DNA from: Candidatus Iainarchaeum sp. | Lineage (GTDB): Archaea > B1Sed10-29 > WALL01 > JAGHAM01 | DNA length: 64,000 bases | Assembly: GCA_021161465.1 (NCBI GenBank) | Contig: JAGHAM010000023.1 | Location: forward strand, 8,895 to 72,894 | Reading direction: 5' to 3' | Notes under the pieces: model-generated | What the model saw: the letters and a program-made list of their open reading frames with translations, nothing else | Told to the model about the DNA's origin: nothing | The model's database searches: none | Made by a program: the position numbers and the translations under genes | Part shown: positions 1 to 64,000 of the stretch, one piece after another | Layout: the number at the start of each line of letters is the position of its first letter | Numbering within the stretch: the first letter of the stretch is position 1

Positions 1-10
1 ATTTTAGAGC

Positions 11-760
11 ATGGAGAACGCAGTTGAATTCAAAATGCTTGAGAAGCCAAACATTAAAGGGTACACGTTAATTGAGGGCTTCCCAGGAATCGGTCTGATA
101 GGAACCATAGCAGTTGGATACCTTGCAGACAAGTTAAATGCCAGATGTATTGGTTACATACTTTCCAAAAGCTTCCCGCCCATGGCTTCAATCCACAAGG
201 GCAAACCAGTTCTGCCAGCCAGGATATATGTTGATGACAAGCACAAGCTGGTCCTGCTGTTCTCCGAGCTGGTTGTTCCATCCAGCGTAGTTTATGATAT
301 ATCAGAGGGTATCCTGAAATGGGCTGAGAAAAACAAGATAAAGAGAATAATATCCCTAGCTGGTATGACAGCAAGGTTAGGCATGGAAAACAAGAAGCCA
401 GAAGTGTATGGCATCGCCTCAAACGACAAAATAGCAAAAGAGCTTGTTGATAAAAATGTAAAACTGATAACTGAGGGTGTCACAACAGGAGTTTCTGGTA
501 TCCTCATGGCTAGGTGCAGGATAGACAGATTCCCTGCTATGAGCCTGCTTATAGAATCAATGAGGGGTTACCCTGACCCTGGAGCTGCCGCTGACCTCCT
601 TGAAAAACTGGAGAACTTCGTTGGGTTTGACATAAAGACAAAAGACCTTGTAGAAGAAGCCAGACAGATAGAGGCAAAGATGAAGAGGCTCCTAAGCAAC
701 GTTGGCACAAGTAAGAAGCAGTACGAGAGAGCGGAAAGACACTCCTTAATGTATGGGTAA
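11..760 (+). CDS. PAC2-family protein (proteasome assembly chaperone-like, DUF75)
   Basis: 249-aa ORF with an N-terminal GFPGIGLIGTIAVGYL motif and an overall fold signature typical of the archaeal PAC2/PbaA family. The starting M is only 10 nt from the window edge. Confidence 0.55.
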   Translation: MENAVEFKMLEKPNIKGYTLIEGFPGIGLIGTIAVGYLADKLNARCIGYILSKSFPPMASIHKGKPVLPARIYVDDKHKLVLLFSELVVPSSVVYDISEGILKWAEKNKIKRIISLAGMTARLGMENKKPEVYGIASNDKIAKELVDKNVKLITEGVTTGVSGILMARCRIDRFPAMSLLIESMRGYPDPGAAADLLEKLENFVGFDIKTKDLVEEARQIEAKMKRLLSNVGTSKKQYERAERHSLMYG

Positions 761-1675
761 ATAGGGTGTTTGTTTCTCCATTGAATCCAAGACTACCAAT
801 GTTTGGGTTCTAACCACATCCCCCTCTTTGTAGATGCCCTTAATGTTCCTGTAACACTCAGAAACATTTTTATTCCTAACTAAAGCTAACAGGTCGTAAT
901 TTGATGCAAGTGAAAACAACTCGTGGACATACCCCATAGATGCTAGATTTCTGGCTATCCTCTTCTGCTTCCCTGGTGCTGTATTTATCAATATGCAACT
1001 GACCAGCCCAAAACCAATGGTGTTGTAAACCTCAGGTTGGACTACAACACTTTTCTTCAGAAGTACGCCTTCCAGCCACATCTTCCTCCACTTTCTTGAA
1101 ACTGTGTTTCTGTGGATGCCAAGCATCTCGGACACCACCTTGAGTGACGCAGCAGGGTTGGATAACTTATAGTTCAGGATGGCAAGAGAGACATCATCCA
1201 AATGCGCTTCTTCCGTTGCTGGACTCGGAACCTGGTGAAGCTTATTAACCTGCACTACAGGTATTACAGAAACCTGTGATATCTCATCTTTAAAGTTGAT
1301 ACCAAACCACTCAATCAAGTTTATAATCTCCTCTGGCTCTGAGTAAAACACCTTAGCGACCATGTCAAACCGACCTGCCAAGTTTAAGACCGAAAAGATG
1401 TGAGGGTTAGACAGAATTTTGTTGGGTATCTCCTCAAAACCGGGGCTTAGCCTTGTCCTTAAGGTGCACCAAGCAGAGTATTTCAACCCAAGCTTGTATG
1501 GGTTCACTCTGTACCTATAACCCATAATGGCACCCTTGTTTTCCAGCTGCTTTATCTCATACGCAACAGTCTGAGGACTAAGCCTCAACTCTTTGCCAAT
1601 ATGAGAGATGGAATGCTGGGCTCCATTAAGCACCAGAAATCTCAACAAGCGAATTTCCCTCTCAGAGAAGTCCAT
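746..1675 (-). CDS. Lrp/AsnC-like transcriptional regulator, apparently with a duplicated HTH+RAM domain arrangement
   Basis: 309-aa ORF. The N-terminus (MDFSEREIRLLRFLVLNGAQHSISHIGKELRLSPQTVAYEIKQLENKGAI) is a typical Lrp winged HTH. A second HTH-like segment (LKVVSEMLGIHRNTVSRKWRKM) follows, with two RAM-like halves. Confidence 0.5.
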   Translation of the reverse strand: MDFSEREIRLLRFLVLNGAQHSISHIGKELRLSPQTVAYEIKQLENKGAIMGYRYRVNPYKLGLKYSAWCTLRTRLSPGFEEIPNKILSNPHIFSVLNLAGRFDMVAKVFYSEPEEIINLIEWFGINFKDEISQVSVIPVVQVNKLHQVPSPATEEAHLDDVSLAILNYKLSNPAASLKVVSEMLGIHRNTVSRKWRKMWLEGVLLKKSVVVQPEVYNTIGFGLVSCILINTAPGKQKRIARNLASMGYVHELFSLASNYDLLALVRNKNVSECYRNIKGIYKEGDVVRTQTLVVLDSMEKQTPYLPIH

Positions 1676-1837
1676 ATTCTCACTAATTTAATTTTATAAC
1701 CAGCATATATAAAAATAGCATATCCTTATCCTATAAATGCACAAAAAAACAAGAATCTCGTGTTCAATTTTATAGTAACCATTAATTAGTTGTTATTACA
1801 ACAAACAAAGTGTGGCGTAAGCCAAGGGGGTGGTGCC

Positions 1838-2068
1838 ATGGAGAAAGCAATCGGGGCTCACCTCACAGGGATAAATGAATTCCCAGATGCTCTCGTGAAA
1901 GCGGGGGAGGAAGCGTTTTTGGACGTGGTTCACGCCTTCCTCACAACAGTGCTGTTGACCTGTACCGGTGTTATATTGTTCAACCCGGTGCTCTTTAGGA
2001 ACACTGCCTTCGTGGCAGTGGTCGCTGGTATTGCCATCATTGACCTGCTCATCTCTCACAGAAAGTAG
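1838..2068 (+). CDS. hypothetical small membrane protein
   Basis: ORF 1790..2068. An internal ATG at 1838 is preceded by GGGGGTGGTG (SD-like). Hydrophobic C-terminal half (LTTVLLTCTGVILFNPVLF..VAVVAGIAIIDLLI). Confidence 0.3.
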   Translation: MEKAIGAHLTGINEFPDALVKAGEEAFLDVVHAFLTTVLLTCTGVILFNPVLFRNTAFVAVVAGIAIIDLLISHRK

Positions 2069-2129
2069 GTGAGCACCGTCTTTTCTTTTTTTGATTAAGC
2101 TTAAAATAAGGTATGGTGTAACGATTATT

Positions 2130-2852
2130 ATGGAAGGCACAAGGAGACTAAAAGACATAAAAAAAGAGCAAGGCAGGGCATTTAGGGAAAGAATCAATAG
2201 GATAGGGAGCCTCACAAGAGAGTCCAAGAAACCATTGGAGCGGTTCGTTGAACATTGGTACGATTCAAGCAGTGCTCCTGATAAATTGATTTGCGCGATA
2301 AACGGACACGCAGATATGCTTGTAGGGAAGAGAATTGTAGAAGAGAAGATAAAACAGGCAAGTGGAACCAAAAAGGAACAGTTGAAGGAAATCAAAAAAA
2401 TGTTTAAAGATGTTATAGAAGACCGAGAATCTTCTGAAAAGTTGTACACCTTATACAACAATATCATAGATAAGGCACCAACCCTACCTAGCCACTACAA
2501 TTCTTTAGTACACTCATCACCAGAGGAAGCCAAGGAATATTTCAAGAAGCATAAAGATAGCATAATAAAAAACCTGGAGAATTTGAAAGAACACCTAAAG
2601 GAAAACAAAGACTGGTATAGTAAAGGCAAACCAGCTGACCCTATGCAGGCAGATGCAAGAATGGTTATCTCAAATTATGGTGGAGTTAATTCTGTCATAA
2701 AAAAGTTAGGTAAGGCAATAGAAAATCTCAGGAAAGAGGATGCCCACGAAAAACTCGAAGAATTTGAAGGGCTCCATGATTTACATGGTCAAATCATCTT
2801 CGCCAGATCGCAGTTGTATCTAAAAAGAACCAAAGATAAGCTGAACATCTAA
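2130..2852 (+). CDS. hypothetical lysine/glutamate-rich soluble protein
   Basis: ORF 2091..2852 begins at a TTG. The first ATG at 2130 is preceded by an A/T-rich box (CTTAAAATAAGG). No recognisable family motifs. Confidence 0.4.
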   Translation: MEGTRRLKDIKKEQGRAFRERINRIGSLTRESKKPLERFVEHWYDSSSAPDKLICAINGHADMLVGKRIVEEKIKQASGTKKEQLKEIKKMFKDVIEDRESSEKLYTLYNNIIDKAPTLPSHYNSLVHSSPEEAKEYFKKHKDSIIKNLENLKEHLKENKDWYSKGKPADPMQADARMVISNYGGVNSVIKKLGKAIENLRKEDAHEKLEEFEGLHDLHGQIIFARSQLYLKRTKDKLNI

Positions 2853-2915
2853 AACAAGAAAAGTTTTTAAACTCCGAAGACCTAACTAAAAGTGCCTGAC
2901 TGGGGGGCTAAAACC

Positions 2916-3452
2916 ATGAAAATAAACGATTTTTTCAAACTTATGTCACCAAAGCTGACCGTGCTAGTTACAACTATCGATGAGAAAGGCAGGCCAGAGG
3001 TATCCACATTCTCCTTTGTATCTCCAGTTTCATTTGAGCCACCACTGCTTATGATATCTGTTGGCCCAAACAAGCATAGTTACTGGAACTTAACCAGAGT
3101 CAAAGAATTTGTCGTTAATATCCCCAGTGAAAAAATGCTCGAGAAGGTATGGGAAGCAGGAGGTAAATATGACCCAGGCGAAAGCAAGATAGAGAAGTTT
3201 GGGTTTAAGACAATACCCAGCGACAAAGTTAGGCCCCCAAGGCTTGCTGATTGCCCTGCCCAGATAGAGTGCTATGAAGAATTCTCAAAGCAGGCTGGAG
3301 ACCATATAATGCTGCTTGGCCGGGTTGTCGCAGTCCATGCCGATGATGAGTTCGTTGACTCCAAAGGGAACCTAAAGGTTGATGTTGTCAGGCCACCACT
3401 ACACGTAAGTGATAACCTGTTTGCATTCCCGTATGTAACCAAGAGTGTTTAG
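2916..3452 (+). CDS. flavin reductase-like (FMN-binding split-barrel) domain protein
   Basis: Sequence pattern KLMSPKLTVLVTTIDEKGRPEVSTFSFVSPVSFEPPLLMISVGP...GDHIMLLGRVVAVHADDEF is typical of the flavin reductase/HpaC-like family. Start chosen at ATG 2916 (MKIND) after GGGGGC. Confidence 0.55.
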   Translation: MKINDFFKLMSPKLTVLVTTIDEKGRPEVSTFSFVSPVSFEPPLLMISVGPNKHSYWNLTRVKEFVVNIPSEKMLEKVWEAGGKYDPGESKIEKFGFKTIPSDKVRPPRLADCPAQIECYEEFSKQAGDHIMLLGRVVAVHADDEFVDSKGNLKVDVVRPPLHVSDNLFAFPYVTKSV

Positions 3453-4405
3453 AGTTTGCTCTTAGTGCGAAGTTTCTCTTCCACAGCTGAAACCAGTAGC
3501 GGTAGCAGTACTGTTGCATCACCCTGGACAGTGACCTGCTTTGCGTTTTCCTTGATTTTCCCCCAGCTGATTCCCTCTCGTACCCGGGCGCCGCTTAGCG
3601 AGCCGTCATACTCAATCGCTGTGGTGATTCCAACTGCATAGTCCAAACCTCCCCTGAACTGATTCCACCAGATAGTATGGTGCTTGGATATGCCTCCACC
3701 AATCATAATCGCACCTGCCTTAGGCGCGTCGAATACTATTTCTGCCAGCTTGTTCTCATCCAGGAACAGGTTAACCACAAAGTCCTTGTGGTCCTGCCAG
3801 AAGAAGAAAAGCTGTGACCCGACTGCACCATCGGTTATGCCAGGGATGAATACAGGGATTTTATTCTTCCAAGCCCAGTAGATTATAGACTCCTTAGCCT
3901 TTTTCTCCTTGGCAATCTCCCTACCAAGAGCCCACACCAACTCATGTGTGGATATCTCTTTTTTCTCCTTGTATATTTTAGCCAGCATTGGCTGAAGCTT
4001 CTTCTCTAGAATTATCCCATAACTCTCCAAAGGAGCGAATATGTTGCCAATCCGATTTATGCCCTTCCTGTGAAGCTCAACATCATTAGCCTGAAAGCTT
4101 CCATGGTAGTAATTCCTCCAGAGCCTGGCAAGGTCATAGTCCAGCATACCACTGGCTGTCATTATTGCCTGGACTCGCTTCTTCCTAACTAGCTCTGTGA
4201 GGATACCACGAGTCCCTGTAGATGCTATGCACGCGGGGAAAGATAGGAAATTAACGCATTCCCCCTTTTCTGCCTCCCTAAACATCCTCTCCACTATCTT
4301 AGCTGCTGTTCCCAGGTGCTTGGCAGTAAAGCCACCAGCCTCGAACATCTCATCGACAAGTTCCCCTGTCGACTTAGTTGCATGGATATCTTTAACTGTT
4401 TTCAT
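3449..4405 (-). CDS. dys: deoxyhypusine synthase
   Basis: 318 aa. Full-length similarity pattern to DHS (N-terminal HxxKSTGELVDEMFEAGGF, NAD-binding GGG-rich core MIGGGISKHH, C-terminal lysine region). Overlaps the upstream flavin reductase-like gene by 4 nt (convergent). Confidence 0.8.
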   Translation of the reverse strand: MKTVKDIHATKSTGELVDEMFEAGGFTAKHLGTAAKIVERMFREAEKGECVNFLSFPACIASTGTRGILTELVRKKRVQAIMTASGMLDYDLARLWRNYYHGSFQANDVELHRKGINRIGNIFAPLESYGIILEKKLQPMLAKIYKEKKEISTHELVWALGREIAKEKKAKESIIYWAWKNKIPVFIPGITDGAVGSQLFFFWQDHKDFVVNLFLDENKLAEIVFDAPKAGAIMIGGGISKHHTIWWNQFRGGLDYAVGITTAIEYDGSLSGARVREGISWGKIKENAKQVTVQGDATVLLPLLVSAVEEKLRTKSKL

Positions 4406-4424
4406 AATTTAACCTCCTGAAAAA

Positions 4425-7400
4425 TCAAGGTGTTTCGCGCTTCTTCTTTTTAGAGTAAACGCGGGCAAGGAATATCCCGCCAACTAGAGCCAGTGCGTAA
4501 ATCACAACTGTCCAGTCTGCCGGCCTTATCGGAACCTTTATTCCACCAGTGCCATTTAGATTCGGGTAGTTCGTTAATCCAGTGTCAACTGCACTTGGCT
4601 GCAACAGTGGCGGCTCTGTCCTTCCAGTGATTGGATTGAAACCAACTTTGCTGAAATCGTTGTTTAGCTGTATTGGTTGGCCATTGACAAAAACGTAATT
4701 ATTTGTATTTGGGTCATACTTGATGGCCCCACCCGTGCCCCTAATCCAGTCAACTATCCTTGGCTCTGTGAGCTGTTTGCCATTCCCGTCATGTATGTGA
4801 ATCTCAGTGGCGCCATTCGGCAAAGTCTTCAAGCATACCTCTCTAAGTAGATTCGCCTGTATGTGTTCCTTGCCCTCCTCATAAATTTTTATGCAGCCAG
4901 TATCCTCATCAATCTCTATCTGGCTTCCGTCGTAGGTCTCTCTCTTGCCATCGTACCATAGGTCCATCTTGGTCCTGTTATCTTTTCCAGTGTAGAACCT
5001 GAATCCTGCCGTTTCATTGGCATCGATTTTGCCGTTCCCATTAAGGTCTTTGGATGCGTCCACCCTGGTTATTATGCCAAGCTTGTCTCCTCCAGGTATC
5101 CTCGTGTTGGAACCATTGATGCCAATCAGTCTACCATACTCATCATTAACCTCCAGTGGCGCGCCCGTGTCAGAAACCAATGGCTGGCCCTTGGTAGCCC
5201 TCAGCCAGTCCATCGCAGTCATTGGCGGCTTGAAGTACTTTGGAACTATGTATATCCTATCTCCCTTCTTGATTATCACGCCACCCTCGAAAACTGCCGA
5301 CTTGAATGCAAAACTCTCGTTGTTGAACTTGACATTACCCATCCCAGTCACGGTGAGTTTCTCTGCGCTGTATTTGAACGAACCATCTACGTAATCCATC
5401 TCCCAGCGGTAATGCCCATTGTAGTCCATATTGGGATATATGGCACCCTTGTCCGTCTCTATGTCCCTCAGTGGGCCCATGCTTCTTGCAAGCTCATCGA
5501 AGTGCTCTCCGGAGAATTTAGCTATCACCATCGGGTTAAAGCTAACTACCTTTCCGCTTGGGTCCGATATGAATATCGGGCAGTCCGTGGTTTCATTCAT
5601 GTTAACAACCACAGCGGTATTTGGTATCACCATTGCAGGTAAGGTTTCATCCATCCACCTGAATGGCACAAGGTCATCGGAAACTATCGTCCTGTTACCA
5701 ACTATTAGATTCCTATTGTTTATTGTAACACATAGCGAATCGTTAACATCATTGCCTTCCATCGGGCAAAGGTGGATTGGCAGGTTGCTCGTGAGCCAGT
5801 CTATCTTGGCATCCTTAAGGTGCACGTAATAAATGCGCTTAAATGCTACCCTGCCAGTAGCATTCTCCATCTCCGAGTGGATATTCATCTGCATCTGCGC
5901 AGGCTTCAACATGCTGTCATTCTTATCTTTGCTGAAGCCTTCGAGGAAGTCGTTAAGTGGCAGATTCTCAAGCCCTGGCAAACCTTTCAACTGCTTGGAC
6001 TGCTCCTCCTCAGCCTTAAGCACTGAAGGGTCTTCATACTGTGAACCACCAACAACCATAAAGGACCTCTCACTGCAGGTAAGCAGGTCCTGCATACACT
6101 CTGAAGTAACTTCCATCTTGCCTTTTATCTTTCCGGGTCCTGCTAGCACTACATAGTCAACAAGACCCAATCCTATGTTAAGAGGAGTTAAAACCATTGA
6201 GTTCTGTGTGATAGATTGGATAATCCCGCTTGTCCCGAGCCAGATACTCATCATACCTATCTTGGCTTCGCAACTGGCTTCCACAGCCTCGCATGGAGGT
6301 CTCTTCACGCAATCAAGACCGCCACCAGTGTAATTGGTCTGCGAATAGCATTTCTCAAGGTCCTTCATAGATGTCAATTTTGTCGTCAAGAATGTCTTGG
6401 TTCCACCAGAAATGGCTTTCCCTGCCAAACCAAGGATTAAAGGTGCAATGGCATACTTGGTAACAGGAATTGCAGGCCACAAATAGACTATAGAAGAAAC
6501 GCCAATTAAGCTGGTTTGTGTACCCCAGTCACGAAGCTTTTCTGACATCGACCAACTGAACGGGAAAACGTTCTTGACCTCACCAGGATTACCAAGGATA
6601 TGTTGATATACATCAATATCTGAGGTCCTCATGCCCAAAGCTGTCGTGGCTTTCCCATTAGCAATATCCATTGATGCTGGGTCCTCAACCATGACCATCA
6701 CCTGGTTCTCCCAGTCGCGCAACCGCATCAAGTAACCGTTGCTAGTTGGTTCTATCTTGGTAATTCCCTTGGGCTTTGCCCTCTGGACTTCTATTATACC
6801 TGGGTAATGCTCATACATTATGCCACCGAACAACAAGTTCTGCCCAAGCTCACTGTATTTTGTTGCAACAACAGAATTCAACCCAGAAGAAACCAAGAAA
6901 TCCCTGAGAGTTTTACCAACTATATATCCACCAAAACCGGAACCATAAAAAGCACTTATGCTCTTAGGCACACCTATTAGGATTATATAAGATTTTGGTG
7001 TCAGCAATGCCCCAGTTTCACTGGGGTCCCAATGAAAACTCAATCCTGGAGCAGTAAGTGTAAGATACCCCTGCTTTTCGAATAGGAGTCCTGTCAGGTG
7101 CAAACCATAAGCTATCAGTGTGATTGGCCTAGCAATGAAATAAAGTCCTTGCACAAAAGCAAACAGGGACTTCTGTGGGAGCCTTAAGGCACGTATCACA
7201 AGAGGATTAGTAACTTTAGTGCTCTCAGTACCAGACGATAATATTCTTCCCTTCCTACCAATCCAACTAGCACCAAAAAATTCTCTTTCTTTAGTGAACC
7301 ATCGGGTATATCTCGGTAAGTTATCAACAGGCTTGGACTGGTAACCTGTTCTTACCATCCTGAAGATTTCATTCGTTGGCTCCTTCTTCATAGTTGATAG

Positions 7401-8981
7401 CTCAGACAAGGCTGTCCTAAAACTAACTGTATCTTCAGCGGACGCCGCTCTATGAGCTGCCTTGAGAAGTTTCTCTTCATCTCTTAAAGCATCATAATAA
7501 CTTGAGATGGCTCTTAAATCTTGGGGATCCATGATTTCTGCCACTTTTCCTTCCTTAATTAGCCCTACCTTTTTGCATTTACCGAAAAGCTCATACGATC
7601 TTGTATGCTTCATTAAGTCATATGTGTTATGTACCTCCAGTTTACTCAACACATCAGTGCCAGTGATTGAAAAACTCCCTGATGGCAGGATTTCATAGGA
7701 CTTTATGACCTTATCCACTGCATCATCTGTGAACCCAAACCCATGTAGCACACTCTTAGCTGACTGCATATCCTTTCCTTCCAGAGCCATGGTCAGCTTA
7801 TTCGTAAACTCAGTTTCTTTAACGAGGTCCCCCTCACCTGTCATATCATTTATGACTTTAGCCAGCTTGTTTGAAAATATATCATCAGCATCATCGGTGT
7901 GCCTGATAAGGTCATCTAATTTATTCAAAACAGATGACCGTTTAAGTTCCTTTGATCTAAGAAGCGCCTTCACCTCATCATCCATATTGTCAAGATGCTT
8001 CTGAAGGGTGATTATATCCGTATCTGAGTCCAAAAATAGCTTCCTAGCATTCTCATTAGCCCTTGCAGTTTGTTTTAGAAACAAAGAGTCTCTTTTGAAT
8101 ATCTTTGAAACTGCAGGTTTTAGAAGGCTCCCGAAGGCATAAGCCATGAACACAAACTGCGTCGCACCATCAAACCAGGCGAGAGACTTCATTCTAGTGG
8201 TGAAATACATATATGTTCTTGGAATCACAAAAACCGAACCACCAGCAGGGAAAACTGCCATAGTTGTGGTCCACTTGCTTGCTTTTAGCCTTGATGGATT
8301 GAGAGAAACATAACCCCATGCACCTGCATCTGAGTGCAAGGATAGACTGTTTATTGCTGTAATCCAATTGCTACCAACGGTTTCAGCAGTTTTGTTAATA
8401 AACCCTGTTGTATACCCACCGGGCTTTATGTTGAAGTCATCTGTCTTCTCACCGTTCCTCTTGGTGCAAATGCCCTCACTGGTTTCATTAATCGGCAACT
8501 CGGGGCATATGGCAAGGTCCTCACCCATCTCACCACCATACTCAACCCGGCCATCAATGCTTGTGCCTATGAGCCATTCATTGTTTGACCTCATTCTATC
8601 ATTCAAAACTGGCGAGTAGTAAACAATGCCATCGGGTCCCATGAAATACAAATTGTATTTTTCCAGACGTTTCTGGGACTCAGTTTTTTGAGTGTTATTT
8701 AAGCCAAATTTCTCAGCAGCTTGCTGCTCGCGGTAGCGCTCTGCGCTGGTTGCAACATCCTGCGTAACTATGCCCTGGATGGCAACGGCCTCATCTCTAT
8801 CAAGGTTTATAACCTCCAACCCTGACAATGCACACATCGTTGTTGTGGCGGGGAGTTCACTATTGCTATCCCCTTCGCCAGCTGTATTGTTCTCCTGTGC
8901 CATGACTGCAATCGGCCAGAAGGAAGAAGCTAACAAGATAAAAACAAAAATTAAGGCACCAGTCCAGCGCGGGGAATTCAT
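4425..8981 (-). CDS. very large secreted surface protein with signal peptide and C-terminal TM anchor plus polybasic tail
   Basis: ORF 4425..9059 begins at TTG. The first ATG (8981) gives MNSPRWTGALIFVFILLASSFWPIAVMAQEN, a signal peptide. An A/T box (TTTTATATATT) sits about 20 nt upstream on the minus strand. The C-terminus (PADWTVVIYALALVGGIFLARVYSKKKKRETP) is a TM helix plus a basic tail. Many N-x-S/T sequons. Confidence 0.7.
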   Translation of the reverse strand: MNSPRWTGALIFVFILLASSFWPIAVMAQENNTAGEGDSNSELPATTTMCALSGLEVINLDRDEAVAIQGIVTQDVATSAERYREQQAAEKFGLNNTQKTESQKRLEKYNLYFMGPDGIVYYSPVLNDRMRSNNEWLIGTSIDGRVEYGGEMGEDLAICPELPINETSEGICTKRNGEKTDDFNIKPGGYTTGFINKTAETVGSNWITAINSLSLHSDAGAWGYVSLNPSRLKASKWTTTMAVFPAGGSVFVIPRTYMYFTTRMKSLAWFDGATQFVFMAYAFGSLLKPAVSKIFKRDSLFLKQTARANENARKLFLDSDTDIITLQKHLDNMDDEVKALLRSKELKRSSVLNKLDDLIRHTDDADDIFSNKLAKVINDMTGEGDLVKETEFTNKLTMALEGKDMQSAKSVLHGFGFTDDAVDKVIKSYEILPSGSFSITGTDVLSKLEVHNTYDLMKHTRSYELFGKCKKVGLIKEGKVAEIMDPQDLRAISSYYDALRDEEKLLKAAHRAASAEDTVSFRTALSELSTMKKEPTNEIFRMVRTGYQSKPVDNLPRYTRWFTKEREFFGASWIGRKGRILSSGTESTKVTNPLVIRALRLPQKSLFAFVQGLYFIARPITLIAYGLHLTGLLFEKQGYLTLTAPGLSFHWDPSETGALLTPKSYIILIGVPKSISAFYGSGFGGYIVGKTLRDFLVSSGLNSVVATKYSELGQNLLFGGIMYEHYPGIIEVQRAKPKGITKIEPTSNGYLMRLRDWENQVMVMVEDPASMDIANGKATTALGMRTSDIDVYQHILGNPGEVKNVFPFSWSMSEKLRDWGTQTSLIGVSSIVYLWPAIPVTKYAIAPLILGLAGKAISGGTKTFLTTKLTSMKDLEKCYSQTNYTGGGLDCVKRPPCEAVEASCEAKIGMMSIWLGTSGIIQSITQNSMVLTPLNIGLGLVDYVVLAGPGKIKGKMEVTSECMQDLLTCSERSFMVVGGSQYEDPSVLKAEEEQSKQLKGLPGLENLPLNDFLEGFSKDKNDSMLKPAQMQMNIHSEMENATGRVAFKRIYYVHLKDAKIDWLTSNLPIHLCPMEGNDVNDSLCVTINNRNLIVGNRTIVSDDLVPFRWMDETLPAMVIPNTAVVVNMNETTDCPIFISDPSGKVVSFNPMVIAKFSGEHFDELARSMGPLRDIETDKGAIYPNMDYNGHYRWEMDYVDGSFKYSAEKLTVTGMGNVKFNNESFAFKSAVFEGGVIIKKGDRIYIVPKYFKPPMTAMDWLRATKGQPLVSDTGAPLEVNDEYGRLIGINGSNTRIPGGDKLGIITRVDASKDLNGNGKIDANETAGFRFYTGKDNRTKMDLWYDGKRETYDGSQIEIDEDTGCIKIYEEGKEHIQANLLREVCLKTLPNGATEIHIHDGNGKQLTEPRIVDWIRGTGGAIKYDPNTNNYVFVNGQPIQLNNDFSKVGFNPITGRTEPPLLQPSAVDTGLTNYPNLNGTGGIKVPIRPADWTVVIYALALVGGIFLARVYSKKKKRETP

Positions 8982-9033
8982 GCTTAGATATACTAACAAA
9001 GAATATATAAAACTAAGCGTATTTGCATGGAAC

Positions 9034-9612
9034 TCATCTTCCCAATAAACCGCGTTCAACTAACTTTTCATGAATAGAGGACACTCCAACATACCAGAAC
9101 CAATAGAAGCCAACCAGCACAACCAGCAGAGTCAGCCTGAAAAACAGCGAGTGCAGGAAAACCATGACTGGAGCTCCAAACCATACGCCAGATGCTAAGG
9201 TCAGGGCAATCCTAATAGGGTTGATTAAAAGCACGAACAAGAAACCAGCAATAGCGCCTACAAACCGGTTTCTCCAGCTCCTGTCCTCGGTTGCCAGTAT
9301 AGCTCCAATCAAAATTGCCAGCTCTAAATCACCAACGCAGAGTGGTAGGATCTCCACAGGTAAAGCGAAAACTCCTGTGAGCGTTGGTGGGTTGGTGCAA
9401 AATGCAGTAGTTGATACACCAAACAAAATCAAAACCCAACTTGTTAAAACAGCAGTAACCCACTCAAATTCGTGCATGAACTGCGAAACTATGAAGTAGC
9501 AAGTCAAACCAAAAACGGATAGAAGAACTAAAAAACGCGCGCCCTTCAGAAGCTCCTGCTTGTTGAAAAGTTTAATGGAAGCTTTCTTAGTACGAGGCGA
9601 ATTCGACACCAT
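9034..9612 (-). CDS. small polytopic membrane protein, candidate exosortase/archaeosortase-like
   Basis: 192 aa, about 6 TM helices. Cys92 lies inside a TM helix (EILPLCVGDLELAIL), followed by conserved-looking Arg residues (R111/R114/R116, R134, R159). The Cys-Arg spacing resembles the exosortase/archaeosortase family. Lies immediately upstream of the large protein with a tripartite C-terminus. Confidence 0.3.
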   Translation of the reverse strand: MVSNSPRTKKASIKLFNKQELLKGARFLVLLSVFGLTCYFIVSQFMHEFEWVTAVLTSWVLILFGVSTTAFCTNPPTLTGVFALPVEILPLCVGDLELAILIGAILATEDRSWRNRFVGAIAGFLFVLLINPIRIALTLASGVWFGAPVMVFLHSLFFRLTLLVVLVGFYWFWYVGVSSIHEKLVERGLLGR

Positions 9613-9644
9613 GTTTTTTATACTAGGTATTATTCTATTTAACT

Positions 9645-11870
9645 ATGCGTGCATGGGTACCTATTGCAATTCTTTTGCTTATCGCTGCAGGTAGCGTTCT
9701 GGTTCTCAACGAAGTTTTTAGTCCAAATCCAACCGGGCTTGCTGGGCTTTACCTTGGAGGCGACACTCACCAAGGGGAAGTAAACATAACCGCCAGAGTG
9801 ATCAAAGATACAAGTGAACCCCTAATCAATGCAAGAGTTGATGGGGATAATATAATAATCACAGTATGTGACCCAGAACTTCCAGATGGTTTTCCAGGTG
9901 TTGGAATTGGACCAAACCCGGATATAACGGTATACATAGATGGCAATAAGATAGAAAACTTAGTGCTTGGTGAAGATGAACAAGAGTACATCATATATGA
10001 TTTTGTTGAATATCTCTCCACTATGAATCAACATAGCTTGATGGTCACGGTTTCAGATTCACTTGGAAATGAAAGAAGCATAACCGGTTCAATAAAAGAA
10101 AAATCGGGATACAGGAAACATACATTTTATGAGAGCTCAGGAAGCATATACGACTCATTAATGACGACGAATGAAGAACTCATTATTAGGACACATAAAA
10201 AACTAAAAGCTGATAAGATTGCGCTTTGTGTTGGTAGATCATATCTCCATATCCCCGTTCTCTCTTGTGATGATAAGAGTTACGTCAGAGCATACGTGGA
10301 TAAAGGTAATAACGAATGGATTAGAGTAGACTCTCCATTCAGTAGATTATGTTGCTGTCCAGATCTCAAGTGCGGATGCGCATTCGACCCTGGGACTTAT
10401 TTTGGATGGGTCTATCCTAAATGCAACACCTTTGATTATGCTGGCAATGTAACAGGATTTAAGGCATCTGTGAAAACTGGAATATTCCAATCAGACCCAG
10501 GTATCTGGTATTTTAAGGCTGTGGTCCTCTCTAAAGGATATGAAATCACAGGATTTGACAAAGATCTTTCAACCTGTGGAGGCCATTTTAAAGGACTTTT
10601 AGAATGCAAAGAAAAAAATGAAGGCGATTCATGCTCTGATGGGAGGGGTATCTGCTGCAATGGAGAATGTATTACTCCAGACTGCTCATCAGACAGTGAC
10701 TGCGGAACCAGTGATGAATGTACAACTTATGAATGTATGAACCCCGGAACGTGTGAAGCAAAATGTGAAAAGATTGTTGAGGATGATTGTGAAAACTGTG
10801 CCAAATCAGGGGAAGACTGTTCTAATGATATGCCATGTTGCATCTCGTCTGGGTTAACCTGTTGTGATAGCGGTCCAAATGCTGGGAAGTGTATGACCGA
10901 TTGTGGTGGAACTACTGGAACCCACACTTGCTGGAAGTGCGATGGAACCACTGCAAAAAGTATCTCTTGCTCAGCTAGTGATTCTTGTGGAACAGGTGAT
11001 TGCAGTGGTTATTCTCTCAGTTCAAGACCTACATGTGGAACTGACGAGCCTACATGTGAAATAGTAACCAGCGGAAATCCAGATGATGATATAGGTCTAT
11101 GGCTTGAAGACTGGCACTTTGCCAAATATTCAGAGGCAACTGCTGATAAGACAAGGGGGGAGTTCCAGGTTGTAGCATCCGCACCTTCTGGTAAAACCTT
11201 AGATAGAATCGCTTGCACAAGGGAGGGTGGGTTAGCAGATTTACTCCCCATAACTAAATCTGTTTCAGGACAGACAGCAACAGCAAATTTCAATGTGTGG
11301 GAAGTTGTTGGGGATGACTTCAGTGGTGAGGATAATATAGTCTGTCAGGTGTATACCTCAGATGATAGTCGGGGTATCTGCACCTCTCCACAAAAGGTGA
11401 AATTCACCCAATTTGACGATTGTAAACTGAATTATGCTATACCTGACCAGAGTTGTGTTGTTGAGATTTCAAAAGATATATCTGATATTGACTCCTCTCT
11501 ATCGGAAATAGAATTGAAGAGGTTCCATGCTCAGATCAAATCCTGCAGTTCTCATGAGGAGTATAACTGCCATGAGAGATTTTATTTAGGGTATTCGGGC
11601 TCTGAAACTAAATATTGCGATGGAGAATACGCAACACACATTAGTATGGGACTTTCGATATGTGATTGGTATCACAAGTACGGGCCAGACCACTACGGTT
11701 TCAAACCTATGCGGGTAGATTCATTTAAATGGTACAATAGTTGCCAGGTGTATACCTATGGACATGATTGGGTTGATCTTTATTTGAACTTAGATGGTTG
11801 CCAAGATTATGACGGATGGTCGGATGAAAGCAAATGTGACTTCTATAAGGCAAACGATTGTGCGACCTAG
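9645..11870 (+). CDS. secreted cysteine-rich protein (hypothetical)
   Basis: 741 aa. Signal-anchor N-terminus (MRAWVPIAILLLIAAGSVLVLNEVF). A central block is extremely Cys-rich (CSDGRGICCNGECITPDCSSDSDCGTSDECTTYECMNPGTCEAKCEKIVEDDCENC...). A TTTTTATAC box sits about 20 nt upstream of the ATG. Confidence 0.6.
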   Translation: MRAWVPIAILLLIAAGSVLVLNEVFSPNPTGLAGLYLGGDTHQGEVNITARVIKDTSEPLINARVDGDNIIITVCDPELPDGFPGVGIGPNPDITVYIDGNKIENLVLGEDEQEYIIYDFVEYLSTMNQHSLMVTVSDSLGNERSITGSIKEKSGYRKHTFYESSGSIYDSLMTTNEELIIRTHKKLKADKIALCVGRSYLHIPVLSCDDKSYVRAYVDKGNNEWIRVDSPFSRLCCCPDLKCGCAFDPGTYFGWVYPKCNTFDYAGNVTGFKASVKTGIFQSDPGIWYFKAVVLSKGYEITGFDKDLSTCGGHFKGLLECKEKNEGDSCSDGRGICCNGECITPDCSSDSDCGTSDECTTYECMNPGTCEAKCEKIVEDDCENCAKSGEDCSNDMPCCISSGLTCCDSGPNAGKCMTDCGGTTGTHTCWKCDGTTAKSISCSASDSCGTGDCSGYSLSSRPTCGTDEPTCEIVTSGNPDDDIGLWLEDWHFAKYSEATADKTRGEFQVVASAPSGKTLDRIACTREGGLADLLPITKSVSGQTATANFNVWEVVGDDFSGEDNIVCQVYTSDDSRGICTSPQKVKFTQFDDCKLNYAIPDQSCVVEISKDISDIDSSLSEIELKRFHAQIKSCSSHEEYNCHERFYLGYSGSETKYCDGEYATHISMGLSICDWYHKYGPDHYGFKPMRVDSFKWYNSCQVYTYGHDWVDLYLNLDGCQDYDGWSDESKCDFYKANDCAT

Positions 11871-11914
11871 CCCTCACCAATATCTATAAATAAAACCCTT
11901 GCTTCTTTCTAATC

Positions 11915-14200
11915 ATGGCTAGTGGTAAGGTTAAAGTTGTAACCAAGGGCGGAAAGCGCTACCTGACTATTGATTGCAGCGGCTCGCCTTACGGGCCAAG
12001 TATTGCTGATTATCCCCAGAGAATGGCCCAGGTCATTGAGGCTCTCACTGTAAACGACGTTGATGGAATCGTCCTAGCTGATGTTTACGAGCGCGTCTAT
12101 GACGAGAGGCAAACGCGCATGTTGAAGGAAATCGCGCGACTGGTTGTGAAGTTCAAGAAAGCTGGTGTCTGGGCACCTTCGATGCTTGGTGGGAATGCCT
12201 GCTCCAGGTTCATATCTAAAAGAAAGGGCCTTATGGTTGATATTGCAAGCAATCTGCTGCGCACTGACCCGATAAGGGCTTACATAAAGTGCCTGCAAGC
12301 CATAGATATGGAAAAAGCAAAACTTGAGATAATCCAGCCACCTTACAAGAAGTGCACCCAGAAGTACATGGAGACTCTTGAATTCGTCAGGGCCAACCTT
12401 GAAGCCACCGAGCTGATACAAAAGCTCAGAAATTATATAAAGAAGCTCAAAAGCATACCGCCAGGAAGAGGGTTTTACAGAAGCATACTCGAAGCACAGC
12501 TGAAGCCATCTTTCATAGGCTCAAGGCTTATATTTGACCTGCCGGAGGAGATAGAGCTCCTGGACCAGTATGCAGTAGGGGACACCAAAGTCAGCATCTA
12601 CAAGCACCCCGAGAGGGTGGAGGCTTTATACATACTGGACCCGCCCGAATACTCACTAACCCCTGAACAATATTTCCTTATGTCCAAAACCAAGGAGATA
12701 GTCAGTGGGTATCACCCAGAAGGCCTGGAATTCACAGACCTTGCAACCAACAAAGGCTACTTCAGAAAGATTTATGAAACAACTATAGCAGACCTAGCAA
12801 ATGAAAACAACATAACTGCAACCCCTGAAGAAATCGCAGAACTGGCAAGAATAGTTGTAAGATACACAATTGGCTTTGGAATGATGGGTGTTTTGCTCTC
12901 AGACGAGAAACTAACTGATGTTTACATGGATGCCCCATTAGGGTACAGACCTGTGTATGTAGTACACTCCGATCACGGGCTGTGTGAAACCAATATAATC
13001 TTCTCAGAAGAGGAAGCAGAAGGTATTATATCCCGCTTCAGGTCGATGAGTGGGAGGCCATTTGACGAAGCACACCCAATCATGGACTTCGACCTGGCTG
13101 AATACCACGCCAGAACTGCAACCATAGGGAGGCCACTTTCACCTGATGGTATTGGGTTCGCCCTGAGGATACACAAGTCTACCCCATGGACGCTCCCACA
13201 GTTCATAGACGTTAAAATGCTTACGCCAGAAGTGGCAGGGCTGCTTTCCTTCCTGATTGACTCACAAGCCTCAACACTTGTGGTCGGTAGCAGGGGCGCT
13301 GGCAAAACTTCAATGCTGATGGCCCTCATGCTGGAAATCCTGCGTTCGCAAAGAATCATAACTATAGAGGATACGTTAGAGCTGCCGGTTGACCACATGA
13401 GAAGTATAGGGTTTAAGGTATGCAGACTTAAAACAAGGTCAGCAATATCTGTTGGCCAGGTCACGGCAGAGGTCAGCCCAGAGGATGCACTCAGAACAGC
13501 ACTCCGTCTTGGTGAGTCAGTGTTGATAGTTGGCGAAGTTAGAAGTAAGGAAGCCTTAGTGCTTTACGAAGCCATGCGCGTTGGCGCGATTGGAAACGTC
13601 GTCATGGGCACCATCCACGGAGAGAACGCTTACTCTGTTTGGGATAGGGTTGTAAATGACCTTGGGGTACCAAACACATCATTCAAGGCAACAGATATGT
13701 GTGTCACATGCGCGCCCATCAGGTTCAAAGGTTCACTAAAACGGGATAGAAGGCTAATTGAGGTCACAGAGATAGGTAAAGATTGGTATGAAGACCCAAA
13801 GAAAGAAGGCGGGCTAATCGACCTGGTAACCTACGATGCTGGCACTGACACGCATAAGATACATAAGGACAACATACTTAATAACTCGCATTTCTTTAAG
13901 CGGACCGTCAAACTAAGAGGCCTTGATATGGAAGAGATATGGAACGACATAGTGTACAGAGGGAAGGTAAAGGCTACATTGGTTGATTTCAAGAACAAGT
14001 ACAACCTCCCCGAGCTGCTTGAGTCTGAAAACACAGTGGAAGCAAATGATATGTATCTGCTTATGCAGGAGAGGAGCAGGCAGGAGGTTGGCGCTGTTGA
14101 ATACGCAAAGGTCTTTGACAAGTGGAAGAAATGGGTTGGGGAAACCATGGTGAAAGGCTTGCTGGCAAGGAGGAAGAGCAGTGAGGAAGCAAAAGGATAA
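11915..14200 (+). CDS. type IV pilus/archaellum-type secretion ATPase (FlaI/TadA/VirB11 superfamily) with a long N-terminal extension
   Basis: Walker A VVGSRGAGKTSMLMAL, Asp box IITIEDTLEL, Walker B/His box GEVRSKEALVLYEAMRVGAIGNVVMGTIHGEN. At 761 aa it is roughly 200 aa longer than typical FlaI. A TATAAATA box sits about 25 nt upstream. Confidence 0.85.
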   Translation: MASGKVKVVTKGGKRYLTIDCSGSPYGPSIADYPQRMAQVIEALTVNDVDGIVLADVYERVYDERQTRMLKEIARLVVKFKKAGVWAPSMLGGNACSRFISKRKGLMVDIASNLLRTDPIRAYIKCLQAIDMEKAKLEIIQPPYKKCTQKYMETLEFVRANLEATELIQKLRNYIKKLKSIPPGRGFYRSILEAQLKPSFIGSRLIFDLPEEIELLDQYAVGDTKVSIYKHPERVEALYILDPPEYSLTPEQYFLMSKTKEIVSGYHPEGLEFTDLATNKGYFRKIYETTIADLANENNITATPEEIAELARIVVRYTIGFGMMGVLLSDEKLTDVYMDAPLGYRPVYVVHSDHGLCETNIIFSEEEAEGIISRFRSMSGRPFDEAHPIMDFDLAEYHARTATIGRPLSPDGIGFALRIHKSTPWTLPQFIDVKMLTPEVAGLLSFLIDSQASTLVVGSRGAGKTSMLMALMLEILRSQRIITIEDTLELPVDHMRSIGFKVCRLKTRSAISVGQVTAEVSPEDALRTALRLGESVLIVGEVRSKEALVLYEAMRVGAIGNVVMGTIHGENAYSVWDRVVNDLGVPNTSFKATDMCVTCAPIRFKGSLKRDRRLIEVTEIGKDWYEDPKKEGGLIDLVTYDAGTDTHKIHKDNILNNSHFFKRTVKLRGLDMEEIWNDIVYRGKVKATLVDFKNKYNLPELLESENTVEANDMYLLMQERSRQEVGAVEYAKVFDKWKKWVGETMVKGLLARRKSSEEAKG

Positions 14201-16271
14201 GTTCCTGGATGCCATGTACAGCGATGGCGAGGAGCTGGCAGCCGAGAAACCAAAGGAACCGCTCTACATTAAGTTCTGCAAGTACTCATACAAATACTTT
14301 GGGAAGAACGCTAAAAAAGAGCTTACAGAAAAATACAAAGTTGCACTTGCATTCCTGGACTGGGACATAGAGCCACAAGAACTTAACTCCGCACCACTAT
14401 TTGCAATGACCATTGGCATCATGCTTTCTTTTTTATGGGCACTGCTAAATTATGTGTTTTACAATTTCTTTAGGCCTATAGAACTTGGCGGGGCAACCCT
14501 GATAGGATACGCGCCTGAACTTGGTTTACCACTAATGATTTACTTGCTCCCATTTGCAGGAGCGCTTGGGCTGGGATACTACATACAGGCTTACCCCTTG
14601 AAAGCTGCTGAGAAGGAAAAGATAAAGTCCCTCAGATACATACCGGAGATAGTGAACTACATTGTGATGTCCATGAAGGTCTCACCGAATCTGGAGAGAG
14701 CTATCCGGTTTGCTGCCGAGCATGGGCATGGCAGGATTGCGAAAGATTTCAGAAAGCTGCACTATGATATACAAATAGGCAAATACAAAACCGTGGAAGA
14801 AGCTTTGGACTACCTGGCGTGGAAGTGGGGAGAGTATTCAGAAGAATTCAAGCATGCTCTAATGCTCATCCGCTCATCTGTGATGGAAATTGATGAGGGC
14901 AAGAGGAATAACTTATTGGATAAGGCTGTTGAGGATACACTAGCTGGAGTCAAAGACAAGATGGATATGTACTCACGAGCTATGCACCAGCCATCGATAT
15001 ACCTCTACTATTTTGGGGTGCTCTTGCCTCTCCTGCTGGTAATAATCATCCCAGTTGGGTCAATGATGGCAGCAGACACTATGGGCTTCCTTGCAACCCC
15101 TGCTGCCATGATTTTGATGTATAACATAGCGATACCCGCAGTGTCCCTACTGCTTGCGAAATCGATACTTGAGAAAAAGCCCCCCACCCGACCAGTGCCG
15201 AAGATTCCTGATAACCTGCCTGGCTTACCAAAAAAGGGCTGGTTTAGTATAGGCAGTTACCAGCTTCCAATAGGTCTTATAAGCCTTGGTATACTGGCTT
15301 CGCTTGTCATAGCTGGCTTCGCGCTTGAGCCAGTCCTAAACCCAAAGCCGCCTGCGTACATGACTGCTGGAAGAGATGTTGAACACCTGCCAATAGTGGA
15401 GTACGCCGGAATTGCACTTGGCTTTGTCTGGGCAGCCTCATTTTACATCTGGGCAAGCAACAAGGATAAGAGGAAAGCCCAGCTGGAGCTGATTAGGATG
15501 GAAGACGAGTTCCAGGACACCCTCTACGTTTTAGCCTCCCGACTTGGTGAGGGAAAACCAATGGAAGAAGCCTTAAAGCACTCGGCTGAGTTCCTGCCAA
15601 ACTCGCCAACAACTAAGAAGATATTCATACCGACACTTCAGAACGTAACTGTGATGGGAATGACCTTAAAGATGGCCCTTTTTGACAAGGCCTATGGCTC
15701 GCTGAAATATATTCCATCGGATTTTATCAGAGGGACCATGAGAATAGTGGTTGAATCGCTGACTCTTGGTGTACAGACAGCAGCGCGTTCACTGGTTTCA
15801 CTTTCGCTCCAGTTGCAGGACTCGCAAAAGGTGGAAAGGTCATTAAGGGCCTTGCTTGAAGATATCACAAGCATGATGAGCATTATGAGCACTTTGATTG
15901 CACCTGTAGTGCTTGGGATTACCATAGCCTTGCAGAAAGTTATTTACAGCGCGCTTGGTAGTGCTGCAGGGAACAGCGCGTTAAAGAATATAAACACGGC
16001 GGGCATACCAGGCGTGGGTATGGTCTCACCAATGTTGAACATGAACATGGGGGCAAAACTCCCAGCCATAGACCAAACAATGCTCCTGGCAATAATAACA
16101 ATATACATGATTGAGATAGTCCTAGTCCTTATCTACTTCGCATCCAGCGTCACTGAGGGTGACAACAAGCTGGCTTTCAAGATAAACGCAAGCATTGCAT
16201 TGCCAATATCACTAACAATATTCTTTGCAATAGCCTTCTTCGCCACCAAACTAATTCCAGCAGGGATCTGA
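14181..16271 (+). CDS. FlaJ/TadC-like polytopic membrane platform protein of the type IV pilus system
   Basis: 696 aa. Alternating cytoplasmic domains and TM blocks. GTG start preceded by AAGGAGGAAG. The start overlaps the end of the ATPase gene by 20 nt (translational coupling). Its position directly after the ATPase is the canonical arrangement. Confidence 0.7.
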   Translation: MRKQKDKFLDAMYSDGEELAAEKPKEPLYIKFCKYSYKYFGKNAKKELTEKYKVALAFLDWDIEPQELNSAPLFAMTIGIMLSFLWALLNYVFYNFFRPIELGGATLIGYAPELGLPLMIYLLPFAGALGLGYYIQAYPLKAAEKEKIKSLRYIPEIVNYIVMSMKVSPNLERAIRFAAEHGHGRIAKDFRKLHYDIQIGKYKTVEEALDYLAWKWGEYSEEFKHALMLIRSSVMEIDEGKRNNLLDKAVEDTLAGVKDKMDMYSRAMHQPSIYLYYFGVLLPLLLVIIIPVGSMMAADTMGFLATPAAMILMYNIAIPAVSLLLAKSILEKKPPTRPVPKIPDNLPGLPKKGWFSIGSYQLPIGLISLGILASLVIAGFALEPVLNPKPPAYMTAGRDVEHLPIVEYAGIALGFVWAASFYIWASNKDKRKAQLELIRMEDEFQDTLYVLASRLGEGKPMEEALKHSAEFLPNSPTTKKIFIPTLQNVTVMGMTLKMALFDKAYGSLKYIPSDFIRGTMRIVVESLTLGVQTAARSLVSLSLQLQDSQKVERSLRALLEDITSMMSIMSTLIAPVVLGITIALQKVIYSALGSAAGNSALKNINTAGIPGVGMVSPMLNMNMGAKLPAIDQTMLLAIITIYMIEIVLVLIYFASSVTEGDNKLAFKINASIALPISLTIFFAIAFFATKLIPAGI

Positions 16272-16757
16272 ATGCAAAAGGGGCAGTACTACGCAGTGAT
16301 GAAACTACTCCAGGCTGCCGTGTTCGCTGCGGTGCTGATGCTAGTTGCTTGGGGCATAATCAGCTATATCGAAAGCTACATGGCAGGCACTGATGTCCGA
16401 AGTGTCTCCGTTGAAGTTCTTAAGAGTGCCTATGTGTCAAGGGATGCAAACCAGTCATTTACTCGAGAGGCCAAGCTTATGGGGCAAGGCTTCAGTAATG
16501 AATCCCTGAGGAATTCAGCAGGCATACCTAAAGGGACCATAATAAGAATTTTCTGTAACGAAAGCTTCTGTGAAAATCCATGCCATTACTATAGCGATAA
16601 GTCCCACTGGAACAACCATTGTGGCGACCAAGTAACACTAAAGAAAGGCGGGAAGATAAAAGTATGTGCCTCATGCAAAACATATGGAACAACAGTTAAA
16701 ACAGTTAAGTGCGGGCTCTTCCTAGATGCAGATACTTGCAACATTTACATGCCCTGA
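16272..16757 (+). CDS. pilin-like protein with class III signal peptide
   Basis: N-terminus MQKGQYYAVMKLLQAAVFAAVLMLVAWGII has a KG|Q prepilin-peptidase-type cleavage context followed by a hydrophobic helix. Cys-rich C-terminal domain. ATG directly abuts the platform gene stop. Confidence 0.55.
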   Translation: MQKGQYYAVMKLLQAAVFAAVLMLVAWGIISYIESYMAGTDVRSVSVEVLKSAYVSRDANQSFTREAKLMGQGFSNESLRNSAGIPKGTIIRIFCNESFCENPCHYYSDKSHWNNHCGDQVTLKKGGKIKVCASCKTYGTTVKTVKCGLFLDADTCNIYMP

Positions 16758-16782
16758 TTGACTCGCGACTAGAACAGTAAAC

Positions 16783-16791
16783 TATTTAAAT
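16783..16791 (+). promoter_or_regulatory. TATA-box-like element (TATTTAAAT) upstream of pilin gene 16823
   Basis: About 31 nt upstream of the ATG. The same box is duplicated at 17498..17506 upstream of the paralogous pilin 17540. Confidence 0.4.
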
Positions 16792-16822
16792 ACCAATAAT
16801 GTAGTTTTGAGTAGGTGATTTC

Positions 16823-17296
16823 ATGCTAAATGAGAGAGGTCAAGCGTTTGATGCGTTTAAGCTGCTGATAGCTGCAGTGGTTGCTGGTGCAATACTTGTT
16901 ATAATATTAGGTATGCTTCAGGGTTTCATAATACCTGTTGGACAGCCTATGAGTGTTATGACTCAGGGCATATCAACTACCTCAAAAGCCGCTGGCTCTG
17001 GAACAGTTTCTCCACAAGCAGTTAAGTTTGTAAAGGGAGATATACTTTCAACTGATGGCGTAGCCGACCAGGCTGGCGTAAACAAAAATAGAGTCTGCTT
17101 TTGCAATAGCACAACAATAGATGGTGCTAAAGCCTGCCCAGCAGGATATGTATTTGATAATGGTACATACTTCACAGTCCTTGGAAAATGTGGAGGTACC
17201 ACTGGTATGAGCATAGAAGCATTAGAGGACATTAATGGAAAGATAAGGGTATACAACAAGGAAGGGACTTTTTACATAGGTTTCAAACCAAGTTAG
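16823..17296 (+). CDS. type IV pilin-like protein (class III signal peptide), paralog A1
   Basis: MLNERGQAFDAFKLLIAAVVAGAILVIILGML has an RG|Q cleavage motif plus a hydrophobic stretch. GGTGA SD-like motif upstream, and an upstream TATTTAAAT box. Confidence 0.7.
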   Translation: MLNERGQAFDAFKLLIAAVVAGAILVIILGMLQGFIIPVGQPMSVMTQGISTTSKAAGSGTVSPQAVKFVKGDILSTDGVADQAGVNKNRVCFCNSTTIDGAKACPAGYVFDNGTYFTVLGKCGGTTGMSIEALEDINGKIRVYNKEGTFYIGFKPS

Positions 17297-17313
17297 GTTT
17301 AGAAGGTAAATAG

Positions 17314-17442
17314 ATGAACACCAAGGGAGATGTGAACTGGACACCAATATACCTGCTGATACTGGCAGCAATAGCCTTAATCCTGATAGTAAGCGTTATA
17401 AAGCCAATGTTCCAAGCGGCTGCTGGAAACATAAGCTTCTAA
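17314..17442 (+). CDS. 42-aa pilin-like mini-ORF (MNTKGDVNWTPIYLLILAAIALILIVSVIKPMFQAAAGNISF)
   Basis: Not in the supplied ORF track (under 60 aa). Has a KG motif followed by a single hydrophobic helix. Sits between two pilin genes. Confidence 0.3.
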   Translation: MNTKGDVNWTPIYLLILAAIALILIVSVIKPMFQAAAGNISF

Positions 17443-17539
17443 GGTACATGGAGCGTTGCAACCTGCGCCCAACTGCAAGTGGTTGGTAAAAGTAAAGTAT
17501 TTAAATGAAAACATTGTTATTTGCTCTAGAGGAGTTAGT

Positions 17540-17998
17540 ATGTTAAACGAGAGAGGTCAGGCGTTTGATGCGTTTAAGCTACTGATAGCTGCAGTGGTTG
17601 CAGCAGCTATACTTGCTGTTATTTATGCTATAATCATCCAAGTCCAGCCACCATTTCAACAAGCCGCACAAACAATAACAAAAGGTATCTCATCTGAGAA
17701 TATTGCTGGTGCTGGCTCATATTATGGAGATGGAAAAGTTAAGTTCAATAAAGGTAGGGTGCTATCTTCAAGTGGTCTCGCTGGAGCAGTCGGTATAAAT
17801 GAGAAGAATGTTTGTTTTTGCACTTCCACCAATCCGCCAGAGTGCCCAAGTGACTCTATATTCACGGAACCTGATTTTACAGTAACAGGAACATGTGGAA
17901 ATGGACAAACACTAAAAGCAAACGAAGAAGTATATGGTAATGTGTGGATATACAGAAACAATGACAACAGGTACATGATTGGTTTCCAGAAAAGTTGA
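17540..17998 (+). CDS. type IV pilin-like protein (class III signal peptide), paralog A2
   Basis: The ATG at 17540 gives MLNERGQAFDAFKLLIAAVVAAAIL..., whose first about 25 residues (and about 90% of their nucleotides) match the 16823 gene. GGAG SD upstream and a TATTTAAAT box about 33 nt upstream. The ORF-track start at 17456 is probably too long. Confidence 0.7.
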   Translation: MLNERGQAFDAFKLLIAAVVAAAILAVIYAIIIQVQPPFQQAAQTITKGISSENIAGAGSYYGDGKVKFNKGRVLSSSGLAGAVGINEKNVCFCTSTNPPECPSDSIFTEPDFTVTGTCGNGQTLKANEEVYGNVWIYRNNDNRYMIGFQKS

Positions 17999-18037
17999 TG
18001 ATAAACATTTATAGCCTAGTTGTTCGTTATTTTGAGT

Positions 18038-18592
18038 ATGGTGAGCTTTAAGTCTGGGCAAAGAGGTCAAGAAAGCGCGCCTTTTAATTTAATCATAGCG
18101 GGAGTTATGATTACTTTCACGATAGTAGTGCTAGGCCACTTATTGGTGAATTCAAATACTACCTTCTGCGTGGAAAAGATGCAAAGCAACGCGCAAAGCT
18201 TGGCTAGGGAGATTGAGAAAACAGCCCAGTACTCAAGGAACAACACAGAGCTCACAGTTAACCTCAATTTCCCATCATGTGGTGACATACAAATAGACAA
18301 CTTCACAATCAAAGACTCTGACCCCATACACTGCGTTAAGTACTGCCATGCCAGTAGCTGCATGCTTATGACCATAAATGGTTACACCGGTGGGAGTGCT
18401 ACCACAGTAACAGAGCCCATTTGTATAAAGGTTCCGACCAACACCACCATAAATACCACAGGATGCCAGTCGTTATTTGGAGCAGGATACAAAGATATAC
18501 CAGATAGAGCATTCAAGCCCAAAGTCTACCAGCTGTCATTGATAAAGACTATAAGCGGTGAAACCACTATACACATCTGTGACGTTGGATAG
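18038..18592 (+). CDS. pilin-like protein (class III signal peptide), paralog B1
   Basis: MVSFKSGQRGQESAPFNLIIAGVMITFTIVVL has an RG|Q motif. The C-terminal domain shares the CVKYCHASSCMLMTINGYTGG...EPICIKVP motif with the 18716 gene. Confidence 0.6.
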   Translation: MVSFKSGQRGQESAPFNLIIAGVMITFTIVVLGHLLVNSNTTFCVEKMQSNAQSLAREIEKTAQYSRNNTELTVNLNFPSCGDIQIDNFTIKDSDPIHCVKYCHASSCMLMTINGYTGGSATTVTEPICIKVPTNTTINTTGCQSLFGAGYKDIPDRAFKPKVYQLSLIKTISGETTIHICDVG

Positions 18593-18715
18593 AGATTTAA
18601 CGACATACTGCTTTCTCACGTGACTAAACTTGGCCTCACCGGGTGACCCGAACAGGTTTGGATATGACTTCAAAATTTCAAAACTTTTATAACCTAGTTC
18701 CCCGTTATTTCTGTG

Positions 18716-19267
18716 ATGAAAGCCAGGGCTGCTGGGACAAAAGGCCAAGAGGAAGCACCGTTTGCACTGTTCCTTGCAGTGGCGATGCTAGCACTGCTGC
18801 TGCCAATAGCCGCTGAGCTTTACAAGAACGCCAGCACTGCCGTCTGTGAAGAGCAGATACAAAGCAGTATGGAAACTCTGGCAAGAGATATTGAGATAGG
18901 AACAGCACTCCCAGGAAACAACACAGTCTTCAATGTTGATTTCGGATTTTTCTCGTGTGGCAACTGGATTATCAGCAACTTCACTCTTAAATCACCAGGC
19001 TCCGAAGAATGTGTCCGCAGCTGTCAAACTGCCAATTGTATGATGGTCAGAGGCAATGGATACGTTGGAGAGGAACCAACTGTGATTGGCGAACCAGTTT
19101 GTGTAAGGCTTCCTTTAGACGTAAATCTTAGAACCAGTGGTTGTACTGGTTTTGGTTACACTGGGCTACCCTCCAATACATTCAACACCACCAAATATAC
19201 GCTGGTCTTGGTGAAAAAAGAACACGGTGGCCTGACTGACTTACATCTCTGCAATTACAATAGCTAG
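18716..19267 (+). CDS. pilin-like protein (class III signal peptide), paralog B2
   Basis: MKARAAGTKGQEEAPFALFLAVAMLALLL has a KG|Q motif. The C-terminus (CVRSCQTANCMMVRGNGYVGE...EPVCVRLP) is paralogous to the 18038 gene. The upstream region (TTTTATAACCTAGTTCCCCGTTATTT) is also duplicated from the 18038 upstream. Confidence 0.6.
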   Translation: MKARAAGTKGQEEAPFALFLAVAMLALLLPIAAELYKNASTAVCEEQIQSSMETLARDIEIGTALPGNNTVFNVDFGFFSCGNWIISNFTLKSPGSEECVRSCQTANCMMVRGNGYVGEEPTVIGEPVCVRLPLDVNLRTSGCTGFGYTGLPSNTFNTTKYTLVLVKKEHGGLTDLHLCNYNS

Positions 19268-19275
19268 GTGGATAT

Positions 19276-19950
19276 ATGCAACTAAAAAAGAAACGCCTTG
19301 GGAATAAAGGCTTGGGTATGTGGGTGATGTCCAAGACAGTACTTTTCATCTTTCTTTTGCTGCTTGTAGCGGTACTAAGTGGCTTCTTAAACATTTACCA
19401 GAAAAAAGTTATTGAAGACAGCGCGCGCAGTGTGATAATGCTCTGGGCTGAGTCCGCCAACTCCGTCGCGCAATTCCCTTCAGGAAGCGCTATCTGGCCA
19501 CTGCAACAACAGGTTATTATAAAGAGCGCCGGAAGAAAAGTCTCGGTAGCCAAGGATTACACAACTGGTATAGTTGCTCTGGATAGCCCAGATGGAAAGC
19601 GATTGGTGTTTATGCTTGCATGGGGGGACCATAATGAAACTAAAATTGAGGATATTCCTGAATACGCGACTGCTGTTTCCACCGGCCTGCCGCTGGACAT
19701 AACTAATGTATATTTCTTCAATGGTTCAACCACCCCTGGAGATCCACCAACATATCTGCAATATGCTGGGAATCCTAAAGAGGAAATTATAGTTAGACCA
19801 TCAATAGGTGGCACAAGGGATGCATATATAGTATTTTATAGGAATCAAACAACATTCTGCATTGGAACCATAAAGCAAACTGAAACTGACTTAAAAACAG
19901 CTGTTGGGAACATAGCAACATGCTGTAATGCTCCATCATCATGTCCATGA
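19276..19950 (+). CDS. pilin-like protein with charged N-region and hydrophobic helix
   Basis: MQLKKKRLGNKGLGMWVMSKTVLFIFLLLLVAVLSGF. AGGTGG SD-like motif upstream. Alternative start at ATG 19318. Confidence 0.5.
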   Translation: MQLKKKRLGNKGLGMWVMSKTVLFIFLLLLVAVLSGFLNIYQKKVIEDSARSVIMLWAESANSVAQFPSGSAIWPLQQQVIIKSAGRKVSVAKDYTTGIVALDSPDGKRLVFMLAWGDHNETKIEDIPEYATAVSTGLPLDITNVYFFNGSTTPGDPPTYLQYAGNPKEEIIVRPSIGGTRDAYIVFYRNQTTFCIGTIKQTETDLKTAVGNIATCCNAPSSCP

Positions 19951-19959
19951 GGTAGAGAT

Positions 19960-20475
19960 ATGAGAAAAGGATATATTGGTCCATTGGGGGATGATTTCCC
20001 TGCACTGCTACCAATAGCACTAGGGCTGCTGATGTTCTTCAGTGCCATATCGCTTGCTTATGCAATCCATGACGCAAAAAGTACAACTGTAAATCTTATG
20101 AGAGCTAATGTAATGATTTCAAGGTCAATCAGAGAAGATGTGCATTTCACAAGAGAATACTGGACTGGTGAAGCCTGCTCAAAAATGAATAATACTGCAG
20201 TGAATTATGGTGTTAAGGTTGCAATGAGGATAGTGATGAGTAATTATACCTATTACAGTACCACAGGTTCCAGTTCAATAGAGATTCCATCAAACAAAAC
20301 CGAAGATTCCGTCATGCTTGTCAACTCGAGCGGAGGAAGTAGGGCTGTCTGCCCGTTAGGTGCCCAGTGGGAGGATTACGTACCAGCAAGTGGCTTAGCT
20401 ATGAGCTACCCTGTAGTTGTTGATTCACAAGGACAGATATTACCAGCAACGTTGGTGGTGGTAACATGGCAGTAA
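19960..20475 (+). CDS. pilin-like protein (class III-like signal)
   Basis: MRKGYIGPLGDDFPALLPIALGLLMFFSAISLAYAI. GAGGT SD upstream. Confidence 0.45.
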   Translation: MRKGYIGPLGDDFPALLPIALGLLMFFSAISLAYAIHDAKSTTVNLMRANVMISRSIREDVHFTREYWTGEACSKMNNTAVNYGVKVAMRIVMSNYTYYSTTGSSSIEIPSNKTEDSVMLVNSSGGSRAVCPLGAQWEDYVPASGLAMSYPVVVDSQGQILPATLVVVTWQ

Positions 20476-21029
20476 AGGCACAGGCCGTAATCATTGATGC
20501 GTTCCTCCTGTTCATACTTTGCTCTTTTGCTGCAACTTTCCTTCTCTGGGCATCAAGTGTCTATGGGAACAAATCGCTAAGGGCCTACACTTACTTATAT
20601 GAGGGAGAATATGAAACAAGCCTGATAAATGTTCTCTCTGAGATGAAATACAACGTTAGCGATGTGCCAAGACATTGGATAGATGAAGTTGGGTATTATA
20701 TGAATGGAGAATTTGATGAAAGCAGCGATAGATACACCAACATGACAAAGTATTGGGATATCATATGCCTTCAGGCCCCTGTCCCATTGCAGCTTGAAGT
20801 CGTTACCAATACCAAAAATCCAAGTCATTCGAAAATGATTTTCAATTGTTCCCTTGACCCAACCAGGCTAGATAGGGAAAGAATAAACGAAAGTGTACAG
20901 GATTACATGACAAGAGATTGCAACCCTCCTGGAATTTGTAGACCTCCGCCGCCTTATTACTCCTCTGGGTCTGAAACTCGGTTATGCGGCGACCTAGTTT
21001 GCAAGATGGAGGCAAAGATTTATTATTAA
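20466..21029 (+). CDS. pilin-like protein (class III-like signal)
   Basis: MAVKAQAVIIDAFLLFILCSFAATFLLWASSVYG. GGTGGTGG SD upstream. Overlaps the previous gene by 10 nt. Confidence 0.45.
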   Translation: MAVKAQAVIIDAFLLFILCSFAATFLLWASSVYGNKSLRAYTYLYEGEYETSLINVLSEMKYNVSDVPRHWIDEVGYYMNGEFDESSDRYTNMTKYWDIICLQAPVPLQLEVVTNTKNPSHSKMIFNCSLDPTRLDRERINESVQDYMTRDCNPPGICRPPPPYYSSGSETRLCGDLVCKMEAKIYY

Positions 21030-21049
21030 GTTAAGTGTGAGAGAATACA

Positions 21050-21490
21050 ATGCTAATAGAGTCCTATTTAACTGCACTGCTCCTTTGTACTTCCTATGGA
21101 AAGCCAGCTTGTATGGGTGTCCTATCATTCATAACCTCCCTAATTGTTTTCGCGTTTGTAGCGCTAACCACACTATTTTTCAGGAGAAAAAACAAAGAAG
21201 CAAACTGGTTTGCTAAACTTATGTTAACGATAGTCTATTTCACTATAGTATGGATAGCCATATGCATATATTATGGAACAAGCCCCATGGAAGGTTTATC
21301 AATACCATTGAAATATGGATTTGGTGTGTTCTTTTTATTCGTCCTGCCGTTCTCATGGGTGTATAAAAAGCTGATGAACAAGTATCCTATGCTCCCATGG
21401 CATTTCGTCCAGTACCTATGTTGCCTGGTTGCCAGCCTAATCTTTTGGGCTGCCGTAATTTTCTACTTTGGTATCTTCTCACTCGTATGA
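21050..21490 (+). CDS. hypothetical 4-TM membrane protein within the pilus cluster
   Basis: 146 aa with four hydrophobic helices. No D..GGD-type prepilin peptidase motif recognised. Confidence 0.4.
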   Translation: MLIESYLTALLLCTSYGKPACMGVLSFITSLIVFAFVALTTLFFRRKNKEANWFAKLMLTIVYFTIVWIAICIYYGTSPMEGLSIPLKYGFGVFFLFVLPFSWVYKKLMNKYPMLPWHFVQYLCCLVASLIFWAAVIFYFGIFSLV

Positions 21491-21523
21491 AAGCTTAAAA
21501 AGGATTAGCGAGTAAGGTGATTT

Positions 21524-23590
21524 ATGCACAGAGGATTCAGTGTTTTCACACCAATGGTTGGAGTTATAGTAATCACTATAACTATCCTTCTGGTCGCTGC
21601 AATTCTTCAAGATGAAAGAGTGGTTACTGCTGGCACTCTGCAAACATATCAGAACATACGAATCGCCAATATAATGAGGGATGTACAGGGTAGAGTGTCG
21701 GAAAGTATAAGGATAAGTATGTTTGAGAATTGGGTTGAACAAACTACAGCCGAGATAAAAACAGACAACTGTTTTAATGACTCCCTGGCAAATAATTATG
21801 ACAGTGGTCTGAAGGAATGCAAAGCTAGTCTACTTAATGAAACTAAGAATGACATCAAAACCATTATGAAGGATGCCCTAAAAGGAAGTGTCATATCAGA
21901 TACTATCGATAGGATGAGCTATGATTATAAGGACGCCAAGATAACAGGCATATCCATCTCAGATATCAACAATGTAGTAGGGGAAACCAAATTCGTAGAT
22001 TGTGAATCCCCTGAGGACTGCAATGATGGTAGAATCAAAGTCACTATAAATTTTTCAAAGTTAGAAGGCAAACCAGTTGCAACCATAGAAACCAACACAA
22101 GCACAATAAATGTCTACATGCCACCAGGGGAGTCAACATTCATAACAGACGATCCAGTAGGCATCTATGCTATAAAAATAGGGGAATTCTTTGGAAATTT
22201 CACGCTAATGGACAAAACATGGCATGGTGCGGGCAACAGCATAACTAGGACCATAGGACCAAGTGATAGATGCGATTATAATGGAGAGGACACACCATAT
22301 GGTGCAATACCTCTAGATAAAAATAATGAGTGTAGAGGTTACGGGAACGGCAGCCAGTGGTACCACTACAAATATGTGTTCCAAAGAAGAGAACCGCAGA
22401 ACTTAACAGAAGATGGGGGTAGTGGTTATGTCACCACTGGATGGAAGAGTGGGTTTAACTTCTCTGATAACGGGAACCGACCAATTAGGTTGAGTGAGAA
22501 AATCTATGAGCTTGTAAAGGGGTGGTTGGACACACATATCACAATTAGTATGAGTGGTTGGGAAAACTGCCTTGACCTGTTCAGCAAAGCACACCTTAGA
22601 GAGGTCAGCTACAATATATGTGGTGATTTTGATTGTCTTGAGAACTATTTCATCTCAGGTTATATAAGAGGGAAGAAGCTTGCCTACAATGAGAGTGGAT
22701 ACGGTTATCCGGGGTACGCAGCAAACCTCAAGCTAAACCAGTTAGTATACAGAAAGGGAGACCCAACTGCCCTTGCTAGTGAACAATATGCGTTGCCTGG
22801 CGGGCATGCTCATAAAGATACACCTAGCGAGTACATCAACATCAGAGGTAAGAAAAACGCCTTAATCGATGACCCTAGTTACCAAAGCATAATCTCGCAA
22901 GAACCTGACAACACAATCTTAGAAAATACCACCAACTATTTTGATGAAAGATTCTTTAAGGATAACTCATATTCTGATGGGCCACTCGAAGACTTGGTTG
23001 GGAAAATAAAAGAATCTTCCAGAGATTATGCTTCCTCTATGGGGTTCTATTCAGAGGAACCAAGATATAATTTAACCGTTGAAAGCTGGCAATATTATGT
23101 CCACAAGGATATCTCTGGTGGTGATAACTGGTATTGCGGTGAGTTTGTAGGATGGTATATACCTAGCTTTGCTGGAGGTTCTTATACTGCGACTGAAGCA
23201 CTTGATAAGTTCGGTGATCACGCAATGTTCTTCTCATTGCCCATGAATTTCACCTGCAATACATACACCTTAGTGGCGGTTAAGGAGGATTATAAGTTAC
23301 TCAGGAACACAGAGGCACATCCAGATGATATAAACAAAACAGTTTTCCATGCAGTCTTAGAACGGGTGAAAACAGATTATTCAGAAGGCACGAGTGAGGT
23401 GGCACTATGGAAAGGTAGTGGTATCACCGAATTCGATAGAAGGTGGCTCAGACCAACAATAAAAGACATCTCAGATATGCAATCAGATATGCCCTCAGAA
23501 AAACTAAGCATAAGGCACTGCATATACTCATATAAGGAAGGGACTGGAGGGAACGAAGAGTGTTACTGGATAGGGCAGAAACCAATATGA
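21524..23590 (+). CDS. large pilin-like/pilus-associated protein (688 aa) with class III-like signal
   Basis: MHRGFSVFTPMVGVIVITITILLVAAIL has an RG|F cleavage context. AGGTGA SD upstream. Large extracellular domain with many N-x-S/T sequons. Candidate tip adhesin or minor pilin. Confidence 0.5.
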   Translation: MHRGFSVFTPMVGVIVITITILLVAAILQDERVVTAGTLQTYQNIRIANIMRDVQGRVSESIRISMFENWVEQTTAEIKTDNCFNDSLANNYDSGLKECKASLLNETKNDIKTIMKDALKGSVISDTIDRMSYDYKDAKITGISISDINNVVGETKFVDCESPEDCNDGRIKVTINFSKLEGKPVATIETNTSTINVYMPPGESTFITDDPVGIYAIKIGEFFGNFTLMDKTWHGAGNSITRTIGPSDRCDYNGEDTPYGAIPLDKNNECRGYGNGSQWYHYKYVFQRREPQNLTEDGGSGYVTTGWKSGFNFSDNGNRPIRLSEKIYELVKGWLDTHITISMSGWENCLDLFSKAHLREVSYNICGDFDCLENYFISGYIRGKKLAYNESGYGYPGYAANLKLNQLVYRKGDPTALASEQYALPGGHAHKDTPSEYINIRGKKNALIDDPSYQSIISQEPDNTILENTTNYFDERFFKDNSYSDGPLEDLVGKIKESSRDYASSMGFYSEEPRYNLTVESWQYYVHKDISGGDNWYCGEFVGWYIPSFAGGSYTATEALDKFGDHAMFFSLPMNFTCNTYTLVAVKEDYKLLRNTEAHPDDINKTVFHAVLERVKTDYSEGTSEVALWKGSGITEFDRRWLRPTIKDISDMQSDMPSEKLSIRHCIYSYKEGTGGNEECYWIGQKPI

Positions 23591-23635
23591 TGCAAAAATA
23601 TATATATTCATACCTTATAACTAACTATAGAGGGG

Positions 23636-26600
23636 TTGCAAATGGGAATTGACGAGATATACGCTAAAATTGAAGATAAATATTACGCTTTTTTGGATTA
23701 CCTACAAAAGAGAGGCATCCCCGTGTATTCAGTCATCGATCCGATAGAGCACGCTGGAATACCCTCTCTGCCGCTTCTGGTTGGCTTGCTCATACTAATC
23801 CTTGGGCTAGCGTATTATACAACGGCGGGCCCAGTGGGTGAGGATGTTACGCTGACTATAACCTCAAATGGTGTTGCTGTCACTGACGCCCAAGTAAAGG
23901 CACTGCTTGATGGAACTACAATCAAATCGGTGGTAAGCAGGAATGGGGAAGCCATCCTAAGTGGATTGCCACCAAACAAAAATATCACTATAACAATTGA
24001 TAAACCTGGTTGCGCGTTGTGGTCCAAGACTATAACACCATCGGAAATTAATGACCTTAACCCCCAGCTGCAGTGTGAAAGTGCCATATACTCCTGCCTG
24101 GACATATCAAGCGACATGGTGACGGCATATGTACAGGATAAAGACAGCATCCCCCCAACTTCATGCGAAGTTAGAGTACACCCACGTAGCAACCCATCCA
24201 CATCTATAGCTGTTGGTTGGAAAGTTGAAAACGGGGTGCTTCACATAGAAGACCCCTCACAAGACAACTGCCCAAGTAAGGATGATTATGTCGCTATACT
24301 GTGTGACAATGGAGATTACAACAATACCATATCTGGACTGCTATCTGACATAAAACTTAAGGGAAGCATAACACTCACAACAACTCAACCACCAGAAAAG
24401 CCAAATGCAACCGAACTTCCCAAGATACATATACATGTACAATCAGACACTGGACACCCTCTTGATGGTATAATAGTAAAAGCTGTCGATGCACAATGCA
24501 ATGACAGAGCATCAGACTTTGCAAACGCCGTGCTCCAGGCAGCCACCGGACCAAATGGTGATGCCACATTGCAGATACCTAATGGGCAAGATTTTTATCT
24601 AGCTGCATCCGACAAGAGTGGAGTTTACAATGAGTATTGCAACTCTGACGATAAGTACACGTCAAGCCTTGATATGGAGGCCAAAAATATTACAATAGTT
24701 ATGAGAGTGGGCTCAGGAACAAAAATAGAAGTTAGAGAATCTGGAACGCAAGAGCCCATCCCGGGCGCGCTCGTCACAGTGAAAGACGAGACCGGCAGAA
24801 GTGTGGGAACACCAATACTTACTGATTCCTCTGGAGAAGCAAACTTTGTCCTCTATACTGGCAAGAGCTACACCGTTGAAGTGAGGCACAGAGCTTATGA
24901 GCTCATAAAAGACACAGTAACTGGGGGAGAAGACGCCTACATATACATGGACCCCGTTGACATAACCCAAACAGGAAATCTTGAATTGACAACGGTAAAG
25001 GCGTACGGCACAAAGGACAGGCTCGGTGGGGTAACAGTCCAGCTGGTGCGGAATGATACAGTTTATGCCGAGATTAAGACAGACCGCTCGGGTTATTACC
25101 TATTAACCAATGTAGTTGCTGGCGACTACCAGACTAAAGTTCTGCCACCGGGGGGAGTCAACTATCAGAGCGGCCCAGACGTGACAATAGCGCCACAAAA
25201 TACCACCAAGACAACCATAGAAGTCAAACCAGAGAAGGTAACCCTAAGTGTCATAACCTATGTTGAAATGGGCGGTAAGAAACTCAGAAAGCAGAACGTA
25301 AAGGTTGAAATGTGGGACGCACGTTACGATGAAAAAATCGAAGAAAAGACATCAGGCATAGAGAGAAAAGTGGATTTCACTGTTGATAAATGCTCTGAGG
25401 TTTACTTCGTGCTTAGCTACGCTGAAAATGAAGGTCCCTATGCTGGCAAAAAGTATGGGCCCCTGACCAGTGACCCTGAAACTTACTGTGGGTCAAGAGA
25501 GATAAAAGATTTAGTGTTGAAAGAAAAGCCAGACCAGACTACAGTTAGTTTAACAGTAACTACACCCCAGGGTGATGAAGTAGACCAGCTGATTCCTGGT
25601 AACCATTACAATGCATTGCTTGAGGTAGCACTCCCAGAATACACAAAGAAGAACACCTACAATCAGGTTGATGTTGAGATGTTCGTTGGTGAGACTGGAA
25701 GCCTGCTCAACACAGAAAGGACTCCTGTGATTATAGGCACCGTCGGCCTGCAGGACCTAGCAACACAGGACCCTTATATATCAGACGTCTTCAAATCTGA
25801 TGACTACAGCTTCGGCCAGCAGCCAAGCAGAGAGGAAACAGGACCTAGCAAGTACATTAAGATAACTATAACCAAATACACTCCGGGTACATATGTAGCC
25901 AGAATCCCCTTGTATGTAAGGAAGTTAGCTGATTACGAAACCACTAAGATAAGTTACAAGGCAACGTGGGTCCCCCCAAAAGGGAACAGTATATGCTCTG
26001 AGGAAGGATGCCTCTGGACACGCAATAGTTACCAGATAGTTCCAGAAGGCACACCACAGCTTTACGGCCTTGACTCCGGAGCGTTTTACGCTTACAAAGC
26101 ATGGCTCACTGCAAGCAAAAATGGCTCACCAATAACAATAGACACACCTATAACACAAGACGCTTACTTCTACCTGCACATCAATGCAACTGCAAGAAGC
26201 GACATAACAAGTTGGGGAGTTAAATTTGAAACCATACCAGAGATAGCAGAGCCCATTGCCTATGAAGGAACGATATACAGGGCTAGTGGAGCAACAACAG
26301 AGATAACATCAACAGGATTAACTGGTTATACGATAACAAATGACAAGGATATCTATGCACTACACAGCGATGACCAGCTTTTGTTGACTGTCACTATGAA
26401 AGCAGTTTCGCCTGGCAGATGCTCTCTGGTACCATTCAATGACCTTGCACACTCGCTAAGCTTTAAGGTATCAGAGGTTCCACTACTCAAAAAAGAAACC
26501 CTAATTGCTGGTGTAACCGCAACCCTACAGGCCAAAAGCTTGTTTGAGAAAGGGCAGGATTACGCTAAGGACCTCTGGGCTAGTTATGACGTAGAGAATG

Positions 26601-29600
26601 AAACCCTGCCAACCAACTACAAGAAATTCAAGCTGATATTCCAATTCGGCAACACAGCGGGAGAGACTATAAATGCAAAACTTGTCCTGGATGCAAAGGA
26701 CAAGAGCCTATCATTTACCAATGTAACAGTAGATGGTGAATCCAACCCGGGAACAGGCACATACATACAAACTACTGAATTCGAAGTGCCATCAAGTGGT
26801 GCTGAAGTTGTGATAGAAGGAGAGGGAACAACCCAATCAACAAGCAACATGGACATATACTTCTGGGAACAAGACACACCAAGGCCAGACACACCATGGG
26901 CAACCATAAGCTATGGTAAAATTGATTACTCTGCTAGCATTAAAGCGTACGAGAAAGGAGCTGTATTAAAAGGCGTCTCCGAGAATGCAGACGAGGTCAG
27001 AGTCTGGGTTTACAAGAGCGTTGATGATTCTGTATCCAGTATCGGAGGAGGTATTATCGAAGGGGACCATGTCAAGATAGCTTACGACAACAACTCAGTG
27101 ATTGAATGGGCGTCTTTAGAGCCATCTGGACCCTACTTTAAGTACGTAGTCCCTGAAGATAAACCAATCAGGGGAAAACTAACAGCAATCATCACGAGCT
27201 CGAAATTTGGCGAGATTGATGAAACACTAAGCTCGTCTTACGTCAGCTTTACACCGAAAAGCACAAACATAAAAGATTTCCTGAACATGAACTTGGTCTC
27301 TAACGAGGAGAAGACAAAAGATATAATAGTAGCCAGCCACTACAACGAGCCTCTTGATATGACCATAGGAAACATCCAAAAAGACGGATGGAAATTCTCA
27401 CTCGAAACAACTATATACTCACTAAAGCCGGGAACAGCAACAGTGTTCATGAAGAGAGAAACCCAGAAAGGGAGTGGCAAGGTAACCATACCTGCCAAAG
27501 GGAAGGCAGTAATTAAAGTTACCGCAAGCCCTGTTGACGTGAAGTGCAGGTACAACGAAACGGCCTTGCTCCAACTTGATGTGGAGAACGTCAGGAAGCC
27601 TTATGTGTATTCCTTTGCCTTAAACTGTACCAATGGCACTTCCGGCGTAAGTTATACTACTGCAGTACCGACAGACCATATAGTCAGGCTAGACATAGAC
27701 CCATCAACTGTCACGCGCTTTGATTGCTTTAACAATAGTGCTGAGAGTGGATTGGACACAGCGTACCTTTGCGACGCTGAGCAGTTTGGGGTGTCTCTGC
27801 TTGATGCAGCCTGGGCACTTTACACAGACGATTACTCTGTTGAACACTCTTATTTCTATTCACTTGGAAAAGATGAGTTAGGTCAGGAGGGGCTATCACA
27901 AATTCTCAGTAGGTATGGGGACAAATTTGAGATAAGCCATGTATACAACAGTGAGGACTCTGCCAAAGCTACAAAAACTACAGACATAGTCCTAGATGGA
28001 AAAGCTGGTTGTGGCATCAATAAGGTAGTCCTAACTAAGATAAACCATGATGAAGACATCAGGATAACTATAACAACTAACAGCAGTGTTCCATGGTGTG
28101 GTAGAGCAGCCCACGCCTATTTGATAGGCCTGCTAAACTACGACCAGAACTTAAGGCCTACCCTCGGAAAATACTACTCGTTCGATACAAGCATGGAGGG
28201 TGAAAATGTAATAGATGCAATACAGTACGCTAAGAAACAGGGCAACTCCATATCGAACACAATGTTATTCAGCTATGGTTCTGCCGGTGAAAGTTATTCT
28301 GCCCAAACCATAGTCAATGCAAGAGCTGGTGGGAGACCGCAGAGTTACATAAAATACAAAGACTGCGAAATCATGTCCGGCACTGATTGCCCAATATTTG
28401 CGATTAACTTCTTTACAACCCTGAAAGAACCAATAATAGGTTACTTTGATATAGACAACAAGGACGACATACATGTTGGTTTGGTATACGACAGGAGCGA
28501 GATTACCACTGAAGGTGCGGGGAACCAGCTGGACACCTACCGGGCATTATTCATAACCCGGCTCTTGGATTATGCTGTTTCTGGGAATATGGGCCAGGGC
28601 ATATGGATTGGCTCCAACAACAGCCAGATGATTTACATCCCAACGAAAGACACAAGCCAAAATATTGTTGACTTAAGCCCTGTTACGCAAAGAGTTTTGG
28701 TTTATGGTAAGAATTACTATGATGTGGAAAATGAGGAAATTACAGGTAACAGGAGCGTCCACGTGCACATAGACATAGATGACGAACCGCGCTATTGTGT
28801 CGTTGGCAACCTCAAACCAGATGGAACTATAACTGATTCGCAGGAAGAAACACCCGTATTCCAACCAAACAGCAAAGACTGGCCATATGGTATTGATGTA
28901 TTTGACTGGACATTACTACCTGGCAATGGAAGAAAACGGGTTGTAGCTTACTGTATGGATAAGAATGGTGTCACTTCCAGGATAAGTGTGGGTGAGATTC
29001 TACTTGACACTACAGGTATGCTAGTGTTCAGGGGCGAGCAATATCCAAATACACTCAGCATGTACAAACCAATGATAACTAAAGACCTGTTTTATCACTT
29101 TATCGTGATGAATAAATATGGAGAAACTACCAAATGCTGGATGGAATACAAGGATAAAGAGTATATGACAGAAGGGGAGATTAGCTTAGGTACTGCACCG
29201 GAGGATAAAAACATATGCAACAACGGTCAGAACGACAACAGTCCAATTCCTGGAGTCTCAGATAACTGGCAGATAGATGATGGCTGCTGCTATCCTGTAG
29301 GTGGAAATTCAGGAAATGTTGAGGGCAGCGGAACAGAAAAAACATACTTCTTCAATATGCAGGAATTCACCTGCAACAGCCCGATAGTTGAAACGGAAAA
29401 CGAGGAGATTCCTGTAGAGATATGGTGCATGAACAGCTTAGGGCAAAAGAAAAAATTAATTGATGTTAACTTATACAGGCAAAGCACCGACGCACCAATG
29501 TTTGTTCTACCGGGGGACTTTACATTCTCTGTAAATGGAACCTACGAAAACGGTGTTATGACCAGCAACTATGGAGGTCAAGGGTTATACTTTGACAGGA

Positions 29601-31669
29601 ACATTGTATGGAACTCAACCGAAAATGGACTTGAAGACACCTGGCACCCCCTACAACTTAACAAAGAAATAGAAACGGGAATAGGCCTAAAAATCACTAA
29701 AAGCGTTGGCAAGAATGATGTCATGATACATGATAAACCAGACCTTGAAGGAGATTGGGAAGATGAACTCACAAAGGAGAGCGATAAGGTATATACACTC
29801 AAATTCATAGCTAGTGATAATGATGGTGTTGGCTCATGTATAGCAAGAATCCAACACAAAACAGATGGGAGTTATTACCTAAAATCATGCAAAGTAGTAG
29901 AGAAACTTGGGACAACTACCCCAAAGAAGGTTATATACTCTTGCCCGATGGAGCTACTGGAAGGTCCAAATGACATTACAATCAACTGCACAGACTTAAC
30001 TGGAAAAACCAATACAGGTAGATTCACGGTCACTCTAGACGAACAAGGCCCAGAGATAGTGAAAGATAGCATAAAAGTGGGTAAGTATGGGAACATAGAC
30101 GAACAAGGTACAAGAGTAAGAGCCCCAGACATAAACTTCACAGTCAAGGATGACTACTCTAAACCAGTTGAATGTAATTTGACCATCCCGCCTGCAGAGA
30201 TTTACAAGAACAATGGCTATAACTTTTTAACAACAACATATGAGTGTGAGCTAACACCAACTGGCGACCACACTGTGCTCGCCGAGTGCACAAGCCCAGA
30301 CTTCTCTGTGCTGTTCGTTAATCTTGACCCAAGCACGTGGGGGTTCTCATGCAATGATTCTCTCGGAAACGTGAGAAAGCAAGATGTGTATATGCCAAAA
30401 GGGTTGGGTGAGGAGGCTCCATCCATACTACAACTGAAGGATGACATAATGGAAGCCTGCAAGATAATAAGATACAAAAGAAGTCAACAGTACATAGAGG
30501 ACAAAGGTTTCATAGACCTAGGAGAAAATGGTTCAGTTGAGGTCCGTGATGGCGGCCAGATAGACAGGGATGGTATCCTTATGGAGATATACTACAAGAA
30601 CGACGGGAAGAGTGTAACTAGGAAAGACTTAGCTAGCCATATGAAATCACTTAATATTGATGCAGGTGTGCCAAGAGCCGCTTCCTGCTCAAAGCAAGCT
30701 GTTTGTGGAACCTCAATTGACTTAGTGCTAAAATATGCCACTGCAAACGTTGGTTCGACGATAGTGAATAAAGAAGTGGCAGAACAAGCTGAGAAGCAAC
30801 AGAAGGGATTGATTAGGAGAATATTCTCTGAATTGTATCAAAAAATAACAAAGAAAACAACTGAAGAAGTTAGTAGTGAAGTAACAGAAAAAGCAATTAA
30901 AGGTATGAAGATGCGGGCAGGGAAGGTACTCAAAGGAAGTATGAGTGCAGAGAAATTTGCGAAAAAATTCAATAAAGAATCTGTTGATGAAATTGTAAAT
31001 TTCTTTAAGAAGAATCCAGAGAAATATAAAGATTTGATAATTTCTAGTAAAAAAGATGTGAATGGGCTACCAAAACTGCTGGCCAAAGGAGAGTATAAGA
31101 CAGCAGGAATTACATTGGCAGGCATTGCAAAGAATGTCCCTGAAGCATCACCTATACTGGTAAAAGGCTTTGGAACAACATCACCTGAGGTAGCTACGAA
31201 GGCCATAGAAAGAATGTCAATGGCCATAACTAAGGAGGGTGTAGGCAAATGGTTCGTGAAGATGCTTATCATAGATGACATAAGTCGTATGCTACCTAGG
31301 GCGATTGCCGGAGATTATGCAAAGTATCTCACAGGTATAGAAGAAACACTTGATTCAAGGTTCCCAGGAGACCTGACAGATGGTGACTGTGACACTTCTT
31401 ATGACTTCTGGTCAAAAGTTGGTGCTAACATTGATGTCTTCCCACTCATTGGAGATTATGTAAAGGCGTTCACTCCAGACCCGTTCCAAACAGTGGTGTG
31501 CAGTCCAAAGAAACTGGAAGGGGGAAGATTGTATATAATTAGTGTGAAAGGGGCACAGGTCAACTTGGATTCCAAAGAGATGCCAACATGGGCACAGGTC
31601 ATGGGCAAGTGCTTTGACTCATGTGCAGACTACCAGTGCTCGGTAACAATCGTCGAGGAGAAGAAGTGA
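23636..31669 (+). CDS. giant (2677 aa) N-terminally membrane-anchored surface protein, paralog 1
   Basis: A single uninterrupted ORF. The N-terminus has a roughly 45-aa cytosolic segment (EIYAKIEDKYYAFLDYLQKRGIPVYSVIDPIE) followed by a TM helix (LPLLVGLLILILGLAYY). The large ectodomain is rich in T/N and N-glycosylation sequons. A/T box (AAAATATATATATTCAT) upstream. Confidence 0.75.
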   Translation: MQMGIDEIYAKIEDKYYAFLDYLQKRGIPVYSVIDPIEHAGIPSLPLLVGLLILILGLAYYTTAGPVGEDVTLTITSNGVAVTDAQVKALLDGTTIKSVVSRNGEAILSGLPPNKNITITIDKPGCALWSKTITPSEINDLNPQLQCESAIYSCLDISSDMVTAYVQDKDSIPPTSCEVRVHPRSNPSTSIAVGWKVENGVLHIEDPSQDNCPSKDDYVAILCDNGDYNNTISGLLSDIKLKGSITLTTTQPPEKPNATELPKIHIHVQSDTGHPLDGIIVKAVDAQCNDRASDFANAVLQAATGPNGDATLQIPNGQDFYLAASDKSGVYNEYCNSDDKYTSSLDMEAKNITIVMRVGSGTKIEVRESGTQEPIPGALVTVKDETGRSVGTPILTDSSGEANFVLYTGKSYTVEVRHRAYELIKDTVTGGEDAYIYMDPVDITQTGNLELTTVKAYGTKDRLGGVTVQLVRNDTVYAEIKTDRSGYYLLTNVVAGDYQTKVLPPGGVNYQSGPDVTIAPQNTTKTTIEVKPEKVTLSVITYVEMGGKKLRKQNVKVEMWDARYDEKIEEKTSGIERKVDFTVDKCSEVYFVLSYAENEGPYAGKKYGPLTSDPETYCGSREIKDLVLKEKPDQTTVSLTVTTPQGDEVDQLIPGNHYNALLEVALPEYTKKNTYNQVDVEMFVGETGSLLNTERTPVIIGTVGLQDLATQDPYISDVFKSDDYSFGQQPSREETGPSKYIKITITKYTPGTYVARIPLYVRKLADYETTKISYKATWVPPKGNSICSEEGCLWTRNSYQIVPEGTPQLYGLDSGAFYAYKAWLTASKNGSPITIDTPITQDAYFYLHINATARSDITSWGVKFETIPEIAEPIAYEGTIYRASGATTEITSTGLTGYTITNDKDIYALHSDDQLLLTVTMKAVSPGRCSLVPFNDLAHSLSFKVSEVPLLKKETLIAGVTATLQAKSLFEKGQDYAKDLWASYDVENETLPTNYKKFKLIFQFGNTAGETINAKLVLDAKDKSLSFTNVTVDGESNPGTGTYIQTTEFEVPSSGAEVVIEGEGTTQSTSNMDIYFWEQDTPRPDTPWATISYGKIDYSASIKAYEKGAVLKGVSENADEVRVWVYKSVDDSVSSIGGGIIEGDHVKIAYDNNSVIEWASLEPSGPYFKYVVPEDKPIRGKLTAIITSSKFGEIDETLSSSYVSFTPKSTNIKDFLNMNLVSNEEKTKDIIVASHYNEPLDMTIGNIQKDGWKFSLETTIYSLKPGTATVFMKRETQKGSGKVTIPAKGKAVIKVTASPVDVKCRYNETALLQLDVENVRKPYVYSFALNCTNGTSGVSYTTAVPTDHIVRLDIDPSTVTRFDCFNNSAESGLDTAYLCDAEQFGVSLLDAAWALYTDDYSVEHSYFYSLGKDELGQEGLSQILSRYGDKFEISHVYNSEDSAKATKTTDIVLDGKAGCGINKVVLTKINHDEDIRITITTNSSVPWCGRAAHAYLIGLLNYDQNLRPTLGKYYSFDTSMEGENVIDAIQYAKKQGNSISNTMLFSYGSAGESYSAQTIVNARAGGRPQSYIKYKDCEIMSGTDCPIFAINFFTTLKEPIIGYFDIDNKDDIHVGLVYDRSEITTEGAGNQLDTYRALFITRLLDYAVSGNMGQGIWIGSNNSQMIYIPTKDTSQNIVDLSPVTQRVLVYGKNYYDVENEEITGNRSVHVHIDIDDEPRYCVVGNLKPDGTITDSQEETPVFQPNSKDWPYGIDVFDWTLLPGNGRKRVVAYCMDKNGVTSRISVGEILLDTTGMLVFRGEQYPNTLSMYKPMITKDLFYHFIVMNKYGETTKCWMEYKDKEYMTEGEISLGTAPEDKNICNNGQNDNSPIPGVSDNWQIDDGCCYPVGGNSGNVEGSGTEKTYFFNMQEFTCNSPIVETENEEIPVEIWCMNSLGQKKKLIDVNLYRQSTDAPMFVLPGDFTFSVNGTYENGVMTSNYGGQGLYFDRNIVWNSTENGLEDTWHPLQLNKEIETGIGLKITKSVGKNDVMIHDKPDLEGDWEDELTKESDKVYTLKFIASDNDGVGSCIARIQHKTDGSYYLKSCKVVEKLGTTTPKKVIYSCPMELLEGPNDITINCTDLTGKTNTGRFTVTLDEQGPEIVKDSIKVGKYGNIDEQGTRVRAPDINFTVKDDYSKPVECNLTIPPAEIYKNNGYNFLTTTYECELTPTGDHTVLAECTSPDFSVLFVNLDPSTWGFSCNDSLGNVRKQDVYMPKGLGEEAPSILQLKDDIMEACKIIRYKRSQQYIEDKGFIDLGENGSVEVRDGGQIDRDGILMEIYYKNDGKSVTRKDLASHMKSLNIDAGVPRAASCSKQAVCGTSIDLVLKYATANVGSTIVNKEVAEQAEKQQKGLIRRIFSELYQKITKKTTEEVSSEVTEKAIKGMKMRAGKVLKGSMSAEKFAKKFNKESVDEIVNFFKKNPEKYKDLIISSKKDVNGLPKLLAKGEYKTAGITLAGIAKNVPEASPILVKGFGTTSPEVATKAIERMSMAITKEGVGKWFVKMLIIDDISRMLPRAIAGDYAKYLTGIEETLDSRFPGDLTDGDCDTSYDFWSKVGANIDVFPLIGDYVKAFTPDPFQTVVCSPKKLEGGRLYIISVKGAQVNLDSKEMPTWAQVMGKCFDSCADYQCSVTIVEEKK

Positions 31670-31713
31670 AGGTCGCTACGAAAAAGGGTCTCTTGCATCT
31701 TTGCCAAGCAAAA

Positions 31714-31724
31714 CTTTAAATAAT
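31714..31724 (+). promoter_or_regulatory. TATA-box-like element (CTTTAAATAAT) about 21 nt upstream of the start of giant protein 2
   Basis: A/T box at the spacing expected for a leaderless archaeal transcript. Analogous boxes lie upstream of 9645, 11915, 18038, 18716, 23636 and 38849. Confidence 0.35.
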
Positions 31725-31744
31725 CCTATTTGGTATTCTAAATC

Positions 31745-34700
31745 ATGGCACTTGTAGATATTTACCATCAAATAGAGGACAACTACTATTTCTTCCTTGA
31801 CTGGCTAGATGAAAAAGGAATTCCGATATACAACGTAGTTGACCCAATAGAAGCAAAAGGCATCCCAACGTTCCCACTTGCTGTTGGGATGGTGCTTCTA
31901 ATCCTCTTGCTATTGCTATCCTTAATAATAGGTATGGGCACTCAAGCAAACATGAACGTGAATGTAACCGTTACCACCAATGGCAATGCGCTGGCAGATG
32001 CCTCTGTTGTAGCCATCCAGGATGGGGAAGAAGTGAGTATAAAAACTACAGGTGATGACGGAAAAGTTTCACTCACAATTCCAAAAGCAGAAACGAGAAT
32101 AAACGTAACCGCAGAAGGGTGCCAATCTCAGGAGAAGGAGATAAATGAATCCGGGAACCTGAGCTTTGAACTAACATGTGGGGGAAAACCTGCTGGTTGC
32201 ATACCTATTTCAGCAACCATAAGCATGGTCAGGCTGACTGGTGATGACAACAAAGCACCGAAGAACTGCCACGTAACTATCTTAGATGATAAGGGAGACC
32301 CAACAGGTATAGAATGGCGCGTTGATGGCTCAAAGTTGTATCTTCCTGACCCTGATAAATATTGTATTAAGGAGAATTACACTGTCCAGATTTCATGTAC
32401 TGGGTACAAGCTGGTTGACACAGGAAAAAACATTATGAGTGAAATAAATGGGATGGGTGAGCTTGAGTTGCCATCAACAACTACACCTCCTGAGGACAAG
32501 TGTGCTCTTGGAGAAGAATGGAATGAAACTCTTGGGAAATGTGTAGAGAAACCAGTTACATGTCCAACTGGTGAGAAATGGGACAGCACATTAGAGATGT
32601 GTATTCCAGAACAAGTTGATGACGAGTATTCAATATATGTCATTGTAAAGAACAACAACACAGCCTTGTCTGGGATTCTTGTGACTGCCATAAGCTCATC
32701 TGGAAGTCAGTTAACAGAAGGCACCACCCAGGATTATACAGATAATGCTGGCAAGGCAGAGCTGTCCCTGAAAAAAGGCCAGAAGTTTAAGATAAAAGCA
32801 GAAGATGAAGCAGGAAAGTATTCTATGGTCATAACCAAAGAGTATACCGCTGACGCCACAAAAACCATCAACATCAGCATGCCAAAGGGAAGCCAGACTA
32901 CAATAAGGGTTATTGACAAGGAGACAAAGGAAAGCATTCCTTCTGCAACTGTCCTGCTCTACAAGGGGACTGAGGCATACGCAGCATTTACTACTGATAA
33001 AAATGGAAAAGTTGGTCTGACACTGCCTCCAGGAGTAACATATACCGCTTATGCATATGCCAATGGCTACAAGACCGATAAAGGCACAATCGCCGCTGGA
33101 AGCGCCATTACAATAAGCCTCCAGAAGGTATATGCACTTGAAGCAGGTAACCTAACGCTAAAAGCAGAAAATGCTTTGGACGGAAGCTCTATGGAAGGTG
33201 TTACATTCAGAATTTTCTCAAAGATTGGTAACGTGCCTTATGGTGGGTGCATCACAGGCTCAGATGGCAAATGTGCCATTTACTCCCTGCCAGAGGGCAG
33301 TTATTCTGTATACGCAACACCAAAGGGCAGTTACGATGAAGAGGACGTAGGTTCAGTTGATGTAAAGCATGGGGAAACAGTAGAAGAAACAATTAAGATT
33401 TACCCCTCCACGTTCAAATTAACGGTTTACACATGGCTGAACGGTGGCACCCCTAAGAGATGCGCGTCTGGGGCACATGTCACAATTGGGACTACAAATG
33501 ACATAGGTGTAAGCACCGAGCTAAACGACAGCTACACTGACAACAATGACTGCAAAGCAGAGTTCCATGTTTATAAGGGTCAGGATATCTGGATAAAGGC
33601 AACCTACACAGACGGTGGAAACATTCTCAGGGCAAGTGCCACATACACAGTAACTGGAGAAAAAGAAATAAACCTGATACTAACGCAACCAACAGCTAAT
33701 GTCTCGTTCAGCATGGGCGCGCTGGATATGGCTCCTGGTGATGTAAAGACCGGGACGCTATCCTTTGGTCTCCCATATTATGACAGCGACGGAACCAGGT
33801 ATAAAAACATTGAAATTAAGCTATGGGTTGGTGAAGAGGGGGATACTACAGACGCAGTAAAAACACCAGTCATGATAAACGGTTTTGAAGACTCTAACAT
33901 GCAAGGTGCTGCTGTATACGGGTACAAGAACTACCCGGGGACCACCATAGTTAGCGATACAAGCGGCGAGTACCTGAAATACCTTAAATTTGTAATCAGC
34001 AACAGCTCCGCTTACTACTCCAACAACATCAATACTTCTGTTAACGTGCCGATAAAGTTGAAAGCAAAAAATGCTTTTGAAGCCGACCAAACAATAGTCC
34101 ATGTGAGGGGTAAGTGGACCCCACCAAAAGGAAATCCAATAACTGCCGACTTTGATTTCAGGATAAATCTAACAGCGGGTACAAGCTGGTGCATGCTCCC
34201 TGGCGGAAGTGATTTCAGTGCATTTAAGGCCGGCTTCACGATAACCCCTGATGACAACGAGAGCCACTGGGAAGAGCATATGAGCACCACGAATGGCTCG
34301 GAATTCTACCTTAACATAAGAGCGATAGCCGCCAAGCAGCTTGACAGTTATAAGATAAACATGAAAACCCAGCCATCATATGGGTATTCTGTACTGAAGC
34401 TACTTCAATACTTCATTGGAAAGAATAGCCCACCAACAAATTACAAAGATGTAAACGAAGATGTATCTAGTAGTGGTATGGACCTAGAACCTGCTGACGC
34501 CTCAAAGGGTCTAGGTGACTTATATCAGTTAAACCAGGATGATGAAATCTCTTTGAGAATCAAGCTGAAGGCAATTCACAACGCAACTGGTACCAACTGG
34601 ATAAAACTATTCGATGATGAATCATGCAAGAAATCTTTTGAAATACGGGATGTGACCAACAAACCTACACCACTGCCAAACGTCACGGTTGAGGAGCACT

Positions 34701-37700
34701 ATTTCGTACAAGTTTGTCCACCAGAAGGTTACACAGGAACTATATGTAGATGGGGAGAAAGTGATGCCGATAAAATTGATAACCAGGAACTGGAACTCCC
34801 AACCTACTCGGCAGTATATGGCGAGGGCAGGAACTTTAGCATAAATCTTACCTTCAACAATATCGGTAGCACACCTGCAAACGTCCACATTGAAGCTGTA
34901 GATTCTGTGGGGGGCATAAGCTCATTGCATACGCCAGCAGATTTCACCATCCAGCCAAATAACCAGACAGAAGTTAACATAACTGGAAAGGGCGCTTCTG
35001 CCCAAGCAGGCACGATTAAATTGTACTTGTCCACATCGGCTAATGGCGCTAAAACACTATGGAGAACTATAAAGTATGGACCAGTTGACTATAACATAAC
35101 CTTGTGGGCAAATGCCTCTATCAGCGCTGGCGGAAACGAGCTGAAGGAAGAGTTAGTCAAACAAATAGACAGCGTAAAAGTGGTAGTATTCAGAAACAAC
35201 AATCCCACAACAGGCATAACAAACAATGGAAAAGTAGAATTCAATTACATCGACCCTGTGAATGGGCAGACCACTAAGGAGCTAAGAGGGGTGGATAATT
35301 ATTACATCTTTAACCATGACGCTATGAGTATCACAGCAGGGGATAGGAGTGCTGAAGTACATGTGGAGTATGGTGAGTTCGGAGGCCTAACAAAAGGTTA
35401 CCCCGTGCAGGGGATGGAGGTAACACCAGACGGAACGAGGTTCCCAGCTGATGGAGATTACACGCTGAGTGTGACCAATCTTAGAGAATCCAAGGTTGTG
35501 GGTGTGAACTCATCATGGCTCAGGTCTGCTAACTTTACACTGGATATCACCGGGTTTGATGTAGACAATGCTAAAAACAGAGGGTATGACACAATGATAC
35601 AAGTTTTCATCTACAACAGCACCAATGACCTTGTGAATACAATAACTCCAGATGGTGTCGTGAACATAACCCTGCCTGCCAAGGGAAGAGCGGACATAAA
35701 TGTCACCGTGGGGCTTTTGGAGAACAAGATATCAGCCTGCATCCAGGAACCATTCGTTGGAGAGATAAAGGTAACCCCCTGTTACCAGGACACAAAAACA
35801 TATGAATTCCATTATAGTTGTGCTGAGCTTGTTAGATACCAGCCAGCTAACAGGAAAGTTGAGTACATATTCACAAAAGACAACACAAGCTATACCGAGA
35901 GCCCTGCAATAACAGTGACCTCACTAGCTAACAAAAACCTGAATGTATTATTTGGATTCGAAAAGTATAACTCATGGTTAGACACATCATTCGAAAACTT
36001 TGAAATTAATATAACTACATTCTATCAGAATGGTGCAAAAAAGCAGACGTGCTCCCTAAATACCGAACATGATGGAACTATCAAGTGCGAGTTACCTCCA
36101 AACGGTACAGCGCAGGTGTCCATAAAGGCGAGTATAGATCCTGATAATCCGCCTGAAAAAGGAGACCTTTACATATCTTATCTACATATAACCCCAGATA
36201 GATGGCTTGAAGAGAACTTCACTTTGACGTTTAGTTATAGCGAAACTGGGGAGTACATATCCAAGTACACTGTGCATAGGGACACACATGAACCATTAGA
36301 CATAACCAAAGAAGAGGTAATAGATAATGATAATGTCTGCTGGTTTGGTGCTGGCCATTACACTTTATGCGATAGCACACAACTCTCGAAAGTTATCGAC
36401 GTTATTGGTAAACACATAAATGCGAACGGAGGGCTATTAAGGAAAGAATTTGCATTCGGGAATGATATCGCCACCATTAGCACAATCCAAACAATTGCTG
36501 GAAGCCAGGTGAAGGAAACTGAAGACGGCGCATCATATGGCGATATCGTGGTCAACATATTGACACGAGATAAGAAGATAACCTGTGGTGTGGTAACCAT
36601 AACCGCACAACAGGTAGGGGGGTTAACGCGTGTCAATATAACTGTGGATAAAAACCAACCATGGTGCGATAATGGGGAGGAACCCTTCCTATTCACTGGA
36701 TTAGCTAATTACGACGAGGATTTAGCTGAGAGCACAGGCGCGCCAGTGAAATTTATGAGGTTTGATGGAGACGCTACCGAGTTAAGCAAATTCAGGGATG
36801 CATTTGAGTACATAGACCCAGATTACATCCCAGTAGTCTTTGGATATGCTTATGCTAATGGGGAGGTATTTGATACTGGCAGTGAGAACCCGCCAATAGT
36901 GGTCCACTACAAAGAGTATAATTGCTCAGGGACGCCACCCGAAGGAACCAACGACTGCATAGACCTACCATCGTACTTACAATTCATCTATCGGGATTTC
37001 TACAACAATCCCGACTCACCAGATGGTGTAGGGTACTTTAGTTATCAGTATATAAGTACAACAGAGACAAATAATTTCTTCGTAGGTATAGCATACAAGA
37101 AGGCAATGGACGAAAGCGAACTAGACGAGCTGAGGAGGATACTGGCAAGCAACTTGATAAGCTACTGGACTATGGGAAACACATCTTGTATACAAGATAA
37201 CACAGGTGAGTTAATAGGAGAAAATTTAAATGGCAAAGTTTGCTCGATGATTGGCAAATTACCAAGAGGTGAGGGTGCCATAGACCTTAAAACCTTTGAC
37301 CCTACCAATAGAGGGTTTAAAGACTCAACTGGGAGCGATGGCAAGATTGGGCTGAACCTTACATTCGGTTCAGGTACAGTGTCATGTAGGATATGGAACA
37401 ACTGTGGTTCAAATACCTGTAAAAACGAAACCCTGATAAAAGGAGTAAATTGGGATAAGGATAACACCTATGTAGAAGTGCCTGACTGGACTGTCCCAAC
37501 AGATACTGGAGGAGGGAAACAGATTAAAGCAGAGTGCTATTCTGGTGGATACAAGGGTACTGGTGACCCTGTTTCTGCCGTCGTAGTTGTCGACAAAACA
37601 GCACCTACAGTCAGTGAAGATGAAAACTGTGACAGCGAGCCATGCTTTGAGGAAGGAGATGACCATGACCTGACATTCACAGCCACTGATAAGTATGGTA

Positions 37701-38404
37701 TAGCTTCATGCGAAGCATTTAGGGTCTATAGCGACGGTTCAGTTACACCATTAAGCTGTGGGCGTATAGGTGATTCAGATAGATTCAGGTGCTCTGGTAT
37801 AGAAAAGCCGCCAGAAGGCCAGTACCACCAGTATCCATCAGAGTACTCAGGTGACTGCGGTTCGTACCACCTATCAAGTGATGGGAGGGCGTGTCTTGAC
37901 ATAATAAACTACACCTGCACAGACAAGAATGGGAATACCGCGGAGGATAGGCAGATAAAAATCTTCTGGGGAGAGAGTAGTATTGAGGTACATGTAAAAG
38001 AGATTTACTCCCAGCTTATCAACTTAGCTAATAATGGTGTGGTAGAATACGGAAAGGTGGAACCAATTGAGTCTGGTAAAGCTGTTGTATACAACACAAT
38101 AACCAAAAATGGAGATACTCAATCTGTACCTGTGTACTACACAAGTTCAACTGAAAACGTGATAAAGTTCAACATCACTGGGAAATTTGGCATTAGCGAC
38201 CTTAGTTGCGATGACGCACATATCATAGGGCCTAATAGCGATGAGCTCACTCCCTCACAAGACCACGACTCAGCACCAGGATGGAAAGACTATACACTAG
38301 ATTTCAACCTGGAAAGCGAAGGTGAGTATGTTGTGAATATAACTTGCATAGGAAATGGGAATTACGAGGATACGCCCTCTATGAAAGTGCCCGTAAAAGA
38401 ATAG
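31745..38404 (+). CDS. giant (2219 aa) N-terminally membrane-anchored surface protein, paralog 2
   Basis: N-terminus MALVDIYHQIEDNYYFFLDWLDEKGIPIYNVVDPIEAKGIPTFPLAVGMVLLILLLLLSL is clearly homologous to the N-terminus of the 23636 gene. It shares further internal motifs with it (W.PPKGN; ...PWC...L.NYD.(N/D)L). ACTTTAAATAAT box about 22 nt upstream. Confidence 0.75.
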   Translation: MALVDIYHQIEDNYYFFLDWLDEKGIPIYNVVDPIEAKGIPTFPLAVGMVLLILLLLLSLIIGMGTQANMNVNVTVTTNGNALADASVVAIQDGEEVSIKTTGDDGKVSLTIPKAETRINVTAEGCQSQEKEINESGNLSFELTCGGKPAGCIPISATISMVRLTGDDNKAPKNCHVTILDDKGDPTGIEWRVDGSKLYLPDPDKYCIKENYTVQISCTGYKLVDTGKNIMSEINGMGELELPSTTTPPEDKCALGEEWNETLGKCVEKPVTCPTGEKWDSTLEMCIPEQVDDEYSIYVIVKNNNTALSGILVTAISSSGSQLTEGTTQDYTDNAGKAELSLKKGQKFKIKAEDEAGKYSMVITKEYTADATKTINISMPKGSQTTIRVIDKETKESIPSATVLLYKGTEAYAAFTTDKNGKVGLTLPPGVTYTAYAYANGYKTDKGTIAAGSAITISLQKVYALEAGNLTLKAENALDGSSMEGVTFRIFSKIGNVPYGGCITGSDGKCAIYSLPEGSYSVYATPKGSYDEEDVGSVDVKHGETVEETIKIYPSTFKLTVYTWLNGGTPKRCASGAHVTIGTTNDIGVSTELNDSYTDNNDCKAEFHVYKGQDIWIKATYTDGGNILRASATYTVTGEKEINLILTQPTANVSFSMGALDMAPGDVKTGTLSFGLPYYDSDGTRYKNIEIKLWVGEEGDTTDAVKTPVMINGFEDSNMQGAAVYGYKNYPGTTIVSDTSGEYLKYLKFVISNSSAYYSNNINTSVNVPIKLKAKNAFEADQTIVHVRGKWTPPKGNPITADFDFRINLTAGTSWCMLPGGSDFSAFKAGFTITPDDNESHWEEHMSTTNGSEFYLNIRAIAAKQLDSYKINMKTQPSYGYSVLKLLQYFIGKNSPPTNYKDVNEDVSSSGMDLEPADASKGLGDLYQLNQDDEISLRIKLKAIHNATGTNWIKLFDDESCKKSFEIRDVTNKPTPLPNVTVEEHYFVQVCPPEGYTGTICRWGESDADKIDNQELELPTYSAVYGEGRNFSINLTFNNIGSTPANVHIEAVDSVGGISSLHTPADFTIQPNNQTEVNITGKGASAQAGTIKLYLSTSANGAKTLWRTIKYGPVDYNITLWANASISAGGNELKEELVKQIDSVKVVVFRNNNPTTGITNNGKVEFNYIDPVNGQTTKELRGVDNYYIFNHDAMSITAGDRSAEVHVEYGEFGGLTKGYPVQGMEVTPDGTRFPADGDYTLSVTNLRESKVVGVNSSWLRSANFTLDITGFDVDNAKNRGYDTMIQVFIYNSTNDLVNTITPDGVVNITLPAKGRADINVTVGLLENKISACIQEPFVGEIKVTPCYQDTKTYEFHYSCAELVRYQPANRKVEYIFTKDNTSYTESPAITVTSLANKNLNVLFGFEKYNSWLDTSFENFEINITTFYQNGAKKQTCSLNTEHDGTIKCELPPNGTAQVSIKASIDPDNPPEKGDLYISYLHITPDRWLEENFTLTFSYSETGEYISKYTVHRDTHEPLDITKEEVIDNDNVCWFGAGHYTLCDSTQLSKVIDVIGKHINANGGLLRKEFAFGNDIATISTIQTIAGSQVKETEDGASYGDIVVNILTRDKKITCGVVTITAQQVGGLTRVNITVDKNQPWCDNGEEPFLFTGLANYDEDLAESTGAPVKFMRFDGDATELSKFRDAFEYIDPDYIPVVFGYAYANGEVFDTGSENPPIVVHYKEYNCSGTPPEGTNDCIDLPSYLQFIYRDFYNNPDSPDGVGYFSYQYISTTETNNFFVGIAYKKAMDESELDELRRILASNLISYWTMGNTSCIQDNTGELIGENLNGKVCSMIGKLPRGEGAIDLKTFDPTNRGFKDSTGSDGKIGLNLTFGSGTVSCRIWNNCGSNTCKNETLIKGVNWDKDNTYVEVPDWTVPTDTGGGKQIKAECYSGGYKGTGDPVSAVVVVDKTAPTVSEDENCDSEPCFEEGDDHDLTFTATDKYGIASCEAFRVYSDGSVTPLSCGRIGDSDRFRCSGIEKPPEGQYHQYPSEYSGDCGSYHLSSDGRACLDIINYTCTDKNGNTAEDRQIKIFWGESSIEVHVKEIYSQLINLANNGVVEYGKVEPIESGKAVVYNTITKNGDTQSVPVYYTSSTENVIKFNITGKFGISDLSCDDAHIIGPNSDELTPSQDHDSAPGWKDYTLDFNLESEGEYVVNITCIGNGNYEDTPSMKVPVKE

Positions 38405-38848
38405 TGACTGCATTACTGGAGAGGATAGTCATAAACTTGTTTGGGAGTCTGGATGAATTCTTAGGAGTGCCTCCAGAGCTAACCCTGCTTTTCCTCCTAG
38501 CAAAGCTAGCCATCATAGGCGCGCTTCTGTTTGCGGTTTACAGGTATTTCACGAAGAACAAGCTCGTGCTGGCCCTGGCTGCAGCAGTCATGGCATACAT
38601 CCTGTTTTTGTAAGCAACACTCTCGCTGCTGCGTTCCTCGCTCTCTCACAGAAAAAATGTACATTCTGCTTTTGTAGATGCAACACTGGCAAGTCAATGG
38701 TCCAAACATCAGGCAATCACAGGTTAAGCCGTTCCAGCCAGTATGGGCGCGGACTCCACTATTGCCCTCTTTTCTATGTTTTTGGGTATTGCGCTGTTGT
38801 CTGCGCTTCGAGCATAGTTTTTTATATTTTTGGCTCTTTGATTAGCTT

Positions 38849-39175
38849 ATGAACCTTGGATTCCTTGGTGACATAAAAAACACCATAGACCTGTTATTCC
38901 TTGGATTTAAGGTCGTAGTTCTTGTATTCCTTGTAGGATGGGTTAGGGGCCACCTGGGCGGAGGGATAATCGCAACAGTTGCCATACTCATCATTGGATG
39001 GCTTGTGCTCTTCAAATACTTCTATTTATTTGGGCCAATGGCAGTAATTTACCTGATATTGATAGTTGGAGGTAGTGGTGTTATAATGGATATAGCCTTT
39101 GGTAGGTCCATGTACCTCGAGGAACCATACATAGGAAAGGATTTGATGGATGGAAGGAGGCCCCCACCAATATGA
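38849..39175 (+). CDS. small membrane protein (3 TM), array member 1
   Basis: 108 aa, very hydrophobic. A TTTTTTATATTTTT box sits about 25 nt upstream of the ATG. Confidence 0.45.
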   Translation: MNLGFLGDIKNTIDLLFLGFKVVVLVFLVGWVRGHLGGGIIATVAILIIGWLVLFKYFYLFGPMAVIYLILIVGGSGVIMDIAFGRSMYLEEPYIGKDLMDGRRPPPI

Positions 39176-39548
39176 AGGTGAAAACTTGAGAACAAGTGAG
39201 ATAAAACTAAACAAGAAAGGTTTTCTCCCGCTTATAGCTGGGATTCCAACAGCCTTGATAGTTTTGATAGTGGTAATACTCCTACTGGTGCTAAGCCCTG
39301 CTATCCTTATGCAAATTCGTGAAATAAAGCTGCTTTTCCAGATATTCGCTGCGATAATCATTCTCTCATGGGTCAGAAACACCGTTGGCCCTGGGATGGT
39401 ATCAATCCTGATAAGCTTAATCCTGATATATATCTTCGTCCTTATGGTCCCCGAACTTCTCGGCGCGATATGGGCAATGTACATCCTGTTGACATTCGGC
39501 TTGTGGTCAATGATATTCTGGGGTCTGCCTTTGATTTTCAGGAAGTGA
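39150..39548 (+). CDS. small membrane protein (about 4 TM), array member 2
   Basis: 132 aa. Overlaps the previous gene by 26 nt. The alternative internal start is uncertain. Confidence 0.4.
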   Translation: MEGGPHQYEGENLRTSEIKLNKKGFLPLIAGIPTALIVLIVVILLLVLSPAILMQIREIKLLFQIFAAIIILSWVRNTVGPGMVSILISLILIYIFVLMVPELLGAIWAMYILLTFGLWSMIFWGLPLIFRK

Positions 39549-39635
39549 TTAAAAATGAAGAGTATAATGTTGAGTGCCTGTCAGAAGAGCATAAAGTTAA
39601 ATAGCGGTATTGCAAAAAAATAACTTGGTGGATAG

Positions 39636-39878
39636 ATGGGAGACATAGTCAATGATTTGAGAGTGGCTCTGACACTAGTCGTACTTGTCTACCTTGCCCA
39701 GTGGGCCATCGCTGGCACGGGCTCCAGGAAAGTAGGGATAATAGTTGCACTGGTAATAGTGTACCTAACAGTCTGGCAACACCTCATGGTTCTTATCATC
39801 GTGATAGCATTCTTCTTCGGATACGCTTTCTTTGAAGCCTTTGAGAGCACGTTTATACCACTGGATCAGGGAGGTTGA
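39636..39878 (+). CDS. small membrane protein (2-3 TM), array member 3
   Basis: 80 aa: MGDIVNDLRVALTLVVLVYLAQWAIAG... Confidence 0.4.
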   Translation: MGDIVNDLRVALTLVVLVYLAQWAIAGTGSRKVGIIVALVIVYLTVWQHLMVLIIVIAFFFGYAFFEAFESTFIPLDQGG

Positions 39879-39879
39879 A

Positions 39880-40176
39880 ATGGACACTTTTACTCTCGTA
39901 GTATTCCTGATTCTGATAATAATAGCCATACAGGCTAAAGTCTATGCAATAGCGCTGCTCCTAATGGCATTCCTCTTGTTCACCCTTAAGTCAAGAACTA
40001 TGATATTGATTGCAATAGTGGCTGGAGTTATAGGGTTCTTCTTAAACTATTCGTTCAATGTGGAGTTGCAGGTAATAATGATATTGATTGTGGTCCTGCT
40101 CCTTGCTGGTGCCATGCTCACTTCAAGGAGTGAGGGACCTGGCTCATATACGCCAAGTGCCTTTGGGGTGTTTTGA
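39880..40176 (+). CDS. small hairpin membrane protein, MDT/SAFG family member 1
   Basis: ATG 39880 is preceded by GGAGGT. N-terminal MDTFTLVVFLILIII, two TM helices, C-terminal ...GPGSYTPSAFGVF. The ORF-track start at 39832 is probably too long. Confidence 0.5.
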   Translation: MDTFTLVVFLILIIIAIQAKVYAIALLLMAFLLFTLKSRTMILIAIVAGVIGFFLNYSFNVELQVIMILIVVLLLAGAMLTSRSEGPGSYTPSAFGVF

Positions 40177-40517
40177 TGGATACTCTGACCCTTTTGCTGC
40201 TGTCACTGATAGTTATCGTTGGATTCTACACTGAATGGTGGGTTGCACTGATTGGGGTAGTCCTTCTGGTCGCGTATATTTATGGTGCAAGAGAGGGGAC
40301 ACACGCGCCAGCACCTGCTGGTGGGGTCAAGGTGCGACCAATAATCGTACAAAGGCGTTACGTTGGTCCTGAATCAATATACCCAAGAGTGATGAAGATG
40401 AGAATCAGGCCTGACTGGGATACCAGACCGTGGTTTGAACAGGCATCCGGGGCATTTGGGCGCTTAATGGGATGGGCAACCAACGCTGGCAAACCAAGCA
40501 GCAAGAGTGAAGACTGA
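40176..40517 (+). CDS. small hairpin membrane protein, MDT/SAFG family member 2
   Basis: MDTLTLLLLSLIVIV, two TM helices, PAPAGGVKVRPIIVQ, C-terminal ...ASGAFGRLMGW. The ATG overlaps the previous stop (TGATG). Confidence 0.5.
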   Translation: MDTLTLLLLSLIVIVGFYTEWWVALIGVVLLVAYIYGAREGTHAPAPAGGVKVRPIIVQRRYVGPESIYPRVMKMRIRPDWDTRPWFEQASGAFGRLMGWATNAGKPSSKSED

Positions 40518-40573
40518 CAAACCATCAACATTTTTGCAGAAGATTTAAATAATTGAACTCCGATATTTTAATG

Positions 40574-40948
40574 ATGGACAGGCCAATAGGGTTAATGGTA
40601 ATAGTTATAATACTATCAGTTGTGACTAAAGTTTACTGGCTGGCCATACTAGTTGGTATAGCAGCATTACTGGTGGCTATAGCCAGCATTGAGATAAAAC
40701 GACCAAGTCCAGTCCCATCTGGCGGCAAAGAAGAAGAGATATTAACACCTGTGATAGTTCAGGATGTTGGGGAACCGCCGTACCTTTACCCGCCAAACTT
40801 TGACTTGAAGTTAAAACCCAATGAATCGCTCATGCCATTGTATGATATAGCTGCTGGTTCATTTGGCAAGCTGTTCAGAGCAATTTATCGAACCGCCCGC
40901 GGGGACAGCCTCAGGAACTTGTCCCCAAAGAAGGTGAAGTGGAGGTAA
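40574..40948 (+). CDS. small hairpin membrane protein, MDT/SAFG family member 3
   Basis: MDRPIGLMVIVIIL, two TM helices, PSGGKEEEILTPVIVQ, ...AAGSFGKLFRAI. Confidence 0.45.
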   Translation: MDRPIGLMVIVIILSVVTKVYWLAILVGIAALLVAIASIEIKRPSPVPSGGKEEEILTPVIVQDVGEPPYLYPPNFDLKLKPNESLMPLYDIAAGSFGKLFRAIYRTARGDSLRNLSPKKVKWR

Positions 40949-40952
40949 TGAC

Positions 40953-41318
40953 GTGGATACTGACCAGCTGCTGCTGTTGCTTGTAGTTTGCGCAGGGGCT
41001 TACCTCGCTGGATACCGCGGCCTTGCAATTGGCCTTGCCATAATCACAGGGCTAGTAGCTCTGGCTGGTGGCACAAAAAAGAGCAGAAAGTATCAAACGG
41101 TCGCTATTGGCGGCGTAAATGTGCGTGGTGCGGAAATGCTTGAGCCCATAATCATTGAAAGCACTAGGGGTGCCCCATTTAGGATACCCTCAGACATGGA
41201 CATGAGGATAAATCCCAAGTGGAGTGCGACTAACCTTATAGAAAAGGCAACACAGAAGGGGCTTGCTCCGTTCGCCAGGCTTATACACAGGATGTTTTAC
41301 AGGGGGAAGTCACAATGA
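40953..41318 (+). CDS. small hairpin membrane protein, MDT/SAFG family member 4
   Basis: GTG start preceded by GGAGGT. MDTDQLLLLLVVCAG, two TM helices, GGVNVRGAEMLEPIIIE, ...GLAPFARLIHRMF. Confidence 0.45.
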   Translation: MDTDQLLLLLVVCAGAYLAGYRGLAIGLAIITGLVALAGGTKKSRKYQTVAIGGVNVRGAEMLEPIIIESTRGAPFRIPSDMDMRINPKWSATNLIEKATQKGLAPFARLIHRMFYRGKSQ

Positions 41319-41749
41319 ACGCACTGATATTTGTAATAGCGCTGCTGGTAATAGGCGCGGTCTTTGGGTCTCCCTGGCTTGCTTTGATTAGCATTGGCGC
41401 AGTTTTCCTGACAGCAATAGCATTAGTAATCGAGAGAGCTGAACAACAGGCAGCCCCAGCAGGTGGGACTGGTAGAAAGCACAAGATAATACAAGCGTCC
41501 ATGGATGACTGGGACAACGATGACACCATGACATATATGATGGCCATGTCAGGCTCAAAGCCGATATCCTTAAAATCCCCTGAGGACCCAATGAAAGCCG
41601 TAACTAGTGCTTTTGGTGCAAAAGGAAAGATACCAGCCAGTGTCGTCAGAAATGTCCTGCCTTTCAGCAACTATGGCAGGGATTCTACGTTTGAGCACGT
41701 ATTCATTGGCCTTCCAGTCAGTATTGGCAAGTTGATATCAAAAAAATAG
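41315..41749 (+). CDS. small hairpin membrane protein, MDT/SAFG family member 5
   Basis: MNALIFVIALLVIG, two TM helices, AAPAGGTGRKHKIIQ, ...VTSAFGAKGKIP. Overlaps the previous gene by 4 nt. Confidence 0.45.
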   Translation: MNALIFVIALLVIGAVFGSPWLALISIGAVFLTAIALVIERAEQQAAPAGGTGRKHKIIQASMDDWDNDDTMTYMMAMSGSKPISLKSPEDPMKAVTSAFGAKGKIPASVVRNVLPFSNYGRDSTFEHVFIGLPVSIGKLISKK

Positions 41750-41757
41750 GTGAGAAA

Positions 41758-42411
41758 ATGAAAATTAGCAATTTTATCGTTGTTTGCGCACTCCTGACAA
41801 TGATGCCACTGGCCTCTACACAGGTCATAACGCCAGAAGATATACAAAAAGAAACTGGCTGTCAGGTCTATGACACTTACTGGCTATGCCCACAGACCAT
41901 CGTCCTGGAAAATATTCCATTAAAGTATACAACTAACTTAGTTTGCTATGAACTAGACAATGAAAGTTATGGTTGCTATGGCAATGCAATCTTGTTATCA
42001 GACGCGCACTACCAAGAGTGCCAGATTTATATCCCACTACTTGCAGGGAACGAGGTCGACTACACTAAGATGCAATATAACTACAACTGCCATGATAGGA
42101 AATGGAAGAGTGGTTCAACTGTCGAGCTACTCACATACCCTGACTTGTTAAATGGAATAGATTGCCATACCACTGAAAGCAATGACTCGTACTCTGAGAA
42201 AGCATGTAAAGCTAAAGGCCAAGCCATAGTGGCAAACGCTACAATTGACGAGGAAAACGGAACAAAATACCTAATCGTTATGAGCTCAAAGCCACAGACT
42301 GGTATTATTCCAAATCTACAGAATGGTATCGTTCTGGAGACATGGCAGTGGGTTGCCATTGCATTGTTTGTACTGGTTTTGGTGTGGATGTACCTAAAAA
42401 GGAGAAAATAG
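41758..42411 (+). CDS. secreted cysteine-rich protein with C-terminal TM anchor and basic tail
   Basis: Signal peptide MKISNFIVVCALLTMMPLASTQ, 10 Cys, C-terminal ETWQWVAIALFVLVLVWMYLKRRK. Confidence 0.55.
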   Translation: MKISNFIVVCALLTMMPLASTQVITPEDIQKETGCQVYDTYWLCPQTIVLENIPLKYTTNLVCYELDNESYGCYGNAILLSDAHYQECQIYIPLLAGNEVDYTKMQYNYNCHDRKWKSGSTVELLTYPDLLNGIDCHTTESNDSYSEKACKAKGQAIVANATIDEENGTKYLIVMSSKPQTGIIPNLQNGIVLETWQWVAIALFVLVLVWMYLKRRK

Positions 42412-42873
42412 CTACTTGGTATCGAGCCGTGTGAGCATTTTCTTGTTGATTTTGATTAAATCCTCGTTAAGCCTTTTTATTGAGGCGACCAGCGGTTTAA
42501 TCTCATCAACCTCTCTCTTTAAATCAGCCAATTCTTCCCTGATAGCCTTGGTATCCTCTCCAGTAGTTACGTTTTTCTCATGTATCTCGTTTAGATGGGC
42601 GTGTATCCTCTCAAAGTGCTCCCCATGTTCACCAAGCTTCTCCATGGCAGGCTTTAGGTGCTCACCGCTCTCAAGGAGCTTCACCGCCTGGTCTGCCTTC
42701 TCACTAACATCTGCTACAGTGGTCTCGGGATTCGCCGCTGCAATTATGTCTTCTATATCCTCATCGTTCAATCCCATCTGCTTCAGGTTTGAAACTATTT
42801 CTGTTTTGGTAACGCCTTGGGCATTCATCTCTTTTACTATCCCTACTATACGATTGAAGACAGATTTTTCCAT
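42412..42873 (-). CDS. hypothetical coiled-coil protein
   Basis: 153 aa, charged and helical, no identifiable motif. Confidence 0.4.
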   Translation of the reverse strand: MEKSVFNRIVGIVKEMNAQGVTKTEIVSNLKQMGLNDEDIEDIIAAANPETTVADVSEKADQAVKLLESGEHLKPAMEKLGEHGEHFERIHAHLNEIHEKNVTTGEDTKAIREELADLKREVDEIKPLVASIKRLNEDLIKINKKMLTRLDTK

Positions 42874-42988
42874 ATCTAAACCTCAAAGTATTTAAAGCAC
42901 GATGTAATAAAAGACAGATAACAGCTATATAAAGGATTAGGGTGGTCCAACGAAAACTCTTGAACTTCCTCATGGCCCTTGGAGAGAA

Positions 42989-44401
42989 GTGCTATCTGGA
43001 ATCTGGGATGAGAAGGAAGTCGCTTATTATGAGAATCCGGAGAAACGCATACTCATAGTTATATATGACAAGAAAGGGGATGAAATTGCCGGTGTTGTAA
43101 CACTGATGGCAAAGTTTTTCCTAGTTGAAGGAAATGCGACAGAACTTGCTTACTCTCTGGACAACACAATCCTCATCCAAAAAAGGACACCTTTATTTAA
43201 GGGTTCATTCATTGGGGTAGTCACGGACCCTACATACATAGAATATACACCAAGGAACTTGATTAATGAAACCGCTGAACTGTATAACAAACTTGACGAG
43301 AGAAACGCGGAAATCATGAGGAAAACTGGTGACTATAACATCAGCCTGATTTCGCTTGAATTTGCAGGTGACAAAACTAAGGAGCTATTCGGCGAGCCGC
43401 TTGCACTTCCAGCCATGGTTGTCAGGAAACCTGGTCCCAAGACTGTGATGGAAACGCCCGTGGGCAATGTAGTGCTTGGTATAGACTTAAAAGGCGAAAC
43501 AGTAAAGGAAGACATGAAGTCGTTTGCAGTTACAATCATAAGCGGCGACAAAACAAGGCTTATAACACATCTGATAGTCGAGGGTTTCATATTGAACGGC
43601 ACACCAAGCTTGATTTTTGATGGAAAGAACGAATTCACGCATCTCGATGAGCCAAACAGGCAGGCAACCGACCTGCAGAGCTATGACCCTGAGCTGGAGC
43701 CATTAAGCCTCCCTTTGAGAAGGTTTGTGCCTGGAAGTGATGTGTTTGTAAACTTAGATTCACTTAATGAAAAATTATTCGCAAACATAGCAGGGATAAA
43801 ACAAGGGAAAGAAACCGAGTTAGTGAGTGAAGTGCTCTCAAAAAAAGACATCAAGTCGCTTGGTGAACTGGCTACAAAACTAGAGGAGTTTACAAGCGAA
43901 GATGATAAATACTATGCAGCCAGAGCGATAAGAATATGCAAACTTCTTGATGAAACCTATCCAGGAGTATTCAACGGTGCGGTTGAGCCCAACGAGCTAC
44001 TCGCCCCATGGATGAAAAGGATTGGGAGAGTCGCCCTCATAGACCTCAGTGGTATCGACAAGAGGATTGCTAAGGGTATAATTTATTCTGTGCTGACTAT
44101 CTTATACAAAAAGTTAAAGGAGGAATCATCCGGTGATGAAACGCGGATAGTGGTCGCTCTTGAGGACCGTGGTGGAGATGGAGAATACATTGATAAAGAG
44201 ACAAATGCCCTGATAAAGCTTTGCTCCTCCTATGGGATGGGGATATGCCTCAGAACGCCATCAGAAAGTAATGTTGACACGGACCTGTTCACGAATGCAA
44301 CTGCTAGAGTAAAATGCATAAATGAAAAAGAAGTGTCAGTGCACCTCCAAACAAAAAACCCGTATAGGGTGAAGCTTAGGCCTCCATTAAGTGCAGAATA
44401 A
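42989..44401 (+). CDS. hypothetical protein, possibly a degenerate P-loop/HerA-like fold
   Basis: 470 aa. Contains segments resembling ATPase cores (IISGDKTRLITHLIVEGF; GRVALIDLSGIDKRIAKG; RIVVALEDRGGDGE) but no intact GxxxxGK[ST]. Confidence 0.35.
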   Translation: MLSGIWDEKEVAYYENPEKRILIVIYDKKGDEIAGVVTLMAKFFLVEGNATELAYSLDNTILIQKRTPLFKGSFIGVVTDPTYIEYTPRNLINETAELYNKLDERNAEIMRKTGDYNISLISLEFAGDKTKELFGEPLALPAMVVRKPGPKTVMETPVGNVVLGIDLKGETVKEDMKSFAVTIISGDKTRLITHLIVEGFILNGTPSLIFDGKNEFTHLDEPNRQATDLQSYDPELEPLSLPLRRFVPGSDVFVNLDSLNEKLFANIAGIKQGKETELVSEVLSKKDIKSLGELATKLEEFTSEDDKYYAARAIRICKLLDETYPGVFNGAVEPNELLAPWMKRIGRVALIDLSGIDKRIAKGIIYSVLTILYKKLKEESSGDETRIVVALEDRGGDGEYIDKETNALIKLCSSYGMGICLRTPSESNVDTDLFTNATARVKCINEKEVSVHLQTKNPYRVKLRPPLSAE

Positions 44402-44403
44402 GT

Positions 44404-44892
44404 TTATAGTCTCGGCTTTTTTCCAGAGAGGACATTATTTACCTTCTTGTCTATGACCTCATTAAGCTCATCTATCGTGACGTATTCCAGTGGGTTAATG
44501 CTATCCAAAGTATATTTCAGCTCATCCACCTGTTGTTTCAGGTTAACCATAGTCTTCTTTAAGTCAGAGATCTCGCCGGTTAGCTGTGTTACAACTTCTG
44601 GAGCCGCCTGCACGACCTTTTGGTTTTCCGGCTTCTGCTTGCTTAGCTCGGCAATTATCTCCGCCTTAAGCTCTTCTTTCATGGTGCTGGATGCAGCAGG
44701 ACCTTTCATCTCTATCTCCTTCAACTTCTTGTTGTGGGACACGAGCGTCCTGCCTATGACCTGCTCATTCATCTCTATAATTTTAAGCCTCTGTGCCAGG
44801 AGCTTCATTTTTGCGTCTAAGGTGCTTATTGCACTCTCGATATCGCGCAACCCTATCGTTGCTTTCTCCCGTGTAATTCTCCTAGAAGGCAA
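44404..44892 (-). CDS. hypothetical coiled-coil protein
   Basis: 162 aa with heptad-like K/E/L periodicity. Confidence 0.4.
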   Translation of the reverse strand: MPSRRITREKATIGLRDIESAISTLDAKMKLLAQRLKIIEMNEQVIGRTLVSHNKKLKEIEMKGPAASSTMKEELKAEIIAELSKQKPENQKVVQAAPEVVTQLTGEISDLKKTMVNLKQQVDELKYTLDSINPLEYVTIDELNEVIDKKVNNVLSGKKPRL

Positions 44893-44958
44893 TCAACCAC
44901 CATTAAATAAGACTTTAACTCAATTAAGTATGTTTCAATATAAAAGCCTTGTGATACC

Positions 44959-47250
44959 ATGAAAGGCGTCTTAATTGATGTGGAGAGCGATAACCACATT
45001 ATAAAACTCTTCATAAAGGATACCGAAACAGGGAAAGTTGAAGAGGTAGTGGATAGCTCGTTCTACCCTTATTTCTACCTGCTTGGAGTGGATGAGGAAG
45101 ATGCAAAAAGCCTTGGGGAAGGGCTGAGAGGAATTGAGAGGAGCAAGGGCGCCCTGAAGATAATCGCTGAAAAGCCATCTGATGTTCCATACCTGAGGGA
45201 AAAAGCAAAAGAGATTGGTGAGATACGGGAATATGACATACCATATACTCAGAGGTATCTCATAGACAAAGGTCTGAAGCCCATGAAGCGCTACGAATGG
45301 GTTCTTGATGGGAACAAGCTCATCTCCTTTAAAGAGGATGTAGGTAAGTGGTCTGTAAGCAGGAAAGCTTTTGACATAGAAACCTATAACCCCCAAGGCA
45401 TGCCAAGGCCGTCACAAGACCCTGTTATAATGGCTTCCTTCTGGAATGAGGAACTGGGGAAGGTCATCACATGGAAGCCAGCAAAGGCTAGCTTCGTTGA
45501 GATGGTTGAAGACGAGAAGCGGCTTATAGCCAGGATAACTGAAGAGATAAACTCGGCAGATGTAATTTATACTTATAATGGAGACAACTTTGACCTGCCC
45601 TACATAAAGAAACGCGCTGACAACTATAAGATACCAACAGCCATAGACTTAAGGCGCGGGGGGCAAGGCACAAAAGCCAAGATAAGAGGAAAAATCCACT
45701 TAGATGCCTATCTTGGCGTTAATTTCCTAACAACTATAGGCTGGCTAAAGCTGCCGAGGTACAGACTGGAAGATGTATACAAGGAGTTCACTGGAAAAGA
45801 AAAGCTAGATATGGAGGTAACGGACCTTTGGAAGGACTGGGAGAACGGCACTATAGACAAGGTGACTGACTACTCGCTCCAGGATGCCGAGGCCGCATAT
45901 GTCATAGGCGAGAGACTGCTTCCCCTGTATGTGGAGTTCTGCAAACTCGTTGGGCAAACCATGTTTGATGTTTCAAGAATGAGCGCCTCCCAGATTGTTG
46001 AGCTGTTGCTACTGAAGAAAGCATTCCACAAGAAACAGATAGCCCCAAACAAGCCGACAGAACACGAGTTCGTATCGAGGATAAGAAAGCCAATAAAAGG
46101 GGCGTTCGTGAAGCAGCCCGAACCCGGGCTTCACGAGAACTTAGCCATCCTTGACTTCAGGTCTCTGTATCCCTCCATTATAATAAGCCATAATGTAAGC
46201 CCTGAAACCCTCAACTGCGAGTGCTGCAAAGATGATGGATATGTATCGCCAAACGGTTACCGTTTCTGCAAGAAAAAACGTGGCATAATTCCTGAGATGC
46301 TTGAGGAACTGTTAAGCAAGAGAGTTGAAGTGAAAAAACTGCTTAAGTCAACCAAGGACCCCGAAGAGAGGAAAAGGCTGGACGCAAAACAACAGGCTTT
46401 GAAGATAACAGCAAACGCCACTTATGGATACACACTGTTTGCAAGAGCGCGCTGGTATTGCAGAGAATGTGGTGAGGCCATAACAGCATGGGGAAGGCAC
46501 TACGTCCAGAACCTAATATCCCAGGCCGAAGAAACTGGGTTTAAAGTGCTTTACGCCGACACGGATTCCTGCTTCCTTGAGCTAAGGGATAAGACCAAAG
46601 AAGATGTGATTAAATTCCTCAAGGACTACAACAGCAAGCTACCGGAGGCCATGGAACTCGAGCTTGAAGGCTTTTACCCCAGAGGGATTTTTGTAACTAA
46701 GCGCGAGGGAGGGGCAGCCAAGAAGAGATACGCCCTTATACGCGAAGACGGGCAGGTAGAGATAACCGGGCTTGAGTTTGTTAGGAGGGATTGGAGTGGG
46801 CTTGCCAAAAAAACCCAGGAGAAAGTCATAAGGGCCATACTCGAGAACAAGATTGGAAAGGCCAAAGAGGTAGTTATGGACACGATAGATGCAATCAGGG
46901 AAGGAAAAGTGCCACTGGATGACCTAGTGATATACACGCAAATTAAGCGGAAGATAAGCAAATATGACGCTATTGGCCCCCATGTCAAAGCAGCAAAACG
47001 GCTTGAGGAAAGCGGAGTTAAAGTAGAGCCTGGTATGACGATAGGATATGTAGTGACGCAGGGAGCAGGCAATATAGGTGACAGGAGTTATCCTCCTCAG
47101 TTGATTGGAAACAGGAAACCAGATGTAGACTACTACATAAACAACCAGGTGCTACCCGCAGTTATGAAGATACTGTCAGAAGTAGGGATAAAAGAAGATG
47201 ATTTAAAGATAGGTGGGAAGCAAAGCGACCTTGGCCAATGGGTTGGCTAA
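44959..47250 (+). CDS. polB: family B DNA polymerase
   Basis: Exo I FDIETYN, Exo II YNGDNFDLPY, Exo III YSLQDAEAAY. Pol motif A DFRSLYPSIIISHN, motif B KITANATYGY, motif C YADTDS. 763 aa with no intein-sized insertions. Confidence 0.95.
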   Translation: MKGVLIDVESDNHIIKLFIKDTETGKVEEVVDSSFYPYFYLLGVDEEDAKSLGEGLRGIERSKGALKIIAEKPSDVPYLREKAKEIGEIREYDIPYTQRYLIDKGLKPMKRYEWVLDGNKLISFKEDVGKWSVSRKAFDIETYNPQGMPRPSQDPVIMASFWNEELGKVITWKPAKASFVEMVEDEKRLIARITEEINSADVIYTYNGDNFDLPYIKKRADNYKIPTAIDLRRGGQGTKAKIRGKIHLDAYLGVNFLTTIGWLKLPRYRLEDVYKEFTGKEKLDMEVTDLWKDWENGTIDKVTDYSLQDAEAAYVIGERLLPLYVEFCKLVGQTMFDVSRMSASQIVELLLLKKAFHKKQIAPNKPTEHEFVSRIRKPIKGAFVKQPEPGLHENLAILDFRSLYPSIIISHNVSPETLNCECCKDDGYVSPNGYRFCKKKRGIIPEMLEELLSKRVEVKKLLKSTKDPEERKRLDAKQQALKITANATYGYTLFARARWYCRECGEAITAWGRHYVQNLISQAEETGFKVLYADTDSCFLELRDKTKEDVIKFLKDYNSKLPEAMELELEGFYPRGIFVTKREGGAAKKRYALIREDGQVEITGLEFVRRDWSGLAKKTQEKVIRAILENKIGKAKEVVMDTIDAIREGKVPLDDLVIYTQIKRKISKYDAIGPHVKAAKRLEESGVKVEPGMTIGYVVTQGAGNIGDRSYPPQLIGNRKPDVDYYINNQVLPAVMKILSEVGIKEDDLKIGGKQSDLGQWVG

Positions 47251-47290
47251 AGCCACACATTCAATATGGAGAACGTGCTGATTTTTGAAC

Positions 47291-47842
47291 CTAGTTAAGA
47301 TTTACTCCATTAATAGCATCCTCAACAGCTGCTGCCAGCAAAGCCTTTGGGTGTAACTTGCCCTTGTGGTGGTCTACACGGTCTAATAGTTTCTTAATCA
47401 GATAATCGGTAGATTCTTCGCTAAGCCTCTTATCCCTCACTTCCTTGATAAGCGACTCATCATCCCCTCTTTTCAAGTGCTGCCTCAGATCATTTAACGC
47501 TTCCGCACGCACCTTCATGATTTCATTTCTCATGATTCTCCCATGTTTCTCTCTACCAGCACTAGCTTCTTTCTCAACTTCCTCGAGGGATGCACGAACC
47601 TCTTCCAGACTCCTTATGGCAGGCTCTGGTAGATGACTATGGCTGAGGATAAACTTCCTCTTCAGCCGTATCTCTTCACGGATTCGCTCTTCTGCAGACC
47701 CGCCTATGGGCATAAAATCACCTCTGGATGGGTTTTGTATTGAATTCATCGACCGCCTGCGCGCATAGCTGGTTCCATATAAACGGCCTTTGTTCCTTAA
47801 GTTCCTTCTCACTGTTGTAGCCTTTGTCCCTAGCAAGCTCAT
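47291..47842 (-). CDS. hypothetical charged protein (start uncertain)
   Basis: 183-aa ORF rich in R/K/E. Likely starts at the internal MNSIQNPS or MPIGG. Overlaps the 72-aa ORF 47718..47936 in another frame. Confidence 0.3.
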   Translation of the reverse strand: MSLLGTKATTVRRNLRNKGRLYGTSYARRRSMNSIQNPSRGDFMPIGGSAEERIREEIRLKRKFILSHSHLPEPAIRSLEEVRASLEEVEKEASAGREKHGRIMRNEIMKVRAEALNDLRQHLKRGDDESLIKEVRDKRLSEESTDYLIKKLLDRVDHHKGKLHPKALLAAAVEDAINGVNLN

Positions 47843-47936
47843 TGATTTTTTGAATTACGCGATACTTGTCGATTGCATTCATATTTTCAAACTTCTCTAG
47901 TGCAAGCTTCTCTTGCAAATGGATGGGGCCAGTCAT
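47718..47936 (-). CDS. hypothetical 72-aa protein
   Basis: ORF MTGPIHLQEKLALEKFENMNAIDKYRVIQKINELARDKGYNSEKELKEQRPFIWNQLCAQAVDEFNTKPIQR. Overlaps the downstream ORF by about 125 nt, so a frameshifted single gene is possible. Confidence 0.25.
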   Translation of the reverse strand: MTGPIHLQEKLALEKFENMNAIDKYRVIQKINELARDKGYNSEKELKEQRPFIWNQLCAQAVDEFNTKPIQR

Positions 47937-47953
47937 AAAATCACCTTAGTTAC

Positions 47954-48907
47954 ATGACTAACAAAGTAAGCAATATATTTAAATATTGTCCTACAAAAGA
48001 TAGGGTCATGGTTGACAAGGAGAAGAACAAAACTGACGAGGAACTTTATTTTGAGGCGGGGAGAATCTCGTTTAAAGCCCTTCAGGAAGGGGCAAAGAAA
48101 ATCAAAAAGGGCGTTAAGCTGGTTGATGTTGCAGAGTATGCTGAAAAGCTGATAAAGGATGAAGGTGCTGATTGGGCATTCCCGGCCAACATATCACAGA
48201 ACGAGCGCGCAGCACACTACACTCCATCTTTTGATGATGAGTCTGTCTTCGGGGATGACATCGTGAAGCTGGATGTCGGCGCGCATATAGATGGTTTCGT
48301 TGGCGACAACGCGCTAACCGTCGACCTAACCGGAAAATACAAAAACTTGGTTAAGGCAACAGAAGATGCCCTAAAAAACGCGATAAAGACTGTCGCCCCT
48401 GGTGTAAAGAGCACAGAGGTTGGAGCTGTAATACAGGAAACTATCGAGAAAGCAGGATTCAAGCCTGTAGAGAACCTAAGTGGCCATGTACTCAGGAAGA
48501 ACTTACTTCACTCTGGACTGTCCATGCCAAATGTGTCATGGGGAAATGAATTTGTGATAGAAGAAGGGATGGCAATAGCAATAGAACCTTTCGCATCCAC
48601 CGGAAGAGGCAGAGTAACCGACGAGAGGCTTGTTGAGATATTCTCGCTTAGGAAGCCAGTGCCCCTAAGGAACACTGAGGCTAGAAAAATTTTAAACTAT
48701 GTGCAAGAGAATTATCCTTATTTTCCATTTGCAGAAAGATGGCTGAATAGTGTCTCAAGTGGGTTCAAATTCAAGGCCGCACTTAAGGAACTAATCCAAA
48801 AGGGTGTGTTCGAAACACATCCAGTCCTAAGAGATGAAGGTCTAGTCGCCCAGACAGAGAGGACAGTTTTAGTTACCAAAGACGGGTGTGAGGTAACAAC
48901 AAAATAA
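47954..48907 (+). CDS. map: methionine aminopeptidase, type 2 (archaeal)
   Basis: Pita-bread fold signature: VKLDVGAHIDGFVGDNALTVDL, GHVLRK..LHSGLSMPN, EEGMAIAIEPF. Length and insertion are typical of MetAP2. Confidence 0.85.
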   Translation: MTNKVSNIFKYCPTKDRVMVDKEKNKTDEELYFEAGRISFKALQEGAKKIKKGVKLVDVAEYAEKLIKDEGADWAFPANISQNERAAHYTPSFDDESVFGDDIVKLDVGAHIDGFVGDNALTVDLTGKYKNLVKATEDALKNAIKTVAPGVKSTEVGAVIQETIEKAGFKPVENLSGHVLRKNLLHSGLSMPNVSWGNEFVIEEGMAIAIEPFASTGRGRVTDERLVEIFSLRKPVPLRNTEARKILNYVQENYPYFPFAERWLNSVSSGFKFKAALKELIQKGVFETHPVLRDEGLVAQTERTVLVTKDGCEVTTK

Positions 48908-48914
48908 AAGAAAG

Positions 48915-49239
48915 CGGACCCGGAGGGAATTCCACTCGCAAAGGAGAAGGGCTTATAAGGAACACATAACGCCCTTACTGCTTTCCATCCCATTAAGGGA
49001 AGGGGCTGATAAGGGGGAACCGTAGGTGCCCCTTATTTTGAACCCCCGATCTTCTGGTTTCTCCCCCTCTCATTAAGAGAGGTACTAGAACCATAAGTTC
49101 TGATACCATCACCCAAAGGACGCGCTAAGGGAGGACTGGAACACAAATTCCAATCCTACCTTAAATCCAAGGGATGTATCGGAACCGTAGGTTCTGATGT
49201 CCGAAGCCAGATGCCTTATCCTAGCTAGGCTACGGGCCC
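48915..49239 (-). tRNA. tRNA-Arg (anticodon TCG) with long anticodon-loop intron and T-loop intron (about 325 nt)
   Basis: Minus strand: GGGCCCG-TA-GCCT-AGCTAGGATA-AGGC-A-TCTGG-CTTCGG(A)-[about 140-nt intron]-CCAGA-AGATC-GGGGG-TTCAAAA-[about 110-nt intron]-CCCTC-CGGGTCC-G. All stems are complementary, with GU pairs. Confidence 0.45.
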
Positions 49240-49314
49240 GTGAATAAGATTATAGACAAAGCTATTTAAGAAAGTTAGCAGGGAAAAATGAAAAAGGTGG
49301 CAGAGTTGTGGTTC

Positions 49315-49893
49315 TCACAGCTCTGGGTAAACTTCGCCAATTGCAGTGAAAAATGCAACCATGGCTGGGAACGCTAGCAACCCCAAAGTGAAAAATCCAA
49401 TTGCCCAAGATATTATCAGCATCACTATCCAGGTTACTATGTATTTCACTGTAAAGGCTTTCTTGAATATTCCTCCACAGCCAAATGCTGCTCCAAAATT
49501 CCCTTCGATTGCATATTTCGTCAGGGCCAATGGCAGCAAGAAAAATGCAAGAAGTGCTAAGAGTAGTCCAAGCAATGTTCCTAAGCCAACTAGGAGTGCC
49601 CCTGTGCTGCCACGTATCAGCAACGCTAATATTGGAGCCCCAACAAATACGATTACTGCAGGGATAAGGTATATAACTCCAATTATCGCAGCAATCAAAC
49701 CCTTAACGAAAAGCCCGCCATAATCACTAAACTCAAAAGTGCTAAAGTCATTTCTAGATGCTGTTGCCGCCGACTTCAAAGCATACCCTAAAGGTATAAA
49801 GTTTGCAATAGGTATAACGTACAAAACTATCCCAATTATCAAAGTCGTTATATCAGAGAATGGCCTTTTGATAGCACGCATATAATCAACCAT
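49315..49893 (-). CDS. hypothetical polytopic membrane protein
   Basis: 192 aa with 5-6 hydrophobic helices (LIIGIVLYVIPIANFIPLGYALK...). Confidence 0.45.
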   Translation of the reverse strand: MVDYMRAIKRPFSDITTLIIGIVLYVIPIANFIPLGYALKSAATASRNDFSTFEFSDYGGLFVKGLIAAIIGVIYLIPAVIVFVGAPILALLIRGSTGALLVGLGTLLGLLLALLAFFLLPLALTKYAIEGNFGAAFGCGGIFKKAFTVKYIVTWIVMLIISWAIGFFTLGLLAFPAMVAFFTAIGEVYPEL

Positions 49894-49948
49894 GTTTTAT
49901 CACCTCATAATTGAATAGGGGTTGTTGTATATAATTCTATCTTAAGTC

Positions 49949-50395
49949 TCATGCCTTCAATAGAGATTCTCCCTCAAACTCCTTGTTGCAGTATGCACAT
50001 ATGAGCCTAAGAGGATTTTGCTTTACTATGAACTTCGTAACTGCTGGCTCTCTCGGTTTATTAGTAATACATTTGGGATTCAAGCATTTTAAGACCCCAG
50101 AAACTTCCTTAGGAAGTTTAACCTGTCTTTTTTCAGCGACTTTCCCGTTCTTTATCACGTCCACTGTGGCATTTGGTGCTATAAGCGATATCAAGTCAAG
50201 TTTTTTCTTGTCTATGTAAACATCTTCCATCTTAAGTATATCCTTCCTTCCATGCTTGGTGCTGAGGACATTGATTGCTATGACTGTGATGCTGCTATTT
50301 GGGCCGCCAATTATTTTCAGAACCTCCAAGGCTTTTCCAGCGTTTATATGGTCTATAACTGTACCGTTTTCTATGTGCTTTACCATCATCATCAA
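49949..50395 (-). CDS. pyrI: aspartate carbamoyltransferase regulatory subunit
   Basis: About 148 aa. N-terminal VKHIENGTVIDHI and a C-terminal zinc-binding CLNPKC...CAYC motif. Overlaps pyrB by 4 nt. Confidence 0.85.
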   Translation of the reverse strand: MMMMVKHIENGTVIDHINAGKALEVLKIIGGPNSSITVIAINVLSTKHGRKDILKMEDVYIDKKKLDLISLIAPNATVDVIKNGKVAEKRQVKLPKEVSGVLKCLNPKCITNKPREPAVTKFIVKQNPLRLICAYCNKEFEGESLLKA

Positions 50396-51288
50396 TTACC
50401 ACCTCCAGCAACCATCTTTATTATAGCCATTCTGGTTGGCACGCCATAAAACGCCTGTTTGAAATAAACAGCCCTTGGGTCAGAATCGCAATGCCAGTCT
50501 ATCTCGCCAACCCTAGGAAGGGGATGCATAATAATTGCGTCCTTCTTCATGGTTTTCATAGTTTCAGGTGTTATGCGGTAGATGTTCTTAAGCTTCTCGT
50601 ATTCTGTTTGGTCAGGGAACCTCTCCTTTTGTATCCTTGTCATATAAACAACATCAGCGTCCTCCAGTTCAAGCTTGTTGGTCTCTCTGTATTCGCCTAT
50701 TTTGTACTCGTTTGGAATTGCTAATTCCTTGGGTGAGATAAACGTGAACCTTATTTTCTTGTAGTTTTGAAAAGCCTTGCACAGTGAGTGAACTGTTCTA
50801 CCATATTTCAGGTCGCCAACCAGCGCTATATGCAGGTCATCCAATCTACCCTTCTCTTTCTTTATTGTGAACATATCAAGCATAGTCTGCGTTGGATGCT
50901 CCCTGCTACCATCGCCACCGTTTATTATTGGAACTCGTGAAACCTCGCTTGCAAGCTTCGCTGCCCCAGGGAAAGGGCTCCTCATGGCAATGACATCACA
51001 GTATTGTGAGATGGTTTTAACAGTATCTGCTATGGTCTCCGACTTTGCAAGTGATGTAGACGCAGGCTCAGCAAAGCCGATGACACTCCCGCTAAGCCTA
51101 TGCATCGCAGATTCAAAACTTAAGCGCGTCCTGGTGCTTGCCTCAAAGAAAAGCGCGCCCATTATTTTGCCTTTCATAATATCAAGTTGCTTACCTTTCT
51201 TAACAAAGGAAAGCATTTTGTCTGCTTCAGCTAGTAGCGAATCCAGGTCTTTCCTAGAAAAATCTTCTATAGATATAACGTGTTTCAT
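50392..51288 (-). CDS. pyrB: aspartate carbamoyltransferase catalytic subunit
   Basis: STRTRLSFE carbamoyl-phosphate binding motif, HPLP motif, 298 aa. Confidence 0.9.
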   Translation of the reverse strand: MKHVISIEDFSRKDLDSLLAEADKMLSFVKKGKQLDIMKGKIMGALFFEASTRTRLSFESAMHRLSGSVIGFAEPASTSLAKSETIADTVKTISQYCDVIAMRSPFPGAAKLASEVSRVPIINGGDGSREHPTQTMLDMFTIKKEKGRLDDLHIALVGDLKYGRTVHSLCKAFQNYKKIRFTFISPKELAIPNEYKIGEYRETNKLELEDADVVYMTRIQKERFPDQTEYEKLKNIYRITPETMKTMKKDAIIMHPLPRVGEIDWHCDSDPRAVYFKQAFYGVPTRMAIIKMVAGGGN

Positions 51289-51403
51289 CTCAACCCCCCA
51301 GAACTAGAAATAAGGTTAGTTGTTACTAGTATAAATAACTACAAGGTTGACCTTAGAAAAAGCCATTAAACTTTGTGTTTAAGTTGATAATATTGTTTTT
51401 GGT

Positions 51404-52753
51404 TTACTCTGGTTGATATTGATAAATCACCATGACTTCATCAAAGTCTTTCAAGCGTGTAAAATGCTGATCTGAATTGAGAAATTTTTCATTTGGATGC
51501 CTATTAACACTCTTGTACAAAACAAACCAACCTGGAAAGGGCATATTCTTCGGGAAGTTTTCATAAAATCTTTCATCGTAGGGAAGAATTGCAAAAGTTT
51601 TTCTCTGACTATAGTAGGCTAACACAGGATATTCAAAGTTAGAATAAATTACATATCCAGATGGCATATCCTTGCTGATGTAACCAGCAACTCCCTTTGT
51701 AAGGGTTGGACCCCAGAACTCATGAACCCAAGAGGGCGTTATTAATAGGGGGCAAAAAACACACAACAGCAACATTATAGTAATGATAGCACCACGCCAG
51801 TTTTTGTGTAAAAAACTCGAAAATCCCTTAGAAGCTATCAAAATCATTGGTGTTACTGCTGGGATTACATATCTGACTTCCTTGTGAGGTATAATAGTCA
51901 TAATCGCAAGAAAAAGAGCTGCCCACAATAATAAGATGGCATCACTACCTTCAAAATGTTTATTTACTAGATAAAGAAGCAACCCAACTATCACTACAAC
52001 ACCGGAAACCTCAAAGAGTGCACGGAGATAAAAGGTTGGATCTAAAACAGGTTCTGTGACCACCGCAGTAGTAGCCACTATAAATGGTTCCCCAAAGAAC
52101 CCAAGAGTCGATTGAGCCCAAATTAGATATGGGATGATTACAATTAAAGATCCTATCACTGAGTTAACAAGTGTCTTAAAGTCTATCTTTTGAAAAAAGA
52201 AAAATAAGAAGAAGACTGGGTAGATAATGATTGAATTGAACCTCATGAGAACTGCAAGACCACCAATGATTCCAGCAAATACAGCTGTCTTTTCATGGCC
52301 TTTGACTAAAAGGTAAAGTGAAAAAACCACAAGTGAAACTGCAGGAAGACCTGTCAGGATTAAATGAGATAAGTTAATCTGGTAGGAAGAAAACGCTACT
52401 ATGGAACCTGCAATCAAACCAGTCTTCCAATCATAAAGCTCTCTGCCAAGCAGAAAGGTAGAAACTACAAGAAGTGAGGATAGGGTAGCTACAATCGCCA
52501 AGGCAATGGTGGGGTTATCCCAAAAAGGTGATATTAGAATAGAAATCAAGGGTGGACGATAATTCAACTCCTGATATGGGGCACTTCCGGTCCATATCAC
52601 TTCTGCGTTAAGTAAATACACGCATTCATCCCAAAAATGGTTTTCGTTAACAGGAATAAACCTGAGGTAAAAACCTACCGTTAACACAACTAGCAATATT
52701 ACAATTATCAAATGCTCTCTTTTGAGTTTTCTCATAAATCTATGAGATTCCAC
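51404..52753 (-). CDS. GT-C family glycosyltransferase (ArnT/PMT-like, dolichyl-phosphate-sugar dependent)
   Basis: 449 aa. About 11 N-terminal TM helices plus a C-terminal soluble domain. Paralogous to the 54986 gene (aligned N-termini RFIPVNENHFWDECVYLLNAEVI versus ISLDLIPWWDSLEYASNARFF). Confidence 0.6.
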   Translation of the reverse strand: MESHRFMRKLKREHLIIVILLVVLTVGFYLRFIPVNENHFWDECVYLLNAEVIWTGSAPYQELNYRPPLISILISPFWDNPTIALAIVATLSSLLVVSTFLLGRELYDWKTGLIAGSIVAFSSYQINLSHLILTGLPAVSLVVFSLYLLVKGHEKTAVFAGIIGGLAVLMRFNSIIIYPVFFLFFFFQKIDFKTLVNSVIGSLIVIIPYLIWAQSTLGFFGEPFIVATTAVVTEPVLDPTFYLRALFEVSGVVVIVGLLLYLVNKHFEGSDAILLLWAALFLAIMTIIPHKEVRYVIPAVTPMILIASKGFSSFLHKNWRGAIITIMLLLCVFCPLLITPSWVHEFWGPTLTKGVAGYISKDMPSGYVIYSNFEYPVLAYYSQRKTFAILPYDERFYENFPKNMPFPGWFVLYKSVNRHPNEKFLNSDQHFTRLKDFDEVMVIYQYQPE

Positions 52754-52757
52754 TTAC

Positions 52758-53450
52758 TCACCTAAATCCAAGTAACAGTTGAATCAGATTAACCCACATA
52801 CTCCAGCTTGTTTTCACAATATTGACATTGCTTTCTTTTTTTCTATCGATATAACTAATTGGATACTCAACCACTCTAAATCCAGCACGCTTTGCTCTTG
52901 CTATGAAAGCTGAGTCCCACTCGAATCCATCGCCGGGTATGCCACCAATCTTATCCAGCACCTGCTTCCTGAACACCTTCAAACCTGATTGGGGGTCATA
53001 GACTCCAAAAAACGTATGAAACAAAAATGAGTAAATCTTTCCTGTTATCCGCCTAGCGAAAGGCACCTCCTTCAGTTTCCCTCCTGGGCAATATCGTGAC
53101 CCTATCACCACATCAGCCTTTTTAAGCAGGTTTATCATCTTGGGAATTTCCTCTGCCGGATATGAACCATCGGCATCGGTCATGACTAGAATGCTGTTTT
53201 TCTCTGCGCGCCTAAACCCCTCTTTCAGGGCTGCCCCCTTACCTGGCTTCCCAAACCTAACAAGTTTCACATTTCCATACTTTTTACTTAATTCTTCAAC
53301 TAGCTTTGGTGTTGAATCCTCACTTCTATCAACTACGACTATGCTAGACAATGGAACTGCCTCCTCTAAAGCTTCTAAACACTCCCGGATGTTTTTCTCC
53401 TCATTCCTAGACGGAACCACTATCGATAGTATAGCATTGCTCCTTACCAT
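52758..53450 (-). CDS. GT2 glycosyltransferase, dolichyl-phosphate mannose/glucose synthase-like
   Basis: LSIVVPSRNEEKNI...VVVDRSEDSTPK...TDADGSYP, about 230 aa, soluble GT-A fold. Confidence 0.75.
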   Translation of the reverse strand: MVRSNAILSIVVPSRNEEKNIRECLEALEEAVPLSSIVVVDRSEDSTPKLVEELSKKYGNVKLVRFGKPGKGAALKEGFRRAEKNSILVMTDADGSYPAEEIPKMINLLKKADVVIGSRYCPGGKLKEVPFARRITGKIYSFLFHTFFGVYDPQSGLKVFRKQVLDKIGGIPGDGFEWDSAFIARAKRAGFRVVEYPISYIDRKKESNVNIVKTSWSMWVNLIQLLLGFR

Positions 53451-54370
53451 TTTAACAGCCTCTTCAAACCAAGCATGTCAATAGATATGTTCATAGCCCT
53501 GTCGAGTAGTAGGAATGCAAGCACAGTCTCAGCAGCCTTCCCTGCAGTGGCAACACCCATATTTGTTATGACTGTAATCCCAGCAAACTCAACCACACCT
53601 AGGCCAGCTATGCTTACCGGTATGAAAGCAAATATTGTGATGAGGGGATGTAGCAGAACCGCTTGGACCACACTGATACGCAAGCCAACTGCCTGGGCAA
53701 CGAAGAACCATTCCAGTCCACGAATGAACCAGCCAAGCAATGTTATTCCCAGTGCCGTCACAAACACTTTCTTGGTCGCCTTTGTGTGCTCTTGGAAACT
53801 TATGAAAGAAGGCATCAACCTTTTACTCCACTTGAAGAGTAGGTTAGAATGCCTTGAGAAGCTCACAAGCAGGATGAAAATTATCGCTATGACAATCAAC
53901 CCAAATGCAAGGAAGAAGTATGAGGGTAGCTCTGTCCCAGACAAAAAGCTCATCAGCAGGAGGAAGGCCACCAAAGCCCCTACAACCTTTACTACCAGCT
54001 CAGTTAGCTGGAAGATTGTAAGCGCTGCCGCGCCATGCACTTTTTTAAGCTTTTCTCGTAGGAGGGCTATTGCATAGAAGTAACCCACACGGCCGGGAGT
54101 AACATCACTAGCCAGCATACCAGCTAGATTTATGAAAAACAATTCTCTGAACCCAAACAGCTTCTTCCCGGGGCGTATAAGCAAACCTAACTTGAATGCA
54201 TTAAGCGCGTTTAACAACAAATATGCAACTATTCCAAAAGCCAAGAGAGGGATGTTTGCCTTGAAGAGTATTCCGGAAAGCTTCTCCAGGTTCAGACTAT
54301 GCAAGATAAAAAGCAGTAGGATAACCCCAACTATTAACTGAAGAACCAGAGACACCTGTTTCCTATCCAT
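53444..54370 (-). CDS. UPF0104/lysylphosphatidylglycerol-synthase-TM-like (flippase-like) membrane protein
   Basis: 308 aa, about 8 TM. Sequence LNALNAFKLGLLIRPGKKLFGFRELFFINLAGMLASDVTPGRVGYF is typical of this family, which is often paired with GT2 genes. Confidence 0.55.
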   Translation of the reverse strand: MDRKQVSLVLQLIVGVILLLFILHSLNLEKLSGILFKANIPLLAFGIVAYLLLNALNAFKLGLLIRPGKKLFGFRELFFINLAGMLASDVTPGRVGYFYAIALLREKLKKVHGAAALTIFQLTELVVKVVGALVAFLLLMSFLSGTELPSYFFLAFGLIVIAIIFILLVSFSRHSNLLFKWSKRLMPSFISFQEHTKATKKVFVTALGITLLGWFIRGLEWFFVAQAVGLRISVVQAVLLHPLITIFAFIPVSIAGLGVVEFAGITVITNMGVATAGKAAETVLAFLLLDRAMNISIDMLGLKRLLKW

Positions 54371-54423
54371 GGCTTATTATTTGAAAGAAAGAATATAAAT
54401 AACAAACCAGAAAATAATCCCAT

Positions 54424-54690
54424 AGCCCCGTAGTGTAGTGGACAATCATATCGGACTCTGGACATCAGAACCTACGGTTCCGATACCTCCCTTAAGGTTT
54501 TAAGGTAGGGTTGGTTCCGATACCTCCCTTGACGGTAGATAAAGTATATCTCCTGTGATGGGGGTGTAGAAGCAGTTGTTCTGGAGTAACTCTGGAACTC
54601 TTGATGCCTCTCTCAATTGATGAGAGAAATCCGATGACAGCGGTTCGAAAGAAGGGTTTTACCCCATCAACGAAATTCCGCTCGGGGCTA
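54424..54690 (+). tRNA. tRNA-Gln (anticodon CTG) with roughly 167-nt anticodon-loop intron and roughly 26-nt T-loop intron
   Basis: AGCCCCG-TA-GTGT-...-TCGGA-CTCTGG(A)-[intron 54463..54629]-TCCGA-TGAC-AGCGG-TTCGAAA-[intron]-CCGCT-CGGGGCT-A. The acceptor, anticodon and T stems are all complementary. Confidence 0.5.
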
Positions 54691-54695
54691 TTAGT

Positions 54696-54877
54696 GGACC
54701 CGTGGTCTAGTCTGGTTTAGGACATCAGCTTCACAGATTCCGTCGGCGCGCAGGGCAAAGCACGAGAACGATGGAATTGAGAGCGCTGGGGATCCCCGGT
54801 TCAAAAAAAGGAAGGGAGACACATTCCCCCTCCCCTTATAAGCCCTCCTCCTTTGGAGGTGAACATCCGGGCGGGTC
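54696..54877 (+). tRNA. tRNA-Val (anticodon CAC) with anticodon-loop intron (about 48 nt) and T-loop intron (about 60 nt)
   Basis: GGACCCG-TG-GTCT-AGTCTGGTTTA-GGAC-A-TCAGC-TTCACA(G)-[ATTCC...GGAATTGAGAGC]-GCTGG-GGATC-CCCGG-TTCAAAA-[intron carrying the GGGAGACACATTCCCCCTCCCC hairpin]-CCGGG-CGGGTCC-A. It starts only 5 nt after tRNA-Gln. Confidence 0.5.
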
Positions 54878-54985
54878 CACTATAGGAGTTACAACTCTGC
54901 TACCATTACATGGGGGGATAATTGACATATACTATATCAGGGGTAACAGGAAATCTTAAATTCACTGCAAAAGATAAAAACTTCA

Positions 54986-56419
54986 ATGTCAGTGACGAGG
55001 AAGAAAACCATCATAATACTAGCATTATTGCTGATAGTAGCGTTTCTAGTGAGAGTGACATTCATCTCACTTGATCTAATCCCTTGGTGGGACAGCCTAG
55101 AGTATGCCTCAAATGCGCGGTTCTTTGCTGGAACTCACATTTATTTCTCGAGCTTGAGGCCTCCTCTCCTATCATTCCTCATGATTCCATTCCATACCTC
55201 CCTTAAGCTCATGGAGGTGTCAAATGCTTTTCTTGCGGTATGTTCACTCTTAATGGCATTCATTTTCTTCAAAGAAGTCTCTGATAGGAGAACATCCTTA
55301 TTAGTAACTGCAATCCTGGCAACCAACTTTTTATTTGCCCTTCGGTCATACCAAATTTCAACAGAGAGTGGGGTAATCCTATTCACGCTTTTAGTACTTT
55401 ATTCATTCGTCAAAGCAGCAAAAGACAAGAAATGGTTTTATCTATCAGGAGTATCCACCGGTCTAGCCTCCCTATTTAGGTACCCTTTATTCCTTGTTGG
55501 GATTGCAGGATTAGCATGGTATCTATATTGGGCACCAGAACGCAAAAACACACGGAGGATGCTCGCTATCTGGGTATCCACTGTATTTTTAGTGACCCTA
55601 CCGTGGCTTGTCTGCAACCAAATCATGTTTGGGTTCCCGATATATAGCATGCTTGAAGGAATATGGGTGTTCTCTCAGACCTACCCAATGTTTCAATCCT
55701 GGAACTACTATCTAACCCATATATTTGAGTTAGCCAATCCCCTCATACTTGTTTTTTCCATTGTTGGATTATTCAGCCATGAAACACTTAGCAAAAAAAA
55801 GAGCCTGCTTTTAGTATGGATGCTAATCAGCATAAGTTTCTTTCACCTCCAGGGAGTTAAGGAAATTCGTTACCTCCTGCCAGTGCTTCCTATGGTTGCT
55901 TTCTTCTCCATTGAGGGCATGAAAAAAGTTTTCTCATTATCAAAAAGATTGAGAGGGAAAGAAGGCTACCTGGTGTTAGCTATTATCCTAGCTAATTTAG
56001 TGTACACTGGAATGTATATGGAGGGAGCTTACAAGGACCGGGTGATGCGTGTGGATGGTGTTGCTATTGCCTCAAAAGTACTCAAGAGCATTACCCAAAA
56101 AGATGCAATAATATATACTAATTTCTGGCCTGAAGTAGCATTCTACTCCGAACGCCATGTGAAGGGGATATTTACCATCACAACCAAGGAAGAATTCATG
56201 GAGAACTTAGGGAAGGCAGACTACGTATTGATAGGAAAACCAAGATTTGAGAATCCTGACATAAACAAAGAGTTCCTCGATTCTGTTGAGCAACTTGAGT
56301 ATGTAGGAGAGTATGGTGGGCCAACAGACTATGATAAAGTGTTTGTGTATAGGGTAAAAGATAGATTCCGGGAGAAAAATCCAGTATTTAAAAACCCATT
56401 ATGGGATGGTAAGTTCTAG
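54986..56419 (+). CDS. GT-C family glycosyltransferase (ArnT/PMT-like), paralog of the 51404 gene
   Basis: 477 aa. N-terminal TM helices plus a C-terminal soluble domain. Architecture is conserved with the 51404..52753 gene. Confidence 0.6.
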   Translation: MSVTRKKTIIILALLLIVAFLVRVTFISLDLIPWWDSLEYASNARFFAGTHIYFSSLRPPLLSFLMIPFHTSLKLMEVSNAFLAVCSLLMAFIFFKEVSDRRTSLLVTAILATNFLFALRSYQISTESGVILFTLLVLYSFVKAAKDKKWFYLSGVSTGLASLFRYPLFLVGIAGLAWYLYWAPERKNTRRMLAIWVSTVFLVTLPWLVCNQIMFGFPIYSMLEGIWVFSQTYPMFQSWNYYLTHIFELANPLILVFSIVGLFSHETLSKKKSLLLVWMLISISFFHLQGVKEIRYLLPVLPMVAFFSIEGMKKVFSLSKRLRGKEGYLVLAIILANLVYTGMYMEGAYKDRVMRVDGVAIASKVLKSITQKDAIIYTNFWPEVAFYSERHVKGIFTITTKEEFMENLGKADYVLIGKPRFENPDINKEFLDSVEQLEYVGEYGGPTDYDKVFVYRVKDRFREKNPVFKNPLWDGKF

Positions 56420-56427
56420 GTGACCGA

Positions 56428-56985
56428 ATGCCATTGCAAAGAGATTTTTATGCACGGAACACGTTGGTAGTAGCGAAACAACTGCTTGGTAAAGTGCTAG
56501 TCAGGAAATCTAAAGTAGGCATTATGAAAGGCATCATCATTGAGGTAGAGGCTTACAAGGAAAATGACCCTGCTAGCCACTCCTATCGAGGGCCAACCAA
56601 AAGAAATGCTGTTATGTATGGTCCACCAGGGCATGCTTATGTTTACTTCTGCTATGGCAATCACTGGTTGCTGAACTTCGTGACAGAAAAAGAGGGAACA
56701 GCAGGGGCTGTGCTGATTCGCGCGATTAAGCCAACAAAGGGTATTGACTTGATGAAGAAAAACCGAGGGAAAGAAGACTTAAAGAACCTAACCAATGGCC
56801 CAGGTAAACTCACAAAAGCTCTAGCTATAGATGGAAAAGACAATGGCATCGACATAACTCATGGCAACCTCTACGTCGAGGAAGGCATTAAGCCAAAGGA
56901 AATCCACAAAAGCACACGCATTGGTATCAAGGCTGGAACTGATAGGAAGTGGCGGTTCTTTGTAAAGGAAAACGAACTGCAGTGA
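56428..56985 (+). CDS. DNA-3-methyladenine glycosylase (AAG/MPG family)
   Basis: FYARNTLVVAKQLLGK...IIEVEAYKENDPASHSYRGPTKRNAVMYGPPGHAYVYFCYGNHWLLN... is the hallmark of the MPG family. Confidence 0.8.
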   Translation: MPLQRDFYARNTLVVAKQLLGKVLVRKSKVGIMKGIIIEVEAYKENDPASHSYRGPTKRNAVMYGPPGHAYVYFCYGNHWLLNFVTEKEGTAGAVLIRAIKPTKGIDLMKKNRGKEDLKNLTNGPGKLTKALAIDGKDNGIDITHGNLYVEEGIKPKEIHKSTRIGIKAGTDRKWRFFVKENELQ

Positions 56986-56986
56986 G

Positions 56987-58174
56987 CTAGTGCCCTCTAA
57001 ACACGTCAATTATAAAACCAAACACGGCAAATAGCCCAACCAAACCCATAAAAACCCATGCATAAAGTGGGAAGCAGATGAAGGCAATAAGCTCGCCAAA
57101 ACCAAACTCCTTATTCTCCCTCACCTGAGACGCAAGCACCGTTAACGAAGAAAACACACCGATGAGGATTCCCGTTGTCCCTTCAATTGGAAATCCCCAG
57201 GATGGAAGATTAAAGAGGTTTACCCACGGCCCGATAAAAGTTACCCAGTTCACAGTGTAAGGCACAAAGAATGACGGAACCCACTGCCACCATTTAAGGA
57301 ATTCCGGGACATTAAGTGCAAGCGTGACAAAAGTTCCAATTGGCCATAGGATAAACAGGGCAAGCATATATGTAAGTGAGCCCCCCCTAAAGAAGGAACG
57401 CCAGTGCTTGAAGAATAACTGTATTCCCCCTTTCATCCACCTTAGCCTTTGTAAGAATAGTTCTCTAAACCCTGCTGCTGGCTCTGTCAGGACTACTGCC
57501 TCTGAACCAACTATTTTGTAACCTGCCTCCAGCAGTGAAACATATGTATCACTGTCTTCTATTAAGGTTCCACACTGAAAACCCCCTATGTCTTCCAATG
57601 CTTTTTTCTGTATTGCAGTAAAAGCCCCATAAACAAAAGGCAGGGATATGCCAAAAGAAGAATGTGCATGAAGGAGTGCTGAGGTCATGGCATACTCAAC
57701 ACGCTGGAACCAGCTAAGAATGCCTCTCCTGAATACATTCACTTTGCCAGAAACAAGTCCTACTTTCTTACCTGAAAGGGGAGCAACTACCTTTTCTATC
57801 GCGCCAGGTGGGACTACTATATCAGCATCTGCCACCAGCAGGACATCATACTTAGCCTTCCTCAACCCAGTATTCAAAGCATGGCATTTCCCTCTGTGCT
57901 TGGTCTTTATGATTATTGCAGATGCCTTAAGACCATCTGTGCTGCCATCTGTGCTGCCGTCATCAACGATGATTATCTCCATATTCCCAGGATAACCTGC
58001 TTTTTCCAAGGACTCCAAAAACCGGGGAAGAGTCTCCTTCTCGTTGTAAACTGCTGCTATAATCGATACATCTGGATGAAAACTCTTTCTTGGTATCTTC
58101 CTCTGGAATACAAGTAAGAATAACCAGAAAAGGAAGAGGGAGATCAATGCCAGATTTATCAAAATTAGTATCAT
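56987..58174 (-). CDS. membrane-bound processive-type GT2 glycosyltransferase
   Basis: N-terminal TM, GT-A core (SIIAAVYNEKE...IIVDDGSTDGS), a Q..RW-like motif (LQRLRWMKG), and C-terminal TM helices. Confidence 0.7.
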   Translation of the reverse strand: MILILINLALISLFLFWLFLLVFQRKIPRKSFHPDVSIIAAVYNEKETLPRFLESLEKAGYPGNMEIIIVDDGSTDGSTDGLKASAIIIKTKHRGKCHALNTGLRKAKYDVLLVADADIVVPPGAIEKVVAPLSGKKVGLVSGKVNVFRRGILSWFQRVEYAMTSALLHAHSSFGISLPFVYGAFTAIQKKALEDIGGFQCGTLIEDSDTYVSLLEAGYKIVGSEAVVLTEPAAGFRELFLQRLRWMKGGIQLFFKHWRSFFRGGSLTYMLALFILWPIGTFVTLALNVPEFLKWWQWVPSFFVPYTVNWVTFIGPWVNLFNLPSWGFPIEGTTGILIGVFSSLTVLASQVRENKEFGFGELIAFICFPLYAWVFMGLVGLFAVFGFIIDVFRGH

Positions 58175-59388
58175 CAGAAACCCTTATGTTTTGTGGTCAC
58201 GTGCCAGTGCATATCCTTCTTAAGAAGAATTTTAGATATGGCCAAGGTATTTGCAAATGCCACTAAGATTCCAACCAGGAAGGTCGCAACAATCGATTTG
58301 ACTATGAGTTTATTATGTCCCTCACCAGACATGGTGTAGACAACTGCCACTAGATACCCTCCGGTTATTATCGGTATTAGTATGGACAATTGACCCAATG
58401 GGGATATATTAAAAAACCCAAGCACAGTTCCAGCAGTAAGCTGGAGGAGTATCAATGGGTTTATGAATAACATGAATGCTATAAACAATAGGAAAGTTTT
58501 TTGGAATGGTGACAGAGCAGGTGTCTTCAATATGTCCTTAAATCTCATTGAAAAGGCCTCTAAAGTCCCATAAGTCCAGCGCATCTGCTGTTTTACTAAA
58601 GTCATTGCACTAAAGGGAACCTGGCAGGTAGCAAACAAATCTGGGTCAAAGATTATACGGTATCCTGTGCATAAAATCCTCAACCCTAATTCTGTATCTT
58701 CCGATTTTATATTTGGGGTCCAGCCACCAGCATCTTCCATGGCTTTTCGCCTTATAGCCACAGCAGAACCAGAAAGCAATGGAACCCCTACCCAGTTCTT
58801 TATTGGGTATATCAAGCGCTGATAGACAAGAAGGCTTAAGCTTGCAAACACTGAGATGAAATTTTCGTCAATATTAAGGAATTTCCATCTTCCCTGAACA
58901 ACCCCTACCTCTGGGTCCTCGAAGTGAGATACTACCCGTCTTAAAAAGTCCCTGGGAGGCACAAAATCAGAATCAAACAATAGCAGTATATCTCCATCGC
59001 TCCCGTTCATAGCGTTGTTAAGGGCCCCTGCCTTAAAGCCCTCCCTGTGGTTTCTCCTTATTACCTTCACCCTACCATATCTCTCAGCATAGTTATCCAC
59101 TATCTTGCTCACTTCGGGGTCGGTGCTGTCATCAGCAACCATAATTTCAAACCGGTCCTTGGGATAATCCATGTTGAGGCATGCCTTGATACAATCCCCA
59201 ACAACAGGGTCGTTAAACACAGGTATCTGAACAGTAACAAATGGGCATTCCCCACGTTTCAGCTTTGGTGCGGGTTTTGGCTTTTTTGTTGCCATAAAGA
59301 CCACACCAAAGTAGAAAAACAGTGACAGAGTTAGTACTGGGATTGAGAATAACAGATATGCATCTGTCACTAGGCTTAGGAAATCCAT
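58174..59388 (-). CDS. membrane-bound processive-type GT2 glycosyltransferase (cellulose-synthase-like fold)
   Basis: VTVQIPVFNDP...EIMVADDSTDP, Q..RW motif (KQQMRWTYG), flanking TM helices. Confidence 0.7.
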   Translation of the reverse strand: MDFLSLVTDAYLLFSIPVLTLSLFFYFGVVFMATKKPKPAPKLKRGECPFVTVQIPVFNDPVVGDCIKACLNMDYPKDRFEIMVADDSTDPEVSKIVDNYAERYGRVKVIRRNHREGFKAGALNNAMNGSDGDILLLFDSDFVPPRDFLRRVVSHFEDPEVGVVQGRWKFLNIDENFISVFASLSLLVYQRLIYPIKNWVGVPLLSGSAVAIRRKAMEDAGGWTPNIKSEDTELGLRILCTGYRIIFDPDLFATCQVPFSAMTLVKQQMRWTYGTLEAFSMRFKDILKTPALSPFQKTFLLFIAFMLFINPLILLQLTAGTVLGFFNISPLGQLSILIPIITGGYLVAVVYTMSGEGHNKLIVKSIVATFLVGILVAFANTLAISKILLKKDMHWHVTTKHKGF

Positions 59389-59421
59389 AAGTTTATTTAA
59401 AGTAAAACTCTTTTTATATCT

Positions 59422-60033
59422 ATGCGTTCACGATTGATTCCTGCAGTCTTACTCTCCGCATTGGTTATATATCTCATAGGAATCTATACTGGCTGGTACA
59501 TCACTAACAACCAAATGCGAGGAGCTGATGCTAAGATTCAAGAAATAGAAGGTAAGCTTAATGACATAAGAGAATGGACAACAGCAAGCGATCAGAGAAC
59601 GTGCCCAATACTTGAAAGTCAGTTTCAAAACCAAGTTAAGGAACTCTCATTATTCTGGAGCGCCCTACCACCAAAGATAGAAACATCAGACGTTTCTGAT
59701 GAAACGCTCAGGTCCTATGTAGAGCTAGAAGTAGAAGCTTACTTCGTTGGTGAATCTTTAGAACAGCAATGTGGGAGGAAGCTTAATTTGGTTCTGTATT
59801 TCCCAAAGAGAGGCGATGCAAACTCAGTAGAAGCAGGAAGACTCATTGACAAAAGTGGCAAAGGAGCGATGATTTTAACCATGCCTGTCGATGTAAACTC
59901 AACTGTGGTTAGTGCACTAGCCAAGAGCTTTAATATCACTAACTTCCCTGCAGTAAGAACCTGCACCAAGACACTTACATGGCCATTCACAGAAGATGAA
60001 CTATCCATAGCTATCTCGGAGTGCAACTCATGA
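59422..60033 (+). CDS. hypothetical N-terminally anchored protein
   Basis: 203 aa, signal-anchor MRSRLIPAVLLSALVIYLIGIYTGWY. Confidence 0.4.
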   Translation: MRSRLIPAVLLSALVIYLIGIYTGWYITNNQMRGADAKIQEIEGKLNDIREWTTASDQRTCPILESQFQNQVKELSLFWSALPPKIETSDVSDETLRSYVELEVEAYFVGESLEQQCGRKLNLVLYFPKRGDANSVEAGRLIDKSGKGAMILTMPVDVNSTVVSALAKSFNITNFPAVRTCTKTLTWPFTEDELSIAISECNS

Positions 60034-60626
60034 AACACGATAAATATTTGGTCATACCTGTATTCCATATTTCAACAATACTCTTTGTTTTTCTGATTGG
60101 TATGTATACCGCCCAAATAATAATGCCACTTGAGCCTGACCTAGTTAAAAGTCCTGTTTTTTCATCTGTAATATCACAAACTAAAGGTAATTACACAACA
60201 GAAGAGGCAATCATTGGTTTTTTTATTTTTGTGTTCTTTCTCCCCCTCAATCTATCGATAGTGTACCATATCTCTACAGAGATGGCCTCCAAGGGTGATA
60301 TTTACAACTCCATTGAGAAAGGTTTTATGGATTATCCTATGTTTTTCATGGGTTTCTCGAGCGTATTCTTTTTTTCCTTGGTTTTCCCCGCTATCGTCCC
60401 CCTGATAATTTACGCCGCATTTAGAAGACTTGAACCGAAAGTCCCATGGAAATACCACGTGCTATCAACAATTTTGTTCATCTCATGGCTTATTCCAATA
60501 GCACTAACCAACAGAATAGAAAGTATCCTGTGGAGGAGGTCTATATCCTTCATTTTCCTCATGGCTTTATTCATTCCATTCATTGGACACGCCACTATGA
60601 TAGACCATGTATTAAAGAAAAAGTAG
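60021..60626 (+). CDS. hypothetical polytopic membrane protein
   Basis: 201 aa, 5-6 TM. Overlaps the upstream gene by 13 nt. Confidence 0.4.
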   Translation: MQLMKHDKYLVIPVFHISTILFVFLIGMYTAQIIMPLEPDLVKSPVFSSVISQTKGNYTTEEAIIGFFIFVFFLPLNLSIVYHISTEMASKGDIYNSIEKGFMDYPMFFMGFSSVFFFSLVFPAIVPLIIYAAFRRLEPKVPWKYHVLSTILFISWLIPIALTNRIESILWRRSISFIFLMALFIPFIGHATMIDHVLKKK

Positions 60627-60665
60627 TGAAACTTTTTAAACAAGAATAGCAAAAATCTTAAACAC

Positions 60666-60956
60666 GCTCCCGTAGTCTAGTCCGGTTAACCACGAACCGC
60701 AAAATCCGTTCATGCTTTGTGTGATTGCTACGCAATCACACTGTTGGCAGGACGTAGCTGCTCTCTGGGAACAATCCCTTGCAGTAGCAATTTGTGGTAC
60801 GGAAAAGGATAAGGGCCTCTCGAGGCTTTCCTTGATATCTAAGGAAAGCCAAGGAAAGCCCTAGACCCGGGTTCAAAATAAGGGAGGGGGACACATTCCC
60901 CCTCCCCTTATAAGCCCTTCCCCTTTGGAAGAGCATGAACAGTCCCGGCGGGAGCA
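60666..60956 (+). tRNA. tRNA-Glu (anticodon CTC) with three introns (D-loop, anticodon loop, T-loop; about 291 nt)
   Basis: GCTCCCG-TA-GTCT-AGTCCGGTT-[about 140-nt insertion]-GGAT-A-AGGGC-CTCTCG-[intron GGCTTTCCTTGATATCTAAGGAAAGCC...]-(A)GCCCT-AGAC-CCGGG-TTCAAAA-[intron with the GGGAGGGGGACACATTCCCCCTCCCC hairpin]-CCCGG-CGGGAGC-A. The D-region parse is the least certain. Confidence 0.4.
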
Positions 60957-61063
60957 CTAGGGGGGTTTCACCCCCTCTACCCCCTTATAGGGATAGAATA
61001 TCACCTGTATCCTGATTGCTAGAAAGAGTGTAGCTGGTTCTCTTCGTAACGCTGAAAGCAGCC

Positions 61064-62182
61064 TCAAATCATCTTCTTTAAGAGTCCAGTCAAAGTTTCT
61101 TCTGTCAGCTCGCGCGGGTTGTTTTTAAGCGAGCTACTGTATGAGCTCTCTCCGATTAGCAAGGGGATATCCTTCTCAGCAACACCAACCTCACTGAAGC
61201 AAGTCTTCAATCCCAACACCTCAGCCAGCTTCTTCAAGTTCCTTATACCACCTTCTATCGAGGACGCACCACTCGCCCTGGCTATGGCCAGGACTTTCTC
61301 AGGGGCTGCCTCTTTGTTGTAATCCATTAATGCGGGCAGGGGTATCAAACAGCCATTCCCATGTGTTATTCCAAAGTGCGCGGTGACGGCGTGTGAAATG
61401 GGATGTGCTGCTGTAACACCCGCAAGATTTATAGCAATCCCAGCAAGCATACTGGCGAAGCTCATATTGGTTCTTGCCTCTAGGTCATTGGGGTTCCTAT
61501 AAGCTTTTTCAAGATTCTGAAATACCAGCTCTATTGCCCTAAGCGAAAACATCTCGCTCATTGGACTGCTCTTCTTGGACCAGTAGGATTCTATTGCATG
61601 TGCCAGCGCATCGACACCTGAGTTAGCCGTGACCTTTGGTGGCATTGTAAGCGTCAGCTTTGGGTCAATAATTGAGACATCTGGATAAATCGACTCATGA
61701 TGAAATCCCCTCTTCCAGTGCCTTTCGTTGTCAGAGATGACAGCAAAACGGTTAGCTTCGCTCCCAGTGCCAGAGGTAGTAGGTATGGCTATCAGCGGGA
61801 GGGATGGCTTACTTGGCTCTTTCCCGTCAAAAACATAATCATAACAACTGCCACCGTTAGCTGCAACTAAAGCAATCATCTTGGCAGTATCCATCGCACT
61901 TCCCCCACCAAGACCAATCACGAGCTCACAGCGGTTCTCATCTAGGAGCTCCACCCCCTTATCAACCGTCTGGTACGATGGGTTCTCTTCAGCTCTGTCA
62001 AACACAACAACATTGGCATCCAGCATATCAACAATCCTGTCAATTACTCCAGCCTTTTTCATCGCGTGCCTACCAGTCACCAGAAGGATTTTCCCATCCC
62101 CAACATATTTTGAAAGCTCATCAAGAGCATCCACGCCGAAGACAAGTTTAGCTGGCATATAATACGACCACATATACCCCAC
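61064..62182 (-). CDS. iron-containing (class III) alcohol dehydrogenase family oxidoreductase
   Basis: GGGSAMDTAK NAD-binding motif, and metal-binding DALAHAIESY and HPISHAVTAHFGITHG motifs. 372 aa. Confidence 0.75.
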   Translation of the reverse strand: MGYMWSYYMPAKLVFGVDALDELSKYVGDGKILLVTGRHAMKKAGVIDRIVDMLDANVVVFDRAEENPSYQTVDKGVELLDENRCELVIGLGGGSAMDTAKMIALVAANGGSCYDYVFDGKEPSKPSLPLIAIPTTSGTGSEANRFAVISDNERHWKRGFHHESIYPDVSIIDPKLTLTMPPKVTANSGVDALAHAIESYWSKKSSPMSEMFSLRAIELVFQNLEKAYRNPNDLEARTNMSFASMLAGIAINLAGVTAAHPISHAVTAHFGITHGNGCLIPLPALMDYNKEAAPEKVLAIARASGASSIEGGIRNLKKLAEVLGLKTCFSEVGVAEKDIPLLIGESSYSSSLKNNPRELTEETLTGLLKKMI

Positions 62183-62214
62183 CGAATTAATTATAAAACC
62201 ACAGATATTAAAGT

Positions 62215-63054
62215 ATGGTGATGGATATCCTGAAAAAATATCACGTGCTGGTGGAACTGATGAGGCCAGTGAACGGCCTCATGGCTGGCATAGCTGCCTT
62301 AATTGGTTATTTGATAGCTGAGGGTAATCTTGCCATGGCTCCAGAATTGTTCATGGCAATATCGGTCCCATTCCTAATTTCATGTGGCGGTATGCTCATC
62401 AACGACTATTTTGACAGGGACATAGACAAGCACCGCCCAATACAAAGAGGCGAGATAAAGCCAAACAATGTAGCATTAATTGGTGTTTTATTTTATATAT
62501 CTGGAATAACCCTAGCGTTTGCATTCAACATTGAAGCTGGGTATATTGCACTGATAGCAGCTGCCATGCTAACAATGTATGATGCCTCCCTGGCCAAGAC
62601 GCCTCTTGTTGGCAACATAATAATCGCGCTGAATACTGCACTTACATTCCCCTTCGGTGCCGCATTCACTGGAAATGCCTTCCCCCCTGCTATAAGCACT
62701 CTCTTCATAATGGCCTTGTTCTCCACTCTTGCAAGGGAAACTTACAAAGGAATCCAGGACATGGAGAAAGACAGGAAGACAAGAAAAACCCTGGCCATAA
62801 TCCTTGGCGCGAAGAAATCATGCGCTCTAGCTGCACTGTTTAACCTTGCAGCAATCTCGATAAGCCCTGTGCCTGCTCTGCTAAACATCTTTGGACTGCC
62901 ATACCTTGCCCTGGTTGCACTGGCAGACCTTGGCTTTGTGTATACTTCTGTAACTGCTTTCAACTCAAAAGACTTTTATATCCAGTCGAGAAACATGAAA
63001 ATACTTCAAGCTTTGGGTTTGCTTGCATTTCTTGCAGGCGCGTTAAACTTTTAA
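62215..63054 (+). CDS. UbiA-family prenyltransferase (possibly DGGGP synthase-like)
   Basis: NDYFDRDIDKHRPIQRG Asp-rich motif, about 8 TM, 279 aa. Confidence 0.75.
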   Translation: MVMDILKKYHVLVELMRPVNGLMAGIAALIGYLIAEGNLAMAPELFMAISVPFLISCGGMLINDYFDRDIDKHRPIQRGEIKPNNVALIGVLFYISGITLAFAFNIEAGYIALIAAAMLTMYDASLAKTPLVGNIIIALNTALTFPFGAAFTGNAFPPAISTLFIMALFSTLARETYKGIQDMEKDRKTRKTLAIILGAKKSCALAALFNLAAISISPVPALLNIFGLPYLALVALADLGFVYTSVTAFNSKDFYIQSRNMKILQALGLLAFLAGALNF

Positions 63055-63085
63055 AAAACCTTGGAGAAAACAAAGTGGTGTTCCT

Positions 63086-63535
63086 ATGACAGACCAGATA
63101 GAATTCTTCGCGCAGTATGGCAAATGGGTTGCAGTGAAAAAGCTGAAAATTGAAAACCAATCAAAGGCAGAAGTAGCGCGCTTCCTAGCAAGCGTGCACG
63201 AGAGCATAGATAGGAAAATGTGGGAGTTCCTTGATGAGGATATCCCATTAGGGGCTTTGGACGAGATAGCTGTTGAGATAACCGGGGCAACTAGAAAAGG
63301 CAAGAAATGGGTAACGCCGCGATTGAATGAGGAAAGGACTATCGAAATCATGGCAAGGCTAAGGAGCACGGGAACCACGAGAAAAATAAAACAACACGTT
63401 AAAAGCAAAGAACTGGTTGAGCTCGCGAAAATTTACCTAACCAGGCGCGCGCTTGAGATGATTGGGGTCAACCTGGAGCCAGACCCAAAGGTTATTGAGA
63501 AGTATACAACCAAAAAAGAACTTGGTGAAGTTTAG
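63086..63535 (+). CDS. hypothetical protein
   Basis: 149 aa, soluble, no recognisable motif. Confidence 0.4.
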   Translation: MTDQIEFFAQYGKWVAVKKLKIENQSKAEVARFLASVHESIDRKMWEFLDEDIPLGALDEIAVEITGATRKGKKWVTPRLNEERTIEIMARLRSTGTTRKIKQHVKSKELVELAKIYLTRRALEMIGVNLEPDPKVIEKYTTKKELGEV

Positions 63536-63675
63536 CCCCCTAACTCTGACAACCACAACTCCCTAAGTTCCTTCGTTTGCACAAAACCGTCTAGGACCTT
63601 ACCAACTATTGCTCGAGTGGCATTTATAAATCTTAGAAAGCAATTTAAAAGTTAAATGTAAAAGTATAGACGCAC

Positions 63676-63801
63676 GGGGTCGTAGGGTAGCCTGGACCAT
63701 CCTACGGGCTTTGGGAGTCTTTTCTGGACGCGCGGGTCAAGCCTGAGCAATGGAAAAGGCAAAAACAGCCTGTGACCGGAGTTCAAATCTCCGCGACCCC
63801 A
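63676..63801 (+). tRNA. tRNA-Gln (anticodon TTG) with about 53-nt canonical anticodon-loop intron
   Basis: GGGGTCG-TA-GGGT-AGCCTGGACC-ATCC-T-ACGGG-CTTTGG-[intron 63715..63767]-(G)CCTGT-GAC-CGGAG-TTCAAAT-CTCCG-CGACCCC-A. The cloverleaf is fully complementary. Confidence 0.75.
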
Positions 63802-63804
63802 CCT

Positions 63805-63956
63805 AAACTTCTTTGGGAAAGAAGTTTAATCAAGAAAAAGAAGGAAACTTCTTTGGGAAAGAAGTTTAATCAAGAAAAAGAAGGAAACTTCTTAGGAAGA
63901 AGTTTAATCCAGAAGGAAGGAAACTTCTGGAAAGGAAGTTTAATCAAGGAATCCAA
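63805..63956. repeat. four tandem copies of a roughly 40-nt unit containing the palindrome AAACTTCTTTGGGAAAGAAGTTT
   Basis: Units start at 63805, 63845, 63885 and 63921 (the last two are degenerate). There are no unique spacers between them. Confidence 0.8.
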
Positions 63957-63960
63957 ATCC

Positions 63961-64000
63961 GCAGGGGTTCCGGAGCGGTCAAACGGGCAGGACTTAAGTA
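63961..64000 (+). tRNA. tRNA-Leu (anticodon TAA), 5' part only (truncated by the window end)
   Basis: GCAGGGG-TT-CCG-GAGCGGTCAAA-CGG-G-CAGGA-CTTAAGT... matches the archaeal tRNA-Leu D-arm and anticodon loop. Confidence 0.5.

Follow-up and report, generated by a model that had tools for sequence, protein, structure and literature searches.

Two very large open reading frames, A and B, lie in tandem within the window, the 64,000-nucleotide stretch of DNA that was analysed, from Candidatus Iainarchaeum sp., a tiny archaeon of the symbiotic (DPANN) type. They follow a type IV filament locus on the same strand.

9034-9612, minus strand: archaeosortase/exosortase-family protein (TIGR04178, 37.7 bits, cut-off 23)
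11915-14200, plus strand: type IV filament secretion ATPase (FlaI/CpaF/GspE-like) with a ca. 285-aa N-terminal extension (Pfam T2SSE, 74.9 bits)
14181-16271, plus strand: 696-aa polytopic membrane protein, a putative platform by its position only
16272-21029, plus strand: eight small ORFs, putative pilins by class-III-like N-termini read from the sequence
21524-23590, plus strand: 688-aa pilin-like protein (MHRGF/SVFTPMVG..., then a hydrophobic helix)
23636-31669, plus strand: ORF A in its longest form, 2677 aa from TTG, uninterrupted
23642-31669, plus strand: giant protein A, probable ORF, 2675 aa from ATG, with full-length orthologues P0002 and P0003
31745-38404, plus strand: giant protein B, 2219 aa, uninterrupted, with orthologues of 2331 aa (L001) and 2297 aa (L003)

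The giant genes and the adjoining filament locus

The ATG at 23642, not the TTG at 23636, is almost certainly the true start of A, since the A orthologues begin with MGLDETY and the ATG is preceded by a Shine-Dalgarno-like GAGGGG box (6 nt upstream) and a TATA-like A/T-rich box (ca. 45 nt upstream). A preliminary description of this DNA had called the two giants paralogous, and this was borne out: both ORFs are intact and BLASTP aligned them with 24% identity over ca. 1400 aa (E 8e-67), with a second aligned segment around a WC..NYD motif. The same description named assembly artefacts as a possible explanation of such long ORFs. These are ruled out by full-length, colinear orthologues of both proteins, in the same tandem order, in independent assemblies (2691 and 2331 aa at L001; 2877 and 2297 aa at L003). 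P0002 aligned to A with 100% coverage and 49% identity.

The filament ATPase matched PDB entries 2oap (1e-31), CpaF (5e-24) and FlaI (9e-22). The polytopic ORF overlaps the 3' end of the ATPase gene; its product gave no match to T2SSF or another Pfam model and none in the PDB. Nine ORFs of the window have class-III-like N-termini when inspected by eye, with [KR]-[GA]-x ([KR]-[GA]-[QYL] in the small ORFs) followed by a hydrophobic stretch. Their likeness to pilins rests on these N-terminal motifs, and no Pfam pilin model or other family was matched.

The N-terminal module and the bodies of the giants

Both giants consist of a short N-terminal module (N-module), one membrane helix and a long body in which the following features were located.

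23642-23773, plus strand: N-module of A, residues 1-44 (AF2 pLDDT 95.6; logo; profile search, 953 clusters)
23765-23827, plus strand: TM helix of A, residues 42-62 (Kyte-Doolittle; AlphaFold)
24731-25249, plus strand: prealbumin-like/CnaB-like Ig domains of A (Pfam CarboxypepD_reg, SdrD_B and SpaA, all above cut-off)
28094-28144, plus strand: WC..NYD motif of A, residue 1485 (motif scan; subfamily alignment)
30029-31666, plus strand: C-terminal 546 aa of A, the distal end (sequence; AF2 pLDDT 47, not interpretable)
31745-31876, plus strand: N-module of B, residues 1-44 (sequence comparison with A)
31868-31939, plus strand: TM helix of B, ca. residues 42-65 (Kyte-Doolittle)
32906-33121, plus strand: CarboxypepD_reg domain of B (Pfam, 51.6 bits)
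36662-36715, plus strand: WC..NYD motif of B, residue 1640 (motif scan)

The shared N-terminal segment reported earlier is present in A and B with its motif, at 54% identity over 59 aa; an example head peptide is IEDKYYAFLDYLQK. AF2 predicted the N-terminus of A with high confidence (pLDDT 95.6) as two head helices (residues 3-23 and 28-37), the membrane helix (42-62) and a beta-sandwich. Both head helices are amphipathic; a G-I-P turn separates them and a G-I-P-S-L-P junction follows the second. The N-module is the best-conserved portion of these giants, with a mean pairwise identity of 55.7% as compared to 24.4% for the TM helix and 22.2% for the first Ig domain, and Y6, E10, D18, Y28, D32 and P40 are near-invariant in the logo. 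It is a real, strongly constrained element and, as had been described, not a standard signal peptide. It is acidic and places 38-44 aa before the hydrophobic span. The first 77-80 residues matched no Pfam model, ESPR included, at E≤1, the N-module had no PDB match, and whole A and B gave no NCBIfam match at E≤0.1. The segment therefore has no named domain, as had been supposed; it is a new domain family, borne by an already known kind of protein.

An exhaustive profile search against 1.84 billion representatives returned 953 clusters at E≤1e-3, of which 287 reached E≤1e-10. Nearly all have the N-module starting at residue 2-10; apparent internal matches were spurious or due to ORF calls. Carriers are mostly 1500-3000 aa long. 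Among the best 150 matched clusters 77 are at least 1500 aa in length, and 65 of these 77 have exactly one TM segment, directly after the N-module. The named ones among 146 confirmed genomic sites are almost all Iainarchaeota/Diapherotrites or Micrarchaeota (DPANN), and no relatives were found outside these two phyla and unnamed archaea. Public names of the proteins are 'hypothetical', 'carboxypeptidase regulatory-like domain-containing' or 'thrombospondin type 3 repeat-containing'. Other large secreted proteins of the window have ordinary N-termini, so the N-module is specific to the giant family. Since it heads ca. 1000 clusters of giant proteins in two DPANN phyla, the N-module probably serves these proteins as a membrane anchor or as a handle for sorting.

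In A, the scores for CarboxypepD_reg, SdrD_B and SpaA were 53.1, 34.7 and 25.8 bits (cut-offs 32.3, 29.7 and 23.1). The model of the first ectodomain superposed on LrpA, SpaA, BcpA and SpyCatcher at 1.0-1.5 Å over ca. 50 residues. No Pfam match to a PilY1/DUF2341-type domain was found in A or B. Over residues 1-600, A and B have counterparts in 55-97 of 141 giants, with the exception of B 151-300 (ca. 20-24), whereas their distal portions match only 4-20. The distal 546 aa of A, which comprise an Ig-like domain, a Lys-rich helical region and a Cys-rich terminal motif, have no counterpart in B. The bodies of the giants are rich in cysteines and one orthologue carries thrombospondin-type repeats. 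Internal motifs had also been described as shared. This is correct for the pair, with W.PPKGN at A 776 and B 791 and WC..NYD in both, but among the 141 other giants the first occurs in none and the second in 14. The statement that the ectodomains are packed with N-x-S/T sequons was too strong: A has 25 (20 expected from composition) and B, which is 1.7-fold enriched, has 41 (24 expected).

Membrane insertion, possible processing and gene linkage

The single membrane helix noted earlier was confirmed: Kyte-Doolittle analysis gave one segment in A (38-56) and one in B (45-63), no more, and AlphaFold placed a helix at 42-62 of A. Lys and Arg are biased to the N side of the helix (1.57, compared to 0.59 on the C side), the N side being richer in 71% of members. 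An N-in topology of the giants would fit this bias and the extracellular-type domains. The head has a mean net charge of -2.8, a negative value not usually expected on the cytoplasmic side of a signal-anchor. Export of acidic N-tails that depends on the membrane potential does occur, and the negative head would suit an inverted arrangement in which it is moved outward, as in the Pf3 coat protein, with the body in the cytoplasm. We consider this scarcely credible in view of the K/R bias, the sequon enrichment of B and bodies with CnaB/SpaA/SdrD/CarboxypepD_reg-type domains, thrombospondin-type repeats and many cysteines.

The hydrophobic span starts at I39 and across the family has a median of 29 uncharged residues, of which 15-21 are strongly hydrophobic. 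Its outer end has clustered small residues, Pro and Gly (TTA/G in A, TQA/N in B), and cleavage by signal peptidase is therefore possible. The N-module and hydrophobic segment might accordingly form an extended cleavable Sec signal peptide that paces or routes the export of very long proteins and is then removed, an archaeal counterpart of the ESPR, YSIRK and KxYKxGKxW leaders; the fibre would then be kept at the surface in some other way or released. Conserved N-terminal extensions of signal peptides are established on giant bacterial adhesins, the N-module is almost confined to very long secreted-type proteins, and in both A and B a T-x-A precedes the first polar residue. Still, the acidic n-region of 38-44 aa is followed by a span that is long for a signal peptide and enters the first Ig domain directly, with no consistent A-x-A or other motif family-wide. 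Further points against cleavage are that neither C-terminal TM nor C-terminal anchor nor other retention signal was found in A and B, that the conserved part of the giants is membrane-proximal, and that the Pfam ESPR model was unmatched. We regard an extended signal peptide as a possible but rather unlikely explanation.

The preliminary description suggested that the N-module might dock or sort the giants to the neighbouring pilus machinery. The adjacency is real, the type IV filament locus being directly upstream, but docking is only partly supported: in a survey of related loci a filament ATPase lay within 10 kb at only 11-12 of 81. Filament-machinery genes were absent within 10 kb at most of these loci and many N-module giants are solitary, flanked by housekeeping genes. 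Tandem arrays of two or three giants occur at 34 of the 81. A large pilin-like gene is the commonest upstream neighbour and steadier than the ATPase: one encoding 300-760 aa is directly upstream of a giant at 20 of 62 evaluable loci and no more than three genes away at 23. This linkage may reflect shared gene-cluster ancestry, not physical interaction.

Giants that are themselves pilin-like subunits would have a long class-III-type leader in the N-module, cut at [KRA][GN]/IPSFP on the cytoplasmic face, and a helix that brings them into the type IV filament, or else onto its base or tip, as for bindosome substrates and modular minor pilins. Before assembly their topology would match that of a prepilin, A-like and B-like members have K/R-G ahead of I39 (AKG/IP in B), and the genes are downstream of nine pilin-like genes and the large pilin-like gene. 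However, positions -2/-1 are [KR]G in only 34 of 136 members (25%), and position -1 is Asn in 35%. The leader, at 38 aa, is acidic instead of short and basic, and conservation of the hydrophobic helix is low (24%), whereas the alpha1-N helix is usually the best-conserved part of pilins. With no Pfam pilin match at E≤10 and no prepilin peptidase (peptidase A24) found within the window, we think this proposal improbable.

The archaeosortase-like protein of the window keeps its Cys, Arg and His motifs, and its gene belongs to the same cluster as the pilin-like gene and the giants. At seven loci (L001, L003, L014, L016, L019, L025 and L083) an exosortase-family gene with these motifs intact is directly upstream of the pilin-like gene and giants, and no ORF with a C-terminal sorting tail was found within 10 kb. 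The order sortase-like, pilin-like, N-module giant recurred on an independent metagenome contig found via the sortase-like gene. Exosortase signals generally have a Pro-containing motif next to a TM helix, and the I-P-S-F-P junction with its helix might thus be an N-terminal counterpart of PEP-CTERM/PGF-CTERM; in a variant, the membrane Cys enzyme would clip the N-terminal anchor so that the fibre is freed or attached anew, in the manner of LapG on the retention module of LapA-type adhesins. Known signals, however, lie at the C-terminus, have their motif on the outer face and end in a basic tail, whereas here the motif would face inward with no basic tail, and the hallmark C-terminal motif, TM and basic cluster of exosortase substrates is not seen in A or B. 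A sortase-like gene is nearby at only 17-18 of the 81 loci, all of the 'G-IPSxP' subtype to which the window belongs. The 1544-aa protein encoded in the same operon as the window's enzyme appears the likelier substrate because it has a classical C-terminal TM and KKKKR tail. A sortase signal in the giants is for us distinctly unlikely. More broadly, head, I-P-S-F-P and TM might be a new N-terminal sorting signal read by the co-encoded archaeosortase-like enzyme or by the type IV filament system, in the latter case through the large pilin-like protein; we hold this to be unlikely. If true, giant fibres for host attachment would be mounted, and perhaps also released, by a pathway specific to DPANN.

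Proposed role and comparison with known systems

The explanation that we prefer, with a probability of roughly 45%, is that A and B are DPANN-specific giant surface fibres, probably adhesins, held by an uncleaved N-in signal-anchor with a partner-binding acidic head. Residues 1-44 would form a small cytoplasmic head of two amphipathic helices with a G-I-P turn at the end of each; the I-P-S-F-P junction would join this head to a single helix in the cytoplasmic membrane. A stalk of CnaB/prealbumin-like Ig domains would begin straight after this helix and be kept across the family, with the distal two thirds of the giants variable. The head may act as a handle that retains the N-terminus inside the cell and resists pulling-out of the single helix, and may bind a conserved putative partner, in the cytoplasm or the membrane, responsible for inserting or positioning the fibres. 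In the subtype of the window, the fibres would be mounted beside a type IV filament apparatus, a large pilin-like protein and the co-encoded archaeosortase-like enzyme.

DPANN archaea are regarded as living in attachment to host cells, and to our knowledge few contact proteins of Iainarchaeota and Micrarchaeota have been described. A 44-residue tag on ca. 1000 clusters of surface proteins of 2000-3000 aa gives a sequence handle for candidate attachment fibres and merits its own domain-family entry. That the N-module is so extremely conserved, next to bodies that evolve fast, hints at a partner or a step in sorting yet to be discovered.

Several known systems resemble parts of this arrangement. 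ESPR (in autotransporters and TPS proteins), YSIRK-G/S and KxYKxGKxW are likewise conserved stretches before a hydrophobic segment, selective for very large surface proteins, and are thought to govern the routing or timing of export. They are basic, shorter than the N-module and belong to signal peptides that are cleaved off, whereas the 44-residue N-module is acidic, two-helical, unrelated in sequence and followed by an anchor-length helix. PilN, GspL and GspM, bitopic proteins of type IV pili and type II secretion in bacteria, have the arrangement proposed for the giants: one TM and an external domain are preceded by a short N-terminal segment that is conserved and cytoplasmic. The cytoplasmic peptide of PilN binds PilM. 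These are small machine parts, while the external part of the giants measures 2000-3000 aa and no PilM homologue is evident. Class III (prepilin-type) signals, including those of archaeal bindosome substrates, share the N-in orientation proposed for the giants, with a cytoplasmic leader before a hydrophobic helix, and the giant genes adjoin a type IV filament locus; the N-module leader differs in being 38 aa long, acidic and highly conserved, with a cleavage motif in a minority of members and an unconserved helix. PEP-CTERM/PGF-CTERM proteins similarly have a Pro-containing motif abutting a TM and an exosortase-family gene in the neighbourhood, but at the opposite end of the protein, on the opposite membrane face and with a basic tail that the giants lack.

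LapA/MpIBP-type RTX adhesins are, as is proposed for the giants, N-terminally held repeat fibres with a variable, ligand-binding end placed distally, and at some loci a Cys-type processing enzyme is encoded near the giants, as LapG is for LapA. That enzyme is of the exosortase family, whereas LapG belongs to the LapG-like transglutaminase family, and the RTX adhesins are exported by a type I system and plug a pore of the outer membrane instead of crossing an archaeal membrane with a single TM. Resemblance to the CnaB/SpaA stalks of Gram-positive pilins and MSCRAMMs, seen in the superposition of the first ectodomain and the Pfam scores for SpaA and SdrD_B, is at the fold level only, with no LPXTG motif and no class C sortase. 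The SPEARE giant proteins of Nanohaloarchaeota, also DPANN, reportedly have been proposed as mediators of host contact; they share the giant size of the N-module proteins and differ in phylum and domain content.

Giant genes and their N-terminal module

The two neighbouring giant proteins, A and B, are encoded by long, uninterrupted reading frames:

23636..31669 (+), giant A
31745..38404 (+), giant B, 2219 aa

The possibility, raised in the preliminary description, that these frames are assembly artefacts was ruled out: the genes are real, as colinear A and B orthologues occur in the same order in two independent assemblies. The biological start of A is almost certainly the ATG at 23642 (2675 aa), since the orthologues begin with MGLDETY and this ATG is preceded at 6 nt by a GAGGGG sequence and at ca. 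45 nt by an A/T-rich TATA-like box. A TTTAAATA-like box is found ca. 25-30 nt ahead of the ATG of B. The two proteins are paralogous, with 24% identity across ca. 1400 residues (E 8e-67) and 54% over the first 59 residues, and each has exactly one hydropathy-defined membrane segment, right behind the conserved stretch. The motifs described earlier as common to A and B are both present, but only W.PPKGN is private to the pair; WC..NYD also occurs in 14 of the 141 other giants compared and is a subfamily marker. Ectodomains packed with N-glycosylation sequons were confirmed moderately for B (41 vs. 24 expected) and not for A, which is not enriched (25 vs. 20 expected).

The conserved 44-residue N-terminal segment, or module, had not been recognized as a named domain, and this was upheld: no match was found in Pfam with the module alone (E ≤ 1), nor any match to the module in NCBIfam with the whole A and B proteins (E ≤ 0.1). 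Word-indexed protein searches with the module alone returned 1 and 3 matches, so that an exhaustive profile search was required. With a 49-position profile and 1.84 billion cluster representatives this search matched 953 proteins at E ≤ 1e-3, of which 287 reach E ≤ 1e-10. Nearly all of the 150 best matches have the module beginning between residues 2 and 10, and half of the 150 are at least 1500 aa long; the short members look like contig-end fragments. A single transmembrane helix directly behind the module was found in 65 of the 77 long members (≥1500 aa) of this set. Apparent internal copies of the module were rejected as spurious or due to ORF calling.

The module logo reads x-L-K-D-I-Y-x-K-L-E-D-K-Y-Y-x-F-L-D-x-L-D-x-K-G-I-P-V-Y-K-V-V-D-P-I-E-x-x-G/N-I-P-S-F-P, with Y6 (96%), E10 (99%), D18 (100%), Y28 (99%), D32 (96%) and P40 (99%) conserved. 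In 48 diverse members the mean pairwise identity was 55.7% for the module, 24.4% for the membrane helix and 22.2% for the first ectodomain. A scan of one genome per species gave 146 confirmed module sites. Named records with such sites belong almost entirely to Candidatus Iainarchaeum/Diapherotrites/AR10 or Micrarchaeota, the remainder being other archaea together with a single 'Nanobdellati' and a single 'Thaumarchaeota' bin. Public annotations of the module-bearing proteins are generic, and literature searches found no description of the module. The module makes up a new domain family, widespread and carried by giant surface proteins, and it may mark a putative new sorting route.

Predicted structure and membrane topology

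Residues 1-118 of A were modeled by AlphaFold from a 48-sequence alignment with a pLDDT of 95.6. The predicted head, which corresponds to the module, consists of helix 3-23, a K-R-G-I-P turn, helix 28-37 and an A-G-I-P turn, followed by helix 42-62 and a β-sandwich from residue 67. The head is acidic, with a mean net charge of −2.8, and each of its two helices is amphipathic (hydrophobic moment 0.46-0.72). It has no detectable relative among solved structures, and PDB sequence searches with A and B found nothing. The uncharged span starting at I39 has a median length of 29 residues. Lys and Arg are more frequent on the N-terminal side of the helix than on the C-terminal side (1.57 vs. 0.59), with an N-side excess in 71% and an N-side deficit in 6% of 51 scorable members. 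The body contains CarboxypepD_reg, SdrD_B and SpaA domains scoring over the Pfam cut-offs, and the first domain of the body can be superposed on pilin domains of the CnaB/SpaA type. From the charge bias and these body domains we infer an N-in, C-out topology.

The giant bodies are of a well-known kind, the Ig-repeat adhesin stalks. Of the 141 other giants, 55-97 match residues 1-600 of A and B, with a dip to ca. 20-24 at residues 151-300 of B, and 4-20 match the distal parts. Conservation declines away from the membrane, as would be expected of an N-terminally anchored fibre whose far end is variable. The extra C-terminal residues of A are common to A and four orthologue-level proteins:

30029..31666 (+), distal 546 residues of A, containing a Lys-rich helical stretch and a conserved terminal SC.D[YF].C.V motif

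AlphaFold gave no usable model of this part (5-sequence alignment, pLDDT 47).

The best fit is that module and helix together form a family-specific N-terminal signal-anchor. Cleavage of the module as an extended signal peptide is unlikely: the end of the hydrophobic span does resemble a c-region, but the span is long, the proteins have no other anchor and the proximal stalk is conserved. For the signal-anchor we propose that the folded, acidic cytoplasmic head would contact something specific, which would explain the strong selection on it. Three compatible roles can be envisaged. The head might fix orientation and resist extraction of a single helix carrying a fibre of more than 2000 residues, it might recruit insertion machinery, or it might position or cluster fibres beside a filament apparatus.

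Gene neighbourhood in the window and in related loci

Going towards the giants from upstream, their strand carries, in this order, a Cys-rich protein, an ATPase, a polytopic protein, and eight small ORFs with a 688-aa ORF. The sortase-like gene and its neighbour are on the opposite strand:

4425..9059 (−), 1544-aa protein next after the sortase-like gene, ending in PADW, a classical C-terminal transmembrane helix and KKKKRETP
9034..9612 (−), gene of the exosortase/archaeosortase family, scoring above the TIGR04178 cut-off, with Cys, Arg and His motifs retained
before the ATPase (+), Cys-rich secreted protein, 741 aa
11915..12770 (+), N-terminal extension (ca. 285 aa) of the GspE/CpaF/FlaI-type ATPase
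14181..16271 (+), polytopic protein in platform position, 696 aa
21050..21490, membrane protein, 146 aa
21524..23590 (+), large pilin-like protein, 688 aa

The ATPase extension has no Pfam or PDB relative and is a candidate site for lineage-specific partners. The 696-aa protein gave no family match, T2SSF, FlaJ and TadC included even at E ≤ 10, and no PDB match. In the eight small ORFs and the 688-aa ORF, the N-terminus shows the pattern [KR]-[GA]-x and then a hydrophobic stretch. Two adjacent small pilin-like genes, 16823..17296 and 17537..17998 (+), encode one and the same N-terminus, MLNERGQAFDAFKLLIAAVVA, suggestive of tandem duplication in the recent past. The large pilin-like protein and its homologues in 38 loci start with [KR]-G-F-[STN]-[LV]-F-T-[AP]-[LM]-V; the pattern is similar to the G|FTLIE prepilin motif of bacteria, Thr replacing Glu5, and no pilin model matches. 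Prepilin-like processing of the giants themselves would agree with their topology and context. It is nevertheless improbable, as the helix is unconserved, the leader is acidic and 38 residues long, and the motif statistics do not fit.

In region 38849..44401 (+), directly 3′ of B, a run of eight to nine small membrane proteins, among which several are paralogous, precedes a Cys-rich protein of 217 aa with an anchor at its C-terminus and a DUF87/HerA-like ATPase of 470 aa (21.2 bits, just under cut-off). Synteny of the small membrane-protein run extends to the related loci L001 and L003, and the group may form a separate membrane complex. A glycosylation-type cluster at 51404..59388, with two PMT_2/Alg9-like proteins, three GT2 proteins and one LPG_synthase_TM protein, fits a heavily glycosylated surface.

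Among 81 related loci, L001 and L003 carry the same gene set as the window with one block inverted, in the order sortase-like, pilin-like, giant A, giant B. Two or three module genes were present in 34 loci. The 688-aa pilin-like homologue occurs in 38 (39 with the window); where evaluable (62 loci), it directly precedes the first giant in 20 and is at most three genes away in 23. Of the 81, 17-18 have the sortase-like gene, 11-12 the ATPase and 10-11 the platform-like protein, and many giants sit among housekeeping genes. Docking of the module to pilus machinery, as suggested in the preliminary description, is thus plausible and unproven, with machinery genes nearby in a minority of loci only and the pilin-like gene as the steadier companion. 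In 19 loci a four-transmembrane protein of 150-170 aa lies between giants (L002, 17898..18359; also L010, L018, L020, L027, L028, L030, L040, L044, L047, L058 and others); it has no Pfam relative and was not detected in the window. Heads of the window's type ('G-IPSxP') are associated with the sortase-like gene and the ATPase, and 'N-IPSFP' heads with 'GFTLFTALV' pilin-like genes and the four-transmembrane protein.

Recognition or clipping of the giants' N-terminal signal by the archaeosortase-like enzyme was considered in view of their striking synteny. In other loci members of this family lie immediately before the pilin-like gene and the giants, and no ORF with a C-terminal tail is near. 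A reciprocal scan of metagenome contigs for the sortase-like gene gave two short contigs, of which the informative one reads sortase-like, pilin-like, module giant. We regard this activity as improbable because the signal would lie at the wrong protein end and membrane face, only one subtype has the enzyme, and a better substrate is available in the window. The sortase-like protein and the adjacent 1544-aa protein are likely an enzyme-substrate pair.

Comparison with known systems

The giants were rejected as the Micrarchaeota S-layer protein, a protein of ca. 101 kDa whose N-terminal signal or transmembrane segment is of the ordinary kind. The closest analogues of the module would be functional ones, none of them homologous: the conserved N-terminal signal-peptide extensions found on giant adhesins of bacteria, the N-terminal retention module of LapA-type adhesins and, for the head, the short cytoplasmic partner-binding tails of PilN/GspL.

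What the first reader, a model, noticed from the sequence alone, without database searches (positions are those of the whole stretch)
38849..41749. Tight array of eight small membrane-protein genes, five forming a new MDT...SAFG hairpin family
Immediately downstream of the giant proteins, eight ORFs of 80-144 aa lie on the same strand with overlapping or abutting stops and starts (for example TGATG at 40174-40178, and GTG starts with GGAGGT). The last five share an N-terminal MDT(F/L)TL motif and two TM helices. They also share a P.P.GG / (I)I(I)VQ segment and a C-terminal (S/A)(A/G)(S/A)FG(K/R)L-type motif (PSAFGVF, ASGAFGRL, AAGSFGKLF, LAPFARL, TSAFGAKG). This looks like a locally amplified, uncharacterised family physically linked to the pilus and giant-adhesin cluster. 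A further possible 2-TM ORF lies at about 38437-38613 (TTG or GTG start).
Basis: seen in the sequence. Interest (0 to 1): 0.75.

Follow-up and report, generated by a model that had tools for sequence, protein, structure and literature searches.

The report
Conserved DPANN small-membrane-protein gene module
Eight small membrane-protein genes, plus a ninth for a secreted anchored protein, form a fixed-order module of unknown function conserved across about 19 DPANN archaeal assemblies beside their pilus and giant-surface-protein genes, so it probably encodes a new membrane complex of the cell-surface apparatus.

Summary
The eight ORFs are real genes. Public gene calls match them, and each has an ortholog, in the same order S1 to S8 (usually followed by S9), in about 19 Iainarchaeota (Diapherotrites), Micrarchaeota and unassigned DPANN assemblies. 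They were not amplified locally. They are ancient paralogs of two families with no database match. Family B is S5, S6 and S7 (hhalign 98-99%), with S8 related over its N-terminal half. S4 shares only its first helix. A conserved TATA-like box lies 20-30 nt upstream of S1. The neighbourhood persists through rearrangements: a mini-archaeosortase, a type-IV-pilus ATPase, platform and pilins, and N-anchored giant proteins lie upstream. A HerA-fold protein without the Walker A lysine lies downstream. My best reading is a hetero-oligomeric membrane complex serving this surface apparatus, perhaps docking the acidic cytoplasmic heads of the giant proteins on the basic tails of S5-S8. The module and its linkage are shown; the function is inferred. 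No Pfam, NCBIfam, PHROG or PDB relative was found, and four literature searches found no description.

The parts
38818..38829 (+). TATA-like box (TTTTTTATATTT) about 20 nt upstream of the S1 ATG; probable promoter of a leaderless S1-S9 transcript
   Evidence: Read in the sequence. An equivalent (C/T)TTTTA(T/A)A element lies 20-30 nt upstream of S1 in 13 of 14 orthologous loci. Transcription itself was not tested.
38404..38613 (+). S0: small 2-TM ORF (69 aa as publicly called) abutting the stop of giant protein 2; loosely associated with the module
   Evidence: Called in L001. HMM hits found only in L001, L004 and L014. KYYTKN(K/R) motif.
38849..39175 (+). S1, 108 aa, about 3 TM, family A; loop motif GWVRGHLGGG
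   Evidence: Orthologs in every locus that covers this position. hhalign S1-S2 91%, S1-S3 82%.
39150..39548 (+). S2, 132 aa, about 4 TM, family A; loop motif WVRNTVGPG; overlaps S1 by 26 nt
39636..39878 (+). S3, 80 aa, about 3 TM, family A; the best conserved subunit (36-73% identity); invariant D7, W23, S30, G34, T45, H49, F60, F61, Y63, F65
39880..40176 (+). S4, 98 aa, about 4 TM; first helix (MDTFTL...) resembles family B; conserved C-terminal EGPG.Y.PG.FGV(I/F)
   Evidence: S4-S5 88% over 33 columns only; no HMM cross-hits.
40176..40517 (+). S5, 113 aa, family B: TM hairpin, PAPAGG linker, VRPIIVQRRY, IYP, MKMRIRPDW, C-terminal helix with AFGRL; basic tail
   Evidence: (AF2: helices 3-19, 21-38 and 86-103; low-confidence extended middle).
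40571..40948 (+). S6, 125 aa, family B; near-invariant EEILTPVVVQDVGEPPYLYPP
40953..41318 (+). S7, 121 aa, family B, GTG start preceded by GGAGGT; AEMLEPIIIE(S/T)TRGAPFRIP
41315..41749 (+). S8, 144 aa; N-terminal half is family B (hairpin, APAGG, KHKIIQ); the C-terminal half is its own (LPF.NYGR...FIGLP)
   Evidence: (S8-S5 94% over 56 columns).
41758..42411 (+). S9, 217 aa: signal peptide, Cys-rich extracellular domain, C-terminal TM helix and KRRK tail; usually the ninth gene of the module
   Evidence: It lies elsewhere in the cluster in L029 and L031 and is separated from S8 by two genes in L004. The 217-aa start restores the signal peptide that the 203-aa public call lacks.
23636..38404 (+). 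Context: two giant proteins (2677 and 2219 aa), each with a conserved acidic N-terminal segment (..YY.FLD.L...GIP.Y.V.DPIE..GIP) followed by one TM helix
   Evidence: Giant homologs lie directly upstream of S1 in most loci.
11915..23590 (+). Context: type-IV-pilus-like genes. FlaI/TadA-like ATPase (11915-14200), polytopic platform protein (14181-16271), pilin-like genes with class III signal peptides in the run 16272-21029, and a 688-aa pilin-like protein (21524-23590)
4425..9612 (-). Context: mini exosortase/archaeosortase (9034-9612) followed by a 1544-aa secreted protein with a C-terminal TM helix and basic tail
42412..44401 (.). Context: minus-strand 153-aa coiled-coil protein (42412-42873) and plus-strand 470-aa HerA/VirB4-fold protein (42989-44401) whose Walker A lysine is not conserved; conserved downstream neighbours of the module

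Best explanation
S1-S8, usually with S9, are the subunits of one hetero-oligomeric complex in the cytoplasmic membrane. The complex is specific to an Iainarchaeota-Micrarchaeota clade of DPANN archaea and belongs to their cell-surface apparatus. That apparatus also includes a type-IV-pilus-like ATPase, platform and pilins, a mini-archaeosortase, and giant N-anchored surface proteins.

Shown:
- The genes are real and conserved.
- They fall into two ancient paralog families: A (S1-S3) and B (S5-S7, S8 in part).
- Each paralog keeps a fixed position in a tight polycistronic unit that has its own conserved TATA box.
- The unit stays next to the giant-protein and pilus genes through rearrangements.

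Inferred:
- The three family-A proteins, with 3-4 TM helices each, and S4 build the membrane core.
- S5-S8 insert as N-in/C-in hairpins. Their 70-110-residue basic tails (an extended proline-rich conserved stretch, plus a terminal helix seen in the S5 model) lie in the cytoplasm.
- There the tails dock a cytoplasmic partner. The most likely partner is the conserved acidic pre-TM head of the giant proteins, so the complex would act as the socket or assembly platform that holds and organises the giant fibres beside the pilus machine.
For: Real genes:
- Public gene calls match the ORFs.
- Orthologs show 30-75% identity and conserved lengths.

One complex:
- The order S1-S2-...-S8(-S9) is strict in about 19 assemblies from two named phyla plus unassigned DPANN.
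- Genes overlap or abut, and internal genes have Shine-Dalgarno-like sites.
- A TATA-like box is conserved upstream of S1 in 13 of 14 loci.
- Family homology: hhalign S5/S6/S7 98-99%, S8-S5 94%, S1-S2 91%, S1-S3 82%; reciprocal HMM cross-hits.

Linkage to the surface apparatus:
- A giant protein lies directly upstream of S1 in most loci.
- In the compact locus L021 the order is platform, pilins, giant, then S1 two bases after the giant's stop.
- In L016/L029 the giant and S1-S5 were inverted together.
- In Micrarchaeota, the archaeosortase-giant-S operon lies head-to-head with the ATPase-platform-pilin operon. In the window the ATPase-to-S genes are co-directional, and only the archaeosortase with its own 1544-aa protein diverges.
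- An ATPase ortholog chosen without regard to S content (P0184) again had S1-S4 behind a giant.

Topology and charge:
- S5-S8 tails have median net charges of +9.5, +3, +7 and +3. The giants' pre-TM segments are -2 to -7.
- The AF2 model of S5 shows a confident hairpin (pLDDT 82-94) and a C-terminal helix.

Not mobile or viral: no hit in viral contigs or PHROGs.
Against: - There is no experimental or structural evidence of a complex. No multimer model could be run.
- The S5 tail has low confidence (pLDDT 53-68), and its cytoplasmic location rests only on the positive-inside rule.
- Conserved adjacency extends downstream to PolB and methionine aminopeptidase. Part of the conservation may therefore be plain synteny in slowly rearranging small genomes.
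- In L013 about 7.5 kb of unrelated genes separate the giant-like fragment from S1.
- The module has its own promoter, so it need not be co-regulated with the giants.
- The charge complementarity is only suggestive.
- The ATPase search returned far more proteins (1548 at E<=1e-30, most probably not orthologs) than the S family has (105 clusters). This hints, without proving, that the pilus machine occurs without S genes.
Confidence: 0.45

Rival explanations
1. The S module works with its downstream neighbours rather than with the giant proteins. The partners would be the HerA/VirB4-fold 470-aa protein and the two coiled-coil proteins. Together they would form a membrane translocation channel for DNA or other macromolecules, working like the archaeal Ced system or a minimal type IV secretion system. 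The small hairpin proteins would play VirB2/VirB3/CedA1/CedA2-like roles.
For: - The 470-aa protein follows the module, after a minus-strand coiled-coil gene, in more than 12 loci including the most divergent ones.
- It gives weak sequence hits to HerA and CedB.
- Small 2-TM proteins next to a VirB4-like protein recall the layout of Ced and T4SS loci (my own knowledge).
Against: - The Walker A lysine is not conserved in the family ('ISGD--KTR', 'ITGKDTR', 'VFGPDTR'), so the protein probably cannot drive translocation.
- The predicted N-terminal domain is beta-rich. That looks more like HerA's N-terminal barrel than VirB4; this comparison rests on my own knowledge.
- Insertions separate it from the module in L007, and S9 from S8 in L004. 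It is not visible near the split module in L016.
- It always travels with PolB, which suggests a DNA-metabolism block.
- No S protein matches VirB2, VirB3 or Ced models.
Confidence: 0.15
2. The module is an independent housekeeping membrane complex, for example for ion or solute transport, membrane homeostasis or protein insertion. It sits between the surface cluster and PolB only because of inherited synteny.
For: - It has its own conserved promoter.
- Synteny extends to clearly unrelated housekeeping genes such as PolB and MetAP.
- There are sub-threshold hits of S3 to MnhE and of S1/S2 to DUF2070.
Against: - The Pfam hits are far below threshold (10-16 bits against cut-offs of 27-30).
- The giant and S1-S5 were inverted as one block.
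- S1 abuts the giant's stop in L021.
- The neighbourhood with the ATPase operon is kept in two different arrangements.
- Family B is very narrow (105 clusters among 1.84 billion representatives), which is unusual for a housekeeping function.
Confidence: 0.2
3. One reading: a recently and locally amplified lineage-specific family of small hairpin proteins.
For: Tandem paralogs share motifs.
Against: - Each paralog has its own positional ortholog across phyla.
- Paralogs are only 25-39% identical to each other, whereas orthologs reach 40-75%.
Confidence: 0.03
4. The array is spurious ORFs, and the similarity is chance resemblance between hydrophobic peptides.
For: TM segments inflate profile scores: unrelated pairs reach hhalign scores of about 30.
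Against: - The S5-S7 similarity lies mostly in the non-TM tail.
- 50 hits have E<=1e-10 in an exhaustive search.
- Orthologs are conserved in about 19 assemblies.
Confidence: 0.01

Closest known systems
Archaeal type IV pilus / archaellum accessory membrane scaffolds (for example ArlX, ArlF/ArlG, ArlCDE)
   Same: Small membrane-anchored proteins encoded in the same locus as a FlaI-type ATPase, a polytopic platform protein and pilins. They are thought to scaffold or anchor the machine.
   Different: There is no sequence or profile similarity. The S proteins are TM hairpins or 3-4-TM proteins in eight fixed paralogous positions, and they lie behind giant-protein genes rather than between the pilins and the ATPase. 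No archaellum accessory family was detected in the window proteins that were scanned.
Ced DNA-import system / minimal T4SS (CedA, CedA1, CedA2, CedB; VirB2, VirB3, VirB4, VirB6)
   Different: No S protein hits VirB2, VirB3 or Ced models. The HerA-like protein lacks a conserved Walker A lysine and scores 14.9 bits against a CedB cut-off of 700. No VirB6/CedA-like polytopic protein was identified.
T3SS/flagellar export gate FliP/FliQ/FliR (analogy only)
   Same: A membrane core built from paralogous helical-hairpin subunits that are encoded in a fixed order in one operon.
   Different: There is no homology, a different domain of life, and no T3SS components. The comparison rests on my own knowledge and only illustrates how paralogous hairpins can build one asymmetric complex.
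Short NfeD proteins and MscL (TM hairpin plus a small C-terminal domain)
   Same: Size and architecture: two TM helices followed by a 60-80-residue tail.
   Different: No Pfam NfeD or MscL hit. The profile search against PDB gives MscL only at E about 2. AF2 predicts no OB fold in the tail.

Membership tests
Type IV pilins / archaeal class III signal-peptide proteins | Short basic N-terminal leader ending in (K/R)-G/A, cleaved before a hydrophobic helix | tested here: not met
   S1-S8 start MNLGFLGD, MEGGPHQ, MGDIVND, MDTFTL, MDTLTL, MMDRPIG, MDTDQL and MNALIF, with no such leader. Upstream genes do have it (RGQ|AFDAFKLL, HRG|FSVFTPMVG).
VirB2/TrbC, VirB3, CedA1/CedA2 small T4SS or Ced subunits | Profile match to the family models | tested here: not met
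   No Pfam or NCBIfam hit for any S protein at E<=0.1-1. No PDB sequence relative was found for family B. S1-S4 were not searched against PDB.
VirB2/TrbC, VirB3, CedA1/CedA2 small T4SS or Ced subunits | Partner VirB4/CedB ATPase with intact Walker A and B motifs | tested here: not met
   The neighbouring 470-aa protein has a HerA/VirB4 fold, but the Walker A lysine is not conserved across 13 orthologs.
Mrp/Mnh antiporter small subunits (MnhE and others) | Pfam match above the gathering score, and large MrpA/MrpD subunits in the operon | tested here: not met
   S3 orthologs hit MNHE at only 13.7-15.6 bits against a cut-off of 27. No large antiporter subunit is present in any locus.
DUF2070 archaeal membrane proteins | Pfam PF09843 match above the gathering score (30 bits) | tested here: not met
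   10 bits for window S2 and 11.4 bits for L021 S1. Both fall in overlapping profile regions, so a remote relation is not excluded.
Phage/virus membrane proteins (holins and similar) | PHROG match or occurrence on viral contigs | tested here: not met
   No PHROG hit better than E 0.05. No relative was found in 2.9 million viral contigs.
New family B (S5/S6/S7 type), as defined here | N-terminal TM hairpin, P.P.GG linker, P(I/V)(I/V)(V/I)(Q/E) strand, (Y/R)(L/I)(Y/P)P, h+h+h.P.W, and a C-terminal helix with G.(F/L)G+ | tested here: met
   Met by S5, S6 and S7. S8 meets only the first three features. S4 meets only part of the first.
New family A (S1/S2/S3 type), as defined here | Three-TM core with a W-(V/A)-(R/K/I)-x-x-x-G-x-G loop after the first core helix | tested here: met
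   hhalign S1-S2 91% (67 columns) and S1-S3 82% (50 columns); 0 of 40 column shuffles reach the observed scores. Reciprocal HMM cross-hits at E 1e-3 to 1e-5. Caveat: unrelated TM pairs reach scores of about 30, against 36-42 observed here.

The most novel reading that the evidence does not exclude
The S1-S8 complex is the membrane core of a previously unrecognised DPANN host-contact organelle. In this organelle the pilus-like machine, the giant fibres, the archaeosortase-processed proteins and the HerA-fold ring would be assembled around a new hairpin-built channel. Through that channel the symbiont would take up host material such as lipids, nucleotides or DNA.
Probability: 0.1. Interest if true: 0.9.

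Novelty: categorically new. Interest (0 to 1): 0.62.

Why it matters
DPANN archaea are tiny cells with reduced genomes, and most cultivated ones live attached to a host. How they attach and take up host material is an open question. This module gives that question a concrete object to study.

- It has nine genes in a fixed order, built from two protein families with no relative of known function.
- It is conserved across at least two DPANN phyla.
- It is always embedded in the locus that encodes the pilus-like machine, a mini-archaeosortase and the giant surface proteins.

If it is the membrane socket or channel of that apparatus, it would be a new kind of cell-envelope complex. It would also be a specific marker for the apparatus in metagenomes. 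Orthologs may exist in cultivated Micrarchaeota (not checked here), which would make it testable by multimer prediction, proteomics and cryo-tomography.

If instead it is only a syntenic housekeeping complex, it remains an undescribed eight-subunit membrane complex of a major archaeal lineage.

Tried and rejected
Searches and tests that led nowhere:
- Pfam, NCBIfam and PHROG scans of all S proteins and of divergent orthologs gave nothing above threshold.
- A family-B profile against PDB sequences gave only E>0.6 noise.
- Foldseek of the S5 model against PDB gave nothing.
- Two long proteins in the exhaustive search (P0113, P0122) looked like multi-repeat relatives. They are Ig-like or low-complexity repeat proteins, so I treated the hits as spurious.
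- A viral or mobile origin is rejected.
- The first attempt at a genome scan, with the whole-family alignment, failed for lack of a conserved stretch. It was redone with the S6 subfamily.
- The metagenome scan added only 6 loci.
- The N-terminal head of the giant proteins has no Pfam match.
- The 741-aa protein at 9645-11870 is not the homolog of the 743-aa protein in the equivalent position of L030.
- Sigma-70 promoter and intrinsic-terminator scans are not meaningful for an archaeon.
- Rfam found no RNA in the window.
- Four literature searches and four papers on DPANN pili, surface proteins and protein families gave no description of this module.

Methodological caveat: the column-shuffle control for hhalign is lenient because it destroys TM runs. 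I therefore used cross-family scores (up to about 30) as the practical null.


Full report
ORIGIN. The proteins of the window are identical to entries of a metagenome-assembled genome that NCBI calls 'Candidatus Diapherotrites archaeon' (locus tags J7L23_033xx). By my own knowledge this DPANN lineage corresponds to GTDB Iainarchaeota. The window also carries a family-B DNA polymerase, methionine aminopeptidase and deoxyhypusine synthase.

THE OBSERVATION. Eight ORFs lie on the + strand between 38849 and 41749. Independent public gene calls on three other contigs give the same eight products of 108, 132, 80, 98, 113, 125, 121 and 144 aa. With these starts, the gaps between successive genes are -26, 87, 1, -1, 53, 4 and -4 nt. 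The TGATG junction between S4 and S5 is real, as is GGAGGT before S4 and S7. A ninth gene, S9 (41758-42411), follows after 8 nt. It encodes a signal peptide, a Cys-rich domain and a C-terminal TM helix with a KRRK tail.

ARE THE SHARED MOTIFS REAL?
- All-against-all blastp gives S5-S6 at 3e-11, S5-S7 at 6e-9, S6-S7 at 2e-6 and S5-S8 at 7e-5. S4 matches nothing significantly.
- Profiles built from 12-19 orthologs each give hhalign probabilities of 98-99% for S5/S6/S7 over 100-115 columns.
- S8-S5 reaches 94% over 56 N-terminal columns. S4-S5 reaches 88% over only 33 columns, which is the first helix.
- The HMMs of S5-S8 cross-hit one another but never S4.
- The S8 'SAFG' is not conserved in S8 orthologs. 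The S4 C-terminal motif is conserved among S4 orthologs but is not aligned to the family motif.
S1, S2 and S3 share a three-helix core with a W-V-R-x-x-x-G-x-G loop (S1-S2 91%, S1-S3 82%; reciprocal HMM hits).
- Caveat: unrelated TM pairs reach hhalign scores of about 30, against 36-42 here. Column shuffles never exceed 24. Family A and the S4 link are therefore probable, not certain.

DISTRIBUTION.
- A word-indexed search of 5.8 billion proteins found 36 relatives of family B, all unannotated.
- An exhaustive HMMER search of 1.84 billion cluster representatives found 105 hits at E<=1e-3 and 50 at E<=1e-10. All are 66-160 aa apart from two spurious repeat proteins.
- Scans of species-representative genomes, metagenomes and encoding contigs gave loci from Iainarchaeota, Micrarchaeota and unassigned DPANN archaea.
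- HMMs of each S protein recover them in the same order S1 to S8, usually followed by S9, in every locus that covers the positions. That is about 19 distinct assemblies.
- Two kinds of exception were seen. Some divergent loci (L019-L021) lack a recognisable S8 or S9. In one organism (L016/L026/L029) the block giant plus S1-S5 is inverted relative to S6-S8.
- Paralogs are 25-39% identical to each other within the window, while orthologs reach 40-75%. The duplications are therefore old and each copy is kept separately. That pattern fits distinct subunits of one complex, not a local amplification.
- No relative was found on viral contigs.

EXPRESSION SIGNALS. A TATA-like TTTTTTATATTT lies at 38818-38829, about 20 nt upstream of the S1 ATG. 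An equivalent (C/T)TTTTA(T/A)A box lies 20-30 nt upstream of S1 in 13 of 14 loci. This fits an archaeal promoter with a leaderless first gene; that reading is inferred and was not tested. In L021 there is no such box, and S1 starts two bases after the giant's stop.

ANATOMY.
- By hydropathy, S1-S4 have about 3-4 TM helices, and S5-S8 have one N-terminal hairpin followed by a tail of 74-110 residues.
- AF2 with a 34-sequence alignment models S5 as a confident hairpin (residues 3-38, pLDDT 82-94). The middle (39-85) is extended and of low confidence. A helix spans 86-103. Overall pLDDT is 74.
- The tails are basic, with median net charges of +9.5, +3, +7 and +3 for S5-S8. By the positive-inside rule they are probably cytoplasmic. 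This is an inference.

NEIGHBOURHOOD.
- Upstream in the window lie a FlaI/TadA-type ATPase (PF00437 at 6e-21; NCBIfam FlaI at 3e-40) and a polytopic 696-aa platform protein.
- Then comes a run of genes with class III signal peptides, a 688-aa pilin-like protein, and two giant proteins of 2677 and 2219 aa.
- Each giant begins with a conserved acidic segment (..YY.FLD.L...GIP.Y.V.DPIE..GIP; net charge -2 to -7) followed by one TM helix. This head has no Pfam match.
- Divergently upstream lies a 192-aa exosortase/archaeosortase-family protein (TIGR04178 at 37.7 bits, cut-off 23). It is followed by a 1544-aa secreted protein with a C-terminal TM helix and basic tail.
- In relatives the same parts recur in other arrangements. 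In L021 the order is platform, pilins, one 1569-aa giant, then S1-S7. In Micrarchaeota (L028, L029, L031) and in L005/L030, an archaeosortase-giant-S operon lies head-to-head with the ATPase-platform-pilin operon.
- The ATPase ortholog appears to share a contig with the S module in at least seven assemblies. Three of these were confirmed by look-up; the rest are inferred from matching contig lengths.
- A neighbourhood that survives inversion and reshuffling is the main argument for a functional link.

DOWNSTREAM.
- Almost every locus has a minus-strand coiled-coil protein, a 450-510-aa protein, another minus-strand coiled-coil protein, PolB and MetAP.
- Its P-loop lysine is not conserved in 13 orthologs, so it is probably not an active ATPase.
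- Insertions separate this block from the S module in L007, and S9 from S8 in L004.

INTERPRETATION. The best-supported reading is a hetero-oligomeric membrane complex dedicated to this DPANN surface apparatus.
- The existence of the module, its paralog structure and its linkage are shown.
- The specific role is inferred: a socket or assembly platform that docks the acidic heads of the giant proteins on the basic S5-S8 tails.
- I give the whole statement 0.45.
- The rivals are a translocon working with the HerA-fold protein (0.15), an unrelated housekeeping complex kept by synteny (0.20), recent local amplification (0.03) and chance or artefact (0.01).

COMPARISON WITH KNOWN SYSTEMS.
- None of S1-S9 matches Pfam, NCBIfam or PHROGs. 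A family-B profile and the S5 model found no PDB relative.
- The S proteins are not pilins, because they lack a class III leader.
- They are not detectable VirB2, VirB3 or Ced proteins, nor Mrp subunits.
- The closest functional analogies are archaeal pilus and archaellum scaffold proteins, and hairpin-built export gates. Neither is a relative.
- Four literature searches and four papers gave no description of the module. The search is limited to open-access texts.
- I therefore rate the module as lying outside every known kind. The larger system it belongs to, an archaeal type-IV-pilus-like adhesion locus, is known.

VERDICT. The finding is more interesting than 'a local gene family', because it is an ancient, fixed, nine-gene module shared by at least two DPANN phyla. 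Its function remains inferred from context only. Interest 0.62.

Noticed in passing
window 9034-9612 (-) and 4425-9059 (-): A 192-aa mini exosortase/archaeosortase (TIGR04178 at 37.7 bits, cut-off 23). It is 47% identical to the 174-aa Exosortase_EpsH protein that heads the giant-protein operon in L030. In the window it precedes a 1544-aa secreted protein ending ...PADW-TM-KKKKR. S9 ends ...ETWQW-TM-KRRK, so both may be sortase substrates.
   Followed up: partly
[not shown]
   Followed up: partly
window 23636-23770 and 31745-31870; also L007 7541-7927, L013 108-512, L011 1842-2237: The giant proteins, and some 128-134-aa proteins in relatives, share an acidic N-terminal head (..YY.FLD.L...GIP.Y.V.DPIE..GIP) before a single TM helix. 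It has no Pfam match. An acidic segment on the presumed cytoplasmic side goes against the positive-inside rule.
   Followed up: partly
window 63464-63803 (+): ARAGORN calls a tmRNA here, but Rfam finds no RNA family anywhere in the window. To my knowledge archaea have no tmRNA, so this is probably a false positive. It overlaps the end of an ORF at 63086-63535.
   Followed up: partly
L004 16397-19984, L007 18240-, L013 14388-17936; proteins P0159, P0162: The PolB genes of three relatives carry inteins with LAGLIDADG domains, and two orthologs of the pilus ATPase carry inteins. The window copies have none.
   Followed up: no
L007 11883-15309; L013 563-8186; L019 8039-8896 and L020 8110-8913: Insertions occur inside or beside the module in relatives. 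L007 has a Cas12f/TnpB-like gene and a nucleotidyltransferase between S9 and the coiled-coil gene. L013 has about 7.5 kb of unrelated genes between the giant-like fragment and S1. L019 and L020 have a 267-285-aa gene between S2 and S3.
   Followed up: no
window 39026-39484 (-): A 152-aa antisense ORF overlaps S1 and S2 and gives BLAST hits in other loci. This is the shadow of the conserved sense genes, not a gene.
   Followed up: partly
window 41758-41800: The public gene call for S9 (203 aa, start 41800) drops the N-terminal signal peptide. The ATG at 41758, preceded by AGGTGA, restores a signal peptide like those of the orthologs.
   Followed up: partly
L029 21297-21938 and L031 17372-17971: In two Micrarchaeota an S9-like gene lies not after S8 but next to another large minus-strand protein (1402 and 1653 aa) beyond the pilin genes. 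S9 may therefore pair with large surface proteins rather than with S1-S8.
   Followed up: no
window 38614-38848: A 235-nt non-coding gap lies between S0 and S1. It has no Rfam match, and only the TATA-like box was recognised in it.
   Followed up: partly

Follow-up and report, generated by a model that had tools for sequence, protein, structure and literature searches.

Described systems of interrupted tRNAs and short dispersed repeats

In the available accounts of Thermoproteales-type tRNA introns, several introns may interrupt one tRNA, at position 37/38 and at non-canonical sites such as 59/60 (2008 study; Fujishima et al., 2010; PMC4033280, PMC4090602), and near-identical introns are described in tRNAs of different specificity, from which recent gain, probably at the DNA level, was inferred (PMC4033280, PMC4090602). 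The tRNA-Arg(TCG) gene analysed here, located in a 64-kb stretch of DNA (hereafter the window), resembles the families so described in its multiple, predicted protein-spliced introns per tRNA, in the similarity of introns across specificities, and in that orthologous window tRNAs of relatives are intronless (tRNA-Gln in L008 and tRNA-Arg in L069). It differs from these crenarchaeal families, as far as the same accounts go, in its DPANN-like host, in its introns of 108–167 nt assembled from repeated hairpin modules, and in their core, a discrete element of 30 nt that is plentiful beyond introns as well. To our knowledge, such abundance of an intron core outside introns is unreported for the Thermoproteales families. 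The locus is of the known multi-intron, intron-transposition type, here found in a DPANN-like archaeon.

Within the DPANN, ARMAN-2 (Micrarchaeum acidiphilum) possesses many interrupted tRNAs and an epsilon2 splicing endonuclease (Fujishima et al., 2011, PMC3239211). Its 59/60 T-loop introns carry a relaxed hBH motif and are cleaved in vitro by a broad-specificity endonuclease, such relaxed motifs being accepted by both (alpha-beta)2 and epsilon2 endonucleases (PMC3239211). The window shares with ARMAN-2 a DPANN-type host, interrupted tRNAs and a 59/60 intron with a relaxed hBH motif; unlike the window introns, however, the ARMAN-2 introns used as in vitro substrates were 13 and 25 nt long, and neither shared intron families nor a mobile core were reported (PMC3239211).

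For tRNA-Thr(GGU) of Caldiarchaeum subterraneum, a mobile genetic element was proposed as the route of intron gain (Sugahara et al., 2012, PMC3293823). That case, like the present one, ties the gain of a tRNA intron to a recombinase-bearing element that integrates and recombines at a tRNA gene; whereas the former concerns one polymorphic locus and a 1.8-kb element, here a 30-nt sequence is common to introns and to the ends of many integrated elements, and no integrated element is present at the window's own intron loci.

Bacterial REP elements and Rickettsia palindromic elements (RPE) are short selfish palindromes that are found in intergenic DNA, beside RNA genes and in frame in protein genes, and REP families are species-specific. 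The 30-nt element is likewise a short imperfect palindrome with sharp edges and a conserved flank, dispersed and tolerated in frame, with filled and empty sites that include an in-frame one in the protein P0241; it differs in being only 30 nt long, in its near identity between contigs whose base composition differs greatly and, apparently, between phyla, and in having few copies per 64 kb and no identified transposase. The window introns also recall the tRNA-Trp intron of Euryarchaeota, which encodes a box C/D guide RNA, in being long and structured with conserved sequence, but the tRNA-Arg precursor contains neither a C box (RUGAUGA) nor a D box (CUGA) and gave no Rfam match, so a box C/D guide RNA in the intron was rejected.

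The tRNA-Arg(TCG) gene and its predicted splice sites

A sequence-only reading had placed a tRNA-Arg(TCG) gene of about 325 nt with two large introns at 48915–49239, and these coordinates proved exact; the strand, which had been left unstated, is minus (Table 1). The joined exons fold into a canonical cloverleaf that is perfect over all 75 exon nt and retains the conserved D- and T-loop residues. Spliced in silico (a 76-nt construct including 1 nt past the discriminator), they were called tRNA-Arg(tcg) by ARAGORN, the acceptor stem having 7 bp and the D, anticodon and T arms being normal. A TATA-like CTTAAATAG is located at 49262–49270, ~23–31 nt upstream of the gene, and the identical motif stands at a similar distance upstream of the tRNA-Arg of the relative L070. 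The acceptor stem carries G3.U70 in place of the G3-C70 of the orthologues; G3.U70 is the alanine identity pair, and it could signify decay or mischarging.

Table 1. Positions of the exons, introns and repeat modules of tRNA-Arg(TCG) and of the other interrupted tRNA genes in the window.
Feature	Position	Strand	Description
tRNA-Arg(TCG) exon 1	49201..49239	-	positions 1–37: acceptor 5′ strand, D arm, anticodon stem 5′ strand, loop CUUCGG
tRNA-Arg(TCG) intron 1	49059..49200	-	142 nt, canonical position 37/38, built from repeated hairpin modules
Module M1 (intron 1)	49169..49198	-	30-nt hairpin-plus-tail ATCAGAACCTACGGTTCCGATACATCCCTT, 2 nt past 5′ splice site
M2-like degenerate module (intron 1)	49127..49151	-	hairpin GGAATTTGTGTTCC + AGTCCTCCCTT
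Module M3 (intron 1)	49075..49104	-	ATCAGAACTTATGGTTCTAGTACCTCTCTT, diverged second full copy, read from sequence
tRNA-Arg(TCG) exon 2	49037..49058	-	positions 38–59: anticodon stem 3′ strand, variable loop, T stem 5′ strand, TTCAAA
tRNA-Arg(TCG) intron 2	48929..49036	-	108 nt, T-loop position 59/60, two tandem units A + B
Intron 2 unit A	49036-48978	-	form TAAGG..CCTTAT[A/C]AGCCC + hairpin
Intron 2 unit B	48977-48929	-	form TAAGG..CCTTAT[A/C]AGCCC + hairpin; matches Val and Glu T-loop introns
tRNA-Arg(TCG) exon 3	48915..48928	-	T60, T stem 3′ strand, acceptor 3′ strand, discriminator G; then T-rich tract
tRNA-Gln(CTG)	54424..54690	+	167-nt intron 37/38 (54462-54628); 27-nt intron 59/60 (54650-54676)
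tRNA-Gln modules	54464-54493 full; 54513-54530 partial repeat	+	30/30 consensus match for full; 18-nt direct repeat
tRNA-Val(CAC)	54696..54879	+	48-nt intron 37/38 (strict BHB); 60-nt intron 59/60, CCTTATAAGCCC family
tRNA-Glu(CTC)	60666..60956	+	three or four introns, incl. 65-nt at 59/60, CCTTATAAGCCC family

The check with ARAGORN that had been suggested for this gene came out divided, in that the joined exons were recognized as above, whereas neither its default mode nor Rfam (gathering threshold and E<=5) found a tRNA anywhere in the 64-kb window. In intron mode, tRNA-Pro was the only window tRNA recovered. Candidates that appeared at a lowered threshold at 2825, 4326, 19056, 34776, 60950 and 61964, with introns of 100–344 nt, had poor cloverleaves and were rejected as false.

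The bulge-helix-bulge (BHB) structures expected at the exon boundaries were present in part: both 3′ sites are canonical, whereas both 5′ sites are relaxed, of the hBH type. For intron 1, the scan gave the 5-bp anticodon stem, a 3′ bulge AA↓A, a 4-bp helix CUUC/GGAG and an inner helix of 1 bp, and for intron 2 the 5-bp T stem, a 3′ bulge AU↓U, a 4-bp helix UUCA/UGGA and again an inner helix of 1 bp. With h′ of 1 bp, neither intron has the strict hBHBh′ form (two 3-nt bulges around a 4-bp helix, with outer helices), and both have the relaxed hBH/BHL form as defined in PMC3239211. The neighbouring 37/38 introns of tRNA-Gln(CTG), which yields a spliced cloverleaf, and of tRNA-Val do have the strict motif, with h′ of 6 (H=7) and 9, respectively. 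Their positions, 37/38 and 59/60, are the canonical and a documented non-canonical intron site, respectively (the latter in PMC3239211 and PMC4090602). The constrained, splice-competent fold of intron 1 has an energy of -129.4 kcal/mol versus -140.1 kcal/mol for the MFE structure, that is, 10.7 kcal/mol above it. The intron 3′ ends covary with the anticodon loops (Arg CUUC/GGAG, Gln CUCU/AGAG, Val UUCA/UGAG), as do those of the T-loop introns with the T loops (Arg UUCA/UGGA, Val UUCA/UGAA, Gln UUCG/CGAA). We infer from these structures that two protein-spliced, BHB-type introns interrupt tRNA-Arg. In each of them, the arm's own 5-bp stem would stack on the 4-bp helix formed by loop nt 32–35 (or 54–57) and the last four intron nt before the 3-nt bulge; the stacked helix would present the 3′ splice site canonically, while the 5′ splice site would lie in a larger loop at the base of the long intron rod, yielding a relaxed hBH/BHL substrate of the type cut by broad-specificity archaeal splicing endonucleases, and exon ligation would follow. 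A nested-intron model, in which M3 is excised first and a strict BHB is thereby completed, was rejected, inspection by hand having revealed no BHB in the required register. No splicing endonuclease domain was found among the 26 window ORFs scanned.

Intron 1 is modular. M1 matched the metagenome consensus of the 30-nt element at 29 of 30 positions (nhmmer E=5e-9; 48 bits with the covariance model). The M2-like module, which aligns colinearly with the partial module that comes second in the Gln intron, gave a weak match to the model (11.3 bits), and M3, itself one of the model's training sequences, scored 37.9 bits. The only stretch common to M1 and unit A of the 59/60 intron is the 12-nt ACCTACGGTTCC.

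The locus might instead be a decaying tRNA pseudogene overrun by repeats, whose apparent introns are never removed; the failure of standard tools, the very long introns with relaxed 5′ sites and the G3.U70 mismatch unique to this genome would be consistent with this. However, decay sits badly with a flawless 75-nt exon cloverleaf and its conserved loop residues, with intron 3′ ends still complementary to the loops, and with the conserved promoter-like box and synteny. Moreover, every window tRNA, including Gln, Val, Glu and Pro, is interrupted likewise, and each splices in silico to a canonical tRNA, so that interrupted tRNAs are this genome's normal state. A pseudogene is consequently regarded as very improbable.

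Introns shared between tRNAs and graded among relatives

The recurrence of the anticodon-intron block in tRNA-Gln(CTG), claimed earlier, was borne out by a 44-nt match at 89% identity (49169–49212 versus 54450–54493) and two further matching pieces. The 37/38 introns of tRNA-Arg and tRNA-Gln are colinear over their entire length; of the first 50 aligned positions, 47 are identical, and the 21-mer CAGAACCTACGGTTCCGATAC has 2 copies in the window versus 0 in 100 shuffles. Equally, the T-loop element said to be common to Arg, Val and Glu was found in all three as CCTTATAAGCCC...CCTTTG; CCTTATAAGCCC itself is located at 48949 (minus strand), 54834 (plus, Val) and 60906 (plus, Glu), with a one-mismatch copy at 49003 (minus), these 4 matches comparing with 0.42 expected and being reached by no shuffle. 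The Val and Glu 59/60 introns are ~90% identical. High similarity across amino-acid specificities, confined to the introns, is seen between the 37/38 introns of Arg and Gln, among the 59/60 introns of Arg, Val and Glu, and between the 59/60 introns of Gln and of the L070 tRNA-Arg.

The arrangement M24 peptidase–tRNA-Arg–DUF4013/PyrI is syntenic in five relatives, the closest at 68% PolB identity; a search with the neighbouring M24 peptidase across genome contigs returned relatives at 39–43% only, so no close reference genome is present in that set. In this series the 37/38 intron of tRNA-Arg(TCG) measures 0 nt (L069), 16 nt (L068), 46 nt (L008), 50 nt (L010) and 52 nt (L070), and the T-loop intron is absent from L008, L010, L068 and L069 and present, with 43 nt, in L070 only; the T-loop intron motifs were likewise absent from all fetched loci except L070. 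The syntenic tRNA-Gln(CTG) of L008 has no intron. Orthologous tRNA-Arg introns of different genomes agree at ~80% within the 30-nt core and show no agreement beyond it, and the Arg and Gln introns within one genome are far more alike than orthologous tRNA-Arg introns across related genomes. Since the relatives' tRNA-Arg introns span 0–52 nt and a relative's tRNA-Gln is intronless, intron growth and spread would be recent, the direction, gain versus loss, being read from a few genomes.

The similarity might alternatively stem from common descent, or from convergence imposed by splicing, without any transfer from one tRNA gene to another, given that each intron has to pair with an anticodon loop much like the other's and that hairpins beside splice sites are common. 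Near-identity over 50 nt is, however, unnecessary for a BHB, blocks separated by indels follow the same order along 140–170 nt, and the relatives' orthologous introns are much more diverged or missing; we find this account hardly credible. The mobility or transposition that the sequence-only reading had taken the shared sequences to imply is instead supported by the Arg–Gln similarity, by the intron-poor relatives and by the occurrence of the element in unrelated contexts. What moves is more than an intron: whole introns are copied between tRNAs, and the 30-nt element is inserted and duplicated inside introns.

The following course is proposed. A short ancestral 37/38 intron of ~16 nt, as in L068, would have gained the 30-nt element 2 nt past the 5′ splice site, giving the 46–52-nt introns of L008, L010 and L070; in the window lineage the element would then have been inserted or duplicated again (M1, M2-like, M3) to reach 142 nt, and a DNA-level copying event may next have transferred the whole composite intron between tRNA-Arg(TCG) and tRNA-Gln(CTG); the anticodon loops of these two, CUUCGGA and CUCUGGA, are able to pair with almost identical intron 3′ ends (GGAG and AGAG, respectively). 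A separate T-loop intron family would likewise have become common to Val, Glu and Arg, with tandem duplication in Arg. Collectively, we estimate at roughly three in four the probability that this is a functional-looking tRNA-Arg(TCG) of a DPANN-like archaeon with two BHB introns, which were grown by a 30-nt mobile element and copied between tRNAs.

The 30-nt element and its possible origin

The core that the Arg and Gln introns share comprises 30 nt, a hairpin followed by a tail, and has sharp boundaries (ATCAGAACCTACGGTTCCGATACCTCCCTT); strong matches to it in the window are limited to these two introns (2–3 strong copies in 64 kb). It was found nearly unchanged in 56 metagenome contigs or loci, in 42 distinct contexts, with variable flanks and with conservation at background exactly past either end. 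These contexts include positions just after tRNA or 5S genes at the ends of integrase-bearing elements, tandem arrays and an in-frame site in a protein gene. The hairpin is kept by compensatory changes (pair 1–21 is AU in 11, CG in 4 and GC in 1; pair 6–16 is AU in 17 and GC in 1), with a covariation score matched by 0 of 500 shuffles, and the 9-nt tail is nearly invariant. No copy was found in IMG/VR viral contigs, and a full-text literature search for the element sequence, in either strand and alphabet, returned no paper.

In P0241, the element forms an in-frame KGGIGTVGSD insertion that is absent from the homologues P0242 and P0243 (62–67% identity). In the DNA alignment, the 30 nt and one adjoining GAT codon are missing from the emptiest homologue (L072), a third homologue (L071) has 12 nt of another sequence inserted at this position, and no duplication of the target site was evident. 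Metagenome contigs may be chimeric at repeats; the L027 case is continuous on both sides. That the element encodes a conserved peptide was rejected, because ORFs enter it in all three frames and its third codon positions are invariant. The reading as a CRISPR repeat or spacer was also rejected: the [X]-element-[X] arrangements of L064, L021 and L030 have the look of plain tandem duplications, and arrays of unique spacers are absent. Leader–trailer BHB motifs at tRNAs followed by the element were sought in eight folded examples, and none was found.

As a separate observation, the linear sequence of the element resembles the 16S rRNA 3′ end, with 21 of 25 aligned columns identical to the E. coli sequence.

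Rather than selfish DNA, the block could be a functional RNA element under selection, such as a hairpin bound by a protein, or a minihelix-like signal for processing at the edge of a mature RNA. The compensated hairpin and near-invariant tail would fit such a role, as would its placement 0–6 nt beyond the 3′ ends of tRNA or 5S genes and 2 nt beyond 5′ splice sites, its retention in the tRNA-Arg intron of four lineages at 61–68% PolB identity, the stem followed by ACC, which resembles an RNase P or tRNA minihelix substrate, and the 16S-like sequence. Yet, with respect to its neighbouring tRNA, the block is found in either orientation, being antisense at tRNA 5′ ends in L016, L019 and L038 and beside an anticodon loop in L043. 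It is also antisense to protein ORFs, within them or at their ends and in each of the three frames, and tandem arrays of partial copies as well as nested copies are seen. Furthermore, if cleavage were signalled from within an intron, the precursor would be lost, and the block is present in none of the window's own tRNA trailers. A functional RNA is on this evidence considered unlikely.

At tRNA and 5S 3′ ends, the element marks the junctions of integrated elements that are flanked by 46–53-nt direct repeats of the tRNA 3′ part and contain integrases, and it lies between the tRNA-derived direct repeat and the integrase-bearing insert in L026, L063, L018 and the L013 group. This raises the alternative that the block is a protein-binding site flanking the att site of integrase-bearing elements, and not an independently mobile unit. 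It is indeed the first sequence of the integrated element beside an intact tRNA in L026, L063 and L018, with direct repeats of the tRNA or 5S 3′ part on either side, and a tyrosine integrase starts ~20 nt after it in 14 loci. The L026 repeat begins in the anticodon loop, which, like the T loop, is a classic integrase crossover site, and in L069 a 22-nt repeat of the tRNA-Arg T loop-to-3′-end recurs ~250 nt downstream. Intron gain through integration of a mobile element has, moreover, a precedent (Sugahara et al., 2012, PMC3293823). On the other hand, neither an integrase nor a tRNA-fragment repeat was found near the window Arg and Gln genes, the interval between which is syntenic housekeeping DNA; the block occurs with at least two integrase families, and also without cargo, inside an ORF and within a V-ATPase operon; and its distance from the presumed crossover varies from ~0 to 50 nt. 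We therefore regard an att-flanking site as doubtful, though it deserves more weight than a functional RNA.

The element is not intron-specific and is apparently a dispersed, mobile mini-element. Our fuller proposal, which we advance tentatively and hold at a little under even odds, is that it represents an undescribed archaeal miniature mobile element, nearly unchanged in DPANN-like and Bathyarchaeia-type genomes, that inserts next to or inside structured-RNA and protein genes, rides integrase-type elements, and supplies the raw material of this lineage's giant tRNA introns, which would grow and multiply by selfish-DNA insertion and DNA-level recombination. A link between tRNA introns and a miniature mobile element appears to be undescribed.

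These findings point to selfish DNA as a source of tRNA introns. One syntenic tRNA gene presents introns graded from 0 through 16 and 46–52 to 142 nt, and the 30-nt sequence is a concrete marker common to introns, integrated-element ends and ordinary insertion sites; with this series and this marker, a DNA-level, selfish-element route to intron gain becomes testable in genomes and population metagenomes. Because the window tRNAs were missed by default ARAGORN and Rfam, the tRNA complements of such DPANN genomes, and the completeness and codon-usage inferences drawn from them, will be badly underestimated, and spurious ORFs will be called over their tRNA genes.

Gene layout and splice-site structure of the tRNA-Arg(TCG) gene

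The sequence-only reading had proposed a tRNA-Arg(TCG) gene of about 325 nt carrying two large introns, and this layout was confirmed: the joined exons were recognized by ARAGORN as a canonical tRNA-Arg(TCG), and introns of 142 and 108 nt together with 75 nt of exons account for the 325 nt. Over the whole window, Rfam searches at gathering thresholds or E≤5 returned no tRNA match, and the sole call of ARAGORN in default mode was a spurious 'tmRNA' with a tag peptide (63464-63803, + strand), a false positive overlapping the genuine tRNA-Pro(TGG). The tRNAs for Gln, Val, Glu and Pro, all interrupted, likewise gave canonical cloverleaves after in-silico splicing; because every tRNA of the window is interrupted yet splices in silico, interruption is normal for the tRNA genes of this genome.

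Coordinates and introns of the tRNA features in the window and of tRNA-Arg(TCG) orthologues in relatives
Feature	Position (strand)	Introns or remark
tRNA-Arg(TCG)	48915-49239 (-)	two introns
tRNA-Arg exon 1	49239-49201 (-)	
tRNA-Arg intron 1		142 nt, position 37/38
tRNA-Arg exon 2	49058-49037 (-)	
tRNA-Arg intron 2		108 nt, position 59/60
tRNA-Arg exon 3	48928-48915 (-)	
tRNA-Gln(CTG)	54424-54690	167 + 27 nt
tRNA-Val(CAC)	54696-54879	48 + 60 nt
tRNA-Glu(CTC)	60666-60956 (+)	at least 3: D loop 117 nt, 37/38 34 nt, 59/60 65 nt
tRNA-Pro(TGG)	63676-63803 (+)	one canonical intron, 51 nt
30-nt element, tRNA-Arg copy	49169-49198	
30-nt element, tRNA-Gln copy	54464-54493	
tRNA-Arg(TCG), L069		intron-less
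tRNA-Arg(TCG), L068		16 nt
tRNA-Arg(TCG), L008		46 nt
tRNA-Arg(TCG), L010		50 nt
tRNA-Arg(TCG), L070		52 nt + T-loop intron 43 nt

The exon-intron boundaries were scanned for the bulge-helix-bulge (BHB) motif, defined as a 4-bp helix with 3-nt bulges on its flanks. In the scan of tRNA-Arg intron 1, the central helix is C32-U33-U34-C35/GGAG, the anticodon stem contributes 5 bp and the 3′ bulge is AA|A; for intron 2 the corresponding parts are U54-U55-C56-A57/UGGA, a T stem of 5 bp and AU|U. The expectation of a BHB at each boundary therefore held for the 3′ sites, which are canonical, but only in part for the 5′ sites: in both introns the inner helix, which lies beyond the 5′ bulge toward the intron, has only 1 bp, so that the motif is of the relaxed hBH/BHL form rather than the strict one. 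Strict BHBs were found in the anticodon introns of tRNA-Gln (inner helix of 6 bp) and tRNA-Val (9 bp). Central helix and loop covary in both the anticodon arm (Arg CUUC/GGAG, Gln CUCU/AGAG, Val UUCA/UGAG) and the T arm (Arg UUCA/UGGA, Val UUCA/UGAA, Gln UUCG/CGAA). Folding of the precursor with the cloverleaf and both central helices constrained and the bulges free gave -129.4 kcal/mol, compared with -140.1 unconstrained, and a long rod from each Arg intron. The epsilon2 endonuclease of ARMAN-2, a DPANN archaeon, cuts relaxed 59/60 introns (PMC3239211), and both Arg introns would presumably be removed by an archaeal endonuclease and ligase.

The acceptor stem of tRNA-Arg (48915-48928 with 49233-49239) carries a G3·U70 wobble, at a pair that is G3-C70 in all five orthologues. 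G3·U70 is the universal identity element for alanyl-tRNA synthetase, and in tRNA-Arg it could mean mischarging, a recent mutation or a sign of decay. A 91-codon ORF (48718-48993, - strand) spans intron 2 and exons of the gene, and gene callers would probably report a hypothetical protein there in place of the tRNA. For tRNA-Glu, assuming four introns and a micro-exon of 6 nt (AGGACG) improves the D stem (G10-C25), and four introns would surpass the reported archaeal maximum of three per tRNA; its 37/38 intron contains a 10-nt tandem duplication (AAGGAAAGCC twice, 60841-60860).

Introns shared between tRNA genes and graded among relatives

The anticodon-intron block of tRNA-Arg had been described as recurring in tRNA-Gln, and alignment bore this out over 44 nt at 89% identity (against 54450-54493), with two more matching pieces; the window contains two copies of the 21-mer core, against none in 100 shuffles. 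The two anticodon introns are colinear end to end, with 47 of the first 50 aligned positions identical, whereas the Arg introns of orthologues across genomes agree at ~80%, and only within the core. Since the near-identity inside the window exceeds that of the orthologues, recent copying between the Arg and Gln introns is indicated, in agreement with the mobility first proposed; the anticodon loops of the two tRNAs are so similar that a single intron 3′ end can pair with either, which makes such copying feasible. The element CCTTATAAGCCC, likewise anticipated, is present in the T-loop introns of tRNA-Arg, tRNA-Val and tRNA-Glu, with four matches at ≤1 mismatch against 0.42 expected. Both kinds of shared block exceed chance, and the introns that carry them are homologous. 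The Arg T-loop intron appears to be a tandem duplication of a unit common to Val and Glu, and whole introns were probably transferred between tRNA genes by recombination at the DNA level.

The best match of the neighbouring family B DNA polymerase was an unclassified 'archaeon' (68% identity), and its named matches were Diapherotrites and Micrarchaeota (45-50%); scanning species-representative genomes for closer relatives through the adjacent M24 peptidase gave none above 43%. These match levels mark the host as a DPANN-like archaeon for which sampling is poor. The order DNA polymerase, M24 peptidase, tRNA-Arg, DUF4013/PyrI/PyrB is kept in five relatives (loci L008, L010, L068, L069 and L070). 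In their 46-52-nt Arg introns, the 30-nt block common to the Arg and Gln 37/38 introns lies 2-3 nt past the 5′ splice site, and the length of the L008 intron equals that of L068 plus one block (46 = 16 + 30). The T-loop intron of the L070 tRNA-Arg is homologous to that of the window tRNA-Gln, and the tRNA-Gln(CTG) of L008, adjoined by the LPG-synthase gene as in the window, is intron-less. Among these few and distant relatives, the introns have grown and spread in a lineage-specific manner. The series suggests that the 37/38 intron began at ~16 nt, received the element, and was then enlarged by more insertion or duplication into the modules of Arg intron 1: M1 (the full element), M2-like and M3 (a diverged second full copy).

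Several further features were noted in these loci and in the window. In L069 (10410-10735, - strand), the last 22 nt of tRNA-Arg, from the T loop to the 3′ end, recur ~250 nt downstream, which is the signature of a scar left by integration or excision through crossing over in the T loop, where 59/60 introns are located. The 16-nt intron of L068 is a mini-hairpin, CGCC-NNN-GGCG. The DNA polymerases of L010 (10001-13588) and L070 (6001-9600), of ~1195-1199 residues, contain an intein with a LAGLIDADG domain; those of the window (44959-47250, 763 residues) and L008 are without it. Three very large ORFs of ~1540, 2680 and 2220 codons lie in the window (4428-9059, -; 23636-31666, +; 31745-38401, +), and the corresponding giant gene of the relatives, upstream of the polymerase, has weak CarboxypepD_reg matches.

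A 30-nt element in tRNA introns and other contexts

The core pattern was found in 56 metagenome contigs. The aligned instances are near-invariant across exactly 30 nt, (A)TCAGAACCTACGGTTCCGA[T/G]AC[C/T]TCCCTT, and conservation immediately outside, on both sides, is at background. Nucleotides 1-21 form a 9-bp hairpin whose pairing is kept by compensatory changes, with a recurring A·C mismatch, and the final 9 nt are a conserved tail. Profile and covariance searches located strong copies in the window and the relatives' loci in tRNA introns only; IMG/VR gave no copy, and a full-text search of a library of papers found none with the sequence. A weak tail match in a PMT_2 glycosyltransferase ORF (TTCCATACCTCCCTTA, 55181-55204, +; 12.6 bits, E ~0.3) is probably due to chance. 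As a linear sequence, the element (GAACCTACGGTTCCGATACCTCC) resembles the final ~25 nt of 16S rRNA (E. coli GAACCTGCGGTTGGATCACCTCC), with the anti-Shine-Dalgarno CCUCC among them, and the reverse complement of the element contains GGAGGT.

The contexts of the element are varied, and come from metagenome contigs in which chimerism at repeats is possible. It lies 0-6 nt past intact genes for tRNAs of many specificities and past 5S rRNA, antisense to tRNA 5′ ends (L016, L019, L038) or to a tRNA 3′ half at its anticodon-loop end (L043), and within the anticodon intron of another tRNA (L060). Multi-unit arrays (L016, L058), a nested copy (L024) and six tandem copies of the 3′ 22 nt at a 31-nt period (L038) were also found. 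Elsewhere it lies between housekeeping genes or at their ends, where opposite-strand ORFs enter it in all three frames. In L026, L063 and L018, inserts of 3.1, 9.9 and 8.6 kb, respectively, begin with the element and are bordered by direct repeats of a tRNA or 5S 3′ part. A tyrosine integrase begins ~20 nt past the element in 14 loci, and a CcdA-like gene converges on it in seven. Close homologues of this integrase are labelled Bathyarchaeia, Nitrososphaeria and Parvarchaeota, and the element therefore appears to cross phylum boundaries.

One filled and empty site pair was identified. In L027, the element is in frame and encodes KGGIGTVGSD within a 258-residue protein, and this peptide is missing from homologues of 67% and 62% identity; in the DNA alignment, the emptiest homologue (L072) lacks the 30 nt and one adjoining GAT codon, and in the third homologue (L071) another insert, of 12 nt, occupies the site.

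Precisely where L027 has the element, L071 (~2100-2130) has a hairpin, CGCCGAAGGCG, near-identical to the L068 mini-hairpin, and the two may represent a second tiny palindromic insertion family. In L022 (1312-1337, -), the element lies between a helicase-type ORF, whose stop codon it provides, and an ORF that by eye is Hef/XPF-type nuclease-like, both on the opposite strand; the element may have broken one Hef gene in two. A tandem array in the window (63805-63948, +) has 3.7 copies of a 40-nt unit, the hairpin AAACTTCTT..AAGAAGTTT followed by AATCAAG, and fills the spacer from tRNA-Pro to the 5′ end of a Leu/Ser-type tRNA (from 63961, truncated where the window stops); in L064, the element is bordered by units of a similar 'hairpin + ATCAA' type.

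Multiple introns in archaeal tRNAs (up to three reported), 59/60 introns with relaxed motifs, and the 'intron transposition' of Thermoproteales, in which different tRNAs have near-identical introns, are established (PMC4033280, PMC4090602, PMC3239211), and one study proposed tRNA intron gain via a mobile genetic element (PMC3293823). The present case adds a DPANN-like archaeon as the lineage, introns of this size and modular construction, the graded series of orthologous tRNA-Arg introns, and the recognition of the shared core as a 30-nt mini-element that spans lineages and is also present in coding sequence and where integrated elements end. Its presence at such ends regardless of tRNA orientation, and inside ORFs, points to a role at the DNA level or to hitch-hiking; its conserved tail and its retention in the Arg intron would still allow a function as RNA or in protein binding.
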